Assembly: GCF_054482525.1 (NCBI RefSeq)
Contig: NZ_CM137006.1
Reading direction: 5' to 3' (one strand)
DNA length: 64,000 nucleotides
Shown here: piece after piece, positions 1 to 64,000 of the stretch
Numbering within the stretch: the first letter of the stretch is position 1
Layout of the letters: each line of letters opens with the position of its first letter
Notes under the pieces: model-generated
What the model saw: the letters and a program-made list of their open reading frames with translations, nothing else
Told to the model about the DNA's origin: nothing
Databases searched by the model: none
Translations under genes and position numbers: made by a program

Positions 1-236
1 TAAAATAATTGTAATTATAAAGTTAAATATCGGTAATTTGTATTTAATAAATACGATCGATATTGTTACTTTATTCTCCTGGTGCTCCCTTTTAATTAAC
101 TGTTTTAGCGGAGGATGCGGAAAAAATTCAACTCATTTGTTAATTTTTAAAATTTATTTTTATTTGGATAATCAAATATTTACTCCGTATTTGCATAAAA
201 ACCATGCGAGTTACGGGCCTATAAGCCAGGCGAGAT

Positions 237-250
237 ATGATCTATATCAA
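237..250 (+). promoter_or_regulatory. FNR-like binding site (aTGATctatATCAA) upstream of focA, with a candidate -10 (TAGTAT, 273-278) placing it near -41.5
   Basis: Sequence matches TTGAT-N4-ATCAA in 9 of 10 half-site positions; spacing to a -10-like hexamer fits a class II FNR promoter; the focA-pfl operon is known to be FNR/ArcA controlled. Confidence 0.45.
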
Positions 251-310
251 TTTCTCATCTATAATGCTTTGTTAGTATCTCGTCGCCGACTTAATAAAGA
301 GAGAGTTAGT

Positions 311-1168
311 GTGAAAGCTGACAACCCTTTTGATCTTTTACTTCCTGCAGCAATGGCCAAAGTGGCCGAAGAGGCAGGTGTCTATAAAGCAACGAAACAT
401 CCGCTTAAGACTTTCTATCTGGCGATTACCGCCGGTGTTTTCATCTCAATCGCATTCGTCTTCTATATCACAGCAACCACTGGCACAGGAACAATGCCCT
501 TCGGCATGGCAAAACTGGTTGGCGGCATTTGCTTCTCTCTGGGGCTGATTCTTTGTGTTGTCTGCGGAGCCGATCTCTTTACTTCCACAGTGTTGATTGT
601 TGTTGCTAAGGCGAGTGGGCGCATCACCTGGGGTCAGTTGGCGAAAAACTGGCTAAATGTCTATTTTGGCAACCTGGTCGGCGCACTGCTGTTTGTACTT
701 TTAATGTGGCTTTCCGGCGAGTATATGACCGCGAATGGTCAATGGGGACTAAACGTCCTACAAACCGCCGACCACAAAGTGCACCATACTTTTATTGAGG
801 CCGTCTGTCTTGGTATCCTGGCAAACCTGATGGTATGTCTGGCAGTATGGATGAGTTATTCTGGCCGCAGCCTGATGGATAAAGCGTTCATTATGGTGCT
901 GCCGGTCGCGATGTTTGTTGCCAGCGGTTTTGAGCACAGTATCGCAAACATGTTTATGATCCCGATGGGTATTGTAATCCGCGACTTCGCATCTCCGGAA
1001 TTCTGGACCGCTGTCGGTTCTGCACCGGAAAATTTTTCTCACCTGACCGTGATGAACTTCATCACTGATAACCTGATTCCGGTTACGATCGGTAATATTA
1101 TCGGCGGTGGTTTGTTGGTTGGGTTGACATACTGGGTCATTTATCTGCGTGAAAACGATCACCATTAA
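311..1168 (+). CDS. focA: Formate channel FocA (285 aa, GTG start inside the longer ORF 38-1168)
   Basis: Translation from VKADNPFDLLLPAAMAKVAEEAGVYKATKH... to ...YLRENDHH matches FocA as I remember it; immediately upstream of pflB. Confidence 0.93.
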   Translation: MKADNPFDLLLPAAMAKVAEEAGVYKATKHPLKTFYLAITAGVFISIAFVFYITATTGTGTMPFGMAKLVGGICFSLGLILCVVCGADLFTSTVLIVVAKASGRITWGQLAKNWLNVYFGNLVGALLFVLLMWLSGEYMTANGQWGLNVLQTADHKVHHTFIEAVCLGILANLMVCLAVWMSYSGRSLMDKAFIMVLPVAMFVASGFEHSIANMFMIPMGIVIRDFASPEFWTAVGSAPENFSHLTVMNFITDNLIPVTIGNIIGGGLLVGLTYWVIYLRENDHH

Positions 1169-1222
1169 TGGTTGTCGAAGTACGCAGTAAATAAAAAATC
1201 CACTTAAGAAGGTAGGTGTTAC

Positions 1223-3505
1223 ATGTCCGAGCTTAATGAAAAGTTAGCCACAGCCTGGGAAGGTTTTACCAAAGGTGACTGGCAGAATGAAGTAAACGTC
1301 CGTGACTTCATTCAGAAAAACTACACTCCGTACGAGGGTGACGAGTCCTTCCTGGCTGGCGCTACTGAAGCGACCACCACCCTGTGGGACAAAGTAATGG
1401 AAGGCGTTAAACTGGAAAACCGCACTCACGCGCCAGTTGACTTTGACACCGCTGTTGCTTCCACCATCACCTCTCACGACGCTGGCTACATCAACAAAGC
1501 GTTGGAAAAAGTTGTTGGTCTGCAGACTGAAGCTCCGCTGAAACGTGCTCTTATCCCGTTCGGTGGTATCAAAATGATCGAAGGTTCCTGCAAAGCGTAC
1601 AACCGCGAACTGGACCCGATGATCAAAAAAATCTTCACTGAATACCGTAAAACTCACAACCAGGGCGTGTTCGACGTTTACACTCCGGACATCCTGCGTT
1701 GCCGTAAATCCGGTGTTCTGACCGGTCTGCCAGATGCTTATGGCCGTGGTCGTATCATCGGTGACTACCGTCGCGTTGCGCTGTACGGTATCGACTACCT
1801 GATGAAAGACAAACTTGCACAGTTCACCTCTCTGCAGGCTGATCTGGAAAACGGCGTAAACCTGGAACAGACTATCCGTCTGCGCGAAGAAATCGCTGAA
1901 CAGCACCGCGCTCTGGGTCAGATGAAAGAAATGGCTGCGAAATACGGCTACGACATCTCTGGTCCGGCTACCAACGCTCAGGAAGCTATCCAGTGGACTT
2001 ACTTTGGCTACCTGGCTGCTGTTAAGTCTCAGAACGGTGCTGCAATGTCCTTCGGTCGTACCTCCACCTTCCTGGATGTGTACATCGAACGTGACCTGAA
2101 AGCTGGCAAGATCACCGAACAAGAAGCGCAGGAAATGGTTGACCACCTGGTCATGAAACTGCGTATGGTTCGCTTCCTGCGTACTCCGGAATACGATGAA
2201 CTGTTCTCTGGCGACCCGATCTGGGCAACCGAATCTATCGGTGGTATGGGCCTCGACGGTCGTACCCTGGTTACCAAAAACAGCTTCCGTTTCCTGAACA
2301 CCCTGTACACCATGGGTCCGTCTCCGGAACCGAACATGACCATTCTGTGGTCTGAAAAACTGCCGCTGAACTTCAAGAAATTCGCCGCTAAAGTGTCCAT
2401 CGACACCTCTTCTCTGCAGTATGAGAACGATGACCTGATGCGTCCGGACTTCAACAACGATGACTACGCTATCGCTTGCTGCGTAAGCCCGATGATCGTT
2501 GGTAAACAAATGCAGTTCTTCGGTGCGCGTGCAAACCTGGCGAAAACCATGCTGTACGCAATCAACGGCGGCGTTGACGAAAAACTGAAAATGCAGGTTG
2601 GTCCGAAGTCTGAGCCGATCAAAGGCGATCTCCTGAACTACGATGAAGTGATGGAGCGCATGGATCACTTCATGGACTGGCTGGCTAAACAGTACATCAC
2701 TGCACTGAACATCATCCACTACATGCACGACAAGTACAGCTACGAAGCCTCTCTGATGGCGCTGCACGACCGTGACGTTATCCGCACCATGGCGTGTGGT
2801 ATCGCTGGTCTGTCCGTTGCTGCTGACTCCCTGTCTGCAATCAAATATGCGAAAGTTAAACCGATTCGTGACGAAGACGGTCTGGCTATCGACTTCGAAA
2901 TCGAAGGCGAATACCCGCAGTTTGGTAACAACGATCCGCGTGTAGATGACCTGGCTGTTGACCTGGTAGAACGTTTCATGAAGAAAATTCAGAAACTGCA
3001 CACCTACCGTGACGCTATCCCGACTCAGTCTGTTCTGACCATCACTTCTAACGTTGTGTATGGTAAGAAAACTGGTAACACCCCAGACGGTCGTCGTGCT
3101 GGCGCGCCGTTCGGACCGGGTGCTAACCCGATGCACGGTCGTGACCAGAAAGGTGCAGTAGCCTCTCTGACTTCCGTTGCTAAACTGCCGTTTGCTTACG
3201 CTAAAGATGGTATCTCCTACACCTTCTCTATCGTTCCGAACGCACTGGGTAAAGACGACGAAGTTCGTAAGACCAACCTGGCTGGTCTGATGGATGGTTA
3301 CTTCCACCACGAAGCATCCATCGAAGGTGGTCAGCACCTGAACGTTAACGTGATGAACCGTGAAATGCTGCTCGACGCGATGGAAAACCCAGAAAAATAT
3401 CCGCAGCTGACCATCCGTGTATCTGGCTACGCAGTACGTTTCAACTCGCTGACTAAAGAACAGCAGCAGGACGTTATTACTCGTACCTTCACTCAATCTA
3501 TGTAA
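1223..3505 (+). CDS. pflB: Pyruvate formate-lyase (760 aa)
   Basis: [31 protein letters not shown]... and C-terminal glycyl-radical region [29 protein letters not shown]; SD-like AAGAAGGTAGG upstream. Confidence 0.97.
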
Positions 3506-3547
3506 TTAGATTTGACTGAAATCGTACAGTAAAAAGCGTACAATAAA

Positions 3548-3573
3548 GGCTCCACGAAAGTGGGGCCTTTTTT
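3548..3573 (+). terminator. Rho-independent terminator downstream of pflB (GGCTCCACgaaaGTGGGGCC + T-run)
   Basis: GC-rich hairpin followed by TTTTTT immediately after the pflB stop. Confidence 0.55.
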
Positions 3574-3696
3574 AGCACGAGAGCCTTTTTTGTCAGCTAT
3601 CTATACTTTAAGGTGACTGCCAAAACAGACTCGACGTAGCCTTCGAGCTGCGCACCAACACGGCCTCAGATGGGCCACATCTGGAGAAACACCGCA

Positions 3697-4437
3697 ATGT
3701 CAGTTATTGGTCGCATTCACTCCTTTGAATCCTGTGGAACCGTAGACGGCCCGGGTATTCGCTTTATCACCTTTTTCCAGGGCTGCCTGATGCGCTGCCT
3801 GTATTGTCATAACCGCGACACCTGGGACACGCATGGCGGTAAAGAAGTTACCGTTGAAGATTTGATGAAAGAGGTGGTGACCTATCGCCACTTTATGAAC
3901 GCTTCCGGCGGCGGCGTTACCGCATCCGGCGGTGAAGCAATCCTGCAAGCTGAGTTTGTTCGTGACTGGTTCCGCGCCTGCAAAAAAGAAGGCATTCATA
4001 CCTGTCTGGATACCAACGGTTTTGTTCGTCGTTACGATCCGGTGATTGATGAACTGCTGGAAGTAACCGACCTGGTAATGCTCGATCTCAAACAGATGAA
4101 CGACGAGATCCACCAAAATCTGGTTGGAGTTTCCAACCACCGCACGCTGGAGTTTGCTAAATATCTGGCGAATAAAAATGTGAAGGTGTGGATCCGCTAC
4201 GTTGTTGTCCCAGGCTGGTCTGACGATGACGATTCAGCGCATCGCCTCGGTGAATTTACCCGTGATATGGGCAACGTTGAGAAAATCGAGCTTCTCCCCT
4301 ACCACGAACTGGGCAAACACAAATGGGTGGCGATGGGTGAAGAATACAAACTCGATGGTGTTAAACCACCGAAGAAAGAGACCATGGAACGCGTGAAAGG
4401 CATTCTTGAGCAGTACGGTCATAAGGTAATGTTCTAA
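3697..4437 (+). CDS. pflA: Pyruvate formate-lyase activating enzyme (radical SAM, 246 aa)
   Basis: [44 protein letters not shown] with CxxxCxxC radical-SAM motif; start taken at the internal ATG of ORF 3670-4437. Confidence 0.95.
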
Positions 4438-4449
4438 TTTCCCCGTAAA

Positions 4450-4480
4450 GCGGCAACTTTTTTGAGTTGCCGCCTTTTTA
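4450..4480. terminator. Hairpin terminator between convergent pflA and ycaM (GCGGCAAC...GTTGCCGC with flanking T/A runs)
   Basis: Inverted repeat flanked by T-runs, positioned between two convergent stop codons. Confidence 0.5.
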
Positions 4481-4646
4481 TTCCGCGCTGCATAAATAAT
4501 TCAGAGCTCTATTTCTAACGCCCTTACAGCACAGCTTCCAAATGTATTACCCAAACCGCCAGTATATGTCCTGCGGCTTGCGCGCATTTCTCGATTATGT
4601 AAAAACGGGTCAGATCTGCCAGAGTCAGCGTCACCGACCACAATAA

Positions 4647-6077
4647 TTATTTGCTATTCGCTTTACGCGCCAGCAGCGGGAATATCAGCCCTAATCCTAC
4701 CAGCACAAACGGCGTTGCAACATTCAGCGCCAACTGGAATGTCCACTCTGCGGTGAAGGCTTCCATTTTTGGGAAAATACCAGTCAGGCAGGCAAAAGCG
4801 GTAAAGGCAAAACACCAAATTCCGACGGTCATTGCCAGCGGCTTATTACGAATAAAGACATATTCCGGCTTATATTTCTGCGCCAGGCGAACAACTGCAA
4901 TAAATGCAACAAATACCCATAAATAACGCAGCGGCATCACTACCGAGTTAAGATTCAACAGCCATTTATAGAGATTGTTCATATCACCAATGCCGAGAGT
5001 CGGTAGCATTATCAGGATCGCCACCAGCGCCAGGGTCAGAAAATAGCCATTAACGGGCGTACCAGAAGCGTTGGTACGACATAAACTGGCTGGAATATAT
5101 TTGCTGTCAGCATCGCCTAATAACACTTTAAGCGGCGCATCAATCGAGAATACCAGCGCAGCTACTTGTCCCAGGGTATTCGCAATGGCATAAATCACCA
5201 TTAAAGTATTACCCATGTTGTAATACTCGCCCAGCTTCTGAAAGGCGTAATACTGACCGTTAGTCATTAAGTCATCCGGGATATTACGCGAGTCAAACAT
5301 CATCCCCATCGCCAGTGAGCCCAGAATGGCACAAACCGCAACCATCACCGCCAGGCATAACATCCCTTTTGGAAATTCTTTTCCTGGGTTGCGCGTTTGA
5401 TTAACATAAGGAGAAATCTTCTCTGCTCCGCCAACCGCGAAAACCAGCATTGAAATAGTGGTAATGTAGGTAAAGTCGATATGAGGAATGAACGTTTCCC
5501 AGGTAATGTTTGTGGTCGCAATATGCACTTCAGTAATCGCAGGCGCGGTTACCGCCATCGCCACATACAGGAGCGACATAACAAACATCGCAATCCCTGC
5601 CACAGAACCGACGATTTTCAGCGATTTCATACCGCGTGAAGCAACCCACATAAAGAAGACAAACAGCACCAGCGTTAACCCCTGTAACGCTACGACTGAA
5701 TATTCTTTGATTAGCGAACCGTCGCCTTTCATCGCCCAACCGAGCGCAATCAGTATTGCCTGGGGTTTTTGTGCCAGATAGGGAATATGCACTACCCAGT
5801 AGGTCCACGCGGCGAGGTAAGCCAGTCCGGGTCCCATCGTGTGTTTAATCCAGGTACTGACCCCGCCCTTCCCATCTTTGAAGGTCGAGCCTAACTGACC
5901 AACAATTAGCGCATAAGGTGTGAAATAGAGCGCAAAGATAAACACCCATGAAAAAACAACCACCAGCCCCTGGTTGGCGTAGTTATTAACAACGTTGCCA
6001 AAACCCCAGACAGTGATAAAAGACATCAGCGCAATGTTGTACCATCGCAGCTGTTTTTCCTGAACATTCCCAGCCAT
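4647..6077 (-). CDS. ycaM: APC-superfamily transporter YcaM (476 aa)
   Basis: MAGNVQEKQLRWYNIALMSFITVWGFGNVVNNYANQG..., polytopic membrane protein; start at the internal ATG of ORF 4647-6269. Confidence 0.85.
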   Translation of the reverse strand: MAGNVQEKQLRWYNIALMSFITVWGFGNVVNNYANQGLVVVFSWVFIFALYFTPYALIVGQLGSTFKDGKGGVSTWIKHTMGPGLAYLAAWTYWVVHIPYLAQKPQAILIALGWAMKGDGSLIKEYSVVALQGLTLVLFVFFMWVASRGMKSLKIVGSVAGIAMFVMSLLYVAMAVTAPAITEVHIATTNITWETFIPHIDFTYITTISMLVFAVGGAEKISPYVNQTRNPGKEFPKGMLCLAVMVAVCAILGSLAMGMMFDSRNIPDDLMTNGQYYAFQKLGEYYNMGNTLMVIYAIANTLGQVAALVFSIDAPLKVLLGDADSKYIPASLCRTNASGTPVNGYFLTLALVAILIMLPTLGIGDMNNLYKWLLNLNSVVMPLRYLWVFVAFIAVVRLAQKYKPEYVFIRNKPLAMTVGIWCFAFTAFACLTGIFPKMEAFTAEWTFQLALNVATPFVLVGLGLIFPLLARKANSK

Positions 6078-6286
6078 AGACAAATCCTTCGCCAAAATTA
6101 AAGGGGCATCTGTAAAACGAGGGATTATGCGCGGCAAATAAGAAGTGCGGAAATAGCGAAATGCAAAATTATAACCTGCTGCACATTTTATTTTGAAACG
6201 AATAAAATTTTGAAAAAAGCAAGTCAGATAGAAGAAACAAAAAAGCAGAGTGTGAAACAGTAAGTTCACACTCTGCGTTAATTCAT

Positions 6287-7435
6287 TTACACGTGAGCAA
6301 CGGGTTTCGGCGTATGACCGGCGTTGCGAAGCAGCATCAGCAAATAGATAAACGATACGCTGGCGATCATGATAAACAATAAATTATCGGAGAAATTCTG
6401 CATTAGCATAGCGGTAAATGACGGGCCAAGCAGACTTCCCACGGTATAGCTCAACAGTAAGGCCTGGTTCATCGCCACCAGTTGATGATGTTCAACTTTC
6501 TCACAAGCCCAGGCCATCGCCACCGGATATAGCGTAAAGCCAGCGGCACCGAGGATGAATAACGCAGGGGCCATCGCCGCCTGGCTAAGCATCGCGATAC
6601 TGCCGAGAATGACGACAAAGACCTGAACACGCAACACCAGCAGTCGACCAAACTTATCCGCCAGACGTCCAATCGGCCATTGTCCGAGGATACCCGCACT
6701 GACCAGTACCGCCATCCAGAAACCAATGCTGGCATTGCTCACCCCTTTGTGATTGAGGTACAGCGGCATCAGGCCATATAGAGATCCCAGAACGATTCCT
6801 GAGATAATGCAGCCATTCACGCCAAGCCGCGCCTGACGGAGTTTTAGCATTGCCGTAATTGACGTCGAATCATGATTTTCAGCCTCCTGATTCAGGACAC
6901 GCGTAAACAACAGCGGTAAGATCCCTGCCAATGTCAAACCTGTAACCCACGGCAATACGCTCATCAGCTCGGTTGAAACTTTGCTGACCAGTAACTGGCC
7001 TAAAAACGTTCCCACGTAATAAATCATCATATACGCAGCAAGCAAACGCCCACGGTTACGTGACGTCCCACTGCACATCAGCGCGCTCTCAACAACCACC
7101 CAAATCATGGCACAGCCGACGCCGGCGACAAAACGCCAAGCCAACCAGCTCCAGAATCCAATCATCAGGCCAAGGCCGGCACAGCCAGCGGCAAAAATGA
7201 AGGAGGCCAGATAATAGCTGCGGTTAAAGCCAATGCGCTTAATGACATACCCTGTCAGCAATGTACCGACCAGGTTGCCGGTAAAATAGGATGAGCTGAC
7301 GACGCCTACCTGCCATGTGGACATGTGTTCCTGGGCGAGCCAAAGCGGCACGAGTGTATTTAACACTGCGATCGCCAGAGTCAACAAAAGCAGGCCAGAC
7401 AGCAAAAGCATGACAGGCCGGGTATACGTGGACAT
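6287..7435 (-). CDS. ycaD: MFS transporter YcaD (382 aa)
   Basis: [46 protein letters not shown]...; 12-TM MFS-like hydropathy. Confidence 0.88.
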
Positions 7436-7749
7436 GAATTAAAACCGTGAGGAAGTTCAAATTTCATGCGCATCATGCCACCGCCAAAAACATTGTCAAT
7501 GGGTGAAAATACGCGCATATCGCAGCGGAGGTATTATCGATTTATATTACTCATTCATAACGCTAATGCTGGAGAGACGATTAATCTCATCTGATTGTTT
7601 TTATTGATCTAACACAAATTTCATACGCTTCGTTCAGTCGAAAAATTTCATGGTCAAAGCAAACTCATATTTCCCGTCTATGCTTTCAGAGCAATGCATC
7701 GCGTCTGACCGATTTCAGACGTACCACTGACTCTCGAAAGGAGAAGAGG

Positions 7750-8376
7750 ATGACCAAACCGTATGTTCGTCTTGATAAAAATGATGCTGCCGTTTTGCTT
7801 GTTGATCACCAGGCTGGTTTACTTTCCCTTGTACGGGATATCGAACCCGATAAGTTTAAAAATAACGTGCTGGCGCTGGGCGACCTGGCTAAGTATTTCA
7901 ACTTACCTACTATTCTTACCACCAGTTTTGAAACCGGTCCTAACGGCCCATTAGTTCCAGAACTGAAAGCACAGTTTCCCGATGCACCTTACATTGCTCG
8001 CCCGGGAAATATTAACGCCTGGGATAACGAAGATTTTGTAAAAGCTGTCAAAGCGACAGGTAAAAAACAGTTAATTATTGCCGGTGTGGTAACCGAAGTT
8101 TGCGTGGCATTCCCGGCGCTTTCAGCCATTGAAGAAGGGTTTGACGTCTTTGTCGTGACTGACGCGTCAGGGACCTTTAATGAAATTACCCGGCATTCGG
8201 CATGGGATCGCATGTCGCAAGCTGGTGCGCAATTGATGACATGGTTCGGCGTGGCGTGCGAGCTGCATCGTGACTGGCGTAATGATATTGAAGGACTGGC
8301 GACGTTGTTCTCTAACCATATTCCTGATTATCGTAATTTGATGACCAGTTATGACACGTTAACGAAGCAGAAATAA
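7750..8376 (+). CDS. ycaC: Isochorismatase-family hydrolase YcaC (208 aa)
   Basis: MTKPYVRLDKNDAAVLLVDHQAGLL...; SD GAAAGGAGAAGAGG upstream. Confidence 0.88.
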   Translation: MTKPYVRLDKNDAAVLLVDHQAGLLSLVRDIEPDKFKNNVLALGDLAKYFNLPTILTTSFETGPNGPLVPELKAQFPDAPYIARPGNINAWDNEDFVKAVKATGKKQLIIAGVVTEVCVAFPALSAIEEGFDVFVVTDASGTFNEITRHSAWDRMSQAGAQLMTWFGVACELHRDWRNDIEGLATLFSNHIPDYRNLMTSYDTLTKQK

Positions 8377-8410
8377 AAGAGAACCGGGGCCGAAACCCCG
8401 GTTGTTATGA

Positions 8411-9274
8411 TTAGCTTGCGACGGCCATCCCCACGGTCATATGCAAACCATAGAATACGCCACGACCGATTAATTCCCCTGCCAGAAGCAGAATGAATGA
8501 TACGGAAAGTAGCGGAACCGCAGGCTGATAACCTTTTAGCTGTGGTGCAATCCACAAGCACAGGGCAACAGCCAAAAGCACGATCCGCCAGGACATCAGC
8601 GCACCATAGTCCGGCACCAGCGCTGCGGCCTGCTGCACAGAGCTATGAATAGTTGCCAGCTCTGCGCCCTGCATCACTGACATCACACCACTCACTACCA
8701 GTGCCAGTACAGAAATGGCTGGCAGCAGACGCATCGCCCAGCCATCGACGCCAGCCAGACTCAGCAACAGGTAACCCAGTAACGGGCCGCCCATGAACAT
8801 CGTCAGGAAGAAGCCCATCGGCGTCCAGATGCTGTACCAGGTCGGAACGGTATCAATGCTGTTATAGACACGCACCATCATCCAGACAAAGACTATGCCG
8901 AGAACCATTGTCACCACCAGCCACAGCGTACGCAATGCCGGTGACAGCTTTTTCAGCATTGCCAGTAACCAGCCGATGCCACCAACAGCAAAAAAGATCG
9001 AACCGCTGGCGATTTCGTTACTGAGTGCTGAAGCCCCTACCCGGTTGAGCGAGTTAAAGGCGCGCATCGGTGAACCAAGATGAAGCATAGAGGCGATAAA
9101 GCCAATGCCCATCAGCACCCATAAACCAAACATGCAGGCAATAACACGCTGCTGTGCTTCTGCTCGCAGGTCGCCTTTGAGCAGCGCCAAAGCCAGAACG
9201 ATAAAACCACCTGCTACACATTGCCCGAAGACCGTGAAGATCATCAGCGGCCATTCATGCCATCCACTTCCCAT
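8411..9274 (-). CDS. dmsC: DMSO reductase membrane anchor subunit DmsC (287 aa)
   Basis: MGSGWHEWPLMIFTVFGQCVAGGFIVLALALL...; follows dmsB; start at internal ATG of ORF 8411-9337. Confidence 0.9.
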   Translation of the reverse strand: MGSGWHEWPLMIFTVFGQCVAGGFIVLALALLKGDLRAEAQQRVIACMFGLWVLMGIGFIASMLHLGSPMRAFNSLNRVGASALSNEIASGSIFFAVGGIGWLLAMLKKLSPALRTLWLVVTMVLGIVFVWMMVRVYNSIDTVPTWYSIWTPMGFFLTMFMGGPLLGYLLLSLAGVDGWAMRLLPAISVLALVVSGVMSVMQGAELATIHSSVQQAAALVPDYGALMSWRIVLLAVALCLWIAPQLKGYQPAVPLLSVSFILLLAGELIGRGVFYGLHMTVGMAVAS

Positions 9275-9275
9275 C

Positions 9276-9893
9276 TCACACCTCCTTCGGGTTTGCCAGA
9301 TAGCCAGTGGTATCCCCGGTTGGGCGGCTGTTGGCATTGGGTTTGATCACAATATTCGGTTTGGTAAAGTGAGCTCGCGGCAACGGCGCAACGGCCGCCA
9401 GATCGCCATGTTTTTTACGCAGCTCGTCGATAGGGCCGAAATCCAGCGCCCGCAGCGGGCAAGATTCAACACAGATCGGCTTTTTCCCCTCCGCAATACG
9501 GTCATAACAACCATCGCATTTGGTCATATGGCCTTTCGTTTCGTTATATTGCGGTGCGCCATACGGGCAAGCCATATGGCAGTAGCGGCAGCCAATGCAC
9601 ACATCTTCATCGACCACAACAAAACCATCTTCACGTTTATGCATCGCACCGCTCGGGCAGACTTTAGTACAAGCCGGATCTTCGCAGTGGTTACATGAAA
9701 TCGACAGATAGTAGGCAAACACGTTCTGATGCCAGACACCGTTATCTTCCTGCCAGTCACCACCAGCATATTCATAAATGCGGCGGAAGCTGACTTCCGG
9801 CGTCAGATCTTTATAGTCTTTACAGGCCAGCTCGCAGGTTTTGCAACCGGTGCAACGGCTGGAATCAATAAAAAATCCATACTGGGTTGTCAT
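9276..9893 (-). CDS. dmsB: DMSO reductase iron-sulfur subunit DmsB (205 aa)
   Basis: Four Cys clusters (CTGCKTCELAC, CNHCEDPAC, CIGCRYCHMACP, CDGCYDR...C) typical of 4x[4Fe-4S] ferredoxin subunit. Confidence 0.93.
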   Translation of the reverse strand: MTTQYGFFIDSSRCTGCKTCELACKDYKDLTPEVSFRRIYEYAGGDWQEDNGVWHQNVFAYYLSISCNHCEDPACTKVCPSGAMHKREDGFVVVDEDVCIGCRYCHMACPYGAPQYNETKGHMTKCDGCYDRIAEGKKPICVESCPLRALDFGPIDELRKKHGDLAAVAPLPRAHFTKPNIVIKPNANSRPTGDTTGYLANPKEV

Positions 9894-9903
9894 CGGTTAC
9901 TCC

Positions 9904-12348
9904 TTACACCTTTTCAACCTGAACCAGGTTTGTATGTGACGGATTCCCCTTAGCGAGAGGAGACGGACGTTGAGTGGTCAGTACGTTAATACAACCGCCC
10001 TTATCGACACGTTTTGCATCCGGGTCATACCAGGCACCTTCACCCAGTGCGACCACACCCGGCATCATTCGTGGCGTCACTTTCGCCTCAATATGAACTT
10101 CACCACGGTCGTTAAAGATCCTGACCTTATCGCCGTTGTTGATACCGCGTTTTTGTGCATCAAGCGGGTTGATCCACATTTCCTGACGGCAAGCTGCTTT
10201 CAGCACATCAACGTTGCCGTAAGTTGAGTGAACGCGAGATTTGTAGTGGAAGCCAGTAAGCTGCAGCGGATATTGTTTGTTCAGCGGATCCTGATAACTT
10301 TCAAAGCCCGGCGTATAGATCGGCAGTGGATCGATCACATCGCCTTCTGGCAATTCCCAGGTAGCGGCAATGTCAGCCAGCGCCTGCGAATAAATCTCAA
10401 TTTTACCCGATGGCGTGGTCAGTGGATTTGCCTGCGGATCTTCACGGAAGGCTTTATAAGCAACGTGATGCCCTTGTGGGTCGCGCTTTTTAAAGATCCC
10501 CTGCTTGCGGAACTCTTCAAACGTTGGCAGTTCAGGAATCGCTTCCCGCGACTGGGCATACAGATGCCGCATCCACTCTTCCTGTGTACGGCCTTCAGTG
10601 AACTGTTGCTCAACGCCAAGACGTTTTGCCAGTTCGCTGGTCATCTCATAGATGGTCTTACATTCAAAGCGCGGTTTAATCACCTGATCGTTGAAAATCA
10701 CGTAAGACATATTCCCGCAGGATGCATCCAGTGCAAAGTCCATCTGTTCGGAAGCGGTGCAGTCAGGCAGCAGGATGTCAGCATATTTCGCCGATGAAGT
10801 CATGTGGCAGTCGATAACCACAATCAGCTCGCACTTCTTATCATCCTGAAGGATTTCATGGGTACGGTTGATTTCAGAATGCTGGTTAATCAGGCAGTTA
10901 CCAGCATAGTTCCAGATCATTTTGATCGGCACATCCAGCTTATCTTTCCCGCGCACCCCATCACGCAGCGCCGTCATTTCCGGGCCACGTTCAATGGCAT
11001 CGGTCCACATAAACATAGAAATGCTGGTCTGGATCGGGTTTTCGAGGGTCGGCATACGGACAAACGGTAAGCTGTATGAACCTTCACGCGCGCCGCTGTT
11101 GCCCCCGTTAATACCAACGTTACCGGTCAGAATCGCCAGCATCGAGATAGCACGGGTTGCGATTTCACCGTTAGCGTGACGCTGCGGGCCCCATCCCTGG
11201 CTGATAAACGCCGGTTTGGTACTACCGATTTCACGAGCCAATTTGATGATTTTGTCTGCCGGAACACCGGTGATTTGCGAGGCCCATTCCGGCGTTTTAG
11301 CCACGCCATCTGGCCCTTCACCCAGAATATAAGCTTTATAGTGACCATTTTTCGGCGCACTGGCTGGCAGTGTTTTCTCGTCGTAGCCAACGCAATATTT
11401 ATCGAGGAATGCCTGATCCACCAGGTTTTCGGTGATCATGACATACGCCAGACCGTTAACCAGTGCGGCATCTGTTCCCGGACGAATAGGGATCCACTCA
11501 TCTTCGCGCCCGGCACCGGTGTCGGTATAGCGCGGATCGATGATGATCATGCGAGCATTAGATTTCTGGCGCGCCTGTTCAAGATAGTAAGTCACCCCAC
11601 CGCCACTCATTCGCGTTTCGCCAGGGTTATTACCAAACAGCACTACCAGTTTACTGTTTTCGATATCCGACGGGCTGTTACCATCTGCCCAGCCGCCGTA
11701 GGTATAGTTCAAACCTTCCGCAATTTGCGCGGAAGAGTAGTCACCGTAATGGTTCAGATAACCGCCGCAGCAGTTCATCAGGCGCGCGACCAGGGTATTT
11801 CCCGGCGGCCAGGAGCGGGTCATGGTGCCGCCCAGCGTACCGGTACCATAGTTCAGATAGATAGACTCGTTGCCGTACTCTTTGATCAGGCGCTGCATAT
11901 TGGTCGCGATGATGTCGTAGGCTTCTTCCCAGCTAATGCGCTCGAATTTGCCTTCACCGCGCGCCCCGACTCGTTTCATCGGATATTTCAGGCGGTCCGG
12001 ATTATAGACACGGCGACGCATGGAACGCCCACGCAAACAGGCGCGAACCTGGTGCAGGCCGTCGTAATTGTCATCGCCGGTATTGTCCGTTTCGACATAT
12101 TTGATTTCACCGTCCACGACGTGCATACGTAGCGGGCAGCGACTACCACAGTTAACTGTACAGGCGCTCCAGATAACCTTTTCGTCTGATTTTGTTGGAA
12201 TGGCGCTATCGACAGCGTGCGCAATCCGACTAAAAGGTAATGTTAATGCGCTGCTGGCCATTGCCAGGCCGCCGATCGCTGTCGTTTTTACCAAACCACG
12301 GCGACTCACCTCAGCAGCCAATACCGCATCAGGGATTTTCGTTTTCAT
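9904..12348 (-). CDS. dmsA: DMSO reductase catalytic molybdopterin subunit DmsA (814 aa)
   Basis: Tat-type twin-arginine leader (SRRGLVKTTAIGGLAMASSALTLPF) and molybdopterin oxidoreductase body. Confidence 0.95.
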   Translation of the reverse strand: MKTKIPDAVLAAEVSRRGLVKTTAIGGLAMASSALTLPFSRIAHAVDSAIPTKSDEKVIWSACTVNCGSRCPLRMHVVDGEIKYVETDNTGDDNYDGLHQVRACLRGRSMRRRVYNPDRLKYPMKRVGARGEGKFERISWEEAYDIIATNMQRLIKEYGNESIYLNYGTGTLGGTMTRSWPPGNTLVARLMNCCGGYLNHYGDYSSAQIAEGLNYTYGGWADGNSPSDIENSKLVVLFGNNPGETRMSGGGVTYYLEQARQKSNARMIIIDPRYTDTGAGREDEWIPIRPGTDAALVNGLAYVMITENLVDQAFLDKYCVGYDEKTLPASAPKNGHYKAYILGEGPDGVAKTPEWASQITGVPADKIIKLAREIGSTKPAFISQGWGPQRHANGEIATRAISMLAILTGNVGINGGNSGAREGSYSLPFVRMPTLENPIQTSISMFMWTDAIERGPEMTALRDGVRGKDKLDVPIKMIWNYAGNCLINQHSEINRTHEILQDDKKCELIVVIDCHMTSSAKYADILLPDCTASEQMDFALDASCGNMSYVIFNDQVIKPRFECKTIYEMTSELAKRLGVEQQFTEGRTQEEWMRHLYAQSREAIPELPTFEEFRKQGIFKKRDPQGHHVAYKAFREDPQANPLTTPSGKIEIYSQALADIAATWELPEGDVIDPLPIYTPGFESYQDPLNKQYPLQLTGFHYKSRVHSTYGNVDVLKAACRQEMWINPLDAQKRGINNGDKVRIFNDRGEVHIEAKVTPRMMPGVVALGEGAWYDPDAKRVDKGGCINVLTTQRPSPLAKGNPSHTNLVQVEKV

Positions 12349-12518
12349 AATGGCTCACTCAAGCTTGCTCACGATTGATTCCAGTAACAAACCGTATTGT
12401 GTAATTATTTCTATAGCAGTTCGCTATATAGGCTTGTATACATCGAATAATTTGAAAATCAAAGAGATAGGTAGATTTTCACTCGAAAGTAGTATTACGT
12501 GTAAGTGAGGAGTAATTA

Positions 12519-12532
12519 TTGTTCGGTATCAA
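12519..12532 (-). promoter_or_regulatory. FNR site of the dmsA promoter (TTGATACCGAACAA on the minus strand)
   Basis: The reverse complement reads TTGATACCGAACAA, which I recall as the dmsA FNR site; lies upstream of dmsABC. Confidence 0.45.
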
Positions 12533-12540
12533 AGGGAGAC

Positions 12541-12567
12541 AAAAAAAGCGCCCGCAGGCGCTTTTTA
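12541..12567. terminator. Bidirectional hairpin terminator after serS (AGCGCCCGCAGGCGCT flanked by A-run and T-run)
   Basis: Perfect palindrome flanked by AAAAAAA and TTTTT, 20 bp downstream of the serS stop. Confidence 0.6.
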
Positions 12568-12586
12568 GATTCAGAAAAATTGGGTA

Positions 12587-13900
<1,314 letters not shown>

Positions 13901-13969
13901 TTAAATGGGAGATGTGGCCACAGCCTGCGACCACAGAGATACAGTAACAACATTACCGCAACGATAACA

Positions 13970-15313
13970 TTAACGGTAGCGTTTTATGGGGCTATTTTGA
14001 TCCTGTTCAGCCAGCCAGGCGAGCTTTTCGCCAATCTTGCCTTCAAGGCCCCTGTTTGTCGGGAAATAATAGCGTGTTTGTGCTATTTCCGGCGGGAAAT
14101 AAACCTCACCGGCAGCATAAGCGTTTGCTTCATCATGAGCGTAACGATATTCCTGCCCGTAGCCCATTTCCTTCATTAATTTCGTCGGCGCATTACGCAA
14201 ATGAACCGGCACGTCATAATCCGGACGTTCGCGAGCATCCGCCAGCGCGGCTTTAAACGCAGTGTAGACAGCGTTGCTTTTTGGCGCGCAGGCCAGGTAA
14301 ACAATCGCCTGAGCAATGGCGCGTTCACCTTCCGCCGGGCCAACTCGGGTAAAGCAATCCCAGGCCGCAATTGCCACCTGCATCGCTCGTGGATCAGCAT
14401 TACCCACATCTTCCGACGCTATCGCCAGACAGCGACGCGCGACATATAACGGATCGCCACCGGCAGTAATAATACGCGCATACCAGTACAGCGCCGCATC
14501 GGGTGCGCTACCACGTACCGACTTATGCAGTGCGGAAATGAGATCGTAAAAGCGATCGCCTTTGTTATCAAAGCGGGCGCTACGTTCACCGGCGATTTCG
14601 GTCAGTAATTCAGGCTTCAGGACCCGCTTACCGCTATCATCGACTTCGGCCATATCCGCCATCATTTCCAGCGTATTTAACGCCCGGCGCGCGTCGCCAT
14701 TCACCAGTTCAGCAATGGCACGTCGTGTTTCATCTGGCAGAACAATATCCTGACCACCATAGCCACGGGTTTTGTCTTCCATCGCCTGAGTTAGTACTTG
14801 CTCAATATCCTCTGTACTCAGGGATTTCAACAGATAGACACGGGCACGGGAAAGCAGTGCCGAATTAAGCTCAAACGACGGGTTTTCAGTGGTTGCGCCA
14901 ATAAAAGTGATGGTGCCGTCTTCAATATGCGGCAGAAATGCATCCTGCTGGCTTTTGTTGAAACGGTGAACTTCGTCAACAAACAGAATGGTCCGCCGAC
15001 CAGCATTACGGTTTTGCCGTGCGCGCTCGATCGCCTCGCGAATCTCTTTCACGCCAGAGGTGACGGCAGAAATACGTTCCACATCAGCGTTCGCATAGCG
15101 GGCAATCACTTCAGCGAGGGTTGTTTTGCCGGTACCCGGTGGCCCCCAGAGGATCATAGAATGCAAATGCCCGGCTTCGATAGCGCGCGGCAACGGCTTC
15201 CCCGCAGCCAGCAAATGTTGCTGGCCGATATACTGTGCTAAATTTTCTGGCCGCATACGCGCGGCCAGAGGTTGAAAAGTATTATCCGAAAAATCGAGCG
15301 ACAGATTGCTCAC
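13970..15313 (-). CDS. rarA: Recombination-associated AAA+ ATPase RarA/MgsA (447 aa)
   Basis: Walker [12 protein letters not shown], Walker [11 protein letters not shown]. Confidence 0.95.
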
Positions 15314-15323
15314 TCAGGTGCCT

Positions 15324-15935
15324 CTACTTACGTTGATCATCTACCGTGACGCCTTGCGGCGGGGTGAAGGTAAATTTCGCTGCTTCCACAGCCCCATTTT
15401 GCTGGGATTTCAGTTGATAACTACTGCGCTGATCATCCTGCTCCACCGCGCTAAACTGATGGATTGTGCCATCACGTCCCACGTTAATGGTGAATTGCTT
15501 CAGATTGCCATTGCTGGCTTTCGGCGTCAGGACAAAGTCATCGCCATTCTGTTTGATATTGTACTGCTGCCAGTCGCTGGACTGGTTGCGGGCAATCAGC
15601 ATAAACGGCGTATTACCGGTGGCGTCTTTCAGCCAGGTCGCCGTAGCTTGCTCAACGAACGGATTATAGAACCACAGTGTTTTACCGTCAGAAACCAGAA
15701 TGCTTTCATCAGGTTGAGTCATATGCCAGTTGAATAAGTTTGGACGTTTCACCCACAGATCGCCCTGACCTTCCTGCACCGCCGCGCCGCTACCGTCAGT
15801 CACTTTTTGTGTGAAGCTGGCGTGGAAGCTGCTGACTTTATCCAGGCGGCTTTTCAGATCGCTTGCGGCATCAGCCCAAACGCTGCTTGCTACTAAGCTT
15901 GAGAGTAATGCACAGGTGATGGCAATTTTTTTCAT
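15324..15935 (-). CDS. lolA: Outer-membrane lipoprotein carrier LolA (203 aa)
   Basis: [21 protein letters not shown] signal peptide; start at the second ATG of ORF 15324-15938. Confidence 0.93.
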
Positions 15936-16093
15936 CATTATTCCTCAAATTACGTCACTCCCGACCGGGAGCTCCCTCTACTCTCTATTCCAGGCTAATA
16001 ATCAGCTTGAGGAAAGAAGAAAATACTGAATTTTCAGTTACCAGATTGCCGGATGCGACGCTACCGCGCCTTATCCGGCCTACGATGCATTAA

Positions 16094-19000
16094 TTAGTCA
16101 AACGGCGGTGGGGCCAGCACTTCACGATTACCGTTGTGCCCCTGTTCGCTGACAATCCCCTGCGCTTCCATCTGTTCGATAATACGCGCTGCACGGTTAT
16201 AACCAATGCGGAACTGACGCTGTACGCCAGAAATTGATGCTTTGCGTTTTTCAGTGACAAACTGCACCGCCTGATCGAACAACGGATCCAGCTCTTCAGC
16301 GCCATCGAAACCGCCCGCGCCACCTTCGCTTTCGCTGTCGGAGGTGATGCCATCAACATACTGTGGGCGACCACGCGCTTTCCAGTCCTGCACCACGGCA
16401 TGAACTTCCTGATCGCGAACAAAAGCACCATGAACACGTACCGGCAACGTGGAGTTCGGCCCAGAGTAAAGCATATCCCCCATACCCAGTAGTGATTCCG
16501 CGCCAGCCTGATCAAGAATGGTACGTGAGTCAATCTTACTGGATACGGTAAAGGCGATACGGGTCGGAATATTCGCTTTAATCAGACCAGTAATAACATC
16601 AACCGATGGACGCTGCGTTGCCAGTACGAGGTGGATACCCGCGGCACGGGCTTTTTGCGCCAGACGTGCTATAAGCTCTTCCACTTTTTTACCTACCGTC
16701 ATCATCAGGTCGGCAAATTCATCCACCAGCACCACAATGTATGGTTCTTTTTTCAGCACCGGATGCTGAGCATCCATACTGTCACCCGGCTTCCAGTACG
16801 GGTCTGGAATCGGACGCATCATGCGATCGGCTTCAGCAATTTTTTCGTTATAACCCGCCAGATTACGCACACCCAGCGCAGACATCAGTTTATAACGACG
16901 CTCCATCTCGTTAACACACCAGCGCAGCGCGTTGGCGGCATCTTTCATATCAGTAACGACTTCCGTTAACAGATGCGGAATGCCTTCATAAACCGAAAGC
17001 TCCAGCATTTTCGGGTCGATCATGATGAAACGCACATCTTCTGGCTGCGCTTTATAAAGCATGCTCAGGATCATCGCGTTCACACCGACAGACTTACCGG
17101 AACCGGTAGTCCCCGCAACCAACAAGTGCGGCATTTTCGCCAGATCGGCAACCACCGGCTCACCGGCGATATCTTTACCCAGCACCACGGTTAATGGCGA
17201 CGGATTATCACGGAATTTGGCGTTATCCAATACTTCGCGCAGATAAACGGTTTGTCGTTTTTTATTCGGTAACTCCAGACCTACATAGGGTTTGCCAGGA
17301 ATAACTTCAACGACACGCACCGCAACCGTCGAAAGTGAACGGGCAAGGTCCCGTGACAAGTTAGAAATGCGCGCCGCTTTTACGCCCGGTGCCAGGTTAA
17401 GTTCAAAGCGAGTGATAACCGGCCCCGGAGAGTAATTGACGACATCGGCTTTAATACGGAAATCAGCCAGACGCGCTTCCACCAGACGCGCCATTTGTTC
17501 AAGCGCAAAGGTATCTACCGGCTCCACTTCGCTCGGCGGCGGTGTCAGCAAATCCAGAGAAGGCAGCGGCGTCGTCGGTTTATGCAACGGACGGCTGTCA
17601 CCATTACGCATCAACAGCGGATGAAGCAGGGTATCCTGCGGCTGTGGCGCAACTGGCTGTTGTGGCTGCTGATACTGCGGCTGCGGTGCAACCGGCTGTT
17701 GTGGCTGCTGATATTGCGGCTGTGGTGCAACCGGCTGTTGCGGCTGCTGATATTGTGGCTGCGGCGCAACCTGCTGTTGTGGCTGCTGATACTGCTGCTG
17801 CGGCGCAACCGGCTGTTGCGGCTGCTGATATTGCTGCTGTGGCGCAACCGGCTGTTGTGGCTGCTGATACTGCTGCTGCGGTGCAACCGGTTGTTGCGGC
17901 TGCTGTACAGGTTCAACAATTGGCGTAAACAACGGTTCGTGTGGACCATCATCCAGCAACGCTTTCATTGGCGAAAATTCAAAATCATCCAGCGAGAACG
18001 GATTCGCCCCAGCCGGTTGTTCGCCGGAATAACGTTGTTGTTGAGTTTGCGCAAACTGACGAGCCAGTTCAGCCTCTGCCGCAGCATCTGCATCTTCTGC
18101 GTTTACGGGCACATCATGTTGATACTGTTCGCCATAGCGTTGCTGCTGTGTCTGGGCGAACTGACGTGCCAGTTCATCCTGCTGCATCGCATCGATTTCA
18201 TCATCGTTGTACTGATCGCCGGAATCGTACTGATTGCGCTGGGCTTCACGGGCTTTTTCTTCTGCCGCACGCTGTGAGGGCAGCTTAATACCGTAAGACG
18301 CCAGTTCACGACGAGTTGGCACGCGGATACGTTTCGGTCGTGGCAACTGCGGGCCAATCCCCTCTTTGACCTGCGGACGCGGTCCAGCGCTATTTGCCAG
18401 ACTGAAGACTGGCGCGGCAACGGTTGCGGCAGCCCCCGTCGCCAGTGTCGCTTTTTTCACGCCAGATGCCAGAGGGGAAACAGCGGCAGCGGCTTCTACT
18501 GGAGGTACTGCTGCAACAGAAGGTGCTTTCAGCGAAGATTTGATCGGTTCTGGTTCTTTAACCGGTTCTGGAATCGGTTGATACCAGGCCGCAAGTTGTT
18601 CACGTTCACGGGCTCGCTTCTCTTCCACTTCTTCAAAGTAGTAAAGCGGCGGACGCGCGGGTTTTGTCTCTTCTACAACGGGTTCAGGCTCCACAACAGG
18701 CTGCTGTTCAACAGGTTGCGGCTGTTGGTACAACGGCTCCTGAGCGACTGGCTGCTGATAAGTTTGCTCAGTCTGGTATGTAGACTGTGGAGCAAAAGTG
18801 GATTGCTGCTCTTCGGCTTGCCAGGCGTTACCTGCCACCGATTGTTCTGGCGCAGGGGCGTAATACGGCTGTTGCGCAGACTGTTCCGGCGCAGGGGCGT
18901 AATACGACTGTTGCGCAGACTGTTCCGGCGCAGTTGCGTAATACGGTTGCTGAACAGGTTGTTCCGCCGCAGGCGCATAATACGGCTGCTGTGGCTGTAC

Positions 19001-20200
19001 AGGTTGTTGCAGCGGCTCATTATATTGCACTGCAGGCTGCGCATATTGTGGCTGCTGTGGGTAACCTTCCGGTGCAGGAGCAATCACCGGCTCTCCCGTT
19101 TGTGGCCCCGGTACAGGCTGCCAGGCTACTGTAGGTTGTGCAGGTGGAACATCAACAGAGGCAACAGGTGGCGTCTGAGTCACAGGTTCAACCGGTGCAG
19201 CCCAGCTTTGCGTCGCCGTGGTAGCAGCAGCTGCTACAGCAACAGGTTCGGTAATTGGCGCACCGTTTAATAATGGATCGTACTCGTCATATTCTGGCTG
19301 CGTTGCACGATTGCCCGAAAAGAGGACGTCGTCAGGGTCGGCAGCCACACCGCGTGCAGTGTAGGTAATCTCTTCGTCATCATCCATCCGCTTACCGGAG
19401 AACAACGCAGCGTCTGTTTGCCGCCCCATCGGATTAATGAATTTTTCCGCCAACCGTTTACGACGCGCTAGCGCGCCGCGAAGAATACGAGCACGGCGTG
19501 ATTCATGCTGTTTGCCGTGATTTTCATCTTCATACTCTTCGTCATCTTCATACTCATCTTCATCGACCCAGGTATCATCGCGACGGGTACGATTACTGGC
19601 GAAGGTGAGAATGTTTAAAATCCAGCCGCCGAGTTTTTCAGCAATGGTCACCCATGACCAACCGGTGAACAGCGTCAGACCCGCAGCCCAAACGCAGAGC
19701 AGCGCAATAGTTCCCCCGCTACTGTGTAGCAGTGGTTGTAGCGTAGTGCTTAGTAAGCTGCCAATGACGCCACCGGAGGCAAAATACCAGATATCGTCAG
19801 CGTTGATTGCCGCCAGACCACAGGAGGTAAGGATGAGCGCCAAAACGCCAATGATGCGTAGCGAAACGGCAAAATAATCAATGTATTCGTCGCTGGACTG
19901 ATGACGCCAGGCAAACCAACAACCGCCGACAATAATGACGGGAATGGTGTAAGCCATCACGCCAAAAATAAAGAACAGCGTATCTGCCAGCCATGCACCG
20001 GGCATCCCACCTAAATTATGGATAGGTTCATGCCAGGCCGTTTGCGACCAGCTGGGGTCCGAAGGGTTAAAGCTTAGTAAGGCAGCCATCAACCAGACGG
20101 CAAACAGGACAATAAGGATCAGCAACGCCTCCAGAAGGCGGCGGCCGCTACTTAACTTTGTCAATGTGACTTCTTTGTCTTCAGTGTATTCCTGGCTCAA
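16094..20200 (-). CDS. ftsK: DNA translocase FtsK (1368 aa) with a long proline/glutamine-rich linker
   Basis: [31 protein letters not shown]... N-terminal membrane domain; C-terminal motor with [12 protein letters not shown]; linker repeats [13 protein letters not shown]. Confidence 0.96.
17641..17913. repeat. In-frame tandem repeats (about 39 bp unit, about 7 copies) inside the ftsK linker
   Basis: Repeating ctgttgtggctgctgatactgcggctgcggtgcaaccgg units, encoding [13 protein letters not shown] on the minus strand. Confidence 0.8.
18840..18990. repeat. Second in-frame tandem repeat block in the ftsK linker ([13 protein letters not shown]-type units)
   Basis: Near-identical units ggcgcaggggcgtaatacggctgttgcgcagactgttcc repeated. 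Confidence 0.7.
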
Positions 20201-20334
20201 GAAAGGCTCTCCAGGTTACAGGCTTTTCCTGCCCGATGCTAAAACGGACAACAGTACCAGGTTACCCCAGTACTGTTGCTGTATGGATTAACAGGAGTGT
20301 AATCAAAATACGCCGATTTTGCACCTGTTCCGTG

Positions 20335-20829
20335 TTAGCGCGTCTTAATAACCAGACGATTACTCTGCTTGACTTCTTCCATAACAACGTATGTCCGTGT
20401 GTCATTGACGCCAGGCAGACGCAGCAGGGTTTCCCCCAACAACTTACGGTAAGCTGACATATCCGGCACGCGTGTTTTCAACAGGTAGTCGAAATCACCG
20501 GATACTAAATGACACTCCTGAATTTCTTCAAGTTTTTGTACAGCGGTATTGAATTGTTCAAACACATCCGGTGCGCCACGATTCAGAGTAATCTCAACGA
20601 ATACCAGAAGTGATGCATCCAGATAATGAGGGTTCAGCAGCGCCGTATAGCCCTGAATAAACCCTTGTCTTTCCAGCCGACGCACACGCTCAAGGCACGG
20701 CGTTGGGGAAAGTCCCACACGTTTAGAAAGCTCGACGTTAGAAATACGCCCATCCTTTTGCAACTCATTAAGAATGTTACGATCGATACGGTCGAGATCT
20801 TTGCCAGGGCGCTTCTTGCTATCTACCAT
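20335..20829 (-). CDS. lrp: Leucine-responsive regulatory protein Lrp (164 aa)
   Basis: MVDSKKRPGKDLDRIDRNILNELQKDGRISNVELSKRVGLSPTPCLERVRRLERQGFIQGYTALLNP...; start at the internal ATG of ORF 20335-20883. Confidence 0.96.
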   Translation of the reverse strand: MVDSKKRPGKDLDRIDRNILNELQKDGRISNVELSKRVGLSPTPCLERVRRLERQGFIQGYTALLNPHYLDASLLVFVEITLNRGAPDVFEQFNTAVQKLEEIQECHLVSGDFDYLLKTRVPDMSAYRKLLGETLLRLPGVNDTRTYVVMEEVKQSNRLVIKTR

Positions 20830-21256
20830 TATTATTGTCTCTCTGTATTCCTTCCCTACTCCTGTCTGACCCTGATACATCACTGTTCAGAGTCGCTACC
20901 CGTCACGATAGACCGAAATCATGAAGATTCACGGCGCGCAATGCCTGGGTCTACGGTGAGAAGACCGTTGCCTTGTGGCAGCTATCGACATCACGAATGG
21001 CGTCTGTCCACGCCATACGTAGATTTCACTAGCACGGTAAACATGGTATTTACATGCATGGTTATGCGCATATAAGAATACTGTTTTTTTTCTTCCTCGA
21101 ATGTTTTCGCAAAACACCAGGGGATTGTCAAAGCAAAACATCGATTTTTAGTACAACATGCCAGATATTCATTACCAGGGGCGTTTATTCATCATTTAAT
21201 CGGCTTATAAAGCGGGAAATTTAAGTAGCAGAGGTGATAATGACGGGAGAGTTTGA

Positions 21257-22339
<1,083 letters not shown>

Positions 22340-22461
22340 TTTTACAAATCAGTAACAAAAGTAAAGAAGGCGACACCATGCGACTATGGGTCGCCTTTAT
22401 TTTTTCCTCGTTGTAACATTGCTCTGCAAATAATTCTGATAACTCACCTGCTAAGCGTGCA

Positions 22462-24228
22462 ATGAATAAATCCCGTCAAAAAGAGTTAACCCGCTGGTTA
22501 AAACAGCAAAGCGTCATCTCCCAACGTTGGCTGAATATTTCTCGTCTGCTGGGCTTTGTAAGCGGCATATTGATCATTGCCCAGGCCTGGTTCATGGCGC
22601 GAATTCTGCAACATATGATTATGGAGAATATTCCCCGTGAAGCCCTGCTGCTTCCCTTTACGTTACTGGTTCTGACCTTTGTACTGCGCGCATGGGTGGT
22701 CTGGTTACGCGAACGGGTGGGTTATCACGCCGGGCAGCATATCCGCTTTGCCATCCGCCGTCAGGTTCTCGACCGTCTGCAACAAGCAGGGCCAGCGTGG
22801 ATTCAGGGTAAACCGGCGGGGAGCTGGGCGACGCTGGTACTCGAGCAAATTGACGATATGCATGATTACTATGCACGCTACCTGCCGCAAATGGCGCTGG
22901 CAGTGTCGGTGCCGTTGCTGATTGTGGTGGCTATCTTCCCCTCTAACTGGGCTGCGGCGCTCATTCTGCTGGGCACTGCTCCGTTAATTCCGTTATTTAT
23001 GGCGCTGGTTGGAATGGGGGCTGCCGATGCTAACCGACGCAACTTTCTCGCTCTTGCTCGCTTAAGTGGGCATTTTCTCGATCGCCTGCGCGGCATGGAA
23101 ACATTGCGTATTTTTGGTCGTGGTGAAGCTGAAATTGAAAGTATTCGTTCTGCTTCGGAAGATTTCCGCCAACGGACAATGGAAGTGCTACGGCTGGCGT
23201 TTTTATCCTCCGGCATTCTCGAATTTTTTACCTCGCTGTCAATTGCTCTGGTGGCGGTCTACTTTGGTTTTTCCTATCTCGGCGAGCTGGATTTTGGTCA
23301 CTACGATACTGGCGTGACGCTGGCTGCGGGTTTTCTGGCCCTGATCCTTGCGCCGGAGTTTTTCCAGCCATTACGCGATCTCGGTACGTTTTATCATGCT
23401 AAAGCCCAGGCTGTTGGCGCAGCTGACAGTCTGAAAACGTTTATGGAAACCCCGCTCGCCCATCCGCAACGTGGTGATGCGGAATTAGCATCGACCGATC
23501 CGGTGACCATTGAGGCCGAGGAGCTGTTTATCACGTCGCCGGAAGGTAAAACGCTGGCCGGACCGCTGAACTTTACTTTGCCAGCAGGCCAATGTGCGGT
23601 GTTGGTTGGTCGCAGCGGTTCAGGTAAAAGCTCACTGCTGAACGCGCTTTCTGGTTTTCTCTCATATCAGGGATCGCTACGAATCAACGGGATAGAATTA
23701 CGCGATTTATCACCAGAATCATGGCGTAAACATCTCTCCTGGGTTGGGCAAAACCCACAATTACCGGCAGCAACACTACGGGATAACGTACTACTGGCAC
23801 GACCTGATGCCAGCGAACACGAGTTACAAACAGCGCTGAATAACGCCTGGGTCAGTGAGTTTCTACCGCTCCTGCCACAAGGCGTTGATACGCCTGTTGG
23901 CGACCAGGCTGCCCGCCTTTCCGTGGGGCAGGCACAGCGCGTGGCGGTGGCCCGAGCATTACTAAATCCCTGTTCGCTATTACTGTTGGATGAACCCGCT
24001 GCCAGCCTTGATGCTCACAGTGAACAGCGCGTAATGGAGGCGCTTAATGCCGCCTCTCTGCGCCAGACAACGTTAATGGTCACCCACCAGTTAGAAGATC
24101 TTGCTGACTGGGATGTCATTTGGGTAATGCAGGATGGTCAGATTATTGAGCAAGGACGTTACGCGGAATTAAGCGTGGCTGGTGGTCCTTTCTCCACATT
24201 GCTGGCCCATCGTCAGGAGGAGATTTAA
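22462..24228 (+). CDS. cydD: Cysteine/glutathione ABC exporter, permease-ATPase CydD (588 aa)
   Basis: N-terminal TM domain plus ABC ATPase (GRSGSGKSSLLNAL, LSVGQAQR, LLLLDEPAASLD). Confidence 0.93.
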   Translation: MNKSRQKELTRWLKQQSVISQRWLNISRLLGFVSGILIIAQAWFMARILQHMIMENIPREALLLPFTLLVLTFVLRAWVVWLRERVGYHAGQHIRFAIRRQVLDRLQQAGPAWIQGKPAGSWATLVLEQIDDMHDYYARYLPQMALAVSVPLLIVVAIFPSNWAAALILLGTAPLIPLFMALVGMGAADANRRNFLALARLSGHFLDRLRGMETLRIFGRGEAEIESIRSASEDFRQRTMEVLRLAFLSSGILEFFTSLSIALVAVYFGFSYLGELDFGHYDTGVTLAAGFLALILAPEFFQPLRDLGTFYHAKAQAVGAADSLKTFMETPLAHPQRGDAELASTDPVTIEAEELFITSPEGKTLAGPLNFTLPAGQCAVLVGRSGSGKSSLLNALSGFLSYQGSLRINGIELRDLSPESWRKHLSWVGQNPQLPAATLRDNVLLARPDASEHELQTALNNAWVSEFLPLLPQGVDTPVGDQAARLSVGQAQRVAVARALLNPCSLLLLDEPAASLDAHSEQRVMEALNAASLRQTTLMVTHQLEDLADWDVIWVMQDGQIIEQGRYAELSVAGGPFSTLLAHRQEEI

Positions 24229-33985: not shown

Positions 33986-36508
33986 TTATGCCGGGAGCTC
34001 CGGGGGGAATGCTTCTTCCAGTCGGTTAACCATATTGCCGAGATGGGATGCATCATATTCCATGACGGGGCGTTGCCTGATGATACTGACCACCAGTGGT
34101 TTGATTAACATATTGGTCGCGGCCCGTTGTTGTATACCGGCGGCGAAAATGATCTCCAGAGCATTCTGATCGATAACACGGGCCAGATTCTCGTTCAGAT
34201 TTTCAATCTCATGTCCGGTCAGCAGGAAACTGCCGGCAAGCCATGTCACCTGCTCCTGAATCATTGCCAGAATTTTGACGCGATCTTCTTCAACCAGCGC
34301 TCCGGCAATTTTTCCTGATACAGCGGAGGCAATCATTCCCCCCAGAACACCGCCAACCACACGTCCTGTCAGTGCACCAAATGGTCCCAGTGGACTGAAC
34401 AATATCCCGCCCGCCACTGACCCGACAGCACCACCTGCCACACCGGAAGATGCCACGGCAAGATTCCTGATGAACTGCGCACCGGAGATCCGTCCCCGCA
34501 ACATTTTGATCATGTCAGGGCCGGTTGTGACAGCTACCAGTGCCAGAGATGTTACCAGCGTACCCTTCATTACTTTGTTCAGGGCACTGATATTTCCTGC
34601 ACCGGTCCCCTTCTGAAGAGCCAGTCGGACAGTCGGGCTGGCAGTCGAAAAATCAATGTGCTTCAGCATACCCTGAACAACACTGAGCCGGTGGAGTTGC
34701 TGGGTTGTGACGTAGACAGCCAGTGTGCGGGTGAAGGTTTTTCCTGCCTGGACAGCAGCTGTCTGCAGGGCAGCATCGCGATCGCCGGTGCTGAGCCAGA
34801 AGACCGATGCCGTCAGGGCAAAACTGATCCCTCCGGCCGCCAGACTGACAACCGAACCCTCGGCAATATCATAAGTGACCGATTCGATGGTCCCGAACCG
34901 GGTGATATTACGGGCCTGAGTATAAGTCAGATGTCCCCGACGAATCAGCCGGGACGCTTCTGCGGGATCGGTTACACCGGGTACTTTACCTTCGCGGATC
35001 TTATTCCTCATGGTTTCAACAGCGCCGGCATACTGATCACGGGGGACTTCCAGTTGCATGGGGCCATTATTTCCCATGTAACGATACTGTCCGTTTTGTC
35101 CGTCGAATGCCGCACCGACGCTACGGGCTGCAGTTGAACAATATTTCGTCTGGATTTCTGTTCCGCTGACCAGTCTGTCTGCTCCATTTCTGGCATTATT
35201 ATCACCGAGGATCCGTGCGTTTTTCAGACGGACTCTGTCGACAATATGGTTTCCCCGTTCAGCGGCAAACCCATGTCCCTGCCCTCCGGAAGCAAACATT
35301 TTCTCATTTGTACTCCAGGTTTCCGGCAGTTTCATGAGAATCAGACCATTCGCCGTTGCATCGGAAATAAAGCTGTTGTAAGGGCGTTCATAAATTTCCT
35401 GACACAGTGTTTCTGTTTCGCGACAAAGAGAGGTGCAGTACCATTCCGGATCCAGCTTATGATTTTCCGGGGCATGATGTACTTCTGTCAGCCCGCAGGA
35501 GGCACAGATACGAAGCTCATCCACGTGATGGAATGATACAAAACGGCGACCTTCTGAAAAGGGATACCAGTCACCGCCGTCCAGGCAACGATCGAGAAAA
35601 TCGTCATTCGCTTCCGGTGATAAATTCAGGCGGTTCCGGAAGAGCGTTTTCAGTTCATCAGGTGTGAATGACAGGTTCTCTTTCAACTGTTCGTTAAACC
35701 CTGCCATGTTTCTTTCATACCAGGCATTGTTCAGTAACCAGTTTCCGTCTGCCAGTTCAAATTCCCTCAGCTCTCCCCGGGAAATCCGTTGAGAAATGAG
35801 CGTCAGCCAGATGCGCTCCGTCAGTGAGTCAGGAAGGCTGTAATCGTTTTGCAAACTGGTCAGCCACGATTTACTGTTGAGCACCGGTTGTTCTTCCAGT
35901 GTCTGGCTGATGGCACAGGTCAGTTTTTTCAGCGCCTGGATCTGGCTGGCCGCCCATAGCAGCGTCACTAATGCAGCCAGCCAGTACAACAACCCGCCCC
36001 ACCACATCAGTGACGGTGAAATATCGTACTGTAACGCGATCAATGGTGCGCATGCAGAACACGCCATAAGGAAAAAGGCAGTATAAAAACAGCAGTAATA
36101 CCCGTTAATTTCCTTGCTGATATCTTCTGGTGTGATCCCGTTCTGCTGAATGTTTTTGATCTGCAGGGGAACAGCCAGCAGACCACCGGCGAGAGCGGTG
36201 GTCAGAATAAATTTCACAGAGTCAAAGGTGTGAGCCTCCAGCGCGATATGTTTACCATCAAGTCCCCACATGAAGCTGATGATCATTCCGGCAATCGTCA
36301 GAAATACGCCTGCCAGCCAGCGAATATGGAACAACCGGGTTATGCGTTCGGTGATATAGCCAGCCAGTAAGGCCGGGCCGAACAGACACAGCAATATGAG
36401 CCCTGCCAGCGCAGAAGCCGTGCTGATTAATGCTCTGAACAAAAGGCGAAGAATGGCAAATCCTGCGATCAGCAGGATCAGCGCGCCGACTATCTGTAAC
36501 ATAGTCAC
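33986..36508 (-). CDS. yeeR: YeeR-like inner-membrane protein (840 aa)
   Basis: Multiple TM segments at N- and C-terminal parts; located between the antirestriction/DUF932 genes and flu as yeeR is in CP4-44. Confidence 0.6.
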   Translation of the reverse strand: MTMLQIVGALILLIAGFAILRLLFRALISTASALAGLILLCLFGPALLAGYITERITRLFHIRWLAGVFLTIAGMIISFMWGLDGKHIALEAHTFDSVKFILTTALAGGLLAVPLQIKNIQQNGITPEDISKEINGYYCCFYTAFFLMACSACAPLIALQYDISPSLMWWGGLLYWLAALVTLLWAASQIQALKKLTCAISQTLEEQPVLNSKSWLTSLQNDYSLPDSLTERIWLTLISQRISRGELREFELADGNWLLNNAWYERNMAGFNEQLKENLSFTPDELKTLFRNRLNLSPEANDDFLDRCLDGGDWYPFSEGRRFVSFHHVDELRICASCGLTEVHHAPENHKLDPEWYCTSLCRETETLCQEIYERPYNSFISDATANGLILMKLPETWSTNEKMFASGGQGHGFAAERGNHIVDRVRLKNARILGDNNARNGADRLVSGTEIQTKYCSTAARSVGAAFDGQNGQYRYMGNNGPMQLEVPRDQYAGAVETMRNKIREGKVPGVTDPAEASRLIRRGHLTYTQARNITRFGTIESVTYDIAEGSVVSLAAGGISFALTASVFWLSTGDRDAALQTAAVQAGKTFTRTLAVYVTTQQLHRLSVVQGMLKHIDFSTASPTVRLALQKGTGAGNISALNKVMKGTLVTSLALVAVTTGPDMIKMLRGRISGAQFIRNLAVASSGVAGGAVGSVAGGILFSPLGPFGALTGRVVGGVLGGMIASAVSGKIAGALVEEDRVKILAMIQEQVTWLAGSFLLTGHEIENLNENLARVIDQNALEIIFAAGIQQRAATNMLIKPLVVSIIRQRPVMEYDASHLGNMVNRLEEAFPPELPA

Positions 36509-36622
36509 TCCGTGATGAATATCATGTTATTGTTAATGCCAGCGAATGTGGCGTTGAAGATCCGTTGCGCCGGTCCGGGTCCCGGTCATGATGACCGGGA
36601 CCACAGAGAGGCGATGGTTCTG

Positions 36623-39469
36623 TCAGAAGGTCACATTCAGTGTGGCCTGACCGTTATACCCTTCAGCGCTGCTGCCGCTGACGCTGTGGGCATAACCGGC
36701 CTGAACGCCCAGGGTGATATTTTCCCGGACACGGGCTTCCAGTCCGGCCTGCAGGTCCAGTGACGTGCCATTCCGGGACGGTGAGAACGTCATGTTACTG
36801 CCGGCTGCGGCTGTACCCATGCTCATGTCTCCCCGGGAGCTGAAGGTGCGGATAACAGAAGGCTGTACCCACCAGTTCACAGGCAGTTCACTCACACCGT
36901 GTTTTGTACTGTCGCGCAGGGTGTCACGGGATGAGGTGCCTTCACCAAAGGTCATATCGTTGTGGCTGCCCAGACGGAAACCGGCACGCACATGTTGTGC
37001 ACTGCCATGCCCGAACTTCACATAACCGGCGTTATCCTGGCCGTCATCCAGGGAAAGTCCCTGCCAGGTATAGTGCAGTTGTGGCTCCAGCATCAGGTTG
37101 TCAGTGATACTGAAGGGCAGACCGGTTTCCAGTGAGCCCAGCCAGCCCCAGCCCCGGGCGCGGAAGTCGTTATTGTCCGATGACGCTTTCATGCTGTGGC
37201 GGGTTCCCTGTGCCACAATGTCAGCCCACAGGCCGGAGGACGTGTGTGTCAGATTCAGGTATCCGCCCAGGCTGCCGGCATCATCCCGGACCGTGCCGGC
37301 GCGGGAACCGTCATCATCCTTAACATCAACGGAAGAATGGCCTGCGGCACCATACACCCCTGTCGTCAGAGACATACCGGCAACCTCTGTTCTCAGCAGG
37401 TCACCCTCCAGACGGACGAAGCCATAGCTGCCGCTGCTTTCCGGCGTGGCTCCACGGGCAATACCGCCGTTGTTATCGTGACCGAGATGACCGCCCTGAA
37501 TGCTGAGACGGACGCTGTTATTTTCACCGTTTACACCGGTCTGATGGCTGCGGGAGCCTGCCAGAATCCGATCATGGTCCATTGCCTGTGTCAGCATGGA
37601 TGTATACAGGGGGACTTCAGCACGATAAGCATTTTCACTGCGCAGGTACCAGTCTTCATCGCTGTCACGGTTCAGGGTGTAGTTAAAGGCGCCGGCCTGA
37701 AGCGGGCGACTCAGGGCAAACGCACCTTCTTCTGTGGTGGCGCCATTCTGTGCATCCACAACCCGGATACCCTGTCCGGAGGTTGCCACCCCGAGGTTAC
37801 TGTTTCCGACATTTGTAAACGCAAGCCAGGTTTTGCCGGTTGCCTGACCACCATTAATCACCAGCTGGTCAGAGGTATTGCTGCCATCAAGGCGAACACG
37901 CATATTGATGGTGCCACCCTGACCGGTGAGGTTACTGGTGGTCAGTTTATGGAACGTTACCGGGGAGTCGCCTTTTGCAACAGCACGGCTCAGCGCGGCA
38001 TCCGGTGTCGTCTGATTATCAAAGCGAATCTCCCCTGCGTTAACAATATCGCCGGTACTGACCACATCGCCATTCAGTACCATGCTGGCACCTTTACTGA
38101 GCTGTGTTCTGCCACTCAGACTTCCCCCGGCAGCCAGCGTCAGTGTTCCACGATGTCCGACAGTGGTGTTGCTGGCCAGTCCTCCGGCATTAACCGTAAA
38201 GCTGCCGCCATTTTCCAGCAGCAGTCCGCTGGCCTGACCGGATGTGCCATCAATACTGAACTTACCGCTGGCATTGGTCCCCTCAACAGTGGCACCACTG
38301 TCTGCAATCAGGGCACTACCGGATGTCATGGTGACATCTGTTGCCTTACCACCGGCAGACACTGCCAGGGTTCCGCCGTCATCCACCCGTGTTTTCCAGG
38401 CTGAATGGCCCTCCAGTACATCCAGGCGACCACCGGACTCCAGAACAACACCGTCAGCATTACCGTTTTCCACAGTGAAATTGCCCAGACGGTTGCTGCC
38501 GGTGACGGTTGCCGCCGTACTGGTGACCAGTGCGCCTCCCTGCTTCAGCGTGACATTCGTGGCTGTACCACCGGCGTTCACCTGCAGTTTGCCTTTCTGG
38601 TTAACGGTGGTGAAATCCGCCAGACCACCTTCCTTGACAATCTGCCAGCCGTCACTGTTCACAACAGTGTCAGAGGCTGTACCGCCGTTGTGCACATACT
38701 GGTTACCGCCGTTCAGTGTGGTATCCAGCGCGTAGCCATGTACAGTCTGGTCGCCGCCGGCATAAACCACAGTGGTATTTGCTGTTCCTTCAGCAGCCAC
38801 AATCTGACGACCATTTTCATTGATAGTGGTACGTACGGCATTTCCGCGAACAAACTGCCCGGTATCACCATTTTCTGCATCCGGTCCCCCTTCCGCGCCG
38901 GTATTCACAACCGTGTCGGTTGCCACTGCGCCGGATTTGATGGCCTGCCAGCCCTTCTCATTAATGACGGTACCCGTTGCAATCCCGCCTTCATGTACCC
39001 ACTGCTCACCGCCGTTCAGAGTGGTATTCACTGCCTGCCCCTGAAGGCTCTGTCCGCCTCCGGCACTGATAACCGTGTCTGAAACGCTTCCTCCGGCATT
39101 CACTCTCTGAAGACCACCACCGGTGACAGTAGTGTTGTTGGCGATACCGCCATTTTGTATCCATTGTCCGCCGGTATTGGCCTCGTTATCCGGCCCATAC
39201 TCCAGACCGGTACTGATGGTCATTCCGTTGGCCGTACCGAAGACAATCTGGTTGTCATGATTTGTCAGTGTTCCGCCGCTCACGGTTTCTCCCGCCTGTA
39301 CGACCGTGTCAGCAGCCAGTACCGGGACTGACGTGACAGCAGCAAGAGACAGCGCAACCGCCACACCGGTGCGTTTTCCCCGTGAGCGCGCCAGTTCGGA
39401 AGCCACCACCAGGGTGCCCGTAATGTGATTCCATACCAGCCTGTAGCTGGTGTTCAGATGTCGTTTCAT
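36623..39469 (-). CDS. flu: Antigen 43 self-associating autotransporter adhesin (948 aa from MKRHLNTSYRLVWNH...)
   Basis: Extended signal peptide MKRHLNTSYRLVWNHITGTLVVASELARSR, GG-rich beta-helix passenger repeats, C-terminal beta-barrel ending ...NGQATLNVTF. Confidence 0.9.
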   Translation of the reverse strand: MKRHLNTSYRLVWNHITGTLVVASELARSRGKRTGVAVALSLAAVTSVPVLAADTVVQAGETVSGGTLTNHDNQIVFGTANGMTISTGLEYGPDNEANTGGQWIQNGGIANNTTVTGGGLQRVNAGGSVSDTVISAGGGQSLQGQAVNTTLNGGEQWVHEGGIATGTVINEKGWQAIKSGAVATDTVVNTGAEGGPDAENGDTGQFVRGNAVRTTINENGRQIVAAEGTANTTVVYAGGDQTVHGYALDTTLNGGNQYVHNGGTASDTVVNSDGWQIVKEGGLADFTTVNQKGKLQVNAGGTATNVTLKQGGALVTSTAATVTGSNRLGNFTVENGNADGVVLESGGRLDVLEGHSAWKTRVDDGGTLAVSAGGKATDVTMTSGSALIADSGATVEGTNASGKFSIDGTSGQASGLLLENGGSFTVNAGGLASNTTVGHRGTLTLAAGGSLSGRTQLSKGASMVLNGDVVSTGDIVNAGEIRFDNQTTPDAALSRAVAKGDSPVTFHKLTTSNLTGQGGTINMRVRLDGSNTSDQLVINGGQATGKTWLAFTNVGNSNLGVATSGQGIRVVDAQNGATTEEGAFALSRPLQAGAFNYTLNRDSDEDWYLRSENAYRAEVPLYTSMLTQAMDHDRILAGSRSHQTGVNGENNSVRLSIQGGHLGHDNNGGIARGATPESSGSYGFVRLEGDLLRTEVAGMSLTTGVYGAAGHSSVDVKDDDGSRAGTVRDDAGSLGGYLNLTHTSSGLWADIVAQGTRHSMKASSDNNDFRARGWGWLGSLETGLPFSITDNLMLEPQLHYTWQGLSLDDGQDNAGYVKFGHGSAQHVRAGFRLGSHNDMTFGEGTSSRDTLRDSTKHGVSELPVNWWVQPSVIRTFSSRGDMSMGTAAAGSNMTFSPSRNGTSLDLQAGLEARVRENITLGVQAGYAHSVSGSSAEGYNGQATLNVTF

Positions 39470-39686
39470 CAGCTTTTCCTTACAGAGGGTGAATAAAAAA
39501 GCCGGTACCCACAAATGTGGATACCGGCAGGTACAAAACAGCATGGTCAGATAAAGTGGTTTTTCCCGGACATAAATGCTTCCCCTCTCTCATCCGCCAG
39601 AGAAGTATCAGTCCGTTGTGTGCAATTCCGTTCTGCATGATGAAGAGATTCAGCTGCCTTTTCGCAGACCATTAACCACTATAAAC

Positions 39687-39722
39687 GATCGATAGCAACG
39701 ATCGATACCTGTTTTATCGATC
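39687..39722 (-). promoter_or_regulatory. agn43 phase-variation switch: three GATC Dam sites (39687, 39700, 39719) within the presumptive OxyR operator
   Basis: aaacGATCgatagcaacGATCgatacctgttttatcGATCg located upstream of flu; triple-GATC architecture is the established Dam/OxyR switch of agn43. Confidence 0.7.
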
Positions 39723-39840
39723 GTTTTATTCTATTAACGACAAGGCGGTCACGCAAGAGAAACAGGAGGAGTATGAGGGGTTTGTGTCATGTTTTCAGTT
39801 GGTTAACGTAATGTTATCAGGCATTTCCCTGGCAGACTGT

Positions 39841-40713
39841 TCAGAAGAAAATCCAGTTCCATACAGCGCGGGCAACAGAGACCACCGTGTCACGGACGGC
39901 ACGCAGAACCGTACGGGCAACAGAGGCAACACAGACGCTCTCCGCCGTGTCAAATATCCGGTCCACCGCACCGGTAAACTGTTCACGGGCCTGAGCGCGG
40001 ACAGATTCCGTGCGCAGCTCGTCCTGCAGGCGGGTCATCAGGGGACTGGCGGCATGGTCGGGAAGTGCTGTCATTAGCGCACTGACCAGCGTATCCAGTT
40101 CCCAGCCGGTGCGGGCCGATACGGCAACAACCGGATGTACGGGCCGGAACAGACGGAATACCGCCTCCGTTTTCTCCCGAATGTTCTGTGCCTGTGCGGG
40201 AGAAGGCTGAATGCCGGCCATATCCCATTCATGGCAGGGCTCCGTTTTGTCGGCCTGCGTCACCACAAACAGCACCTGCTGATGTCCCCGGTGCAGGATG
40301 TGTCGCCAGAAATACTCATCCACAGACAGGGCGCGGTCATCGGCTTTAATCAGCCACAGCACCAGGTCCAGTTCGGGCAGAATGTCACGGTACAGGGCTT
40401 CATACTCTGCATCCCTGTCCCGGCTCTCGCCCACCCCGGGCAGGTCAGTGATAACCATGCTGTGACCATGGCCACTCAGACGGAAGCGCCGTACTTCCCG
40501 GGTGCCGGCGTGAACATCACTGACCGGGGTGACCTCCCCCTGAAACAGTGCATTACAGAGTGAGGATTTACCGGCCCCGCTTTTACCCATAATGCCAATC
40601 ACGGGTTCGTGACTGGTGAGTTTGCGCAGATGTTCCAGGATGTGACGGGAAAGCGAGTAAGGCAGGGAGGAGAGCGGTTTTTCAATTGCCTCAATGGCAT
40701 CAGACGGATTCAT
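39841..40713 (-). CDS. yeeP: YeeP/YfjP/YkfA-family GTPase (about 290 aa)
   Basis: P-loop GIMGKSGAGKSSLCNALF, DLPGVGES G3-like motif; start taken at MNPSD within ORF 39841-40752. Confidence 0.75.
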   Translation of the reverse strand: MNPSDAIEAIEKPLSSLPYSLSRHILEHLRKLTSHEPVIGIMGKSGAGKSSLCNALFQGEVTPVSDVHAGTREVRRFRLSGHGHSMVITDLPGVGESRDRDAEYEALYRDILPELDLVLWLIKADDRALSVDEYFWRHILHRGHQQVLFVVTQADKTEPCHEWDMAGIQPSPAQAQNIREKTEAVFRLFRPVHPVVAVSARTGWELDTLVSALMTALPDHAASPLMTRLQDELRTESVRAQAREQFTGAVDRIFDTAESVCVASVARTVLRAVRDTVVSVARAVWNWIFF

Positions 40714-41286
40714 ACATGTATTCCCGGTGAAAAAAGACAAAACCCCGCGCACCGGAAAAGTGGCGGGGGACTCACGGAGATAATATCTGCCTAAAATTAT
40801 TTGGAATGCAGGTATATGCAGCTAATTTGTATCGGCTCATTAGTACAGAACTAAACCTCATCTGACAGTCCGCTCTGTGCCAGGAGCAGACATTGCCAAC
40901 GTTATGACCCTCGATTACATCAAAGAGCCCTATAGCCGAAACCTGCACCATAGCCATCTCTGTAGAATTCGTCCTAGGGGCTTTTAACAGACCTAGTTGT
41001 ATGGAGCGGAAGGAAATATTAAAGCTCAAGGCGTCAGTCCAGTGCTGTCCTGTTTGCTTACCACACGAAAGAGTGCTGCTTGTACCTGCTAACTAATGGT
41101 ATGCGGAGTGAGGGGGGCGGGTAGAACCAAAAGCACTTACTACGTGTGGCGCTCTCCTGGAAGAGGAGACGTCGAAGTGATAACGCTAACAACAGTCTTA
41201 CTGGTGATGCAAATAATGCTAGCTGGTCTGGTTGCCATCAAGCAACTGACTGGACGCCCGTAAGGGATGGAGGAACTTGATTAAAG

Positions 41287-41316
41287 GCAGGGGGGTTACC
41301 TCCCCTGCCTTTTTTC
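41287..41316 (+). terminator. Strong Rho-independent terminator (GGCAGGGG...CCCCTGCC + TTTTTT) ending a plus-strand transcript upstream of gene 41379
   Basis: 8-bp GC-rich stem with short loop followed by a T-run; plus-strand orientation only. Confidence 0.65.
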
Positions 41317-41378
41317 GTTTCTGCGCAAGTTAGCTCTGTTATTATAATCCTTACTCACACTGTAAGGACATAGTTCAA

Positions 41379-42062
41379 ATGACTGAATGGCTTAATGCAC
41401 ATTTTGGTGCAGACGCAGCTACCTATCTTAGCTTATTAGTCGGCGTACTGGCACTGTTTGGTATTGGGGGCGGTGTTACATATAGAATCAGACAGCAAAA
41501 CAACATAAAACAGAAGGCAAAGAAAACCGAGGGTGATGTGAACCAGGCCGGGCGGGATATTAATCAGACCACCAACGTTTACCACACATCCAATGAATCT
41601 ACTGAGGACCCTGTAAAAAAAAAGCAAGATGAACATGATCTGAAGATAATCGACCAGATCCTTGAATTGCTGCCTTATGAGGATACTACTCAATGGGTTG
41701 AGCAGAGCTACCTGAGCGGTATACGGCAAGATGTTTGCTTAAACATTGAAAAAGCTGAAAAATTTAGCGGTGAAAAGTATCGGTTATTCAATACTGAAGT
41801 GAATGGTGCGAAAGACGCTTTTTTGGACGCTATGACCGCATACGTAGATAGTACGCTACCATTTATGAGTGTTGATTACCCGAACAGAAAGCCAGTGATG
41901 CTAAGCCTTCCCCATGACTGGAAGAGTAAGAGTGTTGAATCGGAGGCAAACTTCCGCTTTCATCAGCAAAATGTGCGTGAAACATCGGGGGGGATGATTG
42001 CGCGCTATGAGGATTTTGTCAGGACATTTAAGGCTCATGGATTCATAAGCGATAAACTGTAA
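41379..42062 (+). CDS. Hypothetical N-terminally membrane-anchored protein (227 aa)
   Basis: ATG preceded by AAGGA and a TATAAT -10 box at 41343-41348; one predicted TM helix (YLSLLVGVLALFGIGGGV); own terminator downstream; no recognised domain. Confidence 0.6.
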   Translation: MTEWLNAHFGADAATYLSLLVGVLALFGIGGGVTYRIRQQNNIKQKAKKTEGDVNQAGRDINQTTNVYHTSNESTEDPVKKKQDEHDLKIIDQILELLPYEDTTQWVEQSYLSGIRQDVCLNIEKAEKFSGEKYRLFNTEVNGAKDAFLDAMTAYVDSTLPFMSVDYPNRKPVMLSLPHDWKSKSVESEANFRFHQQNVRETSGGMIARYEDFVRTFKAHGFISDKL

Positions 42063-42141
42063 AGGCGCAGTGGGTCAGCGAACACCGCAACGACAGAACC
42101 GCGTAAGCGGTAAAATCAGCTTGTTAACTGGCGAGTTTATA

Positions 42142-42166
42142 GCCGTCCCTCCGGGGCGGCTTTTTT
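42142..42166 (+). terminator. Rho-independent terminator after gene 41379-42062 (GCCGTCCCtccGGGGCGGC + TTTTTT)
   Basis: Hairpin followed by a T-run 80 bp after the stop codon. Confidence 0.6.
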
Positions 42167-42416
42167 ATGACTATAATCGACAGAATCACCTGAACGTCCA
42201 GGTGGGTTTCCCTGACAGGACGTCAAGGAATGTTCGCTTTGTGCCAGGAGCGGACGTTGCCAGCATTGAGTTTTCAGTTTTCAAAGGTATATCTTTAGAT
42301 TTAGTTCACTTAGAATGAGCGTGTTAAAGTTTTCGGTTATGTGAGTATATTGAACATAACAAATAAACAATAATTTTTGTATTCCATTTAAGATATAAAA
42401 AAGAGGGATTTGAGTT

Positions 42417-43202
42417 ATGTACGATTATAGTTTTTTACTTACTCCATCTACAGGATTTGTTAAAGGATTATGTGGAGTTTGGTCGAATGATTTCTCTATA
42501 AATGATGATTCTGACTCTGATTTAGGGCAAACAGATATTCATTTACTTTCATCTCCTCATTTGAATATCATATCCGACCCAAATGAATTGGCTTCCAAGT
42601 TAAAAGGTTTGTTGATGCTCATGAACGGCGCACTTAGCGTTCTTTATGGTTTTGAAAGATATCAATCTTTTGGTCCTCTTTCTATTTCTGGAAGTGAAGG
42701 CATTAATTACTCGGAAATATGCGGCTTTAAATCAATGGATGTAACTCAGGTAAATCCCTTTAATTTCCATGACATACAGCAACCACACCCTCGCGCTGAT
42801 AATTTTTCACGATTAATTAATTTATCATCTAAACATGAATCCTTACGTGTTGTTTTAGGTATGTGTGCCTTAGGTTATGATTGGGTTAATCTTTATCGTT
42901 TGTGGGAAACAATTAGAGAATATGTATATGATAAATATGTGAAAGGTATACTAAATTTTCCCGACGCTTATAAAGGCAAGAAATATCAGAGAGATAAAGT
43001 AATTAGCATGGCTTTTAATATTGATGAAAAGGAAATCAGCAGATTCACGGGCACTGCTAATAGCTTTGAACTGTTAGGGTATCTTGCGAGACATGGAAAG
43101 GGAAGTTCCGGAGGGATATTAAAAAATCCGATGTCAAGAGTTGACGCAAGCAATTTCGTACACAAAGCAACTTACAAATATTGTAAGTTATTTTTGATGT
43201 AA
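42417..43202 (+). CDS. Hypothetical protein (261 aa), strongly AT-rich gene of likely foreign origin
   Basis: Clean ORF preceded by AAGAGGGA RBS; codon usage and GC content far below the flanking DNA; no recognised domain. Confidence 0.6.
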   Translation: MYDYSFLLTPSTGFVKGLCGVWSNDFSINDDSDSDLGQTDIHLLSSPHLNIISDPNELASKLKGLLMLMNGALSVLYGFERYQSFGPLSISGSEGINYSEICGFKSMDVTQVNPFNFHDIQQPHPRADNFSRLINLSSKHESLRVVLGMCALGYDWVNLYRLWETIREYVYDKYVKGILNFPDAYKGKKYQRDKVISMAFNIDEKEISRFTGTANSFELLGYLARHGKGSSGGILKNPMSRVDASNFVHKATYKYCKLFLM

Positions 43203-43363
43203 GTAAAAAGTTGAAGCTATAATACTCAAAGTATCGAAAACTACGTTCGTCGTGCACTCGAAAACAATATGCTTATTGTGTCTGCACTAATTACTCAAGG
43301 TCCGAGAAAAATGGCGAAGCTCATCTTTTTCAGGCTTCGCCAACTTGAGTTATTGGTTAAAAT

Positions 43364-44116
43364 TCATTTAGGAATAATAGAATGCAATTCGTGACTCACC
43401 TGGATTTCATAGTGTTTCAATAGTTCTCCGATGTTAATTCCTACTACCTTACGAACTGCGCCGAGGGAGAAGTTAAGCTCCTCAATGCCCGGCCGATCTG
43501 GCGTTGAATTCATATAGTGTCGGCACGCACGGACAATTGACTCGACGATCAACGATAGCGGAGACTCAGGTGCAATCTCGGAGCGAATCGCCGTAAGAGA
43601 GAGTCGGAGCTCCTTCAAAGAATCCGAGACTCGTGCTGGATCCTCTTGAGCATATGGCAGATAAAGAGAACTCTTGTCTTCCAATAAATGGATCACCCGC
43701 AGAGCAATTTTCTCGTCTGGGCGATGCGATAGAAATTGAAACATTAGCCTCTTTCCTCCCTCCAAGCACTCCTTCATTAGTGATTCGTGGTCACGTTTCC
43801 ATTTTCGCAAATACTCGGCGGGGTAGCCCATACCGCCATTCTTATCAACTAAATCAGCACAAGCTCCGCACAACCATATAGCATTTTTTATGCTCTTCCG
43901 CTCTGTTTCTGACTGAGACATGTCATAGCGCGGTCCGCCAGGGCTCGCCGCGCAGATATGCGCCGCCTCACCCGTCTTGATAGAAAGATTTTCCGCCAAT
44001 TGATCCGGGCCGATTGTTACCCTATGACAAGAGGGATTGCTACAAATATATGTAGCGCGCTCTGCTACCTTACCTACAACGCTTGGAGGAAAGTTGTGCC
44101 TATTTGTCTTGGTCAT
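43364..44116 (-). CDS. Hypothetical protein with N-terminal HNH-nuclease-like motif (250 aa)
   Basis: CSNPSCH ... EAAHICAASPGGPRY ... NAIWLCGACADLVD resembles the Cys-pair/His/Asn arrangement of HNH endonucleases; C-terminal domain unrecognised. Confidence 0.55.
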   Translation of the reverse strand: MTKTNRHNFPPSVVGKVAERATYICSNPSCHRVTIGPDQLAENLSIKTGEAAHICAASPGGPRYDMSQSETERKSIKNAIWLCGACADLVDKNGGMGYPAEYLRKWKRDHESLMKECLEGGKRLMFQFLSHRPDEKIALRVIHLLEDKSSLYLPYAQEDPARVSDSLKELRLSLTAIRSEIAPESPLSLIVESIVRACRHYMNSTPDRPGIEELNFSLGAVRKVVGINIGELLKHYEIQVSHELHSIIPK

Positions 44117-45089
44117 AAAAGTTATGCTTCTTTGTTTTTTTCATCTATGTGGGGAGAATAAAATCATACTTTTTATATCTGATCCTAGGTCTGACCAGCA
44201 ACCTATTGATCAAAAAACCAAGATATTAGCTAAAAAAAATCAGCATACTTGAGACCAAGCTCAATGTCCGCTCCTCGCTCAAAGCAGACCATTCGCTCAG
44301 TTAACGCATCAGTGTCGTGCTAAAAGTAGACGTGGTTAACAACAATGTGAGTTAATCAACGGAGAGCAGGTCAACTCTAACCTGTATCAAAAAAACAAAT
44401 GTGTCACAAAGATGCCGCATGCCTTAATTTGAGTATAATTGAGACGGAAGTAGACGGTTTATGGCTAAATATTGTTGATATATAGCTATTTGAAGAGTTG
44501 TAGCGCAAGTGTATAGCCCAAACTAATAACGCTACGCCCCTTACCTTTGACGCCTCTTATCAAAGAGCGGCGATGATGCACAGCCCGCACGAGGCAATAT
44601 TCGCACAAGAATCAGGTTCAGAAATAACCTGATCTGGCATGGTGGGGAGAGTATCACTGAGCAGGCTTTCGGTAAAATGCGGCGGGATGAGGTCGGCGTG
44701 GGTTGCAGCAGTACAATGTCGCCCGCAGAGGGTAAGCCACAGCGCGGGATCCTCGGTTTCTATCAGGGATTCGACGAAGTGGGCGCAGTTGTCGACCAAG
44801 GCGGTGAAATCCATAGTGACATTATAAGGAAACGAACAATAGATCGAGTAAATCGCAGTCAGGGACAAGGATTGTAGTCATAGAGAAGTCTCCTGTAACG
44901 GTTTTCAGGAAGCTAATCCCGACGCCTGATTTTGCAGGCGCGGAAGGAGAAGATACTGCGGCCATTAATCCGCCACAAGGCATTTACGTGCATAAATCGC
45001 GCAGTCAAATCCGACTCCCACTGTAGTTCTTGAACCTGATACCACATTTAGCTAATTTAGCTAACTTATCTATTATACCAGTGGTTGCC

Positions 45090-45335
45090 ATGAATATGAA
45101 TGAAGACGAGATTTATCGCCATATCCGGCAGGCACTTTCCAGTGCGCCTCGTAACCAGTACACCGTCGAGCTGCACCTGCAAATGATTAAATATGCCGAC
45201 AAACTGGAACACATTACGGCAAAAGCCTTTTGCGAAGGCACTGGTCTGAACCAGAGCCTCGGTACCGAATTCAGCAAAATGCGTAACTTAACCCATCGGT
45301 TAAAGGCCGCCGGTCTGAATACCGATCTGCTGTAA
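45090..45335 (+). CDS. Small hypothetical protein immediately upstream of hsdM (about 81 aa; start uncertain)
   Basis: ORF 45030-45335 ending 40 bp before hsdM; MNMNEDEIYRHIRQALSSAPRNQYTVELHLQMIKYADKLEHITAKAF... Confidence 0.35.
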   Translation: MNMNEDEIYRHIRQALSSAPRNQYTVELHLQMIKYADKLEHITAKAFCEGTGLNQSLGTEFSKMRNLTHRLKAAGLNTDLL

Positions 45336-45374
45336 CCGACTTACGGCACATTATCGCGCAAAACGAGATATTTA

Positions 45375-47813
45375 ATGGCTATCAAAAAAACCGAACTCTA
45401 TTCTTCCCTGTGGGCAAGCTGCGACGAACTGCGTGGCGGGATGGACGCCAGCCAGTACAAAGACTATGTACTGACCCTGCTGTTTATGAAGTACGTTTCC
45501 GATAAGTATAAAGGCGATCCTTACGGGATGATCGTGATACCCAAAGGAGCCAGCTTTGACGATATGGTTGCGCTGAAAAATGACAAAGAGATCGGCGACA
45601 AAATCAACAAAATCATCCACAAGCTGGCGGAAGAGAACGGCCTGAAGGGCGTCATCGACGAAGCCGACTTTAACGACGAAGATAAGCTCGGCAAAGGCAA
45701 GGAAATGATTGACCGCCTGAGCAAGCTTGTCGGTATCTTTGAAGGGTTAAATCTCTCCAGCAACCGGGCCGAAGGCGACGATCTGCTGGGCGATGCCTAT
45801 GAATATCTGATGCGTCACTTCGCAACCGAATCCGGTAAGAGTAAAGGGCAGTTTTACACTCCAGCGGAGGTGTCACGTATTCTGGCGAAGGTGATTGGTA
45901 TTACTCCCGATACTCCGCAAGATGCAACGGTTTATGACCCAACCTGTGGCTCTGGTTCGCTGCTGTTGAAAGTGAATGATGAAGCCCGGCGCGGACTGTC
46001 GATTTTCGGCCAGGAGATGGATAACGCTACCAGTGCGCTGGCGCGGATGAACATGATTCTGCATAACAATGCCACCGCGAAAATCTGGCAGGGCAATACG
46101 CTGAGCGATCCGCAGTGGAAAGAGGCGAACGGCAAACTGAAAGCCTTCGATTTTGCCGTGGCGAACCCGCCTTTTTCCAATAAAAACTGGACCAACGGGC
46201 TGACGCCGAAAAAAGATCCGTTTGAACGCTTCGGCTGGGGTATTCCGCCGGAAAAAAACGGCGATTATGCTTTTTTGTTGCATATCATTAAAAGCCTGAA
46301 AAGTACCGGCAAAGGCGCGGTGATCCTGCCCCACGGCGTACTGTTTCGCGGTAACGCCGAAGCGAATATCCGTGAAAATCTAATCAAGCAGGGCTATATC
46401 AAAGGCGTTATTGGTTTGCCAGCCAACCTGTTTTACGGCACCGGCATCCCGGCGTGCATCATTGTGATTGATAAAGAGCACGCCCACAGCCGCAAAGGCA
46501 TTTTTATGATCGACGCCAGCCGGGGCTTTATCAAAGATGGCAACAAGAACCGCCTGCGTAGCCGAGATATTCACCGCATTGTGGACGTGTTCAACCATCA
46601 GCGAACGGTACCTGGCTACAGCCGGATGGTGCCCTCCAGCGAGATCGCCGGAAATGATTACAACCTGAATATTCCTCGCTATATCGAGAGCGGCGAGCCG
46701 GAAGATTTACACGATCTGACCGCGCACTTACAGGGCGGTATTCCGGCACGCGATGTGGATGCTTTGCAAGATTACTGGCGGGTATTCCCTGCCCTGCGCA
46801 ACGTGCTGTTTGCTGACGACCGTCCCGGTTACTGTCGGGCGCAGGTGAACGCGCAACAGGTGAAACCGACCATTCTGGCGCATCAGGAGTTTAAGGATTT
46901 TGCCACCCGCAGCCTGCTACCGTTTAAAGCGTGGGTGAAAGAGGCAAGTCTGGAAGAGATTCGCAAAGGTGATAAACCCAAAGCGCTAATCCACGATATC
47001 AGCGAAATGCTATTGGCGCAGTACGCCAACAGTGAGTTGCTGAACAAATACAGCGTGTACCAGATCCTGATGGATTACTGGACTGATGTCATGCAAGACG
47101 ATGTGTATGCGATTATGCAGGATGGCTGGCAAGCCGCCGCGCAAATCCGCGAGCTTCAGCCGGTGAAAGGCAAAGATGGCAAAAACATCTGGAAAGAAAC
47201 GCACGATTTCGAGTTTACCAAACGGCGCTACAAGGCCGATGTGCTGCCCCGTTCGCTGGTGGAAATTCGCTGTTTCCCGGAACTGCTGGATGCGCTGAAC
47301 CGCGCGCAGGAGCGCAGTGAAGAAGCCAGTCGTCAGCTAGTGGAATTCATCGAGGAGCAGGCAGGTGAAGAGGATCTGCTGGCCGAGGCGAAGAACGATA
47401 AAGATAAGGTGACGCAAAAGCTGGTGAATGCCCGTCTAGCACAGTTAAAGAAAACCACTGCCGGCCCAGATGAGCTGGCAGTGCTGAACCGCTGCCTGGC
47501 GCTAATTAAGGCCGAAGCCAGTGCGAAAAAAGCGCTGAAAGCCGCACAAGAAGCGCTGGATCGGGCGGTGTTTAAACATTATCCCACGCTGGATGAAGCA
47601 GCGATTAAAACGCTGGTAGTGCAGGATAAGTGGCTGGCAACGTTGCAGGCAGGGATCAAGGCGGAGATTGAGCGTATTACCCAGCAACTGGCGTCGCGCG
47701 TAAAGGAGCTGGAAGAGCGTTATGCTGAACCGTTGCTAGCGCTTGAAGCCTCCGTTGAGGCGTTGAGCGAGAAAGTGGCCGAGCATTTGCGGGCGATGGG
47801 GCTGGAGTGGTGA
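45375..47813 (+). CDS. hsdM: Type I restriction-modification methyltransferase subunit HsdM, unusually long (812 aa) with a C-terminal coiled-coil-like extension
   Basis: AdoMet motif DPTCGSGSLL and catalytic NPPF (VANPPFSNKNW) in the first ~470 aa; last ~300 aa are Ala/Glu/Lys-rich helical. Confidence 0.88.
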   Translation: MAIKKTELYSSLWASCDELRGGMDASQYKDYVLTLLFMKYVSDKYKGDPYGMIVIPKGASFDDMVALKNDKEIGDKINKIIHKLAEENGLKGVIDEADFNDEDKLGKGKEMIDRLSKLVGIFEGLNLSSNRAEGDDLLGDAYEYLMRHFATESGKSKGQFYTPAEVSRILAKVIGITPDTPQDATVYDPTCGSGSLLLKVNDEARRGLSIFGQEMDNATSALARMNMILHNNATAKIWQGNTLSDPQWKEANGKLKAFDFAVANPPFSNKNWTNGLTPKKDPFERFGWGIPPEKNGDYAFLLHIIKSLKSTGKGAVILPHGVLFRGNAEANIRENLIKQGYIKGVIGLPANLFYGTGIPACIIVIDKEHAHSRKGIFMIDASRGFIKDGNKNRLRSRDIHRIVDVFNHQRTVPGYSRMVPSSEIAGNDYNLNIPRYIESGEPEDLHDLTAHLQGGIPARDVDALQDYWRVFPALRNVLFADDRPGYCRAQVNAQQVKPTILAHQEFKDFATRSLLPFKAWVKEASLEEIRKGDKPKALIHDISEMLLAQYANSELLNKYSVYQILMDYWTDVMQDDVYAIMQDGWQAAAQIRELQPVKGKDGKNIWKETHDFEFTKRRYKADVLPRSLVEIRCFPELLDALNRAQERSEEASRQLVEFIEEQAGEEDLLAEAKNDKDKVTQKLVNARLAQLKKTTAGPDELAVLNRCLALIKAEASAKKALKAAQEALDRAVFKHYPTLDEAAIKTLVVQDKWLATLQAGIKAEIERITQQLASRVKELEERYAEPLLALEASVEALSEKVAEHLRAMGLEW

Positions 47814-49147
47814 TGGTGGATTTAATGGTGAATGAGCAACGGTCGAGTACGGCGGGGAAAGATGTGCCTGCGGGGTATAAACTGACTGAGGTGGGCGTGA
47901 TTCCTGAGGATTGGGATTGCGTACCATTTGGTAATCTGTTTAAAACAAACACAAAGAAAAAAAAAGTCAGCGATTATGAGCTAGTTTCATTTATTGGGAT
48001 GCAAGATGTTAGTGAAGATGCACAATTAAAAAATAATACTCAACTTCCTTTTAAAGAAGTTAAAAGTGGTTTTACTTACTTTGAAAAAGGGGATGTTTTA
48101 TTAGCTAAAATAACCCCTTGTTTTGAAAATGGAAAAGGATGTCATACCGCTGATTTACCTACTAATGTAGGTTTTGGGAGTACGGAATTTCATGTATTAA
48201 GGGAAAATGAAGACTCCGATTCTCGCTTCATCTATTTTTGGACAACTGATAAAAAATTCAGAGCATCACTGGAATCTGAAATGGTGGGAAGTGCGGGACA
48301 CCGTCGTGTGCCGCTAGTTGCTATAGAAAAATATTTGATTCCATGTCCCCCAAATTTGCAAGAGCAAAGTGCTATTGCTGATTCATTATCTGATATTAAT
48401 AATTTTATTCTAGCTCTAGAAAAGCTTATCGTTAAAAAACAAGCCATTAAAACCGCTACTATGCAGCGACTACTGACTGGTAAAACCCGTTTGCCACAGT
48501 TTGCGTTGCGCAAAGATGGCTCTGCTAAGGGATATAAAAAGAGCGAGTTGGGGGAGATTCCTGAAGATTGGAATTGTATTAATCTTGGTGAGCTAGGTAA
48601 TTGCATTATTGGGTTAACTTACAAACCTGAAGATACATCTGATTATGGTACATTGGTATTACGCTCATCCAACATTCAAAATAATCACTTAGCTTATGAT
48701 GATAACGTCTTCGTCAGCATAGAACCACCTGAGCGCACAATTGTGAAAGAAGGTGATATCTTGGTATGTGTAAGAAATGGCAGTCGCCAACTTATTGGCA
48801 AATGCGCATTAATTGACAAAAATGCGCAGGGCTCAGCATTCGGTGCATTTATGTCAGTATTCCGAACTGATATATATGGATTTACATTTCACCAATTCCA
48901 GTCTGATATTATTCAAAAGCAAATCGCTGAAGTTATGGGTGCCACTATCAATCAGATAACTAACAAAGATATGTTGGGCTTTAAAATCCCATTACCTGAA
49001 AATACAGAAGAACAAGCCGCCATCGCCGCCATCCTCTCCGATATGGACAAGGAAATCCAGATCCTGCAACAGCGTCTGGACAAAACCCGCCAGCTTAAGC
49101 AAGGGATGATGCAGGAACTGTTAACCGGGAAAATCCGCTTAATATAG
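47813..49147 (+). CDS. hsdS: Type I restriction-modification specificity subunit HsdS (two AT-rich target-recognition domains)
   Basis: Conserved central and C-terminal repeats (…LLTGKTRLPQF… and …QELLTGKIRLI) flanking two variable AT-rich domains; ATG overlaps the hsdM stop (ATGA). Confidence 0.85.
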   Translation: MVDLMVNEQRSSTAGKDVPAGYKLTEVGVIPEDWDCVPFGNLFKTNTKKKKVSDYELVSFIGMQDVSEDAQLKNNTQLPFKEVKSGFTYFEKGDVLLAKITPCFENGKGCHTADLPTNVGFGSTEFHVLRENEDSDSRFIYFWTTDKKFRASLESEMVGSAGHRRVPLVAIEKYLIPCPPNLQEQSAIADSLSDINNFILALEKLIVKKQAIKTATMQRLLTGKTRLPQFALRKDGSAKGYKKSELGEIPEDWNCINLGELGNCIIGLTYKPEDTSDYGTLVLRSSNIQNNHLAYDDNVFVSIEPPERTIVKEGDILVCVRNGSRQLIGKCALIDKNAQGSAFGAFMSVFRTDIYGFTFHQFQSDIIQKQIAEVMGATINQITNKDMLGFKIPLPENTEEQAAIAAILSDMDKEIQILQQRLDKTRQLKQGMMQELLTGKIRLI

Positions 49148-49159
49148 AAGGGAAAGCAC

Positions 49160-49816
49160 ATGGCTTATGATTACAGCGCCAGCCTCAACCCGCAAAAAGC
49201 TCTGATCTGGCGTATCGTCCATCGGGACAATATCCCGTGGATTCTGGATAACGGGCTGCACTGCGGCAACAGTCTGGTGCAGGCGGAAAACTGGATCAAT
49301 ATCGGCAACCCGGAGCTGATCGGCAAGCGTGCCGGGCATCCGGTACCTGTCGGAACGGGCGGGACACTGCATGACTATGTGCCGTTTTATTTTACCCCCT
49401 TCTCGCCAATGCTGATGAACATCCACAGCGGGCGCGGCGGCATTAAGCAACGCCCCAATGAGGAGATCGTTATTCTGGTCAGCAACTTGCGAAACGTGGC
49501 AGCACACGACGTACCCTTCGTGTTTACCGACAGCCATGCTTACTATAACTGGACCAACTACTACACCAGTCTGGATAGTCTGGACCAGATCGACTGGCCC
49601 ATTTTGCAGGCACGGGACTTTCGCCGCGATCCAGACGATCCGGCTAAATTTGAACGCTATCAGGCAGAGGCGCTAATCTGGCAACACTGCCCGATCTCTC
49701 TGCTGGATGGGATAATTTGTTACAGCGAAGAGGTCAGGTTACAATTAGAACAATGGCTGTTTCAGCGTAATCTAACAATGTCCGTTCACACACGGGCTGG
49801 ATGGTACTTCTCATGA
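49160..49816 (+). CDS. darT: DarT-like DNA ADP-ribosyltransferase toxin (DUF4433, 218 aa)
   Basis: [38 protein letters not shown]... matches E. coli DarT as I recall it; followed by a macrodomain gene with overlapping stop/start. Confidence 0.8.
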
Positions 49817-50880
49817 TCACATATACACAAGGCAATTTACTGGACGCACCGGTGGAAGCTCTGGTGAATACGGTTAATACCGTCGGTGTCATGGGGAAAG
49901 GCATCGCGTTGATGTTTAAAGAGCGCTTCCCCGAAAATATGAAAGTCTATGCCCTCGCCTGCAAACAAAAGCAGGTGATCACCGGCAAAATGTTCATTAC
50001 CGAAACCGGGGAACTGATGGGACCGCGCTGGATTGTTAATTTTCCGACCAAACAGCACTGGCGCGCTGATTCCCGCATGGAGTGGATTGAAGATGGCTTG
50101 CAGGACTTACGCCGCTTTTTGATTGAAGAGAACGTGCAGTCCATCGCCATTCCACCACTGGGCGCAGGCAACGGTGGTTTGAACTGGCCGGACGTTCGGG
50201 CGCAGATTGAATCTGCCCTTGGCGACCTTCAGGACGTTGATATCCTGATTTACCAACCGACTGAAAAATACCAGAACGTTGCCAAAAGCACTGGCGTAAA
50301 AAAGCTCACTCCCGCCAGAGCCGCCATCGCTGAACTGGTGCGTCGCTACTGGGTATTGGGGATGGAGTGCAGCCTACTGGAAATCCAGAAACTGGCCTGG
50401 CTGTTACAACGCGCCATTGAGCAGCATCAACAGGACGATATCCTCAAACTGCGGTTTGAAGCTCACTATTATGGCCCCTATGCGCCCAATCTGAACCATC
50501 TGCTTAATGCGCTGGACGGCACCTATCTTAAAGCCGAGAAACGCATCCCGGACAGCCAACCGCTGGATGTGATCTGGTTTAACGATCAGAAAAAAGAACA
50601 CGTTAATGCGTATCTGAACAACGAAGCCAGAGAGTGGCTACCTGCGCTGGAGCAGGTCAGCCAGTTAATTGACGGCTTTGAATCGCCGTTTGGTCTGGAG
50701 TTGCTGGCAACCGTAGACTGGTTGCTGAGCCGTGGCGAATGTCAACCAACGCTGGATTCCGTTAAGGAAGGGCTGCACCAGTGGCCTGCGGGCGAACGCT
50801 GGGCCAGCCGTAAGTTGAGGCTGTTTGATAATAATAATCTGCAATTTGCCATTAACCGCGTAATGGAGTTCCATTGCTGA
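49813..50880 (+). CDS. darG: DarG-like macrodomain antitoxin (about 355 aa; alternative start at 49801)
   Basis: N-terminal macrodomain [39 protein letters not shown]; ATG overlaps the darT stop (ATGA). Confidence 0.8.
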
Positions 50881-50898
50881 GGGTTTAAGGAGCGCCTT

Positions 50899-53800
50899 TT
50901 GAGTACCGTGGGCCAGCGCGAACGCGCCACACAGCAGCGTCTGATTCAGTTTTTTGTTGAAGATTTAGGTTACCGCCATCTGAGTCACCGCACCGGGTAC
51001 ACCGGGAACAGCAACATCGACACTAATATACTGAGCGCGTGGCTAAAACGGCGCGGCGTTAATGATACGTTGATCACCCGGGCGTTGCGGCAACTGGATT
51101 CCGCCGCCGCTCTGGGCGAAGGCAAAAAACTCTATTACGCCAATAAAGAGGTCTATCGCCTGCTGCGTTACGGCGTGAAAGACAAAGAAGGCGCAGGCGA
51201 GCAGAACCAAACCGTGTGGCTGATTGACTGGGCCAACCCACAAGCCAATGATTTCGCCATCGCCGATGAGGTGACGGTCAAAGGCGAGTACTGCAAGCGC
51301 CCGGATCTGGTGCTGTACGTTAACGGCATTGCGCTGGGCGTGATTGAACTTAAGCGTTCGTCAGTGCACGTCAGCGAAGGCATCCGGCAGAATCTCGATA
51401 ATCAAAAGAAAACCTTTATCCGCGATTTCTTCACCACTATGCAGTTAGTGATGGCGGGCAACGATACGCAGGGCCTGCGCTACGGCACCATCGAAACCCC
51501 GGAAAAATACTATCTGGAGTGGAAAGAAGATAATCCAGGCGACTATACACATAAACTCGACTTTCATTTAAGTCGTCTGTGTAGCAAATCCAGGCTGTTG
51601 GATATCGTCCATAATTACATTGCCTTTGATGTCGGGGTGAAAAAACTCTGCCGCCATAATCAGTTCTTCGGCGTCGAGGCGGCTAAACAACATATTGCCC
51701 GTCGTGAAGGCGGTATTATCTGGCACACACAGGGATCGGGTAAAAGCCTGACGATGGTCTGGCTGGCGAAGTGGATCCGTGAAAATGTGCCAAACTCCCG
51801 CGTGTTGATTGTGACTGACCGCACCGAACTGGATGAACAGATCGAAAGCGTGTTTATGGGCGTGAATGAAGATATTTATCGCACCTCCAGCGGCAACGAT
51901 CTTATCGCAACGCTCAATCATCCTAACCCGTGGCTCATTTGCTCGCTGGTGCATAAATTTGGTCGTCGCAGCGAAGCTGAAGACAATGCGGCTACCGACG
52001 CCTTTATCACCGAATTACAGCAGTCCCTGACGAAAACATTCCGCGCCAAAGGCGATCTGTTTGTTTTTGTGGACGAGTGCCACCGCACACAATCCGGCAA
52101 GCTGCATAACGCCATGACTGCCATTCTGCCGGACGCCCTGTTTATCGGTTTTACCGGCACACCGCTGATGAAGAAAGATAAGAAGAAGTCGGTTGAGGTG
52201 TTCGGCCCTTATATCCATACCTATAAATTTGATGAAGCGGTGGCCGACGGTGTGGTGCTGGATCTGCGCTACGAGGCACGCGATATTGACCAGTATCTGA
52301 CATCAGAGAAAAAGGTCGATGACTGGTTTGAAGCCAAGACTCGCGGTTTGTCGAATTTAGCCAGGACCCAGCTTAAGCAAAAGTGGGGATCAATGCAGAA
52401 GCTGCTCTCCAGCAAGTCGCGGCTGGAGCAGATCGTTAACGACATTTTGCTGGATATGGATACCCGTCCACGCCTGATGGACGGGCGCGGCAACGCCATG
52501 CTGGTATGCAGCAGTATCTATCAAGCCTGCAAGGTTTACGAGATGTTCAGCCAGACCGAGCTGGCAGGAAAAGTAGCGATTGTGACCAGCTATCGCCCCG
52601 ATGCCGCCAGCATCAAAGGCGAAGAAACGGGCGAAGGGTTAACGGAGAAACTCTCTAAACACGCCACCTATCGTAAAATGTTGGCTGACTATTTTGAACA
52701 AAGTGAAGAGAAGGCCGCCGCACGCATTACCGAGTTCGAGCGGGAAATGAAACAGCGTTTTATTGAAGAGCCGGGGCAAATGCGCCTGCTTATCGTGGTG
52801 GATAAGCTGCTGACTGGCTTTGACGCGCCGTCCGCCACCTATCTCTACATTGATAAAACCATGACCGACCATACGCTGTTTCAGGCGATTTGTCGGGTGA
52901 ACCGGCTGGACGGTGAGGATAAAGAGTATGGCTATATTATCGATTATAAAGATCTGTTCCGTTCGCTGGATAAAGCGATTACCGATTACACCACGGGCGC
53001 GTTTGATGATTACGATCGGGACGATGTGGCCGGGTTGCTGAAAGACAGGCTGGAGCAGGCGCAACTGGATCTCGACAGCGCGCTGGAGATGGTTCGCAGC
53101 TTATGTGAACCCGTCAAAACCCCGCGCAGCCTGCTGGACTATCAGCACTATTTTTGCGGTGAATCAGGAGAGAATCAGACTTCGTTAAACGAAAAAGAGG
53201 CGCTGCGCCTGACATTTTACCAGTGCGTCGCCCGTCTGCTACGCGCTTATGCCAGCATCGCCAATGAAATGCCGGAAGCAGGCTACACTGCCGAAGAGGT
53301 AGAGAGCATTCGCGCCGAAGTCGCTGAATTCGAAAAACTGCGCTATGAGATTAAGCTGACCAGCGGCGATCTTCTGGATATGAAGCGCTTTGAACCCGCT
53401 ATGCGTCATTTACTGGATATGTATGTTCGCGCCGATGGTAGCGAAGTGCTGATGGATTTTGAAGAGTTAAGTCTGATTGAACTGATTGTCGAGAAAGGCT
53501 TGGCGGCGACCGTCGCCCTGCCGGATGATATCCGTAATAATCAGGATGCGATGGCGGAAACCATCGAAAACAACGTGCGCAAAACCATCGTGGATGAAAA
53601 CCCGGTTAACCCAAAATACTATGGACGCATGTCGCAGCTGCTGGATGAACTGATTACCCTTCGCCGACAAAATGCGCTCAATTATCAGCAGTATCTGGAA
53701 CGTATCCGCGATTTGTGTAAACAGGTCATCCGCCCGGAGCAAACCGCCGGAGCGTGCTACCCTGCCACCATGGATACACAAGCAAAGCGCGCCTTCTATG

Positions 53801-53994
53801 ATAACTTCGGCCACGACGAGGTACTGGCGACCCGCATAGATACGACGATTCGCTATACCAAAAGGGCAGAGTGGATTGGCGATCGTTTTAAAGAACGGGA
53901 AATTGCCAACGCATTACGTGAAGAGACCGCCAGCTATAATATTGATATTGATGAGGTGATAGCGCTTGCCCGTCAGCAGAAGGAATATCACTGA
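50899..53994 (+). CDS. hsdR: Type I restriction enzyme endonuclease/helicase subunit HsdR (1031 aa, TTG start after AAGGAG)
   Basis: Helicase motif I HTQGSGKSLTMV, motif II LFVFVDECHRTQSG; size typical of HsdR. Confidence 0.88.
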   Translation: MSTVGQRERATQQRLIQFFVEDLGYRHLSHRTGYTGNSNIDTNILSAWLKRRGVNDTLITRALRQLDSAAALGEGKKLYYANKEVYRLLRYGVKDKEGAGEQNQTVWLIDWANPQANDFAIADEVTVKGEYCKRPDLVLYVNGIALGVIELKRSSVHVSEGIRQNLDNQKKTFIRDFFTTMQLVMAGNDTQGLRYGTIETPEKYYLEWKEDNPGDYTHKLDFHLSRLCSKSRLLDIVHNYIAFDVGVKKLCRHNQFFGVEAAKQHIARREGGIIWHTQGSGKSLTMVWLAKWIRENVPNSRVLIVTDRTELDEQIESVFMGVNEDIYRTSSGNDLIATLNHPNPWLICSLVHKFGRRSEAEDNAATDAFITELQQSLTKTFRAKGDLFVFVDECHRTQSGKLHNAMTAILPDALFIGFTGTPLMKKDKKKSVEVFGPYIHTYKFDEAVADGVVLDLRYEARDIDQYLTSEKKVDDWFEAKTRGLSNLARTQLKQKWGSMQKLLSSKSRLEQIVNDILLDMDTRPRLMDGRGNAMLVCSSIYQACKVYEMFSQTELAGKVAIVTSYRPDAASIKGEETGEGLTEKLSKHATYRKMLADYFEQSEEKAAARITEFEREMKQRFIEEPGQMRLLIVVDKLLTGFDAPSATYLYIDKTMTDHTLFQAICRVNRLDGEDKEYGYIIDYKDLFRSLDKAITDYTTGAFDDYDRDDVAGLLKDRLEQAQLDLDSALEMVRSLCEPVKTPRSLLDYQHYFCGESGENQTSLNEKEALRLTFYQCVARLLRAYASIANEMPEAGYTAEEVESIRAEVAEFEKLRYEIKLTSGDLLDMKRFEPAMRHLLDMYVRADGSEVLMDFEELSLIELIVEKGLAATVALPDDIRNNQDAMAETIENNVRKTIVDENPVNPKYYGRMSQLLDELITLRRQNALNYQQYLERIRDLCKQVIRPEQTAGACYPATMDTQAKRAFYDNFGHDEVLATRIDTTIRYTKRAEWIGDRFKEREIANALREETASYNIDIDEVIALARQQKEYH

Positions 53995-54710
53995 TGCCAA
54001 TCATGCAAATAGGCTCGTTACACTTGCTGGTCAACCGTAAGGCGATTAAGAATCTGCATATCAGCGTGCTGCCGCCTGATGGCAAAGTACGCGTTTCAGC
54101 GCCGGAACATATGACGGAGACGGCGATTCGTATGGCGGTTGCTTCACGCTTTCGCTGGATCAGAAAACAGCAGCAGGATTTCGCCAGACAGCCTCGTCAA
54201 TCAGAGAGGGAAATGGTCAGCGGAGAGTGCCACTATCTTTGGGGCCGAAGATATCGCCTACTTGTGATTGAGCGTCACGGGCGTCACGAAGTAAAAGTTG
54301 CAGGAAATAATAAGCTCCAGCTTTATGTTCAACCAGGAACCCGTGATGAAAATAAGGCATTGGCGTTAAGTGAATTTTATCGACATGAACTAAAACAGCA
54401 GGTGGCTAAGCTTCTACCTGAATGGCAGGACCGAATCGGTGTTCCCCTAACATTCTGGGGCATCAAAAAGATGAAAACCTTTTGGGGCACCTGTAACACT
54501 ACAACAAAACGAATCTGGCTCAATCTGGAGCTAATTAAGAAGCCGCCGGAGTGTCTGGAGTATATTCTGGTGCATGAACTGGTTCATCTTCTGGAACGTC
54601 ACCATAATGCTCGCTTCCGGTTGCATATGGATCGGTTTATTCCTGACTGGCGTGAGCGTCGGGATTTGTTAAATAATATGCCGTTAGCGTTTGAGGCATG
54701 GGAGTATTGA
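53994..54710 (+). CDS. Zinc metallopeptidase-like protein (YgjP/DUF45/M48-like, HExxH), start overlapping the hsdR stop
   Basis: HELVHLLERHH motif; ATG at 53994 overlaps the hsdR TGA. Confidence 0.7.
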   Translation: MPIMQIGSLHLLVNRKAIKNLHISVLPPDGKVRVSAPEHMTETAIRMAVASRFRWIRKQQQDFARQPRQSEREMVSGECHYLWGRRYRLLVIERHGRHEVKVAGNNKLQLYVQPGTRDENKALALSEFYRHELKQQVAKLLPEWQDRIGVPLTFWGIKKMKTFWGTCNTTTKRIWLNLELIKKPPECLEYILVHELVHLLERHHNARFRLHMDRFIPDWRERRDLLNNMPLAFEAWEY

Positions 54711-55079
54711 TTGAGCCTGTAACTGTTTTTTGTCCATAAATTAACCTTCATTTGATGCTGGATTGAACATATCAAAATCAGACAATTACACAAATCTATG
54801 TACAGGCTCTTCAATTTGTTTTTGATCGCTGATGTGACTGACAACAAACGCTCACGGAACACTAAATCCCGCTCTTCAGACGTTAACTCGCCTCGCTCAA
54901 TAAGCTCTCTGATAGAATCTCGTGGCGTTGGCGTGACTACTTCAAAACAAAAAGTCTCACCATTTTTCTCGGCGACAAAGTCTGGTCCAGCATCCTTGCT
55001 TTTAATGTCGCTAAAGCCCATCTCCATAAGGTAGCCTGAGTTTAACGGACACTCCTTCGTAAGGACGCTGTAAGCAGAA

Positions 55080-55659
55080 ACGCAAGTTCAGAGCGACTAC
55101 GAACTCGAACCACAATCTGCCAGTTGCGCCAAATCTGCTGAACCAGACGTTCGCTCCTACAGCACCAAATCAGGTCTGGGTGGCGGACCTGACGTATGTT
55201 GCCACACAGGAGGGATGGTTGTACCTCGCTGGCATCAAAGATGTTTATACGTGCGAAATTGTCGGCTACGCCATGGGAGAGCGCATGACAAAAGAGCTGA
55301 CAGGTAAAGCCCTGTTTATGGCGCTCAGGAGCCAGCGCCCACCTGCCGGGCTAATCCATCACTCTGATCGAGGTTCACAGTACTGCGCATACGATTACCG
55401 GATCATACAGGAGCAGTTTGGTCTGAAAACGTCAATGTCGCGTAAAGGTAACTGTTACGACAACGCTCCGATGGAAAGCTTCTGGGGAACGCTGAAAAAT
55501 GAGAGCCTGAGCCACTATCGTTTTAATAACCGGGATGAAGCCATCTCAGTAATACGGGAATACATTGAGATTTTCTACAATCGTCAGCGTCGTCACTCTC
55601 GTCTGGGGAATATCTCCCCGGCAGCCTTCAGGGAAAAATATCATCAGATGACTGCTTAA
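55080..55659 (+). mobile_element. IS3-family transposase fragment (C-terminal DDE/integrase part of orfB only)
   Basis: ...PNQVWVADLTYVATQEGWLYLAGIKDVYTCEIVGYAM...HSDRGSQYCAYDY...NCYDNAPMESFWGTLKNE... is the DDE-domain C-terminal half; no N-terminal half, orfA or inverted repeats seen. Confidence 0.75.
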
Positions 55660-55901
55660 AAAAGAACAAATGGTAGTGTCCGCTATTGCCAGTACACCTC
55701 AGGTATCAAAAAGCGATAGATGCAGCTAATACACGACATAACCAAGAAATAAATCATTAAACGACAACACTTAATACCATATTGTGAAGATGTTCAGACA
55801 TGGCGGAATTCCCCTATTCTTTGTTGGCACTTACAACAGACTATATTCCGCCATATCTGTCTTTATTGTGTATAAACCATCGATACTGATGTTTGATAGT
55901 G

Positions 55902-57200
55902 CTAAATAATCATTGGCGCAATCACAAAGCCTAATGCCACTCCAGCAATAATTCCCCCCAACCCAGGCAGCATAAATGGATGATTCAGCACATATTTGCC
56001 TACACGAGTTGTGCCGGTAGTATCAAATTCCATGGCAGCCAGTGATGTTGGATACGTTGGCAGTACAAATACTCCGGTGACGGCCACATAGGACGCCAGA
56101 ATTGCCCAGGTGGGCACGTCAAGCGCGACGGCAAGCGGGATAATTAACGGCGTGGTCGCACCTTGCGAGTAGAGCAGCGCGCAAGTGCCAAAAAGAACCA
56201 GCGCCAACAACATCGGATACGCCTGCAAAATATCACCAGCAATATCTTTAATCTCAGTTAAATGCGCATCAATAAAAGTGGTGCCTAACGTTACAATGCC
56301 GAGAATTACCGCCAGCGAACTCATCCCCGCACGGAATGTGGAGGTGAGAATAATGGCATCGGTCGCCGTCTTACACAGCACCACCATCAGGCAGGCGGCA
56401 GAGAGCATACAGATAATAATGATATCGCGTGTTTCCATCGGTTTACCGATATCAAAACCCGGACGCAGTTGGGGGAAGGCAGCAAGAATAACAATAGCGA
56501 CCGTCGCCAGCAGGAACAATCCGACGGAGAGCGTCGCACCTGGCTTGATGCTGCTATTATTCTCGTATTTTTGCACCAGTCCTTTTTGCAGGCGCTCAAG
56601 GTAGACCTCGTCATCCTGCAACTCACATCCCTGTCGGGAAGCAATAAAAGCGGCGACCATCGCGGCAGCAAAAGAGGTGGGAAGACATACCGACATCACT
56701 TGAATAAAACTGACACCGTTTACCTCCATAATAGTGAGCATAGCCGCCATTGCGGCGCTGATCGGCGAACCGGAAATCGCAACCTGCGAAGCGACAACCG
56801 AACCGGCAAGCGTGCGGGAAGGACGGATACCGGACTCTTTCGCCACTTCAGCAATCACCGGCAGCGTGGAAAAAACAATAAACCCAGTACCGGCCATAAT
56901 GGTCATAGACCAGGTGATAATCGGCGCGATTATGTTGATATATTTCGGGTTACGCCGCATAAAATTACCAGCGACGCATACCAGATAATCCATTCCGCCT
57001 GCGGCCTGTAAGGCTGAGGCCGCCACAACAACGGTCATAATAATCAGGATCACGTCGACTGGCGGCGACCCCATAGGCAGACCAAATCCCAGAGTCAGAA
57101 TGGCAAGCCCAAGCCCGCCACATAAACCAATACCGATTCCCCCCTGGCGAATACCAAAAAATATTGCACCAAGTACTACGATAATTTCCAGCCAAACCAT
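55902..57200 (-). CDS. DcuA/DcuB-family anaerobic C4-dicarboxylate transporter homologue (432 aa)
   Basis: Strong similarity to DcuA as I recall it (…NPKYINIIAPIITW…LPVIAEVAKE…LPTYPTSLAAMEFDTTGTTRVGKYVLNHPF…). Confidence 0.75.
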   Translation of the reverse strand: MVWLEIIVVLGAIFFGIRQGGIGIGLCGGLGLAILTLGFGLPMGSPPVDVILIIMTVVVAASALQAAGGMDYLVCVAGNFMRRNPKYINIIAPIITWSMTIMAGTGFIVFSTLPVIAEVAKESGIRPSRTLAGSVVASQVAISGSPISAAMAAMLTIMEVNGVSFIQVMSVCLPTSFAAAMVAAFIASRQGCELQDDEVYLERLQKGLVQKYENNSSIKPGATLSVGLFLLATVAIVILAAFPQLRPGFDIGKPMETRDIIIICMLSAACLMVVLCKTATDAIILTSTFRAGMSSLAVILGIVTLGTTFIDAHLTEIKDIAGDILQAYPMLLALVLFGTCALLYSQGATTPLIIPLAVALDVPTWAILASYVAVTGVFVLPTYPTSLAAMEFDTTGTTRVGKYVLNHPFMLPGLGGIIAGVALGFVIAPMII

Positions 57201-57265
57201 AATGTTCTCCGTTATAAATATAATTCAGTTAAAAGCGAATAACTTTCTGGCTGCGATTTAAATGA

Positions 57266-57985
57266 TTATTGGGTTAAAAGATAATGTTTACCGACACGAT
57301 TTTCGTACCATTTTATTCCGGCACGAACGAGTGACGCCGTTGAGTCAATATAGCGGGAAGGCTGCTCTTTAACGGCTTGCGCCAGAATAACCGGAATTTC
57401 TGTACAACCAAGAACAAGGATTTCTGCACCGCGAGAAAATAATATTTCAGCCTGCTCATTCATCAACTTTTGTGCGTGCGCTATATTGCCAGCTTTCAAG
57501 GAATAAATACTTTCCATCACTTTTTTCTGACCGTCGGCATCGGGGCTGACACAGGTAAATCCCAGCGACTCAATTCCTTTTTGGTATAAACCCATATATA
57601 GCGTGGCATTGGTGGCTAACAAGCCAATTCGGGTTTTACCACAGGCGCGAACTTCATTGATCGTAGTTTCTACGATACTTAATATATCAATATGACAAGC
57701 ATCTTTTAATTCTTTGAACCAGTAATGCGCGGTATTACAGGGAATAACAATACATTCTGCCCCGGCATCTTCCAGCTTATGCATATAATCACGCATAACG
57801 GGTAATGGTGAACGCCCATGATGCATTAATGCATCGGTACGGTCAGGAATATCCGGGATCGAAGAAATAATTAAAGGAATATGTTCCTGATCACATTGTG
57901 CAGCGGTAAAAGTTACAAATTTATTAAACAGGTCGACGGTAGCTGCCGGCCCCATTCCACCGAGTACACCAATTAAACCTTTCAC
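57266..57985 (-). CDS. Asp/Glu racemase-family protein (putative aspartate racemase, 239 aa)
   Basis: MKGLIGVLGGMGPAATVDLFNKF... and ...LVLGCTEIP... characteristic of Asp/Glu/hydantoin racemases. Confidence 0.7.
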   Translation of the reverse strand: MKGLIGVLGGMGPAATVDLFNKFVTFTAAQCDQEHIPLIISSIPDIPDRTDALMHHGRSPLPVMRDYMHKLEDAGAECIVIPCNTAHYWFKELKDACHIDILSIVETTINEVRACGKTRIGLLATNATLYMGLYQKGIESLGFTCVSPDADGQKKVMESIYSLKAGNIAHAQKLMNEQAEILFSRGAEILVLGCTEIPVILAQAVKEQPSRYIDSTASLVRAGIKWYENRVGKHYLLTQ

Positions 57986-58329
57986 AATACCTGCCTCTCA
58001 AAACGTTAATGACAATACGCGGTAAATAACTGCTGCTCTCTTTTTTAACAGTCGAAATGGGCGATGAGAAATGCAAGGTTGTACAAGGCGATGCAAGACA
58101 CGCATGATGCAGCTATGGAACATTCCGCTTATTCACCATAGTGATGATGTATTCTGGTTATCTGACGGAAAAATTTCGTTTTTTTGGCGAAATGTGATAT
58201 CAACGTCAATACCGGAAATGAAGGAGTTATGCACAAAACGAATGATAAAGGCCAGGTTGTGCTAATTGAGAACATTATTTTTATTGCCGGGATGTTTTAT
58301 TATGTCTTTGGATTGAAAATACAGGTGCC

Positions 58330-59274
58330 ATGGTAATGAAGAATATCGAGACAAAATGGTTATACGATTTCCTGACACTGGAAGCCTGTCGCCATTTTTC
58401 TCAGGCGGCAAAAGAGCGTAATCTTTCGCAACCCGCATTCAGCCGACGAATTAAGGCGCTGGAGGCAGCGATCGGCGTTGTTTTATTCGATCGCACGACC
58501 ACCCCTTTACAATTAACCGAAGAGGGCAAGCTCTTTCATTCCCAGACTCGCAGCTTATTACAGCAGCTTGAATGCAATTTGGGGGAGTTAAACGGCCAGA
58601 GTTTACTCGGCGTTCCCAACATTAAAATTGCAGCCGCGCACTCACTATCCCTGAGCGTATTACCCAAACTGGTGCATTCACTTACCGCCTATGGCGGAGA
58701 ATTTGTCTATCATGTTGAAGCAATTGATGTTGTCCAGGCCGTAAATACGTTACGCGAAGGCAAGAGTGACTTTATTATTTCGTTTCGCGATGAAGATCTT
58801 ATGCAATCGCCTTTTTGCTGCCTGAAACTGTTTGAATCTGAGTTGTACCCGGTATGTGCCGCCGACGCACAGGGGCACCCTGTATTCGATATCACTCAGC
58901 CCCAGGTTCCTTTGCTCAACTATACCGCCACATCTTATATGGGCAGGTTGGTCAATCGTCATCTGGCAGAGGTTGGAGGTATTACCGGGCGCACGATATT
59001 TATCTCTTCGATGAGCGAGTTATTAAAGAATATGGCGCTCAACGGATACGGCATTGCCTGGTTACCGATCTGGTCGATCGTCGATGAACTACAGACCAAA
59101 CGTCTGATATGCCTTGATGCTGCTAAATTGACAGTCCCCATTCAGGCTTATATTTACCGAATGAACACCCGACTGAATAGAACCGCCGAGAACCTCTGGC
59201 GTATTTTACAGGAACATATGCCAGACGATTTAATCCAGCAGATATCAATGGAAGAGCCAGCACGCCGCAATTGA
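58330..59274 (+). CDS. LysR-family transcriptional regulator (314 aa), divergent from the racemase-transporter pair
   Basis: N-terminal wHTH (…LEACRHFSQAAKERNLSQPAFSRRIKALEAAIGVVLFDR…) and LysR substrate-binding region. Confidence 0.8.
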   Translation: MVMKNIETKWLYDFLTLEACRHFSQAAKERNLSQPAFSRRIKALEAAIGVVLFDRTTTPLQLTEEGKLFHSQTRSLLQQLECNLGELNGQSLLGVPNIKIAAAHSLSLSVLPKLVHSLTAYGGEFVYHVEAIDVVQAVNTLREGKSDFIISFRDEDLMQSPFCCLKLFESELYPVCAADAQGHPVFDITQPQVPLLNYTATSYMGRLVNRHLAEVGGITGRTIFISSMSELLKNMALNGYGIAWLPIWSIVDELQTKRLICLDAAKLTVPIQAYIYRMNTRLNRTAENLWRILQEHMPDDLIQQISMEEPARRN

Positions 59275-59391
59275 CGACGTGCAATAAATATCCTCCGGCA
59301 TAGCCGGAGGTTTTTCAAATGCGCCTATAAGGCTCTCTTACCAGCCGCGCCCTAACAGGCGCACACGATCTGACATTTGCATCCAACTTCG

Positions 59392-59769
59392 TTACTTACG
59401 GTCCGTAAACGGGCTGCCCGGACAGGGAATCGATAACTGCTCTCCCATTTTATCCTCTTCAAGCTGGTGCTTTATGTAATCCTGTATCTTCGCCGTGTTC
59501 TTACCCACTGTATCGACGTAGTCCCCCCTGCACCAGAACTCCCTGTTCCTGTATTTGAATTTCAAATCACCAAACTGCTCGTAAAGCATCAGACTGCTTT
59601 TCCCTTTCAGATATCCCATAAACCCGGATACGCTCATTTTGGGCGGGATCTCCACAAGCATATGGATATGATCTGCACAGCATTCAGCTTCCAGAATCCG
59701 TACGCTTTTCCACTCACACAGCTTTCTCAAAATACTGCCTGTTGCTCTACGCTTCTCTCTGTAGAACAC
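59392..59769 (-). mobile_element. IS200/IS605-family TnpA remnant (N-terminally truncated)
   Basis: ...FYREKRRATGSILRKLCEWKSVRILEAECCADHIHMLVEIPPKMSVSGFMGYLKGKSSLMLYEQFGDLKFKYRNREFWCRGDYVDTVGKN... matches IS200 TnpA but lacks the N-terminal ~27 aa. Confidence 0.75.
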
Positions 59770-60620
59770 CTGTCTTCGGTATTTTGGCGCAAAAAACTAT
59801 GTGATATTTACAGTTCCATCGGGTGTGCGCTAAGCTCTTTTCGTTCCCCATTGGGACCCCCTTTTGATTTCTTGTTTGACACTTGCAGTTGCCAGACCGC
59901 AAGGTGTTTTAACAAATCAAAAGGGGTTTTAATAACTGGCTCAAAGCTGAAAGCTTTCCGGAACCCCCAGCCTAGCTGGGAGTTTTCTGTGCACAAAAAA
60001 ACCCTGTAAAAAACTTACAGGGGTATAAGGCTTAGCCTAACTTGCGTCTGTTGCATGGTGCCGGGTGCCTCCCGGTGAATTCAGTCGGTGTCACTGAACC
60101 CGCGTAGGCTTCGCTCATAACATAATAAATGCTATGTACACCAGTCGCCCCACCGCACAGGGGGATTCACCACACGGCGCACTTTTTAACAAATATCCCT
60201 CCGGCCAGACAATAATAAACATAATGAATTGTGATCTTCTTAACAGTTTTAAAGTGTTACAGATAACATGCCAAGTAATTGCTTGTTTTTTCATCAATAG
60301 GAAGACCACACCAACAACCCCAGCTATCAGCCAGAACCGACATTATCCGGCTGATAAAATCTACCATCACTCCAACACCAATCACCGCCTGTGCCAGATC
60401 GCGTTTCTCAAACTTTTTAATCTCTGTTGCCACTCTGCGGGTTTTCTTTTTGAATTTTGAAAATACCAAATATCGTGACGTTTCTTTGGGGGATGAGCTA
60501 TCAAGCGGGAACGATCTGCCTACAGAGAAAGTCAGCCAGACCACTCTGCAAATTATCCCCGAAAGGCTCTGTGGCTGATATGCGCCGGGCATGGCGCAAT
60601 GGGCCAGTGGCAGTGTGTGA

Positions 60621-60696
60621 TGGTGGCCCTTACTGGATTTGAACCAGCGACCAAGCGATTATGAGTCCTCTTACCACTGAGCTAAAGGGTTGGAGA
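60621..60696 (-). pseudogene. Degenerate tRNA-like sequence (CAU anticodon loop, tRNA-Ile2/Met-like 3' part with intact T-arm and CCA; disrupted acceptor stem)
   Basis: Minus strand reads ...AGCTCAGTGGTAAGAGGACTCATAATCGCTTGGTCGCTGGTTCAAATCCAGTAAGGGCCACCA; first two acceptor-stem pairs are mismatched and the anticodon stem looks shortened. Confidence 0.5.
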
Positions 60697-61462
60697 ACGC
60701 AATATCACCTGTCTTATATGATTACACCCAGAATTTCCCGGACTGTCTTGTCAAAACATTCAGTCTCCAATTCCCACCAATAGCAAGACGGTCACTATGA
60801 CAGCATCTCCGGAATGAGCTCAGGGCACGGGGGTTTACCGAGGTTACTTTTCCAACGAAGTTTCTCAAACGCAGGCGTGATAACATTCAAACTTAGGATC
60901 TCAGTTGCTATCTTTTCCCATGTCTTACGGATTAATGTCATCGGTTGCATACAAATCGCTACAAGCTGCATCAAGGCACATGCTTCATATGTACAGTACA
61001 CCAAGATGGATAGGTGTTTCACCTAATCCTAGCTCATTTCAGGCAGGCTCAACAGGCTGCAGCCCGCATGTTTAAGGGCGCAGGTTATCAGCAGGTTATA
61101 AGCTGACCGGATACATTCCGGCAAAGAAAAACCTTGCAGCGATGAAAGCCGTTTCGGTAATGCAATGACGATAAAGCTGTCCTGTATATATGTGCTTCGC
61201 CTCAAACGCTTGCCGTTTTGGTATTGTGCACATGCCGTCTGAACGATGTGGAGCCAGAAAAATGGATGCGTTATGTCATTGAGCATATCTAGGACTGGCC
61301 GGCAAACCGGGTACACGATCTGTTGCTCTAAATAGTTGAGCTGGCCTCTCAGTAAATATCAATACGGTTTTGGTGAGCCGCTTACCACTGAAGCATCACT
61401 TCGGCAGGTAGATTTCTGCAGGCAGAATGGCGCTTACCTTAGCGATAAGCGCGTAAATGTGG

Positions 61463-62476
61463 TTATTCAATACCTGTGGTGACTGTAAAAGTGCGCGTTT
61501 GCTGCGGTGCAACCTGAATCAGCGTGCCATTACGTTGCGCGGCAAGATACCCCTCAGGTCGACAGGTTGCTGGTAATGCAAAGGCGGCTACCTGTTGCTC
61601 GCCGTTATAAAGGATCCAGCGTGTCACATAATTTAGTTCAGCACTGGAGAAACGAGTAACAAACGTAGTGCCATCGGGAGCGATCATGCGAAACTCTGGC
61701 TGATCTGTGTAAGCGTCCAGTTTGTCTGCAAAGAAGACTATTTCTGGATCATAAAATTCCGGTTGATTCAGCGTCGACAGAGAGGCTTCTCCCTGCATAA
61801 TCCGTTGATTAAACGCCAGCCACTGGGCGGTGGGATTAACATGCGAAGGTACTGATTCACGCAACCTTAATATTTCGTCCGGTATATTCTGGCTGAACGT
61901 AGCATTTGGTATATATGCATAATTCATGTGGCACATATATTGTAGTGGCATATCTACAGAAGCCAGATTGGTTACGGCCATCTTAATATCGAACAATGTA
62001 GAGGATTTGTGAAGGACCACTGTTGGCTGAGCCAGATAATGATGCCCGAACCCCATTACATACTCGTAACGCCCGGTAAGGCGTAACATATCTCCCTCTA
62101 ATTCCATCCATGCTTCATCCATCGCGGCACAGGCCATTTCACCGTGTAGCAGATGAGTATCTTCCGCAGATGGGCAGCCATTAGCCAGCAAACCTGAATG
62201 AAAGGCAAAACAGCCATAGGTCTCTATCACCTCTGTCGCCGGTTTAGGCTGGCGAAACATATTGCACATGGTGAGACTGTGTCCATCAAATTGCGCATCC
62301 CAAATCATCTGCCCCATCCAGGGAAGAATAATTAAATGTCCACGACTGTTTGCAATTTTAAGCCCCTCGACACCACTGTCATAGCGAAAAGACGTGACAG
62401 TAAAATCACTATTTTCCAGCAAGATACGAGGTTTTTCGCCAAAAAGCGCCCGCCACAAATAAATACGCGTACTCAT
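61463..62476 (-). CDS. deoX: DeoX-like protein (337 aa; mutarotase-like protein of deoxyribose operons)
   Basis: Follows a FucP-like permease and a pfkB-type kinase in the order of the deoK-deoP-deoX operon of Salmonella and pathogenic E. coli; assignment from gene order and size. Confidence 0.45.
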   Translation of the reverse strand: MSTRIYLWRALFGEKPRILLENSDFTVTSFRYDSGVEGLKIANSRGHLIILPWMGQMIWDAQFDGHSLTMCNMFRQPKPATEVIETYGCFAFHSGLLANGCPSAEDTHLLHGEMACAAMDEAWMELEGDMLRLTGRYEYVMGFGHHYLAQPTVVLHKSSTLFDIKMAVTNLASVDMPLQYMCHMNYAYIPNATFSQNIPDEILRLRESVPSHVNPTAQWLAFNQRIMQGEASLSTLNQPEFYDPEIVFFADKLDAYTDQPEFRMIAPDGTTFVTRFSSAELNYVTRWILYNGEQQVAAFALPATCRPEGYLAAQRNGTLIQVAPQQTRTFTVTTGIE

Positions 62477-62487
62477 AACGATTCTCC

Positions 62488-63804
62488 TCAGGACTCTGTG
62501 ACTTCAGCCAGTGCATTACGTACTTTGCTTTCACGCCAGAAGTAGACACCGACATAGACAAAACAGAGCATAGAAACCAGGAATGAAAGCTGTAGTGAGT
62601 GGAACATATCTGCAATATACCCCTGAATTGCCGGAACCACCGCTGCGCCAACAATAGCCATAACAATGACTGCTCCTGCCATTTCTGTATGTTGGTTATC
62701 AACTGTATCCAGTGTTCCTGCATAGATCGTCGCCCAGCAAGGGCCAAACAAAACACTTACCAGGACGGCGACATAGACCGCGCTGAAACTTGGAGCCAGT
62801 GCAACATATGCCAGAAACAGCGCCCCTATAACGGAATAGAGAATTAGGACTTTTTCCGGATTAAAACGTGTCATAAGGATGTTGGCTATAAACTTGCCAA
62901 TAAAGAAGCAGGCAAAGCTGTAGACCATGAAGTTTGAAGCATCACGTTCGTTGATATCGCCCAACTCCAGTGCCAGACGGATGGTAAATGACCATACTGC
63001 GACCTGCATACCCACATAAAGGAATTGAGCCACAATACCACGACGAAAGCGCGAATTTTTAGCCAGATAGCGCAGCGTATCCATTGCTGACGGGCGTTTA
63101 TGGTGACTTGTCTGTGCCACTTTACAGGTTGGGAAGCGGGTTAAAAGGAACAACACCATGACCACAACAAGAATCATAATCATATACTTATACGGTTCAA
63201 GGGTGTTCTCTAACATCAGCACCTTAAAGTTGTGAATTTGCTCGGCGTTCATTCCGGACATCTGCTTCTCAAGGCTTTCCCCCTCGGAGAAAACCAGATA
63301 TTTGCCCAATAAAATACCAGACGCAGCACCAATCGGATAAAAGGTCTGGCTGATATTGAGCCGCAATGTGGCATAGGCTTTTGGACCGATCATTGAACTG
63401 TATGTGTTCGCTGCAGTTTCAAGGAAACTCAGGCCAATCGCAATCGCAAAAATAGCTGCAAGGAACATAGTGTAGGTTGCCATATGCGAGGCAGGGAAAA
63501 AAAGTGTACAACCACCAATATACAGCGTCAGGCCAATTAAAATTGCCACCTTATAACTGGTCTTTTTAATCACAAGGGATGCTGGTATTGCAATTAAAAA
63601 ATAACCTCCATAAAATGCGCTCTGCACCAATGCTGAAGCAAAGTTACTTAGCGAAAATACACTTTTGAATTGAGTGATTAATATGTCATTTAATGCAGCT
63701 GCGCATCCCCATAGCGGGAATAAACACGATAACAAAATAAACTGGAACAAGGGAGTCTTATTCAGATACCCATCAGGCATCTGAATGATGTTTTTATCGT
63801 TCAT
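62488..63804 (-). CDS. deoP: FucP-family MFS sugar permease, DeoP-like (438 aa)
   Basis: 12-TM MFS protein with FucP-like N-terminus; between kinase and deoX-like genes. Confidence 0.6.
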   Translation of the reverse strand: MNDKNIIQMPDGYLNKTPLFQFILLSCLFPLWGCAAALNDILITQFKSVFSLSNFASALVQSAFYGGYFLIAIPASLVIKKTSYKVAILIGLTLYIGGCTLFFPASHMATYTMFLAAIFAIAIGLSFLETAANTYSSMIGPKAYATLRLNISQTFYPIGAASGILLGKYLVFSEGESLEKQMSGMNAEQIHNFKVLMLENTLEPYKYMIMILVVVMVLFLLTRFPTCKVAQTSHHKRPSAMDTLRYLAKNSRFRRGIVAQFLYVGMQVAVWSFTIRLALELGDINERDASNFMVYSFACFFIGKFIANILMTRFNPEKVLILYSVIGALFLAYVALAPSFSAVYVAVLVSVLFGPCWATIYAGTLDTVDNQHTEMAGAVIVMAIVGAAVVPAIQGYIADMFHSLQLSFLVSMLCFVYVGVYFWRESKVRNALAEVTES

Positions 63805-63832
63805 AGTGCTACCTTTAACTGTGCAGGATGAT

Positions 63833-64000: not shown

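Follow-up and report, generated by a model that had tools for sequence, protein, structure and literature searches.

A predicted RptR repressor gene and a decayed mobile-element gene upstream of a type I restriction-modification operon in Escherichia coli

The type I restriction-modification (RM) operon in the stretch of DNA analysed here, which is 64,000 nucleotides long and is referred to as the window, very probably begins with rptR, a small plus-strand gene whose product would repress its own operon through an operator array; the divergent minus-strand open reading frame (ORF) beside it is very probably a relic, and not a gene. The RptR repressor is already published (Zhang et al. 2025, NAR gkaf645), and the window locus adds a second natural allele to that known system. 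The dimer structure, the DNA binding, the repression and the infection-induced expression have been demonstrated for the near-identical locus of EPEC, and by identity the same would hold for the window allele.

Organization of the locus

A sequence-only reading of this region had noted two small divergent ORFs at 44560-45335, in the presumptive control region of the RM operon, and the ORF listing confirms that both are present. The minus-strand ORF had been described as a Cys-rich frame of 84-102 residues, and indeed 7 Cys are counted in its 102 residues; the plus-strand ORF, said to encode about 81 residues and to end 40 bp before hsdM, encodes 81 residues when read from the ATG at 45090, and the gap to hsdM is 39 nt. 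The starts of the two ORFs lie about 230-280 bp apart. The small ORFs and the operon genes are as follows.

44560-44868, minus strand: small ORF, 102 residues from a TTG or 84 residues from the ATG at 44814.
45096..45335, plus strand: rptR by sequence, 79 residues from the ATG at 45096; PGAP gives the same coordinates (WP_001431807.1).
45375..47813, plus strand: hsdM, methyltransferase of the type I RM system and second in the operon (Pfam HsdM_N and N6_Mtase; PGAP).
47813..49147, plus strand: hsdS, specificity subunit (transferred from the PGAP annotation of L001, an identical locus whose coordinates are offset by 29299; ORF).
49160..49816, plus strand: darT, single-stranded-DNA ADP-ribosyltransferase toxin (Pfam DarT, E 3e-53; NCBIfam toxin_DarT, 262 bits).
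49813..50880, plus strand: darG, antitoxin with a macro domain (NCBIfam antitoxin_DarG, 451 bits; WP_000634203.1).
50899..53994, plus strand: hsdR, restriction subunit (Pfam HSDR_N, SWI2_SNF2 and T1R_D3-like).
53994..54710, plus strand: M48/YgjP-like metallopeptidase, last gene of the island (Pfam YgjP-like, E 1.4e-61; WP_001122107.1).

The same gene order, rptR-hsdM-hsdS-darT-darG-hsdR-M48, is found in EPEC E2348/69, where the seven-ORF island is known as RptR-RMS-DarTG-M48 (RRDM) and defends against several phages (PMC12255303; NAR gkaf645). The two islands share the accessions of both DarG and the M48 protein, but differ in the context that flanks them. Strains EC_J_9 and NCTC86 are among those that carry the island of the window. 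In the window, rptR is the first gene of the defence operon, with co-oriented defence genes close behind, as it is in most of the 80 loci of the survey described below. A scan of 44100-45500 detected no terminator-like site, and hence none between rptR and hsdM, which is consistent with one transcript from the rptR promoter; the seven genes from rptR to the M48 gene would be co-transcribed.

ORFs as long as the two small ones are common by chance in this DNA, which holds 85 ORFs of at least 30 residues in 10 kb (ORF listing) and many antisense ORFs of at least 110 residues, and each of the two was therefore judged on other evidence. NCBIfam and PADLOC gave no match for either of them, nor for the M48 gene. 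For rptR, in-frame alternative starts exist at ATG 45090 (81 residues) and TTG 45030 (101 residues). Neither candidate ATG, at 45090 or at 45096, is preceded by a canonical Shine-Dalgarno sequence, and strain L090 has ATA at the position of the second.

The plus-strand ORF and the RptR family

The product of the plus-strand ORF belongs, as judged from its sequence, to the published family of RptR repressors, and the ORF would be rptR. A prediction of a helix-turn-helix (HTH) and a search for conserved homologues had been proposed as checks, and both speak for this ORF, to an extent far beyond chance. The product matches the Pfam profile HTH_73 (PF24718) with 98.6 bits against a cut-off of 27, over 70 of 71 profile positions and with an E-value of 1.9e-28. 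A search of 5.8 billion proteins yielded 688 clusters of homologues; the matches listed are nearly all of 79 residues and 72-99% identical. The hosts include Dickeya, Pantoea, Vibrio, Aeromonas, Shewanella, Methylomonas and Nitrosomonas, among others, and across the Gammaproteobacteria the homologues are about 75% identical. Clustering at 50% leaves only 110 representatives, i.e., the family is compact and highly constrained.

EPEC RptR is a 9-kDa homodimeric repressor of four helices, whose crystal structure has been determined at 1.3 Å (PDB 9R2Z) and for which no close structural homologue in the PDB was reported (PMC12255303). The window protein is identical to chain A of this entry in 76 of 79 residues (96%), and the three differences, namely N2D, N52S and H67R, are conservative. 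Read against the published residue lists, all of the residues assigned to DNA contact (T57-K61) are unchanged in the window protein, as are those assigned to dimerisation, namely V24, E25, L65, R68, L69, A72 and L74 (PMC12255303). In an alignment of 22 homologues from different orders, 38 columns are invariant; these include E25, T57, E58, F59, S60, K61, L65, L69, A72 and L74, and R68 is nearly so.

PGAP labels WP_001431807.1 only as an 'HTH-like domain-containing protein', and a literature search under the name or accession of HTH_73 returned nothing relevant. The RptR paper was reached through the operator motif TTAGCTAA, in a full-text search of the literature.

The promoter and the operator array

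The promoter elements and the predicted operator lie upstream of rptR, at the following positions.

45030..45035, plus strand: TTGAAC, the -35 box of the rptR/RRDM promoter; EPEC has the same box in the same context.
45050..45058, plus strand: -10 element AGCTAATTT, 14 bp past the -35 box and the same as the functional 5' -10 box of EPEC; single copy in the window.
45047..45073, plus strand: RptR operator array, predicted from the match to repeats DR1-3, consisting of the 9-bp repeats TTTAGCTAA, TTTAGCTAA and CTTATCTAT.
45049-45054, 45058-45063 and 45067-45072, plus strand: 6-bp operator sites TAGCTA, TAGCTA and TATCTA, in a 9-bp register.

In EPEC, the target of RptR consists of three 9-bp direct repeats TTTAGCTAA (DR1-3) that overlap the -10 box, and binding in EMSA is cooperative, with a Kd of about 185 nM and a Hill coefficient of 3.4 (PMC12255303). 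The minimal site is the palindrome TAGCTA, in which position 5 may be G or T and position 6 may be C or A, and TATCTA is among the four site variants predicted to be bound (PMC12255303). According to an AlphaFold 3 model, which EMSA and mutants support, a splayed pair of RptR helices sits in one major groove on the 6-bp palindromes (PMC12255303); S60G is one of the RptR mutants in the published experiments (PMC12255303). In the window, sites of the form TA[G/T][C/A]TA recur in the 9-bp register, over the operon's own -10 element, at 45049, 45058 and 45067. Within the 64 kb, this is the only place that has pairs of sites in this register, and the 2 matches compare with an expectation of 0.01. 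We initially took these palindromes for a possible new operator, a proposal that was dropped since the RptR paper already describes them.

Aligned with the promoter of EPEC E2348/69, the window promoter, with the same -35 box, -10 element and 9-bp repeat operator, matches base for base, save for one 9-bp repeat that is missing. That is, the EPEC array comprises three perfect copies of TTTAGCTAA followed by CTTATCCAT, whereas that of the window comprises two perfect copies of TTTAGCTAA followed by CTTATCTAT, whose site is TATCTA. The window type was found in about 238 records, versus 4 (O127:H6) for the exact EPEC type; the window carries the common E. coli promoter allele. Because two repeats suffice for full repression in EPEC (PMC12255303), we infer that the window array, with its two perfect repeats and TATCTA, would be repressed like the three-repeat EPEC array.

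A consensus promoter scan of the locus missed the experimentally defined rptR promoter, a miss that reflects the limits of the scan and does not speak against a promoter; in EPEC, promoter activity is lost when the -35 box is scrambled (PMC12255303).

Proposed regulation and relation to other regulators

The model that we propose for the window is that of the EPEC system. The rptR product would be a homodimeric repressor of 79 residues and four helices, several dimers of which would bind cooperatively to the palindromes TAGCTA, TAGCTA and TATCTA, spaced by 9 bp. There would be a single promoter, with the array overlapping its -10 element about 50-65 bp upstream of the gene, and RptR bound there would hold down the transcription of rptR itself and of hsdM-hsdS-darT-darG-hsdR-M48. 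Phage infection would then relieve this repression of the defence operon. In EPEC, RptR supplied in trans lowers the activity of a promoter/GFP reporter by about 10-fold, its overexpression abolishes phage defence, and hsdM mRNA rises more than 15-fold upon infection (PMC12255303).

It might be argued that RptR acts as the controller proteins of type II RM systems do, i.e., as an activator or timer that delays restriction in a new host, and not as a repressor that responds to phage. Controller (C) proteins carry an Xre-type HTH, bind C-boxes of about 35 bp, and both activate and repress. Like RptR, those of PvuII and AhdI (C.PvuII and C.AhdI) are small dimeric DNA-binding proteins that head an RM operon and are autoregulated through repeated operators overlapping their own promoter. 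In addition, rptR heads an operon that includes a toxin as well as a restriction enzyme, the island is mobile and mosaic in context, and the analogy with controller proteins was drawn by the authors of the RptR paper themselves (PMC12255303). Nevertheless, we consider this reading unlikely. Repression is the only effect observed, both in the reporter and in the loss of defence on overexpression (PMC12255303). Window RptR has no Xre/HTH_3 domain in Pfam, where no Xre/cI-type HTH was found and HTH_73 is the sole match at E <= 0.1, and its site is a 6-bp palindrome rather than a C-box. Moreover, rptR precedes hsdM and not the nuclease, hsdR being the sixth gene, which leaves no delay of restriction behind methylation.

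The repressors BrxR/CapW (WYL) and CapH/CapP resemble RptR in a different way: they too lie directly upstream of diverse defence systems, and expression is induced under phage or DNA-damage stress. However, they carry sensor domains (WYL-WCX) or have a partner protease, whereas RptR is a single domain of 79 residues with no sensor. RptR works somewhat like the C proteins and like BrxR/CapW or CapH, yet it is not a member of either group.

The minus-strand ORF as a relic of a P4-like element

On the minus strand, the homology points to two decayed features.

44590..44881, minus strand: putative pseudogene relic of a 153-156-residue gene of P4-like elements (DNA homology and tblastn).
44880..44954, minus strand: putative relic of an isrK / C4-target (a1b1) RNA leader (Rfam, sub-threshold).

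The minus-strand ORF is best read as no gene at all: what has decayed here is the 5' part of the 153-156-residue gene, and a frame happens to be open across its remains. Window positions 44587-44904 are 78% identical in DNA to the 5' two-thirds of the gene for WP_000201175.1, a hypothetical protein of 156 residues. In other E. coli, this gene lies in a tRNA-Thr island, adjoining a call for an 'ash family protein', and borders variable defence cargo, namely a type I RM system in L008 and a reverse transcriptase with AbiE in L009. The intact family of 153-156 residues comprises 608 clusters, from E. coli, Salmonella, Klebsiella, Enterobacter, Dickeya and Pectobacterium.

The window copy has no uninterrupted frame of about 153-156 codons. 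By tblastn, frame -3 holds residues 1-15 (44881-44837), frame -1 holds residues 16-96 (44835-44608), and residues 97-156 are missing; the homology ends near 44590, i.e., the last 60 or so residues are gone. The ancestral start is the ATG at 44881 (MTTILVPDCDLLDLL), in frame -3, and a 1-bp insertion puts residues 16-96 into frame -1, which is that of the minus-strand ORF. The ORF is the longest open stretch across the relic. Within it, deletions of 11 bp and 4 bp scramble residues 53-65 of the relic, and a deletion of 1 bp moves LCEYCL into a third frame. The Cys-rich C-terminal tail of the ORF, with 3 of its 7 Cys, is the product of this last frameshift.

The adjoining RNA leader has decayed as well. 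Rfam scores for 44880-44954 are 42.3 bits for isrK (gathering threshold 50) and 40.9 bits for c4-a1b1 (gathering threshold 46.7), and no match to the C4 RNA was obtained in the scan of this region; that is, these sub-threshold hits are all that precedes the relic on its strand, instead of complete isrK and C4 RNA genes. L008 and L009 have both isrK and C4 at the corresponding place, with scores above threshold (68-72 bits). In Dickeya oryzae (L010) and Pectobacterium (L012), the two are intact (73-82 bits), divergent from rptR and adjoining it, and L010 also keeps an intact ORF of 153 residues, 59% identical to the E. coli protein, together with a Ner-like HTH gene. The 153-156-residue gene, the isrK leader and the C4 antisense RNA would together form an immunity module of the P4-like type, the transcription of which diverges from that of rptR. 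Compared with this P4-like/Gifsy-type module (Rfam RF01394, RF01695 and RF03163), the window region, at 78% identity, keeps a recognisable isrK/a1b1 leader but has the C4/ash segment deleted and the ORF frameshifted and truncated; unlike the module of Dickeya, it has no downstream Ner-like HTH gene. The window lineage apparently lost the C4/ash segment by a deletion between the direct repeats AAACCGTTACAGG. Assignment of the minus-strand ORF to the Ash family was also considered and rejected, as there is no match to Pfam Phage_ASH and the ash/C4 segment is deleted.

Could the minus-strand ORF nonetheless encode a genuine small Cys-rich protein, e.g., a metal-binding modulator of the RM system, transcribed divergently from rptR? 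The frame is open over 84-102 codons and lies downstream of the isrK-like leader; the minus strand also carries a promoter-like site, and PGAP annotates the frame in some genomes (hypothetical protein WP_154670580.1). We nevertheless regard this as very improbable, given that the ORF coincides with the out-of-frame and truncated middle of a longer conserved gene, and that its Cys tail stems from a 1-bp deletion. Neither Pfam nor NCBIfam gave a match for it. When conservation is assessed for the 84-102-residue product itself, the ORF fails: the related clusters number only 9, are confined to E. coli and have inconsistent lengths (60-131 residues). Strain CUVET21-37 (L090) carries a 1-bp insertion and a 16-bp deletion in the ORF, while the O157:H7 strain L091 and EPEC carry a 4-bp insertion, and in the latter two the ATG at 44814 is ATA; the indels re-frame the ORF in L090 and L091, in neither of which it is called by PGAP. 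As to its placement in the control region of the type I RM operon, the homology of the relic assigns it instead to the neighbouring mobile element, and the minus-strand feature is, on this evidence, where the backbone of a P4-like element has decayed at its edge.

That the plus-strand ORF might be a spurious or non-functional leftover, with the operon driven by its own promoter before hsdM, is scarcely credible: rptR does lack a strong Shine-Dalgarno sequence, and 36 E. coli genomes in which it is internally deleted and the operon is otherwise intact indicate that it is dispensable in some lineages, but its product shows extreme conservation, with 38 columns invariant among the 22 aligned homologues, the EPEC protein, 96% identical to it, has been both crystallised and characterised functionally, the scan detected no promoter-like or terminator-like site in the spacer of only 39 bp between rptR and hsdM, and published experiments have already refuted this reading for the RptR family (PMC12255303).

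The suggestion that small genes in this region could encode regulators is upheld for the plus strand, where the ORF corresponds to RptR (PMC12255303; PDB 9R2Z), and abandoned for the minus strand, which holds a relic. Conversely, the caution that either ORF could be spurious was justified for the minus strand, given the frameshifts, and unnecessary for the plus strand, i.e., for rptR.

A survey of rptR loci

One genome was scanned per species, which gave 80 loci; the operator count includes this survey plus four added loci and the window (n=84). When the 130 nt upstream of the 84 homologues were aligned, almost all of them showed an array of the 8-mers TTAGCTAA, TTATATAA or TTATCTAA, spaced strictly in the 9-bp register; the array follows a -35 box of the form TTGnnn and lies 25-60 nt ahead of the start codon. 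At least two operator sites lie within 100 bp upstream of rptR in 75 of the 84 loci, and a pair in the 9-bp register in 73. By comparison, no locus has two or more sites in the control region from -500 to -400, and 5.5% of shuffled upstream sequences reach that number. This conservation of the operator independently reproduces Figure 8 of PMC12255303.

In the 80-locus survey, the downstream gene is co-oriented with rptR and usually 20-90 bp away from it. A type I RM system follows at 38 of the 80 loci, with hsdM first at 35 and hsdR first at 3, as also in V. cholerae; the RptR paper gives 54 of 117 (PMC12255303). Other systems follow at 34 of the 80, and 28 of these 34 loci keep at least two operator sites. 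The systems identified among them are the following.

ABC-type ATPase of 875-890 residues, like PADLOC Ppl/PDC-M49A: 15 loci; a Schlafen/AlbA_2 gene is next in both loci scanned.
Gabija GajA: 3 loci; GajB was confirmed in the one locus scanned.
Protein of 126 residues, then an Hsp70-like protein: 3 loci; an IetA-like ATPase is next in the one locus examined.
Type III methyltransferase: 2 loci; a restriction enzyme is next in the locus examined.
Methyl-directed type II nuclease: 2 loci.
Lamassu LmuA/LmuB: 1 locus.
GmrSD-like protein and methyltransferase: 1 locus.
Methyltransferase and HerA: 1 locus.

The RptR paper frames RptR as a regulator of RM systems and refers to the non-RM modules behind rptR as 'of unknown function'; its main text names neither Lamassu nor type III RM, and mentions Gabija only in a different context (PMC12255303). 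The survey of the non-RM cargo is an incremental extension of the known system, and not a new one.

Upstream of rptR, the neighbours are heterogeneous across 72 loci, and include PolA, TnsA, integrases, RexA and HipA, among others. V. cholerae, like a few other species, has rptR as the next gene behind the core intA-tfp-intB-srap of SE elements, which are strand-biased circularizing integrative elements (PMC10214605). This position in Vibrio, directly after intA-tfp-intB-srap, would suit an accessory of the recombination machinery of mobile elements, a role that we rejected for the plus-strand ORF on account of the heterogeneous upstream neighbours. Because these neighbours vary, the constant unit is the promoter/operator, then rptR, then a defence operon. 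We find it somewhat more plausible than otherwise that rptR and its operator promoter form a portable regulatory cassette, not tied to any one defence system, which would silence whichever defence operon follows and would move with mobile elements, e.g., the SE elements, as the foremost of their cargo genes.

Implications

As regards annotation, the ORF before hsdM should be named rptR and described as the repressor gene of the RRDM defence island; a flag as a pseudogene relic is due for the divergent 'hypothetical protein'.

Natural rptR-deleted islands, in which the gene has lost 53 bp, exist in O157:H7.

Beyond annotation, the remaining interest of this locus is threefold, namely in the shorter, common operator allele, in these rptR-deleted O157:H7 islands, and in the many non-RM defence systems that RptR heads. 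The shorter array of the common E. coli form, with one perfect repeat fewer, bears on how sensitive repression is to the number of repeats. The rptR-deleted islands, along with the non-RM cargo, provide cheap entry points into how infection lifts the repression by RptR. Lastly, the survey suggests that RptR is a general repressor of defence operons, rather than one specific to RM systems.

Operator and start codon of rptR

Strains differ in how many perfect 9-bp operator repeats they carry at the rptR promoter. EPEC E2348/69 has three, and the records with this type number only 4, each from the O127:H6 lineage. The operator in the window (45047-45073) consists of two perfect 9-bp repeats and a TATCTA variant, and this type is found in about 238 records. 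Outside the promoter, single copies of the repeat occur at two positions:

44226-44234, minus strand, one copy of TTTAGCTAA
48101-48109, minus strand, one copy of TTTAGCTAA, inside hsdS

Because lone sites are bound poorly by RptR, according to published data (PMC12255303), these two isolated copies are probably chance occurrences.

The start of rptR comprises two in-frame ATG codons, 6 nt apart (45090-45098), and neither is preceded by a clear Shine-Dalgarno sequence in the window. Both 79 and 81 residues are candidate lengths for E. coli RptR. In strain CUVET21-37 the second ATG is replaced by ATA, i.e., the upstream ATG alone remains; the PGAP coding sequence for rptR in that genome still begins at the ATA position.

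Variable cargo around rptR and related modules

The RRDM island is separated from the GTPase gene by a block that varies among islands that are otherwise identical:

41379-44116, three unannotated genes
43364-44116, minus strand, the one of these genes that encodes a 250-aa product

The N-terminal part of the 250-aa product gives an HNH-like match to the PADLOC PDC-M68A and CBASS endonuclease effector models (E 6.6e-24), and the gene may be a further defense gene in a variable slot.

In the E. coli tRNA-Thr island (loci L008 and L009), a module composed of isrK, C4, "ash" and a 156-aa ORF flanks a variable slot with strain-dependent defense cargo, namely a type I RM system in one strain, and a DRT-like reverse transcriptase with AbiE in another. 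The "ash family protein" that PGAP annotates in this island overlaps the C4 antisense RNA gene, so what was called as a coding sequence may in fact be a gene for an RNA.

In Vibrio cholerae and a few other species, rptR comes directly behind the SE-element core genes intA-tfp-intB-srap. What follows rptR is a type I RM system with hsdR first (V. cholerae loci L002-L004; loci L030, L035 and L089) or unrelated cargo (V. cholerae L005). The orthologous RRDM island of Pectobacterium sp. PL152 appears heavily decayed: hsdM, hsdS, darG and hsdR are broken up into multiple ORF fragments, but the rptR gene and operator are still intact.

A natural deletion within rptR

Among 5,426 complete E. coli genomes, 36 have an internal deletion in rptR; most of the 36 are O157:H7. 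In E. coli O157:H7 17B6-2 it maps as follows:

about 45241-45309 (window-equivalent), internal rptR deletion

The DNA-recognition helix of RptR is thereby lost, and PGAP annotates the gene as a pseudogene. In the one genome checked, hsdM, hsdS, darT, darG, hsdR and the M48 gene are all intact by annotation. The RRDM island at this O157:H7 locus is naturally rptR-null, a notable finding given that plasmid cloning of the EPEC RRDM operon without rptR failed (PMC12255303).

Follow-up and report, generated by a model that had tools for sequence, protein, structure and literature searches.

[quoted passage not shown]

The window analysed here is a stretch of 64,000 nucleotides of contig NZ_CM137006.1 (RefSeq assembly GCF_054482525.1), read on one strand. 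It contains seven co-directional open reading frames in the order rptR-hsdM-hsdS-darT-darG-hsdR-M48 peptidase, which is the arrangement of the anti-phage island RRDM (RptR-RMS-DarTG2-M48). An earlier note on this DNA had described six co-directional genes, hsdM-hsdS-darT-darG-hsdR-metallopeptidase, between 45375 and 54710. The coordinates of all six on the plus strand were confirmed, and the gene starts are identical in the RefSeq annotation of a genome with 100% identity; the unit does not, however, begin at 45375, since a seventh gene, rptR, and a promoter/operator region located upstream had been overlooked. The start of hsdM lies 39 bp 3' of rptR. A chance test of the gene content was unnecessary because the family scores far exceed the curated cut-offs, and all catalytic motifs of the cluster are intact.

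Table 1 Features of the cassette and its genes (positions in the window)
Feature	Position	Strand	Description
Mobile cassette	44250..54809	.	Stretch conserved across four different E. coli chromosomal contexts
Divergent ORF inside the cassette	44563-44817	-	84 aa; within the conserved limits
Island promoter and RptR operator	45030..45072	+	Motif positions; elements with demonstrated function in EPEC (PMC12255303)
rptR	45096..45335	+	79-aa putative repressor of the island promoter; match to PDB 9r2z chain A and published orthologue
hsdM	45375..47813	+	Type I N6-adenine DNA methyltransferase, 812 aa
hsdS	47813 (ATG; or GTG at 47810)..49147	+	Specificity subunit, two target-recognition domains
darT	49160..49816	+	DarT2 toxin, ssDNA thymidine ADP-ribosyltransferase (predicted activity)
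darG	49813..50880	+	DarG2 antitoxin: N-terminal macrodomain (ADP-ribosyl-DNA glycohydrolase) and C-terminal DarT-binding domain
hsdR	50899 (TTG)..53994	+	Type I restriction endonuclease/translocase, 1031 aa
YgjP-like ("M48 family") zinc metallopeptidase	53994..54710	+	238 aa; PF01863

[quoted passage not shown] HsdM matches the PADLOC model MTase_I (PDLC03027) from end to end with 1426 bits and TIGR00497 with 282.8 bits (cut-off 242.75); it comprises the Pfam domains HsdM_N and N6_Mtase with AdoMet motif I (DPTCGSG) at residue 188 and catalytic motif IV (NPPF) at residue 264, followed by a C-terminal extension of ~370 aa in which no Pfam domain is recognized. HsdS is matched over residues 8-444 by Specificity_I (PADLOC PDLC03098, E 3e-131), and its gene has a low GC content (39%, GC3 34%) and an internal repeat of 48 nt with copies at 47872 and 48529. 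Variation of hsdS between the E. coli copies is confined to the recognition-domain regions, which are swapped between alleles. HsdR is matched over residues 1-1007 by REase_I (PADLOC PDLC03044, 1634 bits) and by TIGR00348 with 545.6 bits (cut-off 284.55), and displays the PD-(D/E)xK nuclease motif (D136...E150-L-K, ELK152) as well as the SF2 helicase motifs GSGKS at 279 and DECH at 392.

The identity of the toxin-antitoxin pair, for which the earlier note had set failed homology as the refuting outcome, was borne out by scores above both cut-offs: DarT scored 262.6 bits against NCBIfam NF048013 (cut-off 150) and DarG 451.2 bits against NF048014 (cut-off 250). DarT (DUF4433, PF14487) is also recognized by the PADLOC DarT model (E 1.9e-74) and aligns over its full length with Thermus DarT (7omv). 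Both positions that were altered by mutation in the EPEC study (PMC7003065), G49 and the catalytic E170, are retained, and E170 aligns with the mutated E160 position of 7omv. Residues 1-152 of DarG match the macrodomains 5m31 and 5m3i (DarG) and residues 183-351 the C-terminal domain of M. tuberculosis DarG (7yk3_B); the catalytic lysine K80 of NFPTK is present and the N-terminal domain is a macrodomain, not NADAR. It carries the accession given for the EPEC protein, WP_000634203.1, and the longer 359-aa reading is identical to an O127:H6 entry. For the EPEC pair, whose DarG is identical to the present copy, neutralization of DarT toxicity by DarG and ADP-ribosylation of thymidine in ssDNA have been demonstrated (PMC7003065). 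No insertion scars in the form of direct or inverted repeats were found around darTG, the internal repeat of hsdS being the sole meaningful one.

The last gene encodes a peptidase assigned to the YgjP-like family (E 1.6e-61) with the zinc-binding HEXXH motif (HELVH) at residue 194 and, like DarG, with the accession named for EPEC (WP_001122107.1). A role as an RptR-specific protease was considered and is weakened by relatives in which the peptidase accompanies HsdR and an HTH_26 regulator takes the place of RptR.

Searches with PADLOC and NCBIfam assigned no family to RptR, the peptidase or the small divergent ORF. RptR, named "HTH-like domain-containing protein" in RefSeq, was identified instead through PDB and the RRDM paper: it is identical in 76 of 79 residues to PDB 9r2z chain A, and N2D, N52S and H67R are its sole differences from the EPEC protein. 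On a reading of the sequence, the DNA-binding residues E58 and K61 and the dimerization residues E25, L69, A72 and L74 are kept, and so is S60. Upstream of rptR a -35 element, TTGAAC (45030-45035), is followed after 14 bp by the -10 box AGCTAATTT (45050-45058). An RRDM operator is characterized by two or more copies of the RptR site (TAGCTA/TATCTA/TAGATA/TATATA) that coincide in part with the -10 box 5' of rptR, and this configuration is found here, with predicted sites TAGCTA at 45049, TAGCTA at 45058 and TATCTA at 45067. Such a triplet with 9-bp spacing occurs only once in the 64-kb window, and a search within the cassette found no second RptR operator.

The genes are tightly packed. The gaps of 12 bp between hsdS and darT and of 18 bp between darG and hsdR given in the earlier note were measured as correct, and both hold Shine-Dalgarno-like motifs, AAGGGA in the former and, in the latter, AAGGAG 7 nt 5' of the TTG of hsdR; this start and its AAGGAG site are also kept in Pectobacterium. 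Three ATGA overlaps had been proposed as well, of which only that of darT/darG (4 nt) stands; hsdM/hsdS and hsdR/peptidase share a single nucleotide in TGATG, and the use of GTG at 47810 as the start of hsdS would give an alternative 4-nt GTGA overlap.

The limits of the cassette were defined by blastn of the window against the loci L003, L004 and L005, between which the flanking genes differ. As a block the cassette is present in 247 of 5,426 complete E. coli genomes (about 4.6%), and at the level of megablast none of the 5,426 holds a darTG-less, "empty-site" version of the restriction system; the partial matches in E. coli are all either IS1414 scrap at 54710-54800 or distant hsdM. Among the E. 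coli copies, one carries a frameshift in darT, and in another rptR is truncated, so that not every copy of the cassette is fully functional. The same gene order occurs in Pectobacterium, Methylomarinum and Zooshikella, where the protein identities of DarT and DarG match those of HsdM, HsdR and the peptidase (84-89% in Pectobacterium, 68-78% in Methylomarinum and Zooshikella). In other Gammaproteobacteria DarTG has diverged at a pace matching that of HsdM, HsdR and the peptidase, and its embedding is apparently old and heritable. In the small sample of embedded loci compared here the hsdS-darT junction is always tight and the darG-hsdR spacer is variable. Closely related DarTG pairs (65-83% identity) occur as solitary loci in 7 of the 10 genomes sampled.

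With a probability that we put at roughly 0.85, the region represents a near-identical copy of RRDM, an anti-phage island first characterized in the enteropathogenic E. coli (EPEC) O127:H6 strain E2348/69 (Zhang et al., Nucleic Acids Res 2025, PMC12255303). The two share the same seven genes in the same order, the -35/-10 elements with three RptR sites spaced by 9 bp, the RefSeq accessions of DarG and the peptidase, and a downstream remnant of the IS3 family. The window copy is allelic to that of EPEC: besides the three substitutions in RptR, the accessions of HsdM (WP_000985465 vs ...463), HsdS (WP_000228013 vs ...010), HsdR (WP_000108735 vs ...733) and DarT (WP_000312833 vs ...835) are neighbours of the EPEC ones, and the chromosomal site differs, the window cassette being located in an island adjoining tRNA-Ser(GGA). 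The placement of DarTG between hsdS and hsdR, which was the central observation of the earlier note, matches the published orthologue exactly; it was real and correctly read, but the system was already known. In EPEC the island lowers the efficiency of plating of T7, lambda-vir, TB34, Trib and Baz 10^3- to >10^7-fold, its promoter has been mapped, repression by RptR shown and the RptR structure solved (PMC12255303). By analogy with the EPEC copy, phage resistance and repression by RptR would be expected of the present one.

In the proposed mechanism one sigma-70 promoter 5' of rptR would drive the cluster and would be repressed by an RptR dimer bound to three 6-bp palindromes over the -10 box, both as shown in the EPEC orthologue, where hsdM mRNA rises >15-fold after phage infection (PMC12255303). 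From the spacing (overlaps of 1-4 nt, gaps of 12-39 bp) we infer co-expression of the seven genes, largely as one transcript, and the overlaps make translational coupling probable for hsdM/hsdS, darT/darG and hsdR/peptidase. Promoters or terminators separating darTG from the hsd genes would speak against such an arrangement, as pointed out earlier; the predicted matches occur at chance level, with 14 promoter-like matches within the cluster vs 12.1+/-3.4 in shuffled sequence and 16 terminator-like matches vs 12.6+/-4.0, and none falls in a junction. An Rfam scan of the whole window placed no RNA family within the cassette. Transcription may nevertheless be split: a promoter inside hsdS or darT could account for most of the expression of darTG, with or without that of hsdR and the peptidase, and both toxin-antitoxin pair and nuclease would then be controlled independently of RptR and hsdMS. 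Classical loci of the EcoKI type have separate hsdMS and hsdR promoters. The darG-hsdR spacers of 73 to about 390 bp in relatives make a separate hsdR promoter plausible in the family, yet those of Zooshikella and Methylomarinum, when scanned for promoters and terminators, held nothing convincing. Stand-alone DarTG loci possess their own upstream regions, and a promoter inside hsdS or darG of the present copy is possible; plus-strand promoter-like matches lie in the 3' part of hsdS (48795-48823, 48881-48910 and 48960-48987) and of darT (49717-49745). These are, however, 9/12 consensus matches, which are no more frequent than chance predicts, and those in hsdS fall in the recognition-domain region that is swapped out in other alleles. 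Moreover, junctions of 12 and 18 bp offer no room between the genes, and the cassette lacks a second RptR operator. A 9.8-kb clone with just 159 bp 5' of rptR defends fully, although internal promoters are still compatible with this result. In the EPEC study hsdM was the only mRNA quantified and the authors speak of "native promoter(s)" (PMC12255303). Taken together, we regard split transcription as rather unlikely.

It is established for the type I family that the complex HsdM2S marks host DNA by methylation and that HsdR2M2S cleaves incoming DNA which lacks this mark. Restriction would form a first line of defence, which the cell survives. DarT would ADP-ribosylate thymidine in ssDNA and block replication, and DarG would strip the ADP-ribose mark and sequester DarT, activities that have been demonstrated in DarTG of EPEC and in further DarTG2 systems; infection would tip the DarT/DarG balance and make DarT a second, abortive layer.

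Instead of acting as such a layer, DarTG might chiefly stabilize the restriction cassette through post-segregational killing, an alternative put forward by Jankevicius et al. 2016. Its divergence together with the restriction genes is what a long-term passenger would show, and the absence from E. coli genomes, at the megablast level, of the restriction system minus darTG would fit as well. DarTG2 systems alone, however, defend against phage (literature summarized in PMC12255303), the whole cassette is retained in the copy with a frameshifted darT, type I systems are hard to lose by themselves, and most of the sampled related pairs stand alone; we therefore hold addiction as the chief role to be improbable. 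It seems equally improbable that the restriction system and DarTG are mechanistically linked by direct cross-talk, for example if inhibition of the type I enzyme by an anti-restriction protein of a phage set DarT free, if methylation and ADP-ribosylation influenced each other, or if the peptidase cleaved RptR or DarG on infection. The order hsdS-darTG-hsdR-peptidase is indeed kept across 68-89% protein identity and arose independently in an unrelated type I system of Meiothermus, the EPEC island restricts T7 1000-fold although T7 encodes Ocr, and the RRDM authors raise the question of RptR removal, citing protease-controlled repressors. Against this, DarTG functions alone elsewhere, the peptidase accompanies HsdR even where the regulator is not RptR, and the same slot holds other, unrelated gene pairs (RNA-binding protein and AAA ATPase; DUF262; DUF1016/YhcG; AAA+DUF4276), a variety of cargo more in keeping with a permissive site of insertion than with a specific partnership. 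A functional embedding is also conceivable, albeit with a low probability, in which DarTG, possibly with the YgjP-like peptidase, would serve as a guard, triggered once the type I enzyme is disabled or outrun by a phage such as the Ocr-carrying T7, against which the EPEC island still restricts 1000-fold; DarTG on the hsdMS transcript would tie the toxin-antitoxin dosage to the methyltransferase.

The exact system having been already cloned and assayed against phages, and its regulator solved, the discovery value of the present copy is nil. As an annotation it is useful: it flags a two-layer defence cassette that is complete and apparently intact and whose specificity subunit varies, which is relevant to the host range in phage therapy and to transformation barriers. 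The comparative additions, namely the co-divergence of DarTG with the restriction family and the tight hsdS junction beside a variable hsdR spacing, are small.

Among known systems, the C proteins of type II restriction-modification resemble RptR as small DNA-binding regulators that head a restriction cluster and tune its transcription, whereas RptR has another fold, targets 6-bp palindromes and is solely a repressor, according to the RRDM authors; RptR stands outside this type II controller family. With the DarTG2 systems of Thermus aquaticus, M. tuberculosis and EPEC (Jankevicius 2016, PMC5179494; Lawaree 2020, PMC7003065) the window copy shares a DUF4433 DarT with a catalytic Glu, a DarG composed of a macrodomain and a DarT-binding C-terminus, and the 4-nt darT/darG overlap; many of the DarTG2 loci elsewhere are stand-alone pairs with their own upstream region, whereas just 12 bp precede darT in the window. 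Type I systems that carry cargo between hsdS and hsdR ("guilt by embedding") likewise show the co-directional layout hsdM-hsdS-[cargo]-hsdR, in many cases with a YgjP-like peptidase behind it, as in Meiothermus (DUF262, DarTG, AAA+DUF4276), Zooshikella (DUF1016/YhcG and DarTG) and Methylomarinum. They differ in their cargo and in the cargo-to-hsdR spacer, which ranges from 73 to about 390 bp vs 18 bp in the window, the shortest seen.

The six ORFs hsdM-hsdS-darT-darG-hsdR-peptidase are encoded on the + strand between 45375 and 54710, where the earlier note had placed them, and its reading of a type I restriction-modification operon with an embedded DarTG system describes a real feature which matches the RRDM island of EPEC E2348/69. 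The assignment of two of the ORFs as DarT and DarG homologues is borne out by profile matches well above the cut-offs, and the matches of the other genes to curated models likewise lie far beyond threshold. As read from the translated sequences, the catalytic residues of five products are intact: G49 and E170 in DarT (E170 aligned with the mutated catalytic position of Thermus DarT 7omv), K80 of DarG within NFPTK, DPTCGSG and NPPF in HsdM, the D...ELK nuclease motif, GSGKS and DECH in HsdR, and HELVH in the YgjP-like peptidase. With a type I enzyme the host DNA is methylated and unmodified DNA is cut. HsdM has 812 amino acids, of which the C-terminal ~370 residues (~445-812) match no Pfam domain; the homologues from Pectobacterium, Methylomarinum and Zooshikella, which align along their full length, keep this extension. 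Residues 1-152 of DarG match solved DarG macrodomains and residues 183-351 the DarT-binding domain of Mycobacterium tuberculosis DarG, therefore the pair belongs to the DarTG2 systems (macrodomain antitoxin). The EPEC DarT (including G49D and E170A) and DarG have been characterized biochemically: DarTG carries out reversible ADP-ribosylation of ssDNA which stalls replication, and DarG counters it by two routes (Lawaree et al., PMC7003065).

Upstream of hsdM a 79-aa ORF, overlooked by the earlier note, is identical at 76 of 79 positions to the repressor RptR (PDB 9r2z), and the three positions differing from EPEC RptR are all non-critical. The triplet of palindromes preceding this ORF occurs only once in the 64-kb window; a search of the cassette gave no second RptR operator, and there are no Rfam elements inside the cluster. 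The three proposed gene overlaps exist, but only darT/darG is of the ATGA type and the other two are TGATG; the proposed gaps of 12 and 18 bp are correct. An alternative GTG start of hsdS at 47810 gives a 4-nt GTGA overlap with hsdM. The same gene starts are used in the RefSeq annotation of a genome 100% identical across the 9.8 kb.

Features of the cassette and its surroundings in window coordinates
Feature	Position	Strand	Description
tRNA-Ser(GGA)	27453-27540		ftsK/cydDC/dmsA (serW) context
Island	27541-64000		starts right after tRNA-Ser(GGA)
Low-GC patch	41379-44116		37-45% GC, directly left of the cassette
ORF	41379-42062	+	no family match
ORF	42417-43202	+	no family match
250-aa ORF	43367-44116	-	HNH-endonuclease-like N-terminal region
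84-aa ORF	44563-44817	-	divergent from rptR
-35-type element TTGAAC	45030		upstream of 79-aa ORF
AGCTAATTT	45050		upstream of 79-aa ORF
Three palindromes	TAGCTA 45049, TAGCTA 45058, TATCTA 45067		9-bp-spaced
79-aa ORF (rptR)	45096-45335	+	39 bp upstream of hsdM
hsdM		+	exceeds the TIGR00497 cut-off; end-to-end match to the PADLOC type I model
HsdM C-terminal extension	46710-47810	+	
hsdM/hsdS junction	hsdM TGA 47811-47813, hsdS ATG 47813	+	TGATG, 1-nt overlap
hsdS		+	PADLOC type I specificity model matched end to end
hsdS variable stretches	47915-48384; 48571-49007	+	the second in one copy
hsdS-darT junction		+	12 bp, AAGGGA inside
darT		+	NF048013, 262.6 bits (cut-off 150)
darT/darG junction		+	ATGA, 4-nt overlap
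darG		+	NF048014, 451.2 bits (cut-off 250)
darG-hsdR junction		+	18 bp; AAGGAG 7 nt ahead of TTG start
hsdR		+	exceeds the TIGR00348 cut-off; end-to-end match to the PADLOC type I model
hsdR/peptidase junction		+	TGATG, 1-nt overlap
Peptidase		+	Pfam PF01863 (YgjP-like), E 1.6e-61
IS1414 (IS256-like) end fragment	54710-54800		downstream of cassette
Truncated IS600 (IS3-family) transposase	55066-55659		downstream of cassette
STnc490 and STnc100 sRNA matches	59861-60205		
Weak tRNA-like match	60624-60691		30.7 bits; no tRNA called by ARAGORN

The cassette is present in 247 of the 5,426 complete E. coli genomes, counting those with 80% or more of the 9.8-kb stretch, and no copy of its restriction system without darTG was seen in E. 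coli at megablast level; the remaining matches correspond to IS1414 scrap just 3' of the peptidase gene or to a distant hsdM. Three other copies, each with different neighbours (an integrase and anti-phage dGTPase, a CDI locus, or parA), have the block 44250-54809 in common with the window, and the differences among these copies are essentially confined to the parts of hsdS encoding the recognition domains. The GC3 values of darT (0.64) and darG (0.61) match those of hsdM (0.63) and hsdR (0.61), and that of hsdS is 0.34. In E. coli O157 AR-0429 (locus L004, 3097-3261) rptR is truncated and the rest of the cassette is intact. The common block also contains the 84-aa ORF, which has no family match in PADLOC or NCBIfam.

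Outside E. coli, ten genomes encoding a DarT 65-84% identical to that of the window were sampled. In three of them (Pectobacterium, Methylomarinum and Zooshikella) darTG is embedded in the same manner and followed by the YgjP-like peptidase, and in seven it stands alone, preceded by an upstream region of its own; most plasmid copies are of this stand-alone kind too. The full set of seven genes, an RptR homologue included, is present in Pectobacterium together with two TAGCTA sites; in Methylomarinum and Zooshikella an HTH_26 regulator takes the place of RptR. Protein identities to the window reach 84-89%, 68-78% and 67-74%, respectively, those of DarT/DarG running parallel to those of HsdM/HsdR/peptidase, thus the embedding is old and has been inherited as a unit. 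A plasmid of Meiothermus (L011, 2775-14632) represents an independent occurrence: DarTG follows hsdS in a type I system that is not related to that of the window (22-28% identity), in the closely packed order hsdM-DUF262-hsdS-DarT-DarG-AAA ATPase-DUF4276-hsdR. Where darT directly follows hsdS in embedded loci the junction is 2-12 bp (5 bp in Meiothermus); in Methylomarinum the slot behind the HsdM-S fusion additionally houses a second DarT and a gene for 23S_rRNA_IVP. The darG-hsdR spacer amounts to 18 bp in the window, 73 bp in Pectobacterium and, for the remaining two embedded loci, 236 bp and about 365-390 bp. We infer that DarTG has been added to the end of the methyltransferase transcription unit, at the natural boundary before hsdR, and that this boundary collapsed in the E. 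coli lineage. Several close relatives carry tandem DarT-family genes before darG, a 191-199-aa paralogue and then a 214-218-aa DarT (L017 7423-8657, L018 7424-8651, L019 7423-8657, L025 7397-8645), both stand-alone and embedded; the shorter paralogue is absent from the window. A Moraxella plasmid (L007, 1274-10357) shows another embedded arrangement, DNA methyltransferase-RelB/YafQ-DarT-DarG-DEAD helicase-GIY-YIG nuclease.

It has been shown for the EPEC orthologue that the RptR-repressed promoter is induced on infection and that the whole island protects against phage. The cassette genes would be expressed polycistronically and translation would be coupled wherever two genes overlap (three junctions); restriction would act first, with abortive DarT as the second layer. 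Promoters or terminators separating darTG from the hsd genes were looked for: consensus matches inside the cluster showed no excess over shuffled sequences (promoter-like, 14 vs 12.1+/-3.4; terminator-like, 16 vs 12.6+/-4.0) and none fell at any junction, which is consistent with, though short of proof for, a single long transcript that starts at the rptR promoter. The mRNA quantification of Zhang et al. covers hsdM only, and their text does not mention an operon or co-transcription (PMC12255303). The 3' parts of hsdS and darT contain weak promoter-like matches on the + strand, which are possible internal promoters; those in hsdS sit in a segment swapped between alleles. That such promoters split the transcription unit, which would be compatible with polycistronic expression as the main model, we consider rather doubtful.

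DarTG might also be maintained chiefly as an addiction module, but this reading is weakened because the copy of E. coli 2014C-4135 (L003, 7168-7783), in which darT is frameshifted and darG intact, retains the cassette, and because anti-phage activity of DarTG2 has been published; we regard it as improbable. Direct cross-talk or a guard function between the two systems seems similarly unlikely, since unrelated other cargo is found in the same slot, for example in Meiothermus, where other genes are embedded too.

The island that houses the cassette carries CP4-like genes (CbtA/YeeU, antirestriction protein, Ag43, YeeP-like GTPase). Strain AH65 carries this island with 99.86% identity at the other identical tRNA-Ser gene, adjoining ghrA (serX), and the AH65 locus matching the sRNA region carries a frameshifted IS200/IS605 transposase. 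The low-GC patch may be a further defence module; its 250-aa ORF gave matches to CBASS/SAVED-HNH effector models as well as to PDC-M68A, a candidate system of PADLOC (E 6.6e-24).

The RRDM island of EPEC E2348/69 comprises seven ORFs, RptR-HsdM-HsdS-DarT2-DarG2-HsdR-M48 peptidase, with IS elements on its flanks (Zhang et al., Nucleic Acids Res 2025, PMC12255303). A clone of the island that includes 159 bp upstream decreased the plating of T7 by 10^3, of lambda-vir and TB34 by about 10^4, and of Trib and Baz by >10^7; hsdM mRNA increased >15-fold upon infection, the promoter requires the same -35 and first -10 box, and RptR represses it via TAGCTA-type sites (PMC12255303). The 79-aa ORF, promoter elements and palindromes of the window are exactly those described for RRDM, therefore the finding is correct and already known; it adds nothing new to a system previously published with experiments. 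For DarG (WP_000634203.1) and the peptidase (WP_001122107.1) that paper gives the same accessions as the annotation of the genome to which the window is identical, and translation of darG from the window yields the DarG entry of O127:H6. The cassette is a near-identical allele of the experimentally published system.

Follow-up and report, generated by a model that had tools for sequence, protein, structure and literature searches.

What is the function of the long C-terminal part of the HsdM protein encoded in this stretch of 64,000 nucleotides (NCBI RefSeq assembly GCF_054482525.1, contig NZ_CM137006.1; hereafter the window), and is it a peculiarity of the locus? The hsdM gene encodes a long-form type I methyltransferase subunit of 812 amino acids. 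A first-pass annotation, made from the sequence alone, had set this length against a canonical 500-530 aa, called the extension unusual and coiled-coil-like and linked it to a neighboring DarTG toxin-antitoxin pair. The single 812-aa reading frame it described stands: hsdM runs without interruption from 45375 to 47813 (+ strand), and an identical protein is catalogued in RefSeq as WP_000985465.1.

The methyltransferase core (45402..46697, + strand) consists of an HsdM_N domain at residues 10-121 (Pfam, E = 2e-16) and an N6_Mtase domain at residues 135-441 (E = 2e-103), and both the SAM motif DPTCGSGS and the NPPF motif (residues 264-267) are found in the window protein. HsdM scores 282.8 bits against the NCBI hsdM equivalog model TIGR00497, above the curated cut-off of 242.75, and its operon partners are hsdS (47813..49147) and hsdR (50899..53994). 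Judged by its domains, the NCBI cut-off and its operon, the protein is a type I restriction-modification methyltransferase subunit. Past residue 441 the Pfam search of HsdM returned no significant match, and alignments against all solved HsdM chains end at query residues 443-453. The core thus stops near residue 450 and the tail comprises 362 further residues. The extension noted at first pass is therefore real, with its start shifted to about residue 451 (position 46725 rather than 46800) and its size to 362 rather than about 300 aa. A canonical range of 500-530 aa is also too narrow, as solved HsdM chains span 445-638 aa and the PADLOC type I methyltransferase profiles 410-1236 positions.

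The long form proved to be the usual size within a recognised type I family, the very outcome that the first-pass annotation had named as refuting its claim, and cannot be called unusual. HsdM residues 1-812 align to positions 1-810 of the 810-position PADLOC profile PDLC03027 with 1426 bits. The tail alone still scores 438.8 bits against profile positions 451-810 and matches three PADLOC models (PDLC03027, PDLC03022 and PDLC03032). As a query on its own, the tail was found behind an N6_Mtase core in 2180 cluster representatives (50% identity clusters), and it is present in at least 584 species genomes covering bacteria and archaea. HsdM is a single reading frame in 69 of 80 species loci, with a median length of 815 aa among those 69, and full-length hsdM occurs in 248 complete E. 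coli genomes. A majority of roughly 520-aa proteins among close relatives of the core would contradict a family trait; the opposite was seen. At the level of structure, the HsdM fold is common to 214 AFDB50 clusters; the best 50 of these, barring two unnamed fragments, are annotated either as adenine methyltransferases or as M subunits of type I systems. In four relatives (P0133, P0178, P0188 and L073), core and tail are naturally fused to half an HsdS (one TRD and one conserved helix). Stand-alone tail proteins were considered as an independent module and rejected: P0091 and P0081 each correspond to the 3' half of an hsdM gene that has been split in a decayed locus. In one of these loci hsdR is fragmented and a transposase pair of the IS21 family (IstB/rve) separates it from hsdM; the other lacks hsdR. 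By these sequence comparisons, the tail is no peculiarity of this locus: a large long-HsdM family of type I systems carries it as its standard C-terminal domain, passed on vertically. The window HsdM is a catalogued RefSeq protein and a typical PDLC03027 member. In relatives matching PDLC03032, the helical tip of the tail is enlarged by insertions of about 100-200 aa.

The genes around hsdM, all on the + strand, indicate which partners accompany the tail. The island promoter and RptR operator region (45030..45072) contains a -35 element (TTGAAC), TAGCTA palindromes at 45049 and 45058 and a degenerate third copy (TATCTA), in agreement with the promoter described in PMC12255303. It is followed by rptR (45096..45335), encoding a small HTH-like repressor of the island according to the RefSeq annotation of an identical locus and the same paper. 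Downstream of hsdM lies hsdS (47813..49147), which encodes a specificity subunit with two TRDs and whose ATG overlaps the hsdM TGA by 1 nt. The DarTG2 pair darT-darG (49160..50880) occupies the slot between hsdS and hsdR as cargo. The hsdR gene (50899..53994) encodes 1031 aa with Pfam domains on residues 6-685 and no Pfam domain on residues 686-1031, a C-terminal third that is specific to the family. A gene for a YgjP-like (M48/SprT-like) metallopeptidase (53994..54710) completes the island.

Among the 57 related loci that reach hsdR, an M48 peptidase gene directly follows hsdR in 55, and across species a long HsdM is accompanied by an HsdR of 1030 aa and a YgjP-like peptidase. Gene order and sequence similarity thus delineate a long-HsdM module in which HsdM (about 815 aa) and HsdS are followed by a slot for variable cargo, then by HsdR (about 1030 aa) and the YgjP-like peptidase. 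DarTG is not a fixed part of it. DarG is encoded in only 10 of the 57 long-HsdM loci reaching hsdR; the slot holds other defence genes elsewhere, for example two DUF262 genes in an E. coli plasmid relative. The proposal that the long form tracks with DarTG consequently did not hold up, nor did the placement of the tail immediately upstream of DarTG, given that hsdS intervenes. Within E. coli, long hsdM and DarTG do occur one-to-one (248 genomes each, counted at ≥95% nucleotide identity) because a single island lineage is being counted. The tail is not an adaptation to DarTG.

Sequence comparison also identifies the window locus as the published RRDM defence island of EPEC E2348/69 (Zhang et al., NAR 2025, PMC12255303). 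Both share the same seven genes in the same order (RptR-HsdMS-DarTG2-HsdR-M48) as well as the same promoter and TAGCTA operators. The accessions of the RRDM DarG (WP_000634203.1) and M48 peptidase (WP_001122107.1) recur in a genome that shares its hsdM with the window at 100% nucleotide identity. The HsdM alleles differ (WP_000985465.1 in the window, WP_000985463.1 in EPEC RRDM), and the specificity of the window hsdS is probably different from that of EPEC RRDM. In that study, phage protection was conferred by the EPEC island, with HsdM F267A as the inactive, no-defence control construct; the mutated position is F267 of the NPPF motif in the window protein. The passages of the paper covered here make no mention of the HsdM tail.

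AlphaFold2 predicts full-length HsdM with a pLDDT of 94.3 and a pTM of 0.90 and the tail alone with a pLDDT of 95.9. In sequence order, a globular alpha/beta region (residues 451-633) is followed by long antiparallel helices (residues 634-807). Tail part 1 (residues 451-633; 46725..47273, + strand), the predicted conserved globular subdomain, carries the motif YQxLMDYWxExMQDDxYxIxxxGW with invariant or near-invariant W520, Y559, W569, D575, D576, G584 and W585. Tail part 2 (residues 634-812; 47274..47810, + strand) is predicted to form helices at residues 635-662, 698-738, 741-782 and 787-807, the longest of 41-42 residues, with conserved K752, W753, R775, R782 and Y783 and an HLxxMG motif at the end. 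Residues 663-697 form a small tip at which relatives carry insertions of 40-120 aa. The window HsdM possesses W569, D575, D576, G584, W585, K752, W753, R782, Y783 and HLxxMG, all invariant or at least 90% conserved in the family alignments (A1-A3). In this model, the tail is a rigid, acidic two-part module in which a globular subdomain packed on the core precedes a helical stalk.

The description of the tail as coiled-coil-like and rich in alanine, glutamate, lysine and leucine therefore applies to one of its parts. These four residues make up 43.6% of the tail vs 30.0% of the core (chi-square p = 8e-5), and the enrichment is limited to the last 150-180 residues: 56.6% for residues 661-812 and 32% for residues 451-633, which are aromatic-rich. 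Likewise, coiled-coil-like character is found in the last 180 or so residues, while residues 451-633 are predicted to be globular alpha/beta. Heptad regularity in the tail is weak. Its net charge is -7 in the window protein (family median -17, range -32 to +4). Its dN/dS is 0.09-0.12, compared with 0.03-0.07 for the core; by these ratios the tail is under purifying selection, and no other part of the operon evolves as fast. Searches of the tail in Pfam (single sequence and alignment), NCBIfam and PHROGs yielded no significant match. Phmmer and profile searches against the PDB returned insignificant helical noise (MukF, GldL, ATP synthase b), and fold comparison revealed no solved structure like the tail and no ligand-binding, sensor or DNA-binding fold. 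A literature search for an HsdM C-terminal extension found nothing relevant, and the review passages covered contain no discussion of long HsdM forms.

Comparison with solved enzymes clarifies what the tail might replace. The N-terminal and catalytic domains of the canonical type IC-like HsdMs of EcoR124I (7BST), PacII (7VRU) and S. thermophilus (3LKD) align with the window protein at 27-33% identity, with TM-scores of 0.74-0.81 on the target and at most 0.50 on the query over about 500 aligned columns. These proteins of 499-542 aa end in a short helical segment of about 30-55 residues and do not possess the 362-residue domain. The window system falls outside type IC (EcoR124I), as HsdM identity is 27-29% by structural alignment and the tail is absent from EcoR124I. 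The window HsdR most resembles that of EcoR124I, with a match spanning residues 101-696 only (E = 2e-35). KpnBI, the type IE prototype, reportedly has a long hsdM of 2631 bp with a one-base overlap with hsdS, a length and an overlap that would fit the window architecture.

Assembly is the most plausible function of the tail. We assign a probability of roughly 65% to the reading that the tail is a family-standard domain, independent of DarTG and needed to assemble M2S1 and R2M2S1 complexes via HsdS and/or the HsdR C-terminus, contacts that we infer by analogy. In canonical enzymes, HsdM ends in a helical tail that binds the conserved helices of HsdS, and the start of a TRD adjoins this M C-terminus (PMC3510504). 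The tail would take the place of this short helical tail, with the last helix of the stalk ending where HsdS begins, and would dock two M subunits onto the conserved HsdS helices. Its family-specific surface could in addition recruit the C-terminal third of HsdR, which is just as specific to the family, so that both M2S1 and R2M2S1 assembly would require it. Given that no sequence similarity was found between the tail and the C-terminal tails of solved HsdMs, replacement is argued from position only. The 1-nt hsdM/hsdS overlap and the natural fusions to half an HsdS were counted toward the assembly role. The fused relatives resemble the Type IMS M-S fusions (Roberts et al., NAR 2012, PMC3510504), unlike the window HsdM, which is unfused and whose gene overlaps hsdS by the ordinary 1 nt. 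Families that lack the tail also allow M-S fusions to be made (PMC3510504); fusions speak for nearness of the termini rather than for a role of the tail. The net acidic charge across the family fits protein contacts better than DNA contacts. Divergence of the tail correlates with that of the HsdR C-terminal region when both catalytic cores are controlled for (partial rho 0.48, p = 4e-4; M48 control 0.08), but the 50 loci behind this figure share a phylogeny, a confounder that leaves only a weak hint, since common ancestry makes everything correlate.

At 360 residues, the tail far exceeds what HsdS binding needs and an additional function is likely. One candidate, which we regard as unlikely but the best placed of the alternatives, is a regulatory or sensor module that would control the licensing of HsdR or else interact with the YgjP-like metallopeptidase, as its partner or its target (proteolytic alleviation of restriction is one example), and that may in this way couple restriction to the slot cargo. 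The joint conservation of tail, HsdR C-terminus and M48 peptidase in 55 of 57 loci is consistent with such a role, as are the size of the tail relative to a simple HsdS-binding helix and its fast evolution, which might be expected of a surface facing phage anti-restriction proteins. Divergence of the helical part shows a weak correlation with that of M48 (partial rho 0.32, p = 0.024), but the globular part shows none (0.08), the tail has no recognisable sensor or ligand-binding fold, and it remains constant alongside freely varying cargo.

A true intermolecular coiled coil formed by the helical part, dimerising HsdM or building higher-order assemblies, is more doubtful still. The 41-42-residue helices rich in A, L, E and K would suit it and the monomer prediction is compatible with helix swapping, but that prediction packs the helices on each other and on the globular part (pLDDT 94-98, pTM 0.90), and heptad regularity is weak. 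Canonical type I methylases, as modeled for EcoKI and EcoR124I, surround bound DNA with two M subunits. A large domain that is, in the model, rigidly joined to the methyltransferase core could act as an extra clamp gripping DNA beside the target site; the acidic net charge of the tail and the lack of any detected DNA-binding fold make this improbable. Finally, the few database entries holding the tail as a separate 360-400 aa ORF might point to an artefact, either a frameshift in sequencing or hsdM having recently fused to a downstream gene. This is refuted by the single ORF conserved in E. coli and in most species loci, by the full-length PADLOC profile and by purifying selection on the tail, the two separate ORFs checked being split genes.

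For the window itself little is at stake, as the protein is catalogued, the island published and the length normal for the family. The wider point concerns a common type I architecture, present in hundreds of species of bacteria and archaea, in which a confidently predicted HsdM domain of 360 residues and a C-terminal HsdR region of 345 residues both have neither a domain model nor a solved structure. To our knowledge, all that is understood of type I enzyme structure derives from short-HsdM families. It is conceivable, though we consider it improbable, that the tail co-evolves with the HsdR C-terminal third and the YgjP-like peptidase and acts as a gate on the recruitment of HsdR, or on restriction alleviation, in what is possibly a type IE architecture; if such gating were true, the system would work unlike the EcoKI and EcoR124I paradigms. 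A structure of the long-HsdM family would reveal whether M2S1/R2M2S1 assembly and the role of the YgjP-like peptidase depart from textbook models.

The window hsdM is a single unbroken ORF (45375..47813, + strand) encoding 812 residues, the length given in the first-pass annotation. Its Pfam domains are HsdM_N (residues 10-121) and N6_Mtase (135-441), the catalytic NPPF motif occupies residues 264-267, and residues 71-444 score 282.8 bits against the NCBIfam hsdM equivalog TIGR00497 (curated cut-off 242.75). No significant Pfam match was found after residue 441, and the alignments of all solved HsdM proteins (3LKD, PacII 7VRU, EcoR124I 7BST, EcoKI and others) end at query residues 443-453. The extra region, or tail, therefore comprises residues 451-812 (window 46725-47810, + strand). 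An extension is thus present as first described, but it begins at 46725 instead of 46800 and spans 362 rather than about 300 amino acids. Its reported richness in Ala, Glu, Lys and Leu is likewise partly correct. These residues account for 43.6% of the tail compared with 30.0% of the HsdM core (p = 8e-5), but the enrichment sits in the last ~150-180 residues (56.6%), whereas residues 451-633 contain 32% and many aromatic residues.

AlphaFold2 modeling of full-length HsdM yielded a mean pLDDT of 94.3 and a pTM of 0.90, with values of 94-98 for the tail (150-sequence alignment), and the tail modeled alone reached a pLDDT of 95.9 (65 sequences). The high pTM implies, at the level of the model, a fixed position of the tail with respect to the HsdM core. 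Residues 451-633 are predicted to adopt a mixed alpha/beta globular fold in which short helices and two small beta units accompany a long conserved helix (558-583), while residues 634-812 are predicted to form long helices (635-662, 681-693, 698-738, 741-782 and 787-807) arranged as an intramolecular antiparallel bundle. The proposed coiled-coil-like character consequently applies to the second half of the tail and not to the globular first half. Relatives of 870-940 amino acids carry 40-120 extra residues between the positions aligned to ~680 and ~700. This insertion site is the tip that the model places between two long helices, consistent with a protruding stalk. Conserved clusters in the tail are YQxLMDYWxExMQDDxYxIxxxGW (559-585), DKW (751-753), RxxxLxxRYxxPL (775-787) and HLxxMG (804-809).

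A sequencing frameshift or gene merger as the source of the long form is ruled out by the conservation of the single ORF across species and by a tail dN/dS of 0.09-0.12 against four close relatives (core, 0.03-0.07). P0091 and P0081, two cluster-representative proteins in which the tail has its own ORF, are not stand-alone proteins: each is the 3' half of an hsdM gene that is split at a decayed locus. At one of these loci hsdM and a fragmented hsdR are separated by an IS21-family (IstB/rve) transposase pair, and the other lacks hsdR. A further representative, P0248 (1054 aa), links HsdR residues ~55-573 with the tail and the final 60 residues of the HsdM core, and could reflect either chimeric assembly or gene recombination.

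The long HsdM had been regarded as unusual. We find instead that it has the common length of a recognised type I family. An 810-position PADLOC type I methyltransferase profile (PDLC03027) matches residues 1-812 end to end with 1426 bits, and the tail is also part of two more PADLOC models (857 and 1001 positions). The window protein is an HsdM of this long-form subfamily and shows all features tested. Searching 1.84 billion cluster representatives with the tail only identified 2180 proteins at E <= 1e-3, of which 1148 reached E <= 1e-10. In every match with its N-terminus present, the tail was C-terminal to an HsdM core. Core and tail form a single ORF in 69 of the 80 best loci, with a median length of 815 aa (804-842 aa in 65). 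A scan using one genome per species located the tail in at least 584 genomes, including Cyanobacteria, Planctomycetota, Chloroflexota, Actinomycetota, Campylobacterota and methanogenic archaea, and hsdM was found in 257 of 5426 complete E. coli genomes (full length in 248). A Foldseek search of AFDB50 with the tail model returned 214 clusters at E <= 1e-3, from sources including Streptomyces, Leptospira, Finegoldia, Campylobacter, Helicobacter and Nostoc. The best 50 matches are annotated as adenine methyltransferases or type I M subunits, except for two unnamed fragments, and the full-length proteins among them measure about 800-1040 aa. The enzymes nearest to the cores of the window system are type IC-like, at 27-33% identity; the system itself is not type IC. 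The type IE prototype KpnBI reportedly has an hsdM of 2631 bp and a one-base overlap with hsdS, a size and overlap that would fit the window architecture.

The gene order of the locus is rptR (45096..45335), hsdM, hsdS, darT-darG (darT at 49160), hsdR (50899..53994) and, directly after hsdR, a YgjP-like/SprT-like M48 metallopeptidase (53994..54710; PF01863, E = 1.6e-61). Since hsdS lies between the tail and darT, the extension is not immediately upstream of DarTG as had been stated. The RRDM island of EPEC E2348/69 has an identical gene order (PMC12255303), and its promoter is described with the -35 TTGAAC and TAGCTA operators also found in the window. A genome with a 100% identical hsdM, labeled 'type I restriction-modification system subunit M' (WP_000985465.1), carries DarG and M48 accessions equal to those in that paper. 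An HsdM F267A construct served there as the inactive, no-defence control (PMC12255303); F267 in the window protein is the phenylalanine of NPPF. The accessible text of that paper contains no mention of HsdM length. The locus is an already published island, and its long HsdM is typical of a family that is known and widespread.

Contrary to the suggested link, the long HsdM does not track with DarTG. Among 57 related loci that extend as far as hsdR, DarG is encoded in only 10 and DarT in 8, whereas a YgjP-like peptidase overlaps or abuts the end of hsdR in 55. The equal E. coli counts (248 genomes with full-length hsdM, 248 with DarTG) belong to a single island lineage (>=95% nucleotide identity) rather than reflecting independent associations. 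An HsdR of ~1030 aa and the peptidase accompany the long HsdM constantly; DarTG does not. The distance from hsdS to hsdR varies from -120 to 6152 bp across the 57 loci (window slot 49148-50898), and slots lacking DarTG hold other defence-type genes, including DUF262/GmrSD-like genes (PADLOC HEC-06/Orf5) and OLD/AAA-like plus SIR2-like pairs (loci L005, L007, L009, L020, L038, L042 and L086). In an E. coli plasmid relative (L086, NZ_OZ547065.1), whose HsdM has 818 aa, this position is occupied by two DUF262 genes. The hsdS-hsdR slot is a cargo hotspot of the long-HsdM type I family.

Sequence divergence is much faster in the tail than in the core, with 54% and 88% identity, respectively, to the plasmid relative, to which the megablast match ends after the first 1109 nt of hsdM, and 60% and 88% to a Pseudidiomarina HsdM (L005). 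GC content falls to 0.36-0.38 inside hsdS (48000-49000), compared with 0.51-0.54 in hsdM and hsdR, which fits target-recognition domains (TRDs) acquired by recombination from another source. A region of low GC (0.34-0.40) at about 42.0-44.5 kb, just upstream of rptR, contains a 250-aa ORF (43364-44116, - strand) whose N-terminal domain is HNH-nuclease-like. This ORF has matches to the PADLOC candidate PDC-M68A (E = 6.6e-24) and to CBASS-type HNH effectors and, judged by sequence, may be another defence gene. ORFs at 41379-42062 and 42417-43202 (both + strand; 227 and 261 aa) gave no PADLOC or NCBIfam match. The spacing between a GTPase gene and rptR is ~2 kb longer in the window than in strain CFSAN061761, and this stretch is therefore variable between strains. 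Directly downstream of the island lies an IS3-family (IS600-like) transposase remnant (55180-55659, + strand), identified by the annotation of the identical locus in CFSAN061761.

Foldseek alignments of the full HsdM model to the PDB cover about 500 columns, corresponding to the core only (query TM <= 0.50), and sequence and profile searches of the PDB, Pfam, NCBIfam and PHROGs with the tail returned no matches. The tail domain is therefore structurally and functionally uncharacterised, though its family is catalogued, and this is where the remaining interest of the long HsdM lies. A role in DNA binding is disfavoured by its net acidic charge (-7 in the window HsdM; family median -17). In EcoR124I structures, the C-terminal part of HsdR contacts HsdM. 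The corresponding end of the window HsdR (residues 686-1031, window 52954-53991) matches no Pfam domain and does not resemble EcoR124I HsdR. Divergence of the globular part of the tail correlates with HsdR C-terminal divergence (partial rho 0.48, p = 4e-4), a correlation controlled for divergence of both catalytic cores and confounded by shared ancestry; the equally fast-evolving YgjP-like peptidase shows no such tracking (rho 0.08). The stop codon of hsdM and the start codon of hsdS share one base (47813), the same overlap as in canonical type I methylases, and natural single chains fuse core and tail to one TRD plus one conserved helix (P0133, 1031 aa; P0178; P0188; L073). Such core, tail and half-HsdS fusions of the same family ('Type IMS') measure 1014-1037 aa, with that of L073 at 700-3804. 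In canonical enzymes the end of the M chain adjoins the start of a TRD, which accounts for both overlap and fusability, and each HsdM binds conserved HsdS helices through a short helical tail at its C-terminus (PMC3510504). Overlap, fusions, acidic charge, the HsdR C-terminus and divergence tracking together lead us to infer that the tail is the assembly platform of the long-HsdM family. On this view the HsdS helices would carry the terminal helices of the tail, and the globular part of the tail would face the HsdR C-terminus. The size of the tail leaves room for a second, regulatory function, which may be linked to the ever-present peptidase.

Follow-up and report, generated by a model that had tools for sequence, protein, structure and literature searches.

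In the window (the whole stretch of DNA that was analysed, 64,000 nucleotides in length), an M48/YgjP-like metallopeptidase gene is the last gene of an hsdMS-darTG-hsdR module. The DNA behind it had been singled out in an earlier note, which placed in the interval 54599–55180 a minus-strand open reading frame (ORF) starting about 50 bp from an IS3-family remnant and overlapping the end of the metallopeptidase gene with its 3' part, possibly the surviving piece of a gene destroyed by IS insertion. The following features were delimited at this locus:

53994–54710, plus strand: M48/YgjP-like metallopeptidase gene, intact (Pfam YgjP-like; annotated WP_001122107.1)
54599–55027, minus strand: 142-aa ORF, ATG to stop, a chimera of a junction ATG, 73 gene-derived codons and 69 read-through codons
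54713–54809, minus strand: end remnant of IS1414 (IS256 family), 97 bp, transposase-proximal end, with the outer terminus at 54809
54810–55030, minus strand: fragment of a destroyed gene, corresponding to nt 331–551 and residues 112–184 of the 414-aa WP_000901780.1 family
55027–55058, plus strand: IS600 left inverted repeat (IRL) region, IS600 nt 1–32, placed by alignment to the full IS600
55059–55701, plus strand: IS600 3' part, comprising the C-terminal integrase core of orfB and the right inverted repeat, which ends ...CACCTCA at 55701

Composition of the DNA behind the metallopeptidase gene

The metallopeptidase gene is covered by the YgjP-like Pfam profile almost from end to end (E 1.4e-61, profile positions 5–206 of 207). 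The first 100 nt after it were considered as ordinary intergenic DNA, a reading that was rejected, as they are an IS1414 end. This remnant is bounded by a 9-bp inverted repeat (GAGCCTGTA...TACAGGCTC), is 97.9% identical (blastn) to nt 1222–1318 of a segment spanning a full 1,315-bp copy (such a copy is annotated in strain FDN-9), and keeps just the first 8 codons of the transposase gene (ATG at 54737–54735, minus strand). Four to six unrelated contexts are identical up to ...GTACAGGCTC and then diverge at once, which defines the IS1414 terminus and places the edge at 54809|54810 exactly on it. A literature search for IS1414 together with MITE returned no papers.

From this edge on, 1,007 bp of the intact loci (a spacer plus codons 185–414 of the gene described below) are absent, and what follows is the gene fragment. 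It measures 221 bp, i.e., 73 of 414 codons instead of a full-length gene of ~400–415 aa, and it occupies the genomic position expected for the WP_000901780.1 family, with 97.7% nucleotide identity (blastn) between window positions 54810–55030 and positions 8000–8220 of an intact locus (L003). Its right limit is ambiguous within 55026–55030. No other part of the 414-aa protein was detected anywhere in the window by tblastn.

On the right, the IS3-family remnant seen beside the ORF was identified as IS600, with both terminal inverted repeats and the integrase core of orfB present. Its left inverted repeat starts at 55027–55031 and replaces everything upstream of codon 112; IS600 nt 3–32 match 55029–55058 at 100% identity (blastn), and at nt 2 an A may replace G, or else the first 2–4 nt may be gene-derived. 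The 3' part is 98.8% identical to IS600 nt 620–1264 (blastn), carries the Pfam domains rve, rve_2 and rve_3 on 55180–55659, and was annotated by PGAP as an IS600 transposase pseudogene (55066–55659). Between it and the IRL, 578 bp of IS600 were deleted at a CTTC microhomology; this took orfA and the 5' part of orfB and left no complete transposase, and a further 10 bp (AGCTAAGGCT) were lost between 55064 and 55065 in the sub-lineage of the window. The distance of about 50 bp between the ORF start and the element does not hold: the IRL begins on or against the ATG (55027–55031), and the supposed gap is made up of the IRL, which runs to 55058, and of the internal IS600 sequence fused to it. The interval first proposed is correspondingly correct for 54599–55027, the extent of the ORF, and 55028–55180 is IS600 DNA. 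As the two flanks of IS600 differ (cca vs. ggt), there is no direct repeat or target-site duplication around it; the other flank is unrelated DNA on the side of a dcu transporter.

The 142-aa reading frame

The ORF itself could be confirmed together with its quoted translation, as could the overlap on the opposite strand, its last 112 nt (54599–54710) being antisense to the 3' end of the M48 gene; a meaningful overlap of two genes was rejected, the overlap being read-through. Only codons 1–73 are gene-derived (within 54810–55030), and they aligned by BLASTP with residues 112–184 of the 414-aa protein at 93–95% identity (E 4e-46 to 2e-48). Codons 74–142 read through the IS1414 remnant and then through the M48 3' end in antisense; they matched nothing in the 414-aa protein (BLASTP) and have no homologue, which leaves the product as a whole without one. 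The ATG at 55025–55027 lies on the IS600 junction, at a site where the intact alleles read CTT TTG GAG ATG and the window CTT ATG GAG ATG, the native codon being an internal TTG (Leu112) and not a start. It may derive from the terminal T of IS600 or from a point mutation. The 142-aa ORF exists because the junction supplies an in-frame ATG for the 73 codons that survive, after which 69 more happen to be free of stops.

The length of the ORF is not beyond chance, since 75 ORFs of at least 142 aa were counted in the window, 29 of them shadow ORFs, in which a longer ORF covers over half of the length. What does exceed chance is the homology of codons 1–73 to a real protein. Pfam returned only sub-threshold noise on the ORF (TIMP, DUF5070), the Rfam scan of 54400–55900 gave 0 matches, and 0 promoter-like sites were predicted in 54500–55300. 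No CDS was annotated by PGAP over the ORF in any RefSeq record inspected. When the 75-aa fragment was used in a word-indexed protein search, a single cluster (P0001) was retrieved, itself a variant relic.

These data bear on whether the ORF could be a genuine expressed chimeric gene, produced by IS-mediated fusion and encoding a small functional protein, which we consider extremely improbable. It does offer 142 open codons beginning with ATG, its configuration is retained at ≥ 99% identity in ~190 genomes, and for a variant of it (P0001) a product of 100 aa was predicted by a different gene caller. Against this, the genomes are nearly identical here because the entire locus has a recent common ancestor and not through selection, and in TW10598 the fragment was even recut by an IS66-family element. 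Neither a promoter-like site nor, in the records inspected, a PGAP call accompanies the ORF, frames as long as this one arise often by chance in the window, residues 74–142 are antisense to the M48 gene and without homologue, and the 73 residues that were kept lack part of the fold core. The relic would be functionless, since the helix with the invariant E104 is missing from it, as are the fourth core strand (N206/D207) and all of the C-terminal half of the parent protein. It is very probable that the ORF is a dead relic of a nuclease-like gene trapped between two IS ends, and no evidence contradicting the relic interpretation was found. Annotation of the ORF as a gene is not warranted, and it deserves a flag as pseudogene or remnant at most.

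Intact loci and the origin of the breaks

The comparison with intact RM/DarTG loci that the earlier note had recommended was decisive for the idea of gene destruction. Had nothing homologous to 54810–55030 followed the M48 gene in such loci, the idea would have had to be given up; the opposite was found. In all four strains in which the locus was inspected (CFIAFB20180511, 1303, C311 and C4), the order hsdM-hsdS-darT-darG-hsdR-M48 continues with a convergent gene that is complete at 410–416 codons, and STEC2017-197 is a fifth genome with the full-length gene. Based on a DNA search of E. coli genomes (not a protein search), the full-length gene follows the module in 5 of 5,426 complete genomes, and the 221-bp piece alone is retained in ~193 of them. 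The ancestral order behind M48 comprises the 97-bp IS1414 end remnant, a spacer of ~313 nt that opens with IS66-family debris, and the convergent 414-codon gene. An integrase-core pseudogene located upstream of the intact gene in CFIAFB20180511 was considered as a copy of the same IS600, an identity that would have explained the rearrangement by homologous recombination, and was rejected for lack of blastn similarity.

Since the intact loci carry the complete gene after M48, destruction of a gene through IS activity is supported, and the idea needs several corrections. What survives is indeed a piece of a 414-codon gene (nt 331–551) with both breaks at IS termini. This piece is internal (residues 112–184) and not the N-terminus, and the ORF's 3' half, with the part that overlaps the metallopeptidase gene, is non-homologous read-through. 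Nor was the event a simple insertion, as the deletions abut two IS ends and IS600 has no target-site duplication.

Both truncations would have been IS-mediated, through adjacent deletion or recombination between IS copies, after which IS600 would have lost 578 bp internally and, in a sub-lineage, 10 bp more. The order of these events and the involvement of a transposase are read solely from the coincidence of the breaks with IS termini. It is unlikely that both truncations are instead ordinary illegitimate deletions that ended beside the IS by chance, with no role for a transposase. The IS1414 remnant encodes no transposase, so that an enzyme acting in trans would be required for any cleavage, the local IS600 is defective, and deletions of the microhomology type do occur in the locus (CTTC in IS600; the 10-bp loss), all of which would fit such an origin. 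The left break, though, coincides to the nucleotide with the end of the IS1414 inverted repeat, a terminus defined independently by the 4–6 unrelated contexts, and the right one, within 4 nt, with the first position of the IS600 IRL; two such coincidences are improbable by chance, and a missing target duplication, as seen at IS600, is what an IS-associated deletion or a recombination of two IS copies would be expected to leave.

IS-mediated truncation also agrees with the IS-flanked pseudogene remnants of E. coli genomic islands, in which, like here, the fragment is bounded precisely by IS termini, no target duplication is present, and the IS copies themselves are decayed. This combination is the classical outcome of IS-associated deletion. 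In comparison with those remnants, the feature is ordinary genome debris, and the only notable points are that two IS families delimit 221 bp and that the junction creates an in-frame ATG.

The E. coli genomes show the locus in different states: with the intact gene, with the 221-bp relic, with the relic cut once more by an IS66-family element (TW10598), or with the gene absent, as in E2348/69, where the module is present and the gene has left no trace. This variation is relevant to the proposal that the type I RM/DarTG/M48 module once had a functional accessory in the parent gene, whose loss alters the system. In each of the five E. coli genomes with the full-length gene, the gene does follow directly on M48. 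It is nevertheless convergent to M48, with IS1414 and IS66 debris lying between the two; the RM/DarTG/M48 module is otherwise intact in ~190 genomes that lack the gene, and E2348/69 likewise has the module without it; and the homologues in other genera are not located beside RM or M48 genes (in the seven contexts read, neither type I RM nor YgjP-like genes were enriched), all of which makes an accessory role highly improbable.

The parent family and its predicted nuclease core

The parent protein WP_000901780.1 (414 aa) is a hypothetical protein, as are by name all 83 clusters of its family, which are ~410 aa long and spread across Proteobacteria (genera include E. coli, Klebsiella, Yersinia, Serratia, Pseudomonas, Stenotrophomonas, and Aeromonas). 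None of the 83 clusters has a Pfam domain, the intact protein gave no meaningful match in Pfam or NCBIfam, its only PHROGs match was phrog_8571, of unknown function (E 4e-8), and a literature search with the protein accessions returned no papers. The invariant positions are E104, G125-P126-D127, E140 and K182. In the AF2 model of the parent protein (pLDDT 83.7), residues 95–206 are predicted to form an alpha-beta-beta-beta-alpha-beta core, which corresponds to the core of the PD-(D/E)xK fold (e.g., CdiA-CT 4g6v, XisH 2okf, NgoMIV 1fiu, Hjc 1gef, NucC and HamA). The invariant acidic residues are placed as expected for this fold (E104 on the helix, D127 at strand 2, E140 on strand 3); it differs in the lysine of the (D/E)xK motif, which is Val or Ile in the parent family and for which the invariant K182 or the near-invariant K132 might stand in. 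The parent protein has no Pfam PDDEXK match, Foldseek of the model against the PDB gave no significant hit (best E 0.16), and a profile search of PDB sequences with the family gave 0 matches.

Two single-gene defence systems described as 'nuclease', PD-T7-1 (E. coli ECOR46; Vassallo et al. 2022, PMC9519451) and PD-T7-5, have been validated (PMC9519451; PMC10952713). PD-T7-1 is an anti-phage 'nuclease', and protection when it is expressed (T7, T-even phages) was reported only with the ECOR46 protein RCQ85672.1 (PMC9519451). All 35 parent-family members compared matched the PADLOC PD-T7-1 model (PDLC04073) at E ≤ 0.01, with a best E of 1.6e-7 and with distant relatives reaching 3.4e-11, and the PD-T7-5 model was matched by 6 of the 35 and by 8 of 10 sampled distant relatives. 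In the parent E. coli protein the match is weak and covers ~60 of 452 positions instead of the full-length profile (residues 97–156 vs. PD-T7-1 positions 162–221; E 6.6e-6, 23 bits); the 73 residues present in the window alone reach E 0.003. The parent family has a homologous core of ~60–130 residues in common with the PD-T7-1 model, its distant relatives match both models, and the parent gene likewise stands alone, is predicted to encode a nuclease region of the PD-(D/E)xK or RmuC-like type (PMC10952713; PMC10270631), and is found in islands and mobile elements. It differs in size (414 aa vs. ~450 and ~346 positions), and the flanking domains are unmatched.

The neighbourhoods of the parent gene (seven contexts) have no conserved neighbour and are usually islands with TA, defence or IS genes, two of the seven (Aeromonas, after parC, and Stenotrophomonas) not being obvious defence islands. 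Since the gene stands beside orphan toxin/immunity modules of contact-dependent inhibition (CDI) and cdiA/cdiI in the four inspected intact E. coli loci, it could also be taken for an orphan toxin/immunity module of the neighbouring CDI region and not for a phage-defence nuclease. This is quite improbable: the integrase-core pseudogene separates the gene from the CDI modules, the gene is a self-contained ORF of ~410 aa with a long N-terminal helical region of its own, no CDI, VENN or polymorphic-toxin family was among the Pfam or NCBIfam matches, and six other genera or contexts hold neither CDI genes nor a conserved small downstream partner. The similarity to CdiA-CT is that of the generic PD-(D/E)xK fold, with restriction enzymes, Hjc, and NucC appearing in the same list.

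By analogy with PD-T7-1 and PD-T7-5, we tentatively regard it as plausible that the parent is a stand-alone PD-(D/E)xK-type nuclease, most likely a single-gene anti-phage effector. It is possible, if rather doubtful, that it represents an undescribed family of ~410-aa single-gene anti-phage nucleases, distantly related to the two systems, as one branch of a larger uncharacterised superfamily (1,112 representatives at 50% clustering), with the window recording its IS-driven loss. If so, the window would document repeated IS-driven loss from an RM/DarTG defence island. The fragment in the window is inert whichever reading of the parent gene holds. The true edge of the RM/DarTG/M48 module is the stop codon of the M48 gene, and the DNA beyond it is a hot spot of IS-driven rearrangement, for which E. 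coli genomes show at least four states. The only database link of the parent gene leads to two experimentally validated defence proteins, and the intact WP_000901780.1 and its relatives (solitary, horizontally mobile, and nuclease-like) are a cheap candidate for phage defence.

Composition of the minus-strand ORF

The earlier note had described a minus-strand ORF whose 3' part overlaps the end of a metallopeptidase gene; an ORF with the quoted translation is indeed present in the ORF listing, between the M48/YgjP-like gene that closes the hsdMS-darTG-hsdR module (hereafter M48) and an IS3-family ORF, and its final 112 nt overlap the M48 3' end on the opposite strand:

54599-55027, minus strand, ORF of 142 aa
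53994-54710, plus strand, M48/YgjP-like metallopeptidase gene (Pfam YgjP-like, E 1.4e-61)
55180-55659, plus strand, IS3-family integrase-core ORF (Pfam rve, rve_2, rve_3)

The window is E. coli chromosome, and 54550-55200 was 100% identical in AH65, AH62 and five other genomes (DNA search). The RefSeq records of these strains give the order hsdM, hsdS, darT, darG, hsdR, M48, IS600 transposase pseudogene, C4-dicarboxylate transporter, racemase and hypT, with no CDS annotated at the ORF position. As the window holds 75 ORFs of at least 142 aa, 29 of them shadow ORFs, the size of the ORF alone proves nothing.

Segment 54811-55036 is contained, nearly always unannotated, in 198 of 5,426 complete E. 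coli genomes (DNA search). In strain CFIAFB20180511 it falls within a CDS named 'hypothetical protein', namely the convergent 414-codon gene (WP_000901780.1) that follows the hsdM-hsdS-darT-darG-hsdR-M48 module. Blastn of this intact locus (L003) against the window gave two collinear blocks, each 97.7% identical (L003 1197-6992 = window 49007-54809; L003 8000-8220 = window 54810-55030), so that the window lacks 1,007 bp (L003 6993-7999) and all sequence past L003 8220. By BLASTP, the translated ORF, suggested previously as a possible surviving piece of a gene, corresponds over residues 1-73 to residues 112-184 of the intact protein (68/73 identical, E 4e-46), with 71/75 identities to another E. 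coli allele (P0002), but its residues 74-142 match nothing, the intact protein included. With the 414-aa protein as query, tblastn recovered only residues 111-186 from the whole window. Judged by these alignments, the ORF is a chimera, of which just 221 bp are gene-derived (54810-55030, hereafter the relic); the interval in the earlier note was thus wrongly delimited, the left inverted repeat of an IS600 already beginning within 55027-55031. Promoter and Rfam scans revealed no promoter-like sites or Rfam families around the relic.

When the full 414-codon gene was searched in the 5,426 complete genomes, 95-100% of it was found in five (CFIAFB20180511, 1303, C311, STEC2017-197 and C4), while about 193 keep only nt 331-551, as the window does. 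The comparison with intact loci proposed earlier was made for four of the five (CFIAFB20180511, 1303, C311 and C4), and in all four M48 is followed by the convergent 414-aa gene, an integrase-core pseudogene, CDI orphan modules and cdiI/cdiA.

Insertion sequence termini at the two break points

The ~100 nt 3' of the M48 stop have matches in 4,620 of 5,426 E. coli genomes, for which IS256/IS1414 transposase is a frequent annotation; in FDN-9 the match takes in 25 nt at the start of the IS1414 transposase gene and the 72 nt between it and the element's end. Window 54713-54809 equals the terminal 97 nt of the 1,315-bp IS1414 copy of FDN-9 (97.9% identical, blastn). Contexts were aligned at this end, up to six per alignment (a full IS1414 copy, the window, E2348/69, the intact CFIAFB20180511 locus, a post-nleA site in O111:H8, the Stx2 prophage site of O157:H7 and a diverged K-12 copy), and share identity up to ...ATGTACAGGCTC, diverging from the next base on. 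Because identity ends at one base in all of them, 54809 is the true outer IS terminus. In intact loci the terminus is followed by a 313-nt spacer and then the 3' end of the gene; the first ~68 nt of this spacer (L003 6993-7060) match IS66-family elements (ISEc23/IS682), so that even the 'intact' configuration rests on layered IS debris. In the window, codon 184 directly abuts the terminus (54809|54810), and the 1,007-bp deletion thus begins at the exact IS end.

The IS1414-derived 97-bp unit carries a perfect 9-bp inverted repeat at its ends (GAGCCTGTA...TACAGGCTC). Units with the same two boundaries lie at unrelated sites, after M48 (window, E2348/69), after nleA (O111:H8) and, in an O157:H7 prophage, between the Q antiterminator and the tRNAs that precede stx2, which suggests that the unit may be a MITE-like mobilised mini-element rather than a repeated identical truncation. 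A literature search found no paper tying IS1414 to a MITE.

The right junction, at 55027-55031, is the left inverted repeat of a defective IS600: in an alignment with complete IS600, window T-A-AGGTAGCCTGAGTTTAACGGACACTCCTTC corresponds to IS600 nt 1-32 (TGAGGTAGCC...). Blastn matched IS600 nt 3-32 to 55029-55058 (100%) and nt 620-1264 to 55060-55701 (98.8%). This copy (55027-55701) keeps both inverted repeats but is missing 578 bp of its interior, deleted at a CTTC microhomology, and is hence a non-autonomous derivative. A further 10 bp (AGCTAAGGCT), retained in most carriers (about 180 genomes, the 98.5% class), are lost between 55064 and 55065 in the 100%-identity sub-lineage, that of the window (seven genomes). 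Homology to the parent gene stops within 55026-55030, where the coding strand reads CTT TTG GAG ATG in the intact allele and CTT ATG GAG ATG in the window, which places the ORF start codon on the junction; this ATG, which stems from the IS600 terminal T or from a point change, replaces the internal Leu112 codon. IS600 is flanked by different bases (cca vs ggt), and the DNA on its far side is unrelated; this is not a simple insertion. Compared with the intact allele, the first 111 codons and the CDI region upstream were lost or exchanged.

The proposal that a gene was destroyed by IS activity is supported, with break points at IS1414 and IS600 termini, but the event was not a simple insertion. 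We infer the mechanism from a single observation, the coincidence of the two break points with IS termini: an IS-associated deletion, by adjacent deletion or by recombination between IS copies, would have been followed by decay of the IS elements. In TW10598 (L004 6001-6260) the relic is truncated a second time, 133 bp in, and IS66-family genes follow directly, and E2348/69 retains M48, the IS1414 unit and the first part of the spacer, with no trace of the parent gene; from such comparisons, the region past M48 is a putative rearrangement hot spot.

The RM/DarTG/M48 module (window ~47800-55700, compared with the wider CFIAFB20180511 region, L023) is found in different chromosomal settings. The window lineage has it beside the dcu transporter, racemase and hypT, and the surrounding CP4-like island also carries Ag43, YeeU/CbtA and a tRNA-Ser; the island that houses it in CFIAFB20180511 carries cdiBAI, a TOTE primase gene and, adjoining RtT/ycdU, a tyrosine integrase. 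The module appears to move or to undergo exchange as one unit. Of the four inspected genomes with the 414-aa gene, three have darT annotated as frameshifted (CFIAFB20180511, L003 1384-1999; 1303 and C311, L005 and L007, each 3079-3694); darT is intact in C4 and in the window lineage, whose 414-aa gene is destroyed. The pattern may be coincidence or lineage structure.

The parent gene and the status of the relic

Neither Pfam nor NCBIfam assigns the intact 414-aa protein to a family. Homologues about 400-415 aa long come from E. coli, Klebsiella, Lelliottia, Yersinia, Serratia, Dickeya, Proteus, Pseudomonas, Stenotrophomonas, Aeromonas, Burkholderia and Acidovorax; they form 83 clusters, every one named 'hypothetical', and the ~400-aa homologues share 40-95% identity. 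Searching 1.84 billion representatives with a profile returned 1,112 relatives (371 at E <= 1e-10), most of them ~300 aa long and matching the N-terminal ~250 profile positions. Invariant residues include E104, G125-P126-D127, E140, T143, K182, N206-D207 and R324-E325. The AlphaFold model (pLDDT 83.7, pTM 0.85) has an N-terminal helical region, an alpha-beta-beta-beta-alpha-beta core (residues 95-206) and a beta-rich C-terminal half, and Foldseek listed mostly PD-(D/E)xK folds for it, without significance.

The single PADLOC match of the intact protein was PD-T7-1 (E 6.6e-6, residues 97-156 against profile positions 162-221 of 452). PD-T7-1 was matched by 35/35 aligned family members, six of which also matched PD-T7-5, and nine of ten sampled distant relatives, none with a Pfam domain, matched one or both (E down to 3.4e-11). 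These two are single-gene systems from functional selection, listed as 'Nuclease' (PMC9519451), with predicted PD(D/E)XK or RmuC-like regions (PMC10952713; PMC10270631). Membership of either family was considered for the parent protein and rejected, as only its core matches the profile. Unlike the (D/E)xK motif, the parent family has Val or Ile in place of the canonical Lys, so that its catalysis is only putative. Our preferred reading, at a likelihood we place slightly short of even, is that the parent is a stand-alone PD-(D/E)xK-type nuclease working like the PD-T7-1/PD-T7-5 defence proteins.

No conserved partner gene was seen beside homologues in the seven contexts inspected, five of which are mobile or defence-type islands. 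The homologue lies next to a UvrD/PDDEXK_1 helicase-nuclease and an IS3 element in P. aeruginosa, beside HigBA in an ICE in Yersinia, in a CP4-57-like island with a large helicase and an AAA_15/AAA_21 ATPase in Klebsiella, and beside CcdAB, an integrase and an IS3 element in Dickeya. The Stenotrophomonas (miscellaneous genes) and Aeromonas (after parC) contexts are not obviously defence islands. In the P. aeruginosa loci (L008-L012 3353-7779) a conserved trio precedes the homologue, encoding proteins of 872-884 aa, 1,058 aa (UvrD-helicase/PDDEXK_1) and 403 aa, the first and last without a Pfam match; it looks like an uncharacterised helicase-nuclease defence-type cassette.

The 73 surviving residues retain strands 1-3 and the greater part of the helix after them, with D127, E140 and K182; the E104 helix, strand 4 and the entire C-terminal half are missing. 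On their own, the 73 residues match PD-T7-1 at E 0.003. The relic is best regarded as non-functional, and is a commonplace pseudogene fragment bounded by IS sequences. P0001, a 100-aa 'protein' found in public databases, appears to be read through from a variant of the relic, and illustrates how such relics enter protein databases. The only lead we would retain is the intact parent gene, a candidate defence nuclease.

Follow-up and report, generated by a model that had tools for sequence, protein, structure and literature searches.

A horizontally carried racemase and Dcu-family transporter module on a serX island is very probably the D-aspartate utilisation unit of the Shigella SRL PAI

What substrate do a Dcu-family transporter, a putative aspartate racemase and a divergently encoded LysR-type regulator handle when they are carried together on a genomic island? 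We addressed this question for the window, a 64,000-nucleotide stretch of contig NZ_CM137006.1 (RefSeq assembly GCF_054482525.1), for which a sequence-only reading had proposed uptake and stereo-conversion of D- or L-aspartate, or of a related acid, under anaerobic conditions. We consider it highly probable that the three genes form a horizontally carried unit for D-aspartate utilisation and detoxification, and that this is the unit known as orf7-orf8-orf9 on the SRL PAI of Shigella flexneri.

The open reading frame listing placed the three genes exactly at the limits that had been given, and the protein families were also as named, with Pfam scores of 446 bits for DcuA_DcuB (PF03605, residues 5-363), 152.5 bits against a gathering score of 31 for Asp_Glu_race (PF01177), and 68 and 80 bits for HTH_1 and LysR_substrate. 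Because these scores far exceed the curated cut-offs, the genes are real and chance reading frames are ruled out. The racemase and transporter genes lie on the same strand with a gap of 65 bp, in which a terminator scan found no terminator-like site. The regulator gene is divergent on the plus strand, as had been described, with a spacer of 344-350 bp to the racemase gene; its reading frame from 58330 encodes 314 residues, and RefSeq and the orthologues start two codons later. The features are collected in Table 1.

Table 1. Features of the module and its borders in the window.
Feature	Positions	Strand	Evidence
IS600 (IS3 family) transposase remnant, left module boundary	55066-55659	+	Pfam rve/rve_2/rve_3 on ORF 55180-55659
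Counterpart of the orf8-orf9 fragment that complemented in the published work, Shigella SRL PAI	55702-58130	-	cloning primers
Dcu-family transporter (SRL orf9), 432 aa	55902-57200	-	PF03605, NCBIfam Dcu subfamily models, orf9 primer
PLP-independent two-cysteine racemase (SRL orf8), 239 aa, GTG start	57266-57985	-	PF01177, invariant residues
Divergent regulatory spacer	57986-58335		sequence
Two TTGCAT motifs, 20 bp apart, kept in three enteric genera	58071-58096	-	alignment columns about 300-335
17-bp box ATTCGTTTTGTGCATAA	58227-58243	-	invariant block, alignment of four genera
HypT-like LysR-type regulator (SRL orf7)	58336-59274	+	HTH_1 + LysR_substrate, NCBIfam HypT
GC-rich hairpin between two T-runs, resembling a terminator of the regulator gene	59292-59310		terminator scan
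Frameshifted IS200 (tnpA pseudogene 59392-59851 and 5' leader), right module boundary	59392-59984	-	PF01797

The same genes in the same order are known from the SRL PAI of S. flexneri YSH6000 as orf7 (LysR-like), orf8 (aspartate racemase) and orf9 (DcuA-like) (Luck et al. 2001; PMC6980539). All four primers that Henriquez et al. used in 2020 (PMC6980539) match the window with 0 mismatches, namely the orf8-orf9 cloning primers (forward at 58110-58130, reverse at 55702-55725), the primer for orf8 alone (57939-57955) and the orf9 primer (57183-57200). The exact protein sequences of the module are also on record from S. flexneri, and the module of E. coli O104:H4, which was named in that study (PMC6980539), is 99.8% identical. 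According to the same study, loss of the island abolishes both respiration of and growth on D-Asp, and an orf8-orf9 fragment restores them in S. flexneri and S. sonnei. In whole-cell HPLC of supernatants D-Asp disappeared and L-Asp appeared, and no D-amino acid besides D-Asp differed in phenotype arrays (PMC6980539). Without the module D-aspartate is unusable and inhibits growth, the native transport systems of E. coli and Shigella are insufficient for its use, and island-free strains can already grow on L-Asp (PMC6980539). The proposal of aspartate uptake and stereo-conversion is supported by this published growth and D-to-L conversion with primer-matched DNA. The D-aspartate function was already published in 2020, and the exact primer matches tie the window to the published clone; because of that publication, our finding adds no new biology.

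Two details of the published constructs bear on how they are read. The 'orf8 alone' construct begins at Met11 (primer at 57939-57955) and lacks the ten N-terminal residues, including the invariant I5, G6, L8, G9 and G10. The encoded racemase is truncated, and the failed complementation therefore leaves the need for the transporter unproven. The complementing fragment contains neither the regulator gene nor the conserved 17-bp box. A vector promoter may drive it, if the insert lies in the orientation expected from the pUC18 map.

The island setting had been proposed as well, and it was borne out. The tRNA-Ser(GGA) gene at 27453-27540 is serX, which lies beside ghrA/csg in the identical strain AH65, and it is followed by CP4-type island genes; Ag43 is found on the island too. 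The module is thus located on a genomic island at serX, which is also the integration site of the SRL PAI; Ag43 and CP4-type genes are a further likeness to that island. Insertion sequence remnants flank the module on both sides. At the corresponding positions of AH65, RefSeq labels them 'IS3-like element IS600 family transposase, incomplete' and 'IS200/IS605 family transposase, frameshifted', and the IS200 leader contains an Rfam match to STnc490 (143 bits, 59861-59984). The hairpin behind the regulator gene adjoins the IS200 pseudogene and is probably the end palindrome of IS200. To the left of the module, the window has a type I restriction-modification operon with DarT/DarG and an M48 peptidase, whereas strain RIVM_C029670 has the fec operon and IS1 instead, so that the neighbours differ from those of the fec-linked E. 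coli copy. The island is a mosaic relative.

The distribution of the module is also that of an island rather than of the core genome, since the full SRL-type module is present in only 347 of the 5426 complete E. coli genomes (~6%). Any form of the module occurs in about 11% of them, O104:H4 included. A second E. coli lineage has ~85% nucleotide identity (233 records have their best match at 80-90% identity). Its context, read from one chromosome and one IncF-type plasmid, consists of the divergent regulator and a racemase-dcu-aspA series, extended by dcu-ansB in the chromosomal copy. A Campylobacteraceae genome carries aspA-dcu-racemase-asparaginase, with aspA scoring 774 bits (cut-off 681). 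The presence of aspartate ammonia-lyase and asparaginase beside these homologous pairs is independent agreement from gene context with the aspartate reading. The trio of regulator, racemase and transporter also recurs in Citrobacter, Providencia, Proteus, Actinobacillus and one further genome, where the surrounding genes are unrelated.

The transporter scored 454-580 bits with the NCBIfam Dcu subfamily models, and a PDB sequence search found no related solved structure. It is 49% identical to K-12 DcuA over the full length and 34% to DcuB. DcuA is a carrier of L-aspartate and C4-dicarboxylates. The transporter could accordingly be imagined as a mere DcuA paralogue that redundantly exchanges L-aspartate and C4-dicarboxylates, with the racemase working from L to D and providing D-aspartate to be exported, used in signalling or built into the cell wall; the reversible racemase reaction and the identity to DcuA would fit such a role. 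Yet the window transporter shares 93%, 84% and 69% identity with its racemase-linked counterparts in Citrobacter, Providencia and Actinobacillus, respectively, and such transporters form a separate conserved group with 69-93% identity among themselves and only 45-49% to DcuA, which travels with the racemase. K-12 encodes its core dcuA-aspA elsewhere, and the window transporter belongs to the same family but is not an orthologue of DcuA by either identity or locus. The published cultures consumed D-Asp while L-Asp appeared, and island-free strains needed no module to use L-Asp for growth (PMC6980539). We regard the L-to-D alternative as very improbable and infer that the transporter is an importer of D-aspartate.

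The racemase also matched TIGR00035 asp_race (187.7 bits against a cut-off of 93.1). The aspartate racemase of Pyrococcus horikoshii (1JFL, 2DX7) has the same fold family with 43% identity. Cys83 and Cys194 are invariant in an alignment that includes 1JFL (Cys82 and Cys194 there), as are R49 and K164. The equivalent Arg48 and Lys164 of the Pyrococcus enzyme hold the side-chain carboxylate of the substrate. The archaeal enzyme differs in being stand-alone, without a linked Dcu transporter or LysR regulator. The closest solved structure is 3S7Z, a 'putative aspartate racemase' of Salmonella Typhimurium that is encoded beside hypT/yjiE and is 54% identical to the window racemase; its Citrobacter amalonaticus orthologue adjoins a HypT-type regulator. 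The 3S7Z racemase is a paralogue at the core hypT-iadA-yjiG-yjiH locus, which has a TRAP instead of a Dcu transporter and lacks the conserved 17-bp box. By the residue matches together with the published D-Asp phenotype, the orf8 product is very probably an aspartate racemase.

Recent RefSeq records, however, name the gene cuyB, and the protein scored 249 bits with NCBIfam NF052483 'racemase_CuyB' against a cut-off of 190. If this name were taken literally, the module would import and racemise cysteate, and the product would serve as substrate for a D-cysteate sulfo-lyase encoded at another locus, as a source of sulfur or carbon. Cysteate is isosteric with aspartate, and Yamauchi and colleagues are said to have found in 1992 that a Streptococcus aspartate racemase accepts cysteate too; in the literature that we searched, there was no report of cysteate activity of aspartate racemases. 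We calibrated NF052483 against the proven Pyrococcus aspartate racemase and other homologues. A fragment of the Pyrococcus enzyme scored 233.9 bits, Salmonella 3S7Z 228.9, and all homologues tested 225-250 bits. Because a proven aspartate racemase passes, the cut-off cannot separate the two activities. CuyB of Bilophila wadsworthia (PMC11193023) belongs to the same PF01177 two-thiol family, but the characterised cuy clusters, that of Bilophila included, encode CuyA (D-cysteate sulfo-lyase), RidA and a transporter of the SDF family, none of which lies beside the window module. No CuyA-type PF00291 gene was found near the module, whether around the window copy or in the nine further contexts inspected; such neighbours as there are encode aspartase and asparaginase, and the published phenotype is for D-aspartate. 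TauE and RidA near the Actinobacillus module were considered as a clue to sulfonates and rejected, since both are part of the housekeeping aroC-mepA-yfcA block, as the locus L013 confirmed. The substrates described for Bilophila CuyB do not include aspartate (PMC11193023), and overlapping specificity is therefore possible. We consider a cysteate pathway improbable, and the label 'cysteate racemase' is over-extended for this gene.

How the module is controlled is a question for the spacer. A consensus scan of the spacer found no sigma-70 promoter, and the promoters therefore deviate from the consensus, which is typical of activator-dependent transcription. A sigma-54 promoter was rejected by eye, the TTGCAT repeats misfitting the GG-N10-GC spacing; these two motifs are candidate regulator or promoter elements. 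Within 57986-58335 there was neither a CRP-type site nor an FNR-type site (TTGAT-N4-ATCAA, up to two mismatches). The cultures behind the published phenotypes were shaken, and their protocol mentions no anaerobic step (PMC6980539). The suggestion of anaerobic conditions, which derives from the family name only, is unsupported by these cultures and by the spacer. Upstream of the racemase gene, an Rfam search over 55500-60200 revealed neither a riboswitch nor a leader; its only matches were STnc490 and STnc100, both associated with IS200. The pattern ATTYGTWTTNTGCATAR occurs once each in seven of eleven loci, all seven with the module; neither the K-12 hypT locus nor the locus L010 contains it. 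The distance from the 17-bp box to the downstream regulator start is 92-114 nt in every genus, and the conservation of the box makes it a candidate LysR-type binding site.

Is the regulator the hypochlorite-stress regulator HypT, as its label hypT implies, and merely adjacent to an operon that it does not regulate? It scored 407.6 bits with NCBIfam HypT (NF007488; equivalog cut-off 301), all racemase-linked regulators tested pass the same model with 374-415 bits, and the complementing Shigella fragment functions without the regulator. K-12 HypT (YjiE/QseD) and Salmonella HypT (5YDW) are of the same LysR subfamily. Met123, Met206 and Met230 are the oxidation-sensing residues for HypT activation. 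Two of these three, M206 and M230, align with M204 and M228 of the regulator, but M123 aligns with Leu118, and the N-terminal Cys4 segment of HypT is missing. The identity to K-12 HypT is only 59% over the full-length alignment. The core hypT-iadA exists separately in 5389 of the 5426 E. coli genomes, at another locus (iraD-hypT-iadA). A HypT-type regulator adjoins the racemase in every module-bearing genus, divergently in most, with the conserved box at a fixed distance from its start. A mere neighbour with the function of HypT appears unlikely to us. By sequence, the regulator is best described as a paralogue of core hypT, for which the label 'HypT' seems over-extended.

A wider, tentative idea concerns the HypT subfamily as a whole. 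A HypT-model regulator is present in every racemase-Dcu module examined, the core hypT of K-12 adjoins the isoaspartyl dipeptidase gene iadA, and the hypT locus of C. amalonaticus also has the racemase paralogue and the TRAP transporter alongside. The subfamily might, though we would not favour it at present, consist primarily of cognate regulators of D-aspartate and isoaspartate salvage genes, the island copy sensing D-aspartate or a related breakdown product of damaged proteins via the 17-bp box, and the hypochlorite role in K-12 would then be secondary or derived.

For the module as a D-aspartate unit, we propose that the DcuA-like membrane protein would import D-aspartate and that the cytoplasmic racemase would interconvert D- and L-aspartate by two-base proton transfer with Cys83 and Cys194, a chemistry known for the racemase family. 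L-Aspartate would then enter central metabolism by the established routes via the host aspartase or transaminase. The HypT-like regulator probably acts on the conserved spacer box to control the racemase-transporter operon, and the effector of the regulator would most plausibly be D-aspartate or a related compound.

The names 'cysteate racemase' and 'HypT' extend too far at this locus, and the published racemase-only control used a truncated gene. Aged proteins, other bacteria and host tissue are sources of D-aspartate, which the module lets some E. coli and Shigella strains consume.

The three open reading frames proposed from sequence alone at 55902-59274 have exactly the limits given by the ORF listing, and their families match those assigned by Pfam. 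The racemase and transporter genes probably form one operon because they lie on the same strand with a 65-bp gap, in which a terminator scan found no terminator-like site. A spacer of about 350 bp separates them from the divergent regulator gene, for which RefSeq and the orthologues place the start at 58336, two codons after the start in the ORF listing. All four primers printed in a study of the Shigella flexneri SRL pathogenicity island (PMC6980539) align to the window without mismatch, and the exact module protein sequences are also recorded from S. flexneri. Judged from these sequences, the module is the already studied SRL-island orf7-orf9 module. Loss of the island abolished respiration and growth on D-aspartate, and cloned orf8-orf9, encoding the racemase and the DcuA-like transporter, brought both back in S. 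flexneri and S. sonnei, with D-Asp vanishing from the medium and L-Asp appearing (Henriquez et al. 2020, PMC6980539). The same paper describes orf7 as a LysR-like gene and names E. coli O104:H4 as a carrier; we find 99.8% identity for the O104:H4 module. The uptake and stereo-conversion of aspartate put forward in the sequence-only reading are, through the primer match to the published D-Asp clone, essentially right and have already been published: a 2001 description of the genes was followed by the assignment of their function in 2020. Its anaerobic qualifier finds no support, as the published growth tests used continuous shaking with anaerobic incubation not mentioned (PMC6980539), and the spacer (57986-58335) contains no FNR- or CRP-like site at up to two mismatches, nor any Rfam element. 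The Dcu family name is historical.

Coordinates of the module genes, neighbouring features and published primers in the window
Feature	Position	Strand	Remarks
Type I restriction-modification operon	45375-54710 region		M 45375-47813, S 47807-49147, R 50899-53994
DarT/DarG DNA ADP-ribosylation toxin-antitoxin pair	49160-50880		nested between S and R
M48/YgjP-like metallopeptidase	53994-54710		overlaps stop codon of R
IS600 remnant	55066-55659		ahead of the three module genes
Cloning reverse primer	55702-55725		0 mismatches
Transporter gene	55902-57200	-	432 aa; Pfam DcuA_DcuB, 446 bits
orf9 primer	57183-57200		0 mismatches
Racemase gene	57266-57985	-	239 aa, GTG start; Pfam Asp_Glu_race, 152 bits
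orf8 primer ATGGGGCCGGCAGCTAC	57939-57955		0 mismatches
Cloning forward primer	58110-58130		0 mismatches
Regulator gene	58330-59274	+	314 aa; Pfam HTH_1 + LysR_substrate
IS200, frameshifted	59392-59851		after the three module genes
Rfam STnc490 match	59861-59984	-	143 bits; IS200 leader region

The published claim that both genes are required is only half supported, because the 'orf8 alone' construct starts at Met11 (ATG at 57955) and the true start is the GTG at 57985. The construct is without ten conserved N-terminal residues (window 57939-57985); the N terminus reads MK..IG.LGGMGP in every homologue aligned, two crystallised enzymes among them, with I5, G6, L8, G9 and G10 invariant. The shortened racemase is probably inactive. 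Both 'orf8 alone' and 'orf9 alone' failed to complement (PMC6980539). The former failure is uninformative on the transporter requirement, given the probable inactivity of its product; the latter does show that the racemase is required. The complementing fragment extends 145 bp upstream of the racemase start and contains neither the regulator nor the conserved 17-bp box at 58227-58243. Given the arrangement of pUC18, the insert is probably co-directional with the vector lac promoter.

Among solved structures, the racemase is closest to 3S7Z, a Salmonella 'putative aspartate racemase' (54% identity), and to 1JFL, the aspartate racemase of Pyrococcus horikoshii (43% identity). In an alignment including both, the catalytic C83 and C194 are invariant, and likewise R49 and K164, the equivalents of which in the Pyrococcus enzyme hold the substrate side-chain carboxylate. 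The newer RefSeq annotation of the gene is 'cuyB, cysteate racemase'; other RefSeq genomes list the same or a near-identical protein as 'amino acid racemase' or 'aspartate/glutamate racemase family protein'. The racemase scores 249 bits against the NCBIfam equivalog NF052483 (cut-off 190). CuyB was defined in 2024 in Bilophila wadsworthia, where it is clustered with the D-cysteate sulfo-lyase CuyA, an SDF-family transporter and RidA, and the substrates reported as tried do not include aspartate (PMC11193023). When NF052483 was calibrated against known proteins, the proven Pyrococcus aspartate racemase, represented by a 203-residue fragment, reached 233.9 bits, the Salmonella 3S7Z protein 228.9 bits, and all homologues scored fell within 225-250 bits. 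Since a proven aspartate racemase exceeds the cut-off, the model cannot separate the two activities and the cuyB name carries no weight; the equivalog label over-reaches. CuyA-type (PF00291) genes are absent from the surroundings of the module, both in the window and in the other genome contexts examined, where the informative neighbours, if any, are aspartate enzymes. Cysteate is very unlikely to be the main substrate; being isosteric with aspartate, it may well serve as a secondary one. Aspartate is the best reading of the physiological substrate.

The transporter shares 49% identity with K-12 DcuA and 34% with DcuB, compared with 93%, 84% and 69% with the racemase-linked transporters of Citrobacter freundii, Providencia and Actinobacillus rossii, respectively. 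These identities place it in a distinct DcuA-like group travelling with the racemase and mark it as something other than a copy of dcuA. Shigella without the island grew on L-Asp and not on D-Asp (PMC6980539), a pattern that fits the need for a dedicated D-Asp carrier and, given the Met11-start orf8 control, is no proof of it. We infer that D-aspartate is the transporter substrate. In the overall picture, which we consider likely, D-aspartate would enter via the DcuA-like carrier, and the two-cysteine racemase, whose residues are seen here and whose activity is backed by the published whole-cell data, would equilibrate it with L-aspartate. L-aspartate would then feed central metabolism through host aspartase or transaminase, an established pathway, and the HypT-like regulator would probably turn the operon on upon substrate. 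An aspartase gene forms part of the module in a second E. coli lineage. A biosynthetic L-to-D role is highly unlikely.

The regulator scores 407.6 bits against the NCBIfam HypT model (cut-off 301) and is named hypT in RefSeq. However, it shares only 59% identity with K-12 HypT, has Leu where HypT has Met123, and lacks the N-terminal Cys4 segment, and true hypT is a separate gene in nearly all genomes (5389/5426). We regard it as unlikely that the regulator is an unrelated hypochlorite sensor. In the spacer alignment of four genera, an invariant block, ATTYGTWTTNTGCATAR (58227-58243, minus strand), lies 92-114 nt upstream of the regulator start in each. A search for its pattern gave a single occurrence in each of seven of the 11 loci compared, all seven carrying the module, and none in the hypT locus of K-12 or of Citrobacter amalonaticus. 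The three enteric genera aligned also share a pair of TTGCAT motifs spaced 20 bp apart (58071-58096). Both the block and the motifs are candidate regulator-binding sites.

The sole tRNA in the window, tRNA-Ser(GGA) at 27453-27540, is identified as serX because it adjoins ghrA and the csg genes in strain AH65, whose module is 100% identical. Beyond serX, the AH65 annotation lists typical island genes (DUF4942, CbtA/YeeU, an antirestriction protein, Ag43 and a GTPase). After these come the type I restriction-modification operon, DarT/DarG included, and the M48-type peptidase. The DUF4942/CbtA-YeeU/antirestriction/Ag43 block occupies the serX-proximal island end (27453-40752); in the SRL island, it sits at the end far from serX. 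This difference, together with the absence of an annotated integrase gene adjoining the tRNA in 27453-40752, suggests that the island is inverted or composite. Directly to the right of the module, an Rfam STnc100 sRNA match (128 bits, minus strand) stands beside STnc490 (59861-60198 for both). A sugar-utilisation cluster comprises an aldose 1-epimerase family protein (DUF4432) and a FucP-type permease (61463-63804 onward), and extends in AH65 to a ribokinase and a DeoR regulator. When the exact module coordinates were queried against 5426 complete E. coli genomes, 585 contained some match; in 347 the match spanned the entire module, always with an identity of about 99% or higher, whereas the core hypT-iadA locus was present in 5389. 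With the serX island genes and the flanking IS600 and IS200, this prevalence upholds the proposed island rather than core-genome location: the module is accessory and island-borne.

The second E. coli lineage has about 85% nucleotide identity, and for 233 records the best match falls at 80-90% identity. In the one chromosome (EC1515) and the one IncF-type conjugative plasmid (p399-2; L017, local 4371-9309) inspected, the regulator diverges from racemase-dcu-aspartate ammonia-lyase. The EC1515 version (L016, local 1028-10309) is a larger aspartate/asparagine catabolic island, racemase-dcu-aspA-dcu-ansB (L-asparaginase 2), with dcuR close by. A Campylobacteraceae genome has the order aspA-dcu-racemase-type II asparaginase, its aspA scoring 774 bits where the equivalog cut-off is 681. 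A HypT-like regulator diverges from the racemase-transporter pair in C. freundii, Providencia, Proteus hauseri and A. rossii, and lies on the same strand in one further genome. The flanks are unrelated from genome to genome, and all regulators scored pass the HypT model. In the fish pathogen Edwardsiella ictaluri (L015, local 6001-9595), the racemase and HypT-like regulator are kept beside an IS605-type element and the Dcu transporter is absent, suggesting that the module is decaying.

Core hypT itself adjoins the isoaspartyl dipeptidase gene iadA, with yjiG-yjiH, in K-12 (L002, local 9379-12681). The C. amalonaticus hypT locus (L010, local 5499-11112) also holds, where K-12 has iraD, a TRAP transporter and a racemase paralogue that, to judge by our racemase alignment, is orthologous to Salmonella 3S7Z. 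HypT-type regulators seem to be generally linked to aspartate-racemase genes. The remaining interest lies in the regulator and in this recurrent link to aspartate-racemase and isoaspartyl-peptidase genes, because of which we tentatively raise the possibility that the HypT family is at its root a regulator of D-Asp/isoAsp salvage.

Follow-up and report, generated by a model that had tools for sequence, protein, structure and literature searches.

Probable remains of a lambdoid prophage region with a decayed tRNA-Ile(CAU) gene at a module junction in a serX-associated island of Escherichia coli

Lambdoid phages carry tRNA genes of their own, ileZ, argN and argO, between the Q antiterminator and the lysis genes, and in phages of the 933W type the older Stx-phage literature places this cluster downstream of Q. 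What survives of the target tRNA in an attachment-site relic is, by its nature, the 3′ part alone. The name ileZ as used here follows the GenBank annotation of the Stx phage Lahn2 (AM072972), in which q, ileZ, argN and argO are annotated; a search of a literature collection for ileZ, argN and argO returned nothing. Repeats derived from tRNA genes have been described at the ends of tRNA-integrated genomic islands, with a 14-bp repeat in the serX-integrated SRL PAI and a 23-bp pheV repeat in the LAC PAI (PMC7545054, PMC6455142), and deoK is located on pheV islands elsewhere (PMC7545054, PMC6455142). [quoted passage not shown]

The window analysed here is a 64-kb stretch of the E. coli chromosome. 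The sole tRNA that ARAGORN calls in it, a tRNA-Ser at 27453-27540, adjoins ghrA and is serX, and the island belongs to this gene and not to serW as the first-pass annotation had it. The region at 59283-61460 lies between two cargo modules, one with a racemase, a DcuA-like transporter and a LysR gene on the left and the deoK deoxyribose operon on the right, and is very probably a non-functional patchwork of mobile-element wreckage inside the serX-associated island. Within it, some 0.8 kb of the minus strand (59991-60790) is in all likelihood what is left of a lambdoid prophage resembling the Stx phages, namely of its late-regulatory "moron" region, and a decayed ileZ-type tRNA-Ile(CAU) of that lost prophage, caught between IS debris, would account with high confidence for the tRNA-like sequence found there. 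The IS200 tnpA, the tRNA-like sequence and the ORF debris that the first-pass annotation had recorded are all located where it placed them and represent real homologies, each of which needs correction.

The tRNA-like sequence is 71 nt long, occupies positions 60621-60691 on the minus strand and appears to be a dead copy of the tRNA-Ile(CAU) gene carried by lambda-like phages, that is, a pseudogene of an ileZ-like, phage-type tRNA-Ile2 with the anticodon CAU, on the evidence of its Rfam score, alignments and fold. It reaches 30.7 bits with the Rfam tRNA model (gathering score 29; E = 7.5e-4 in a 2.4-kb search and 0.02 window-wide) as compared to 72.5 bits for an intact phage copy. It derives from tRNA-Ile2, has an intact 3′ end and is 89% identical to K-12 ileY over 74 aligned columns in blastn (E 3e-22). 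G1G2 are changed to AA, with the loss of acceptor pairs 1-72 and 2-71, the anticodon stem has lost five nucleotides of its 5′ strand, and the D-loop and the T-stem carry point changes as well; the T-arm and CCA are intact. The earlier description of an intact T-arm and CCA, a broken acceptor stem and a shortened anticodon stem is thus accurate; the length given there was 76 nt. Since the 5′ acceptor strand, the D-arm and the anticodon loop have survived, the sequence is a whole gene copy and not the 3′ tRNA fragment it had been taken for. Neither a 7-bp acceptor stem nor a 5-bp anticodon stem is present, no functional tRNA is called here by ARAGORN, as expected of the degenerate sequence first proposed, and the minimum-energy fold (-17.4 kcal/mol, z = -0.79) contains no cloverleaf; the intact tRNA copies fold at -33.5 and -34.1 kcal/mol, with z about -4. 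The pseudogene is presumably without function. Its T-loop is of the phage type (TTCAAATCC) and its variable loop, CGCTTGG, is of the chromosomal ileX/ileY type, the three comparator phages having CGCCAGG at this place. Since there are 5 mismatches in the tRNA body to ileY and 6 to the phage ileZ, and the variable loop is chromosomal, the body is about equally distant from the two types. An exact-match scan of viral contigs found one contig with an intact tRNA of this very allele in flanks that do not match, and two in which this tRNA type is represented by its 3′ 45 nt alone.

The DNA around the pseudogene was compared with three independent lambdoid sequences, the prophage in strain C7, phage Evi and the Stx phage Lahn2. 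On its 5′ side, the minus-strand segment 60699-60790 aligns with the ileZ leader of lambdoid phages (blastn 73.9% to the C7 prophage, 69.9% to Lahn2); in the C7 prophage this stretch is where a DNA methyltransferase gene has its 3′ end, and tblastn gives a weak match to the C-terminus of the methyltransferase (E 0.018). About 29 nt are deleted directly 5′ of the tRNA. On the 3′ side, the trailer (60599-60620) is likewise phage-like and aligns with the ileZ flank. The flanks of K-12 ileX and ileY, with which the first-pass annotation had suggested a comparison, show no similarity to these surroundings beyond the tRNA itself. Next on the minus strand, at 60380-60598, are the upstream region and codons 1-29 (60466-60380) of tciA, a TerB-family gene (blastn 84% to the C7 prophage, 79% to Evi), for which tblastn gives 67.6% identity over 37 aa in an alignment that continues into a fragment of tciB; the matches to the tciA region are annotated as TerB family protein, and the names tciA and tciB are those used in phage JLK-2012. 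The tciB/DUF3927 fragment at 60326-60370 on the minus strand comprises codons 18-32 of 69, of which 14 of 15 (93%) are identical to the C7 prophage and Evi proteins by tblastn (blastn 82%), and the tciA codons are fused to it through a deletion of approximately 390 bp, an estimate from C7 prophage coordinates.

In the C7 prophage the gene order is Q-like, methyltransferase, tRNA-Ile, tRNA-Arg, TerB, DUF3927, STnc100/AgvB and then the lysis genes, and the one-strand order of leader, tRNA, tciA, tciB and STnc100 in the window is the order in the C7 prophage, Evi and Lahn2. The tRNA-Arg (argN/argO) is missing, with about 10 nt between the trailer and the tciA upstream region as opposed to about 200 bp in the C7 prophage, which fits a relic and is no argument against phage origin. 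Neither the Q gene nor the lysis genes remain beside it. The best phage matches reach 79-84% identity in tciA and 70-74% in the leader, and parts of STnc100 are matched at 75-97%. E. coli prophages, the phage collection and viral contigs yielded no source prophage that is both close and intact; among E. coli prophages the tciA part is matched at 84.6% identity at best, and the phage-collection matches range over 65-85%.

The last surviving piece of the lambdoid relic, and the only one still structurally whole, is a prophage-type STnc100 small RNA gene at 59991-60205 on the minus strand, which scores 136.4 bits with RF02076 (gathering score 47) over model positions 1-206 and is full-length and structurally intact. 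A member of the family at the equivalent position in the C7 prophage scores 140.3 bits, and the core is conserved in the alignment with Evi and Lahn2. The gene has its own terminator hairpin (60002-60022), and a candidate -10 element CATTAT upstream of it (~60221-60226) lines up with CATAAT in the phage copies; a simple promoter scan of the minus strand upstream found nothing. It is conceivable, if rather doubtful, that transcription of the orphan gene continues and that selection has preserved it in this island family while every protein-coding neighbour decayed, the compared strains being too close to show constraint; if true, STnc100 would be a phage regulator that has been domesticated and acts on mRNAs of the host or the island.

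The STnc100 terminator is immediately followed by an IS200C element at 59283-60001 on the minus strand (left end +/- ~5 nt), which joins the relic to the left module. Other IS200C copies match window positions 59283-60002, and the right-end boundary at 59283 recurs in matches to the joint between hypT and IS200. With a length of about 720 bp, both ends present and 97-99% identity to other E. coli IS200C copies, the element is complete, whereas the first-pass annotation had described a truncated IS200-family tnpA; the gene (59392-59851) is indeed broken, by a +1 frameshift from one extra A in the run at 59786-59791, and the ORF at 59392-59769 on the minus strand encodes the C-terminal 125 aa of IS200 TnpA. 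PGAP likewise labels tnpA "frameshifted", and strains FCI23 and N1024 have an intact 152-aa tnpA at the same locus. The left end and tnpA 5′UTR form the structured RNA STnc490 at 59861-59984 on the minus strand (RF01405, 143.1 bits, full length 1-124), and a right-end hairpin is located at 59292-59310. A size of ~0.7 kb, end hairpins, a structured 5′UTR and a single Y1-transposase gene readable across one frameshift indicate a member of the IS200/IS605 family.

On the other side of the relic, the ORF debris noticed earlier can now be assigned to the tciA and tciB fragments described above, a P2-like gpA fragment and an IS66-family end. The segment at 60774-61070 on the minus strand is an internal fragment of a P2-like gpA replication endonuclease, aa 173-275 of 804, with 78% blastn identity to gpA of Klebsiella phage 4LV2017 (tblastn E 1.4e-16), stop codons and frameshifts; a PGAP pseudogene at 60799-60985 lies inside it. 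An ISCro1-like right-end remnant of the IS66 family occupies 61228-61385 on the plus strand and is 88.6-91% identical to IS66-family transposase genes on plasmids, some of which are annotated as ISCro1. It codes for transposase aa 472-503 with an in-frame stop, followed by ~60 bp, and gives a tblastn match to the ISEc8 Tnp (59%, E 3.5e-11). The three-ORF IS66 organisation, with tnpA, tnpB, a DDE transposase and inverted repeats, is not present, and the piece is a remnant only. The stretches 61071-61227 and 61386-61429 have homologues only in copies of the same junction.

The right-hand module begins with a hairpin sequence (61430-61462, minus strand; delimited by the boundary of shared matches in other genomes) downstream of deoX, an aldose-1-epimerase family gene at 61463-62476. 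About 1,500 of the 1,692 matching E. coli genomes share the deoK operon only from ~61430-61459 onward and have different DNA beyond, the shared match beginning at window position 61459 in most of the 1,692; a sensitive blastn comparison with Nissle 1917, in which a PTS operon lies beyond the deoK edge, begins at 61430. On the left, the racemase/DcuA/LysR module stops 8 bp before IS200 in 351 genomes, at the hypT-IS200 joint. Both boundaries uphold the earlier idea that separately acquired modules meet here, and the comparison with deoK islands of other strains turned out in its favour. At least 80% of 60206-61460 is carried by 72 genomes, and in further genomes the joint is interrupted by later insertions of IS4, ISSen4, IS100, ISEc8 or ISEcp1-blaCMY-2. 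Over its entire length the junction is at least 98% identical among the strains compared, and it is old and shared.

The proposal that the tRNA-like piece is an attachment-site relic, namely the attR-type 3′ scar of a second, deoK-bearing island that came from an ileX/ileY-type tRNA, draws on its true tRNA-Ile2 derivation, its intact 3′ end and its position within a real junction between modules. The two viral contigs with only the 3′ 45 nt resemble an att core as well, and elements that target this tRNA therefore probably exist. The retained 5′ acceptor strand, D-arm and anticodon loop nevertheless do not agree with such a scar, and instead of an island end on one side and the target locus on the other, the DNA of both flanks and of the next 600 bp is that of a phage late region, in the phage order. 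No second copy of the tRNA-Ile 3′ end or of the serX 3′ end was detected in the 64-kb window with up to 3 mismatches, and no integrase is present in the window, nor does the annotation show one from serX to the deoK operon; past the end of the window the island was covered as annotation up to ~12 kb further. The deoK boundary (61430-61459), moreover, is at least 740 bp away, with the P2-like gpA and IS66 debris in between. The 5′ half, the phage flanks and the lack of a partner repeat and an integrase refute the relic attachment site, and a scar of this kind is extremely unlikely; the phage-borne tRNA is cargo and not an att site.

A translocated or duplicated chromosomal ileY or ileX that decayed within the island would explain why the identity in the tRNA body is marginally highest to K-12 ileY and why the variable loop is of the chromosomal type, and it may be rated as very unlikely given that the A in the T-loop is phage-type, an intact tRNA of the same allele resides on a viral contig, and both flanks match the phage ileZ; the dissimilarity of the K-12 flanks speaks against an ileY or ileX origin. 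That 60621-60691 is still a working RNA, be it an unusual tRNA in which the anticodon stem is short or an element of tRNA-like form that serves in regulation or processing, is scarcely credible. The Rfam score just above the gathering threshold, the intact T-arm and CCA and the presence of the sequence in several hundred genomes could be read in this sense, but with two broken acceptor pairs and no 5′ strand in the anticodon stem the sequence forms no cloverleaf and folds no better than shuffled sequences do, ARAGORN makes no call, strains differ by a C/T substitution at 60675 within the pseudogene, and all surrounding genes are wrecked. Recent common descent, as indicated by the similarity of the whole junction, accounts for the conservation of the sequence among strains. 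A functional tRNA is ruled out by ARAGORN, the Rfam score, the alignment and the fold taken together.

For the preferred reading, a decayed tRNA of a lost lambdoid prophage, the direct observations are the identity and order of the pieces, the tRNA lesions and the boundaries of the IS elements and modules, and the route by which the lambdoid and P2-like fragments entered the serX island can be proposed in outline. A prophage, or a piece of one, would once have resided in the island ancestor or recombined into it. Successive deletions may then have removed ~29 nt of the leader, 5 nt of the anticodon stem, the tRNA-Arg gene or genes and most of tciA and tciB, and the joins were presumably made by IS insertion, IS-mediated recombination and deletion; the +1 frameshift in the IS200C tnpA would have been gained later, in this lineage. 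Decayed phage-borne tRNA genes can evidently mimic att relics, and the 5′ half and the flanks of a tRNA-like island fragment should be checked before it is called an att scar. The importance of the locus is small beyond correct annotation, which in several hundred genomes should gain an unannotated pseudo-tRNA and an unannotated STnc100 copy, and in which the "hypothetical" and "DUF3927" pseudogenes can be named as a P2-like gpA and a tciA-tciB fusion, respectively. The junction can also be marked as a place where insertion sequences have landed repeatedly; one strain has an ISEcp1-blaCMY-2 unit there.

When set beside the described systems, the locus shares with the repeats of the SRL PAI and the LAC PAI a tRNA-derived sequence in an island near a module boundary, but those repeats are short 3′ pieces paired with an intact tRNA and an integrase, whereas the window has a whole copy in phage flanks with neither a partner nor an integrase. 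Its IS200C has the left-end hairpin and 5′UTR structure, the right-end hairpin and the single tnpA of the known element, and differs in the inactivation of tnpA by the +1 frameshift. The STnc100 gene agrees in core, structure and the upstream tciB with the prophage STnc100 (RF02076), which in lambdoid prophages follows stx or moron loci on their downstream side and is related to PasD; unlike the prophage copies, it is an orphan with no prophage around it, departs from the comparators in its 3′ part and terminator hairpin, and is abutted at the terminator by IS200. A close counterpart is the ileZ-argN-argO cluster of lambdoid and Stx-converting phages such as Lahn2 (AM072972), with which the window has in common the tRNA type (CAU, ileX-like), the leader, the trailer, the strand order and the position relative to tciA/tciB and STnc100, although the window copy has a dead tRNA with a chromosomal-type variable loop, a deleted tRNA-Arg and no Q, lysis genes or prophage backbone. 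The locus as a whole is ordinary genomic wreckage.

The three items described in the first-pass annotation, an IS200 sequence, a tRNA-like sequence and short ORF debris, are all present in the region. The tRNA-like sequence, located by the Rfam tRNA model and by alignments, occupies 60621-60691 on the minus strand and has the intact T-arm and CCA, broken acceptor stem and shortened anticodon stem initially noticed. Aligned with K-12 ileY and ileX, it proves to be a whole-gene copy of a tRNA-Ile2 (CAU) gene in which the 5′ half is retained, so the earlier description of a 3′ tRNA fragment does not hold. Its lesions comprise a G1G2 to AA replacement and the loss of 5 nt from the anticodon stem on its 5′ strand; the D-loop and the T-stem also carry single changes. 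ARAGORN calls no tRNA at 60621-60691, the Rfam score of 30.7 bits is barely over the gathering score of 29, and the predicted fold (-17.4 kcal/mol, z = -0.79) is no better than that of shuffled sequences, compared with -33.5 kcal/mol for an intact phage copy and -34.1 kcal/mol for ileY, both with z about -4.

The tRNA body alone cannot tell a chromosomal from a phage origin, because its variable-loop bases are of the chromosomal type and it has five mismatches to ileY and six to the phage-borne tRNA gene ileZ. In a multiple alignment the T-loop is of the phage type, and the leader and the 3′ trailer follow the phage sequences, while the flanks of K-12 ileX and ileY are unrelated. A megablast search with 60206-61460 matched the stretch 60380-60598, at 84.6% identity, to a gene annotated "TerB family" that STEC prophages carry. 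The lambdoid prophage of E. coli strain C7 carries, in order, a Q-like gene, a DNA methyltransferase, tRNA-Ile, tRNA-Arg, the TerB-family gene (tciA), a DUF3927 gene (tciB), an intergenic stretch with Rfam matches to STnc100 (140 bits) and AgvB, a large esterase-like gene, holin, lysozyme and Rz. Local BLAST aligned the window with this prophage piece by piece on a single, minus strand: the pre-tRNA leader and methyltransferase 3′ end at 60785-60699 (74% identity), the tRNA and trailer at 60689-60608 (87%), the tciA upstream region and first 29 codons at 60598-60380 (84%), codons 18-32 of tciB at 60370-60326 (14 of 15 amino acids), and a full-length STnc100 at 60205-59991 (136 bits with Rfam). 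The same order is found in phage Evi and in the Stx phage Lahn2, where the genes are annotated in GenBank as q, ileZ, argN and argO. Relative to these phages, the window has lost about 29 nt of the leader, the 5 nt of the anticodon stem, roughly 200 bp with the tRNA-Arg gene or genes, and about 390 bp that hold the remainder of tciA and the first part of tciB. The tRNA-like sequence thus sits in a relic, approximately 0.8 kb long, of a lambdoid late region, and its flanks, which we regard as decisive, together with this collinearity identify it as a decayed phage-borne gene of the ileZ type. The E. coli prophage, phage and viral-contig matches included no source prophage, or close relative of it, in intact form.

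The tRNA-like piece had been interpreted as a relic attachment site. An attachment scar retains nothing of the target tRNA but its 3′ end and comes with a partner copy and an integrase. At 60621-60691 the 5′ half is kept and the flanks are phage sequence; the 64-kb window holds no second copy of the 3′ end of either tRNA-Ile or serX, and no integrase is annotated in the island stretch containing the tRNA-like sequence, which together rule the attachment relic out. The region is instead an ordinary mosaic of decaying mobile DNA. When viral contigs were scanned for this tRNA allele, one intact tRNA came up, along with two contigs in which an ileX/ileY-type tRNA is represented by its 3′ 45 nt alone and no tRNA can be called (L014, 3940-3984; L016, 11738-11782); these pieces have the form of an attachment core and possibly are the cores of phages integrating into tRNA-Ile2 genes.

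The IS200 sequence is likewise confirmed, but the element is complete rather than truncated, extending from 59283 to about 60002, the span matched by IS200C copies across E. coli. The 125-aa ORF at 59392-59769 on the minus strand is the C-terminal part of the transposase, and the N-terminal 34 codons lie in a different frame. Strains FCI23 and N1024 have an intact 152-aa tnpA at this locus, and relative to it the window's run at 59786-59791 contains one extra A. STnc490, the IS200 left-end/5′UTR structure, is detected at 59861-59984 (143 bits). On the left side of the region, the right end of the element begins at 59283, next to a LysR gene ending at 59274, a joint present in 351 genomes; its left end abuts the terminator hairpin of STnc100. 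The latter is a prophage sRNA considered a marker of phage origin; Stx phages carry it downstream of stx (bioRxiv 10.64898/2026.05.13.724894; PMC12370729). Here it is full length (59991-60205), structurally intact and orphaned outside any prophage, and it might still be expressed; we consider it the sole mildly interesting residue of the region.

The further short ORF debris is also real and identifiable. A piece from the interior of a P2-like gpA replication endonuclease gene (60774-61070, minus strand; residues 173-275 of 804) carries stops and frameshifts and has 78% DNA identity to Klebsiella phage 4LV2017, and an IS66-family right end (61228-61385, plus strand; transposase residues 472-503 with an in-frame stop) is 88.6-91% identical to plasmid IS66-family copies, some annotated as ISCro1. 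For 61071-61227 and 61386-61429 no homologues were found outside this junction. The lambdoid and P2-like fragments would have reached the serX island by IS-mediated recombination and deletion, which are the obvious routes.

That the region separates island modules is upheld by genome comparisons, not by the tRNA. Among 1,692 E. coli genomes matching 60700-62500, about 1,500 share only the sequence that starts at query position 760 (window 61459). In a more sensitive comparison the similarity to Nissle 1917 starts at 61430, in a hairpin downstream of deoX, and in Nissle the shared stretch gives way to a PTS operon and a different transposase fragment. In other strains deoK lies on pheV islands (PMC7545054, PMC6455142). 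The junction is old and shared, and later insertions have split the same sequence in other strains: IS4 at 59968-59978, ISSen4 at 60217-60222, ISEc8 at 61101-61109, IS100 at two different sites and, in N1024, an ISEcp1-blaCMY-2 unit that gives a chromosomal AmpC gene. The junction (59968-61109; junction loci L005, L010, L011 and L013) is accordingly a repeated IS landing site. An IS insertion is normally expected to leave a short target duplication only. At L010, L011 and L013 an 89-bp stretch (window 60522-60610) seemingly occurs in two diverged copies, one on either side of IS100, which suggests more than a simple insertion.

The region is 100% identical to many E. coli chromosomes, such as AH62 (NZ_CP055259), whose annotation places the core genes mdtH to ghrA before a tRNA-Ser(GGA) at window 27453-27540. 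This tRNA separates the island from ghrA, ycdX and the csg genes, and because of these gene neighbours it is serX, not serW as previously assigned; all window DNA to its right is island DNA. Directly following serX is a CP4-type module (27690-40713) with DUF4942, DUF957, the CbtA/YeeU toxin-antitoxin, an antirestriction protein, DUF932, Ag43 and a YeeP-like GTPase, all genes reading towards the tRNA. Islands are usually laid out as tRNA, integrase, cargo and then the CP4-type module, which is usually distal. No integrase adjoins serX or occurs anywhere in the window, and we regard the module as inverted with respect to that layout. Two further Rfam matches exceed their gathering scores, IS102 RNA upstream of the Ag43 gene (39488-39724, minus strand) and STnc130 inside the mdoH region (12439-12573, plus strand).

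Further along, a type I restriction-modification system (45375-54710) embeds the darT-darG DNA ADP-ribosylation toxin-antitoxin pair between hsdS and hsdR (49160-50880), followed within the segment by an M48 metallopeptidase gene. After an IS600 fragment come a DcuA-like transporter, an aspartate/glutamate racemase and the LysR regulator (55902-59274); to the right of the debris lies the deoK operon, annotated with an aldose-1-epimerase-family gene, a permease, a kinase and DeoR. The PGAP names "hypT" for the LysR gene and, in one record, "cuyB" for the racemase look like transferred names for predicted functions. The racemase/DcuA pair has been reported as a D-aspartate catabolism module (AspR-DcuA) on the SRL island, which is integrated at serX, and the transporter, racemase and LysR gene of the window together match that module (PMC7545054).
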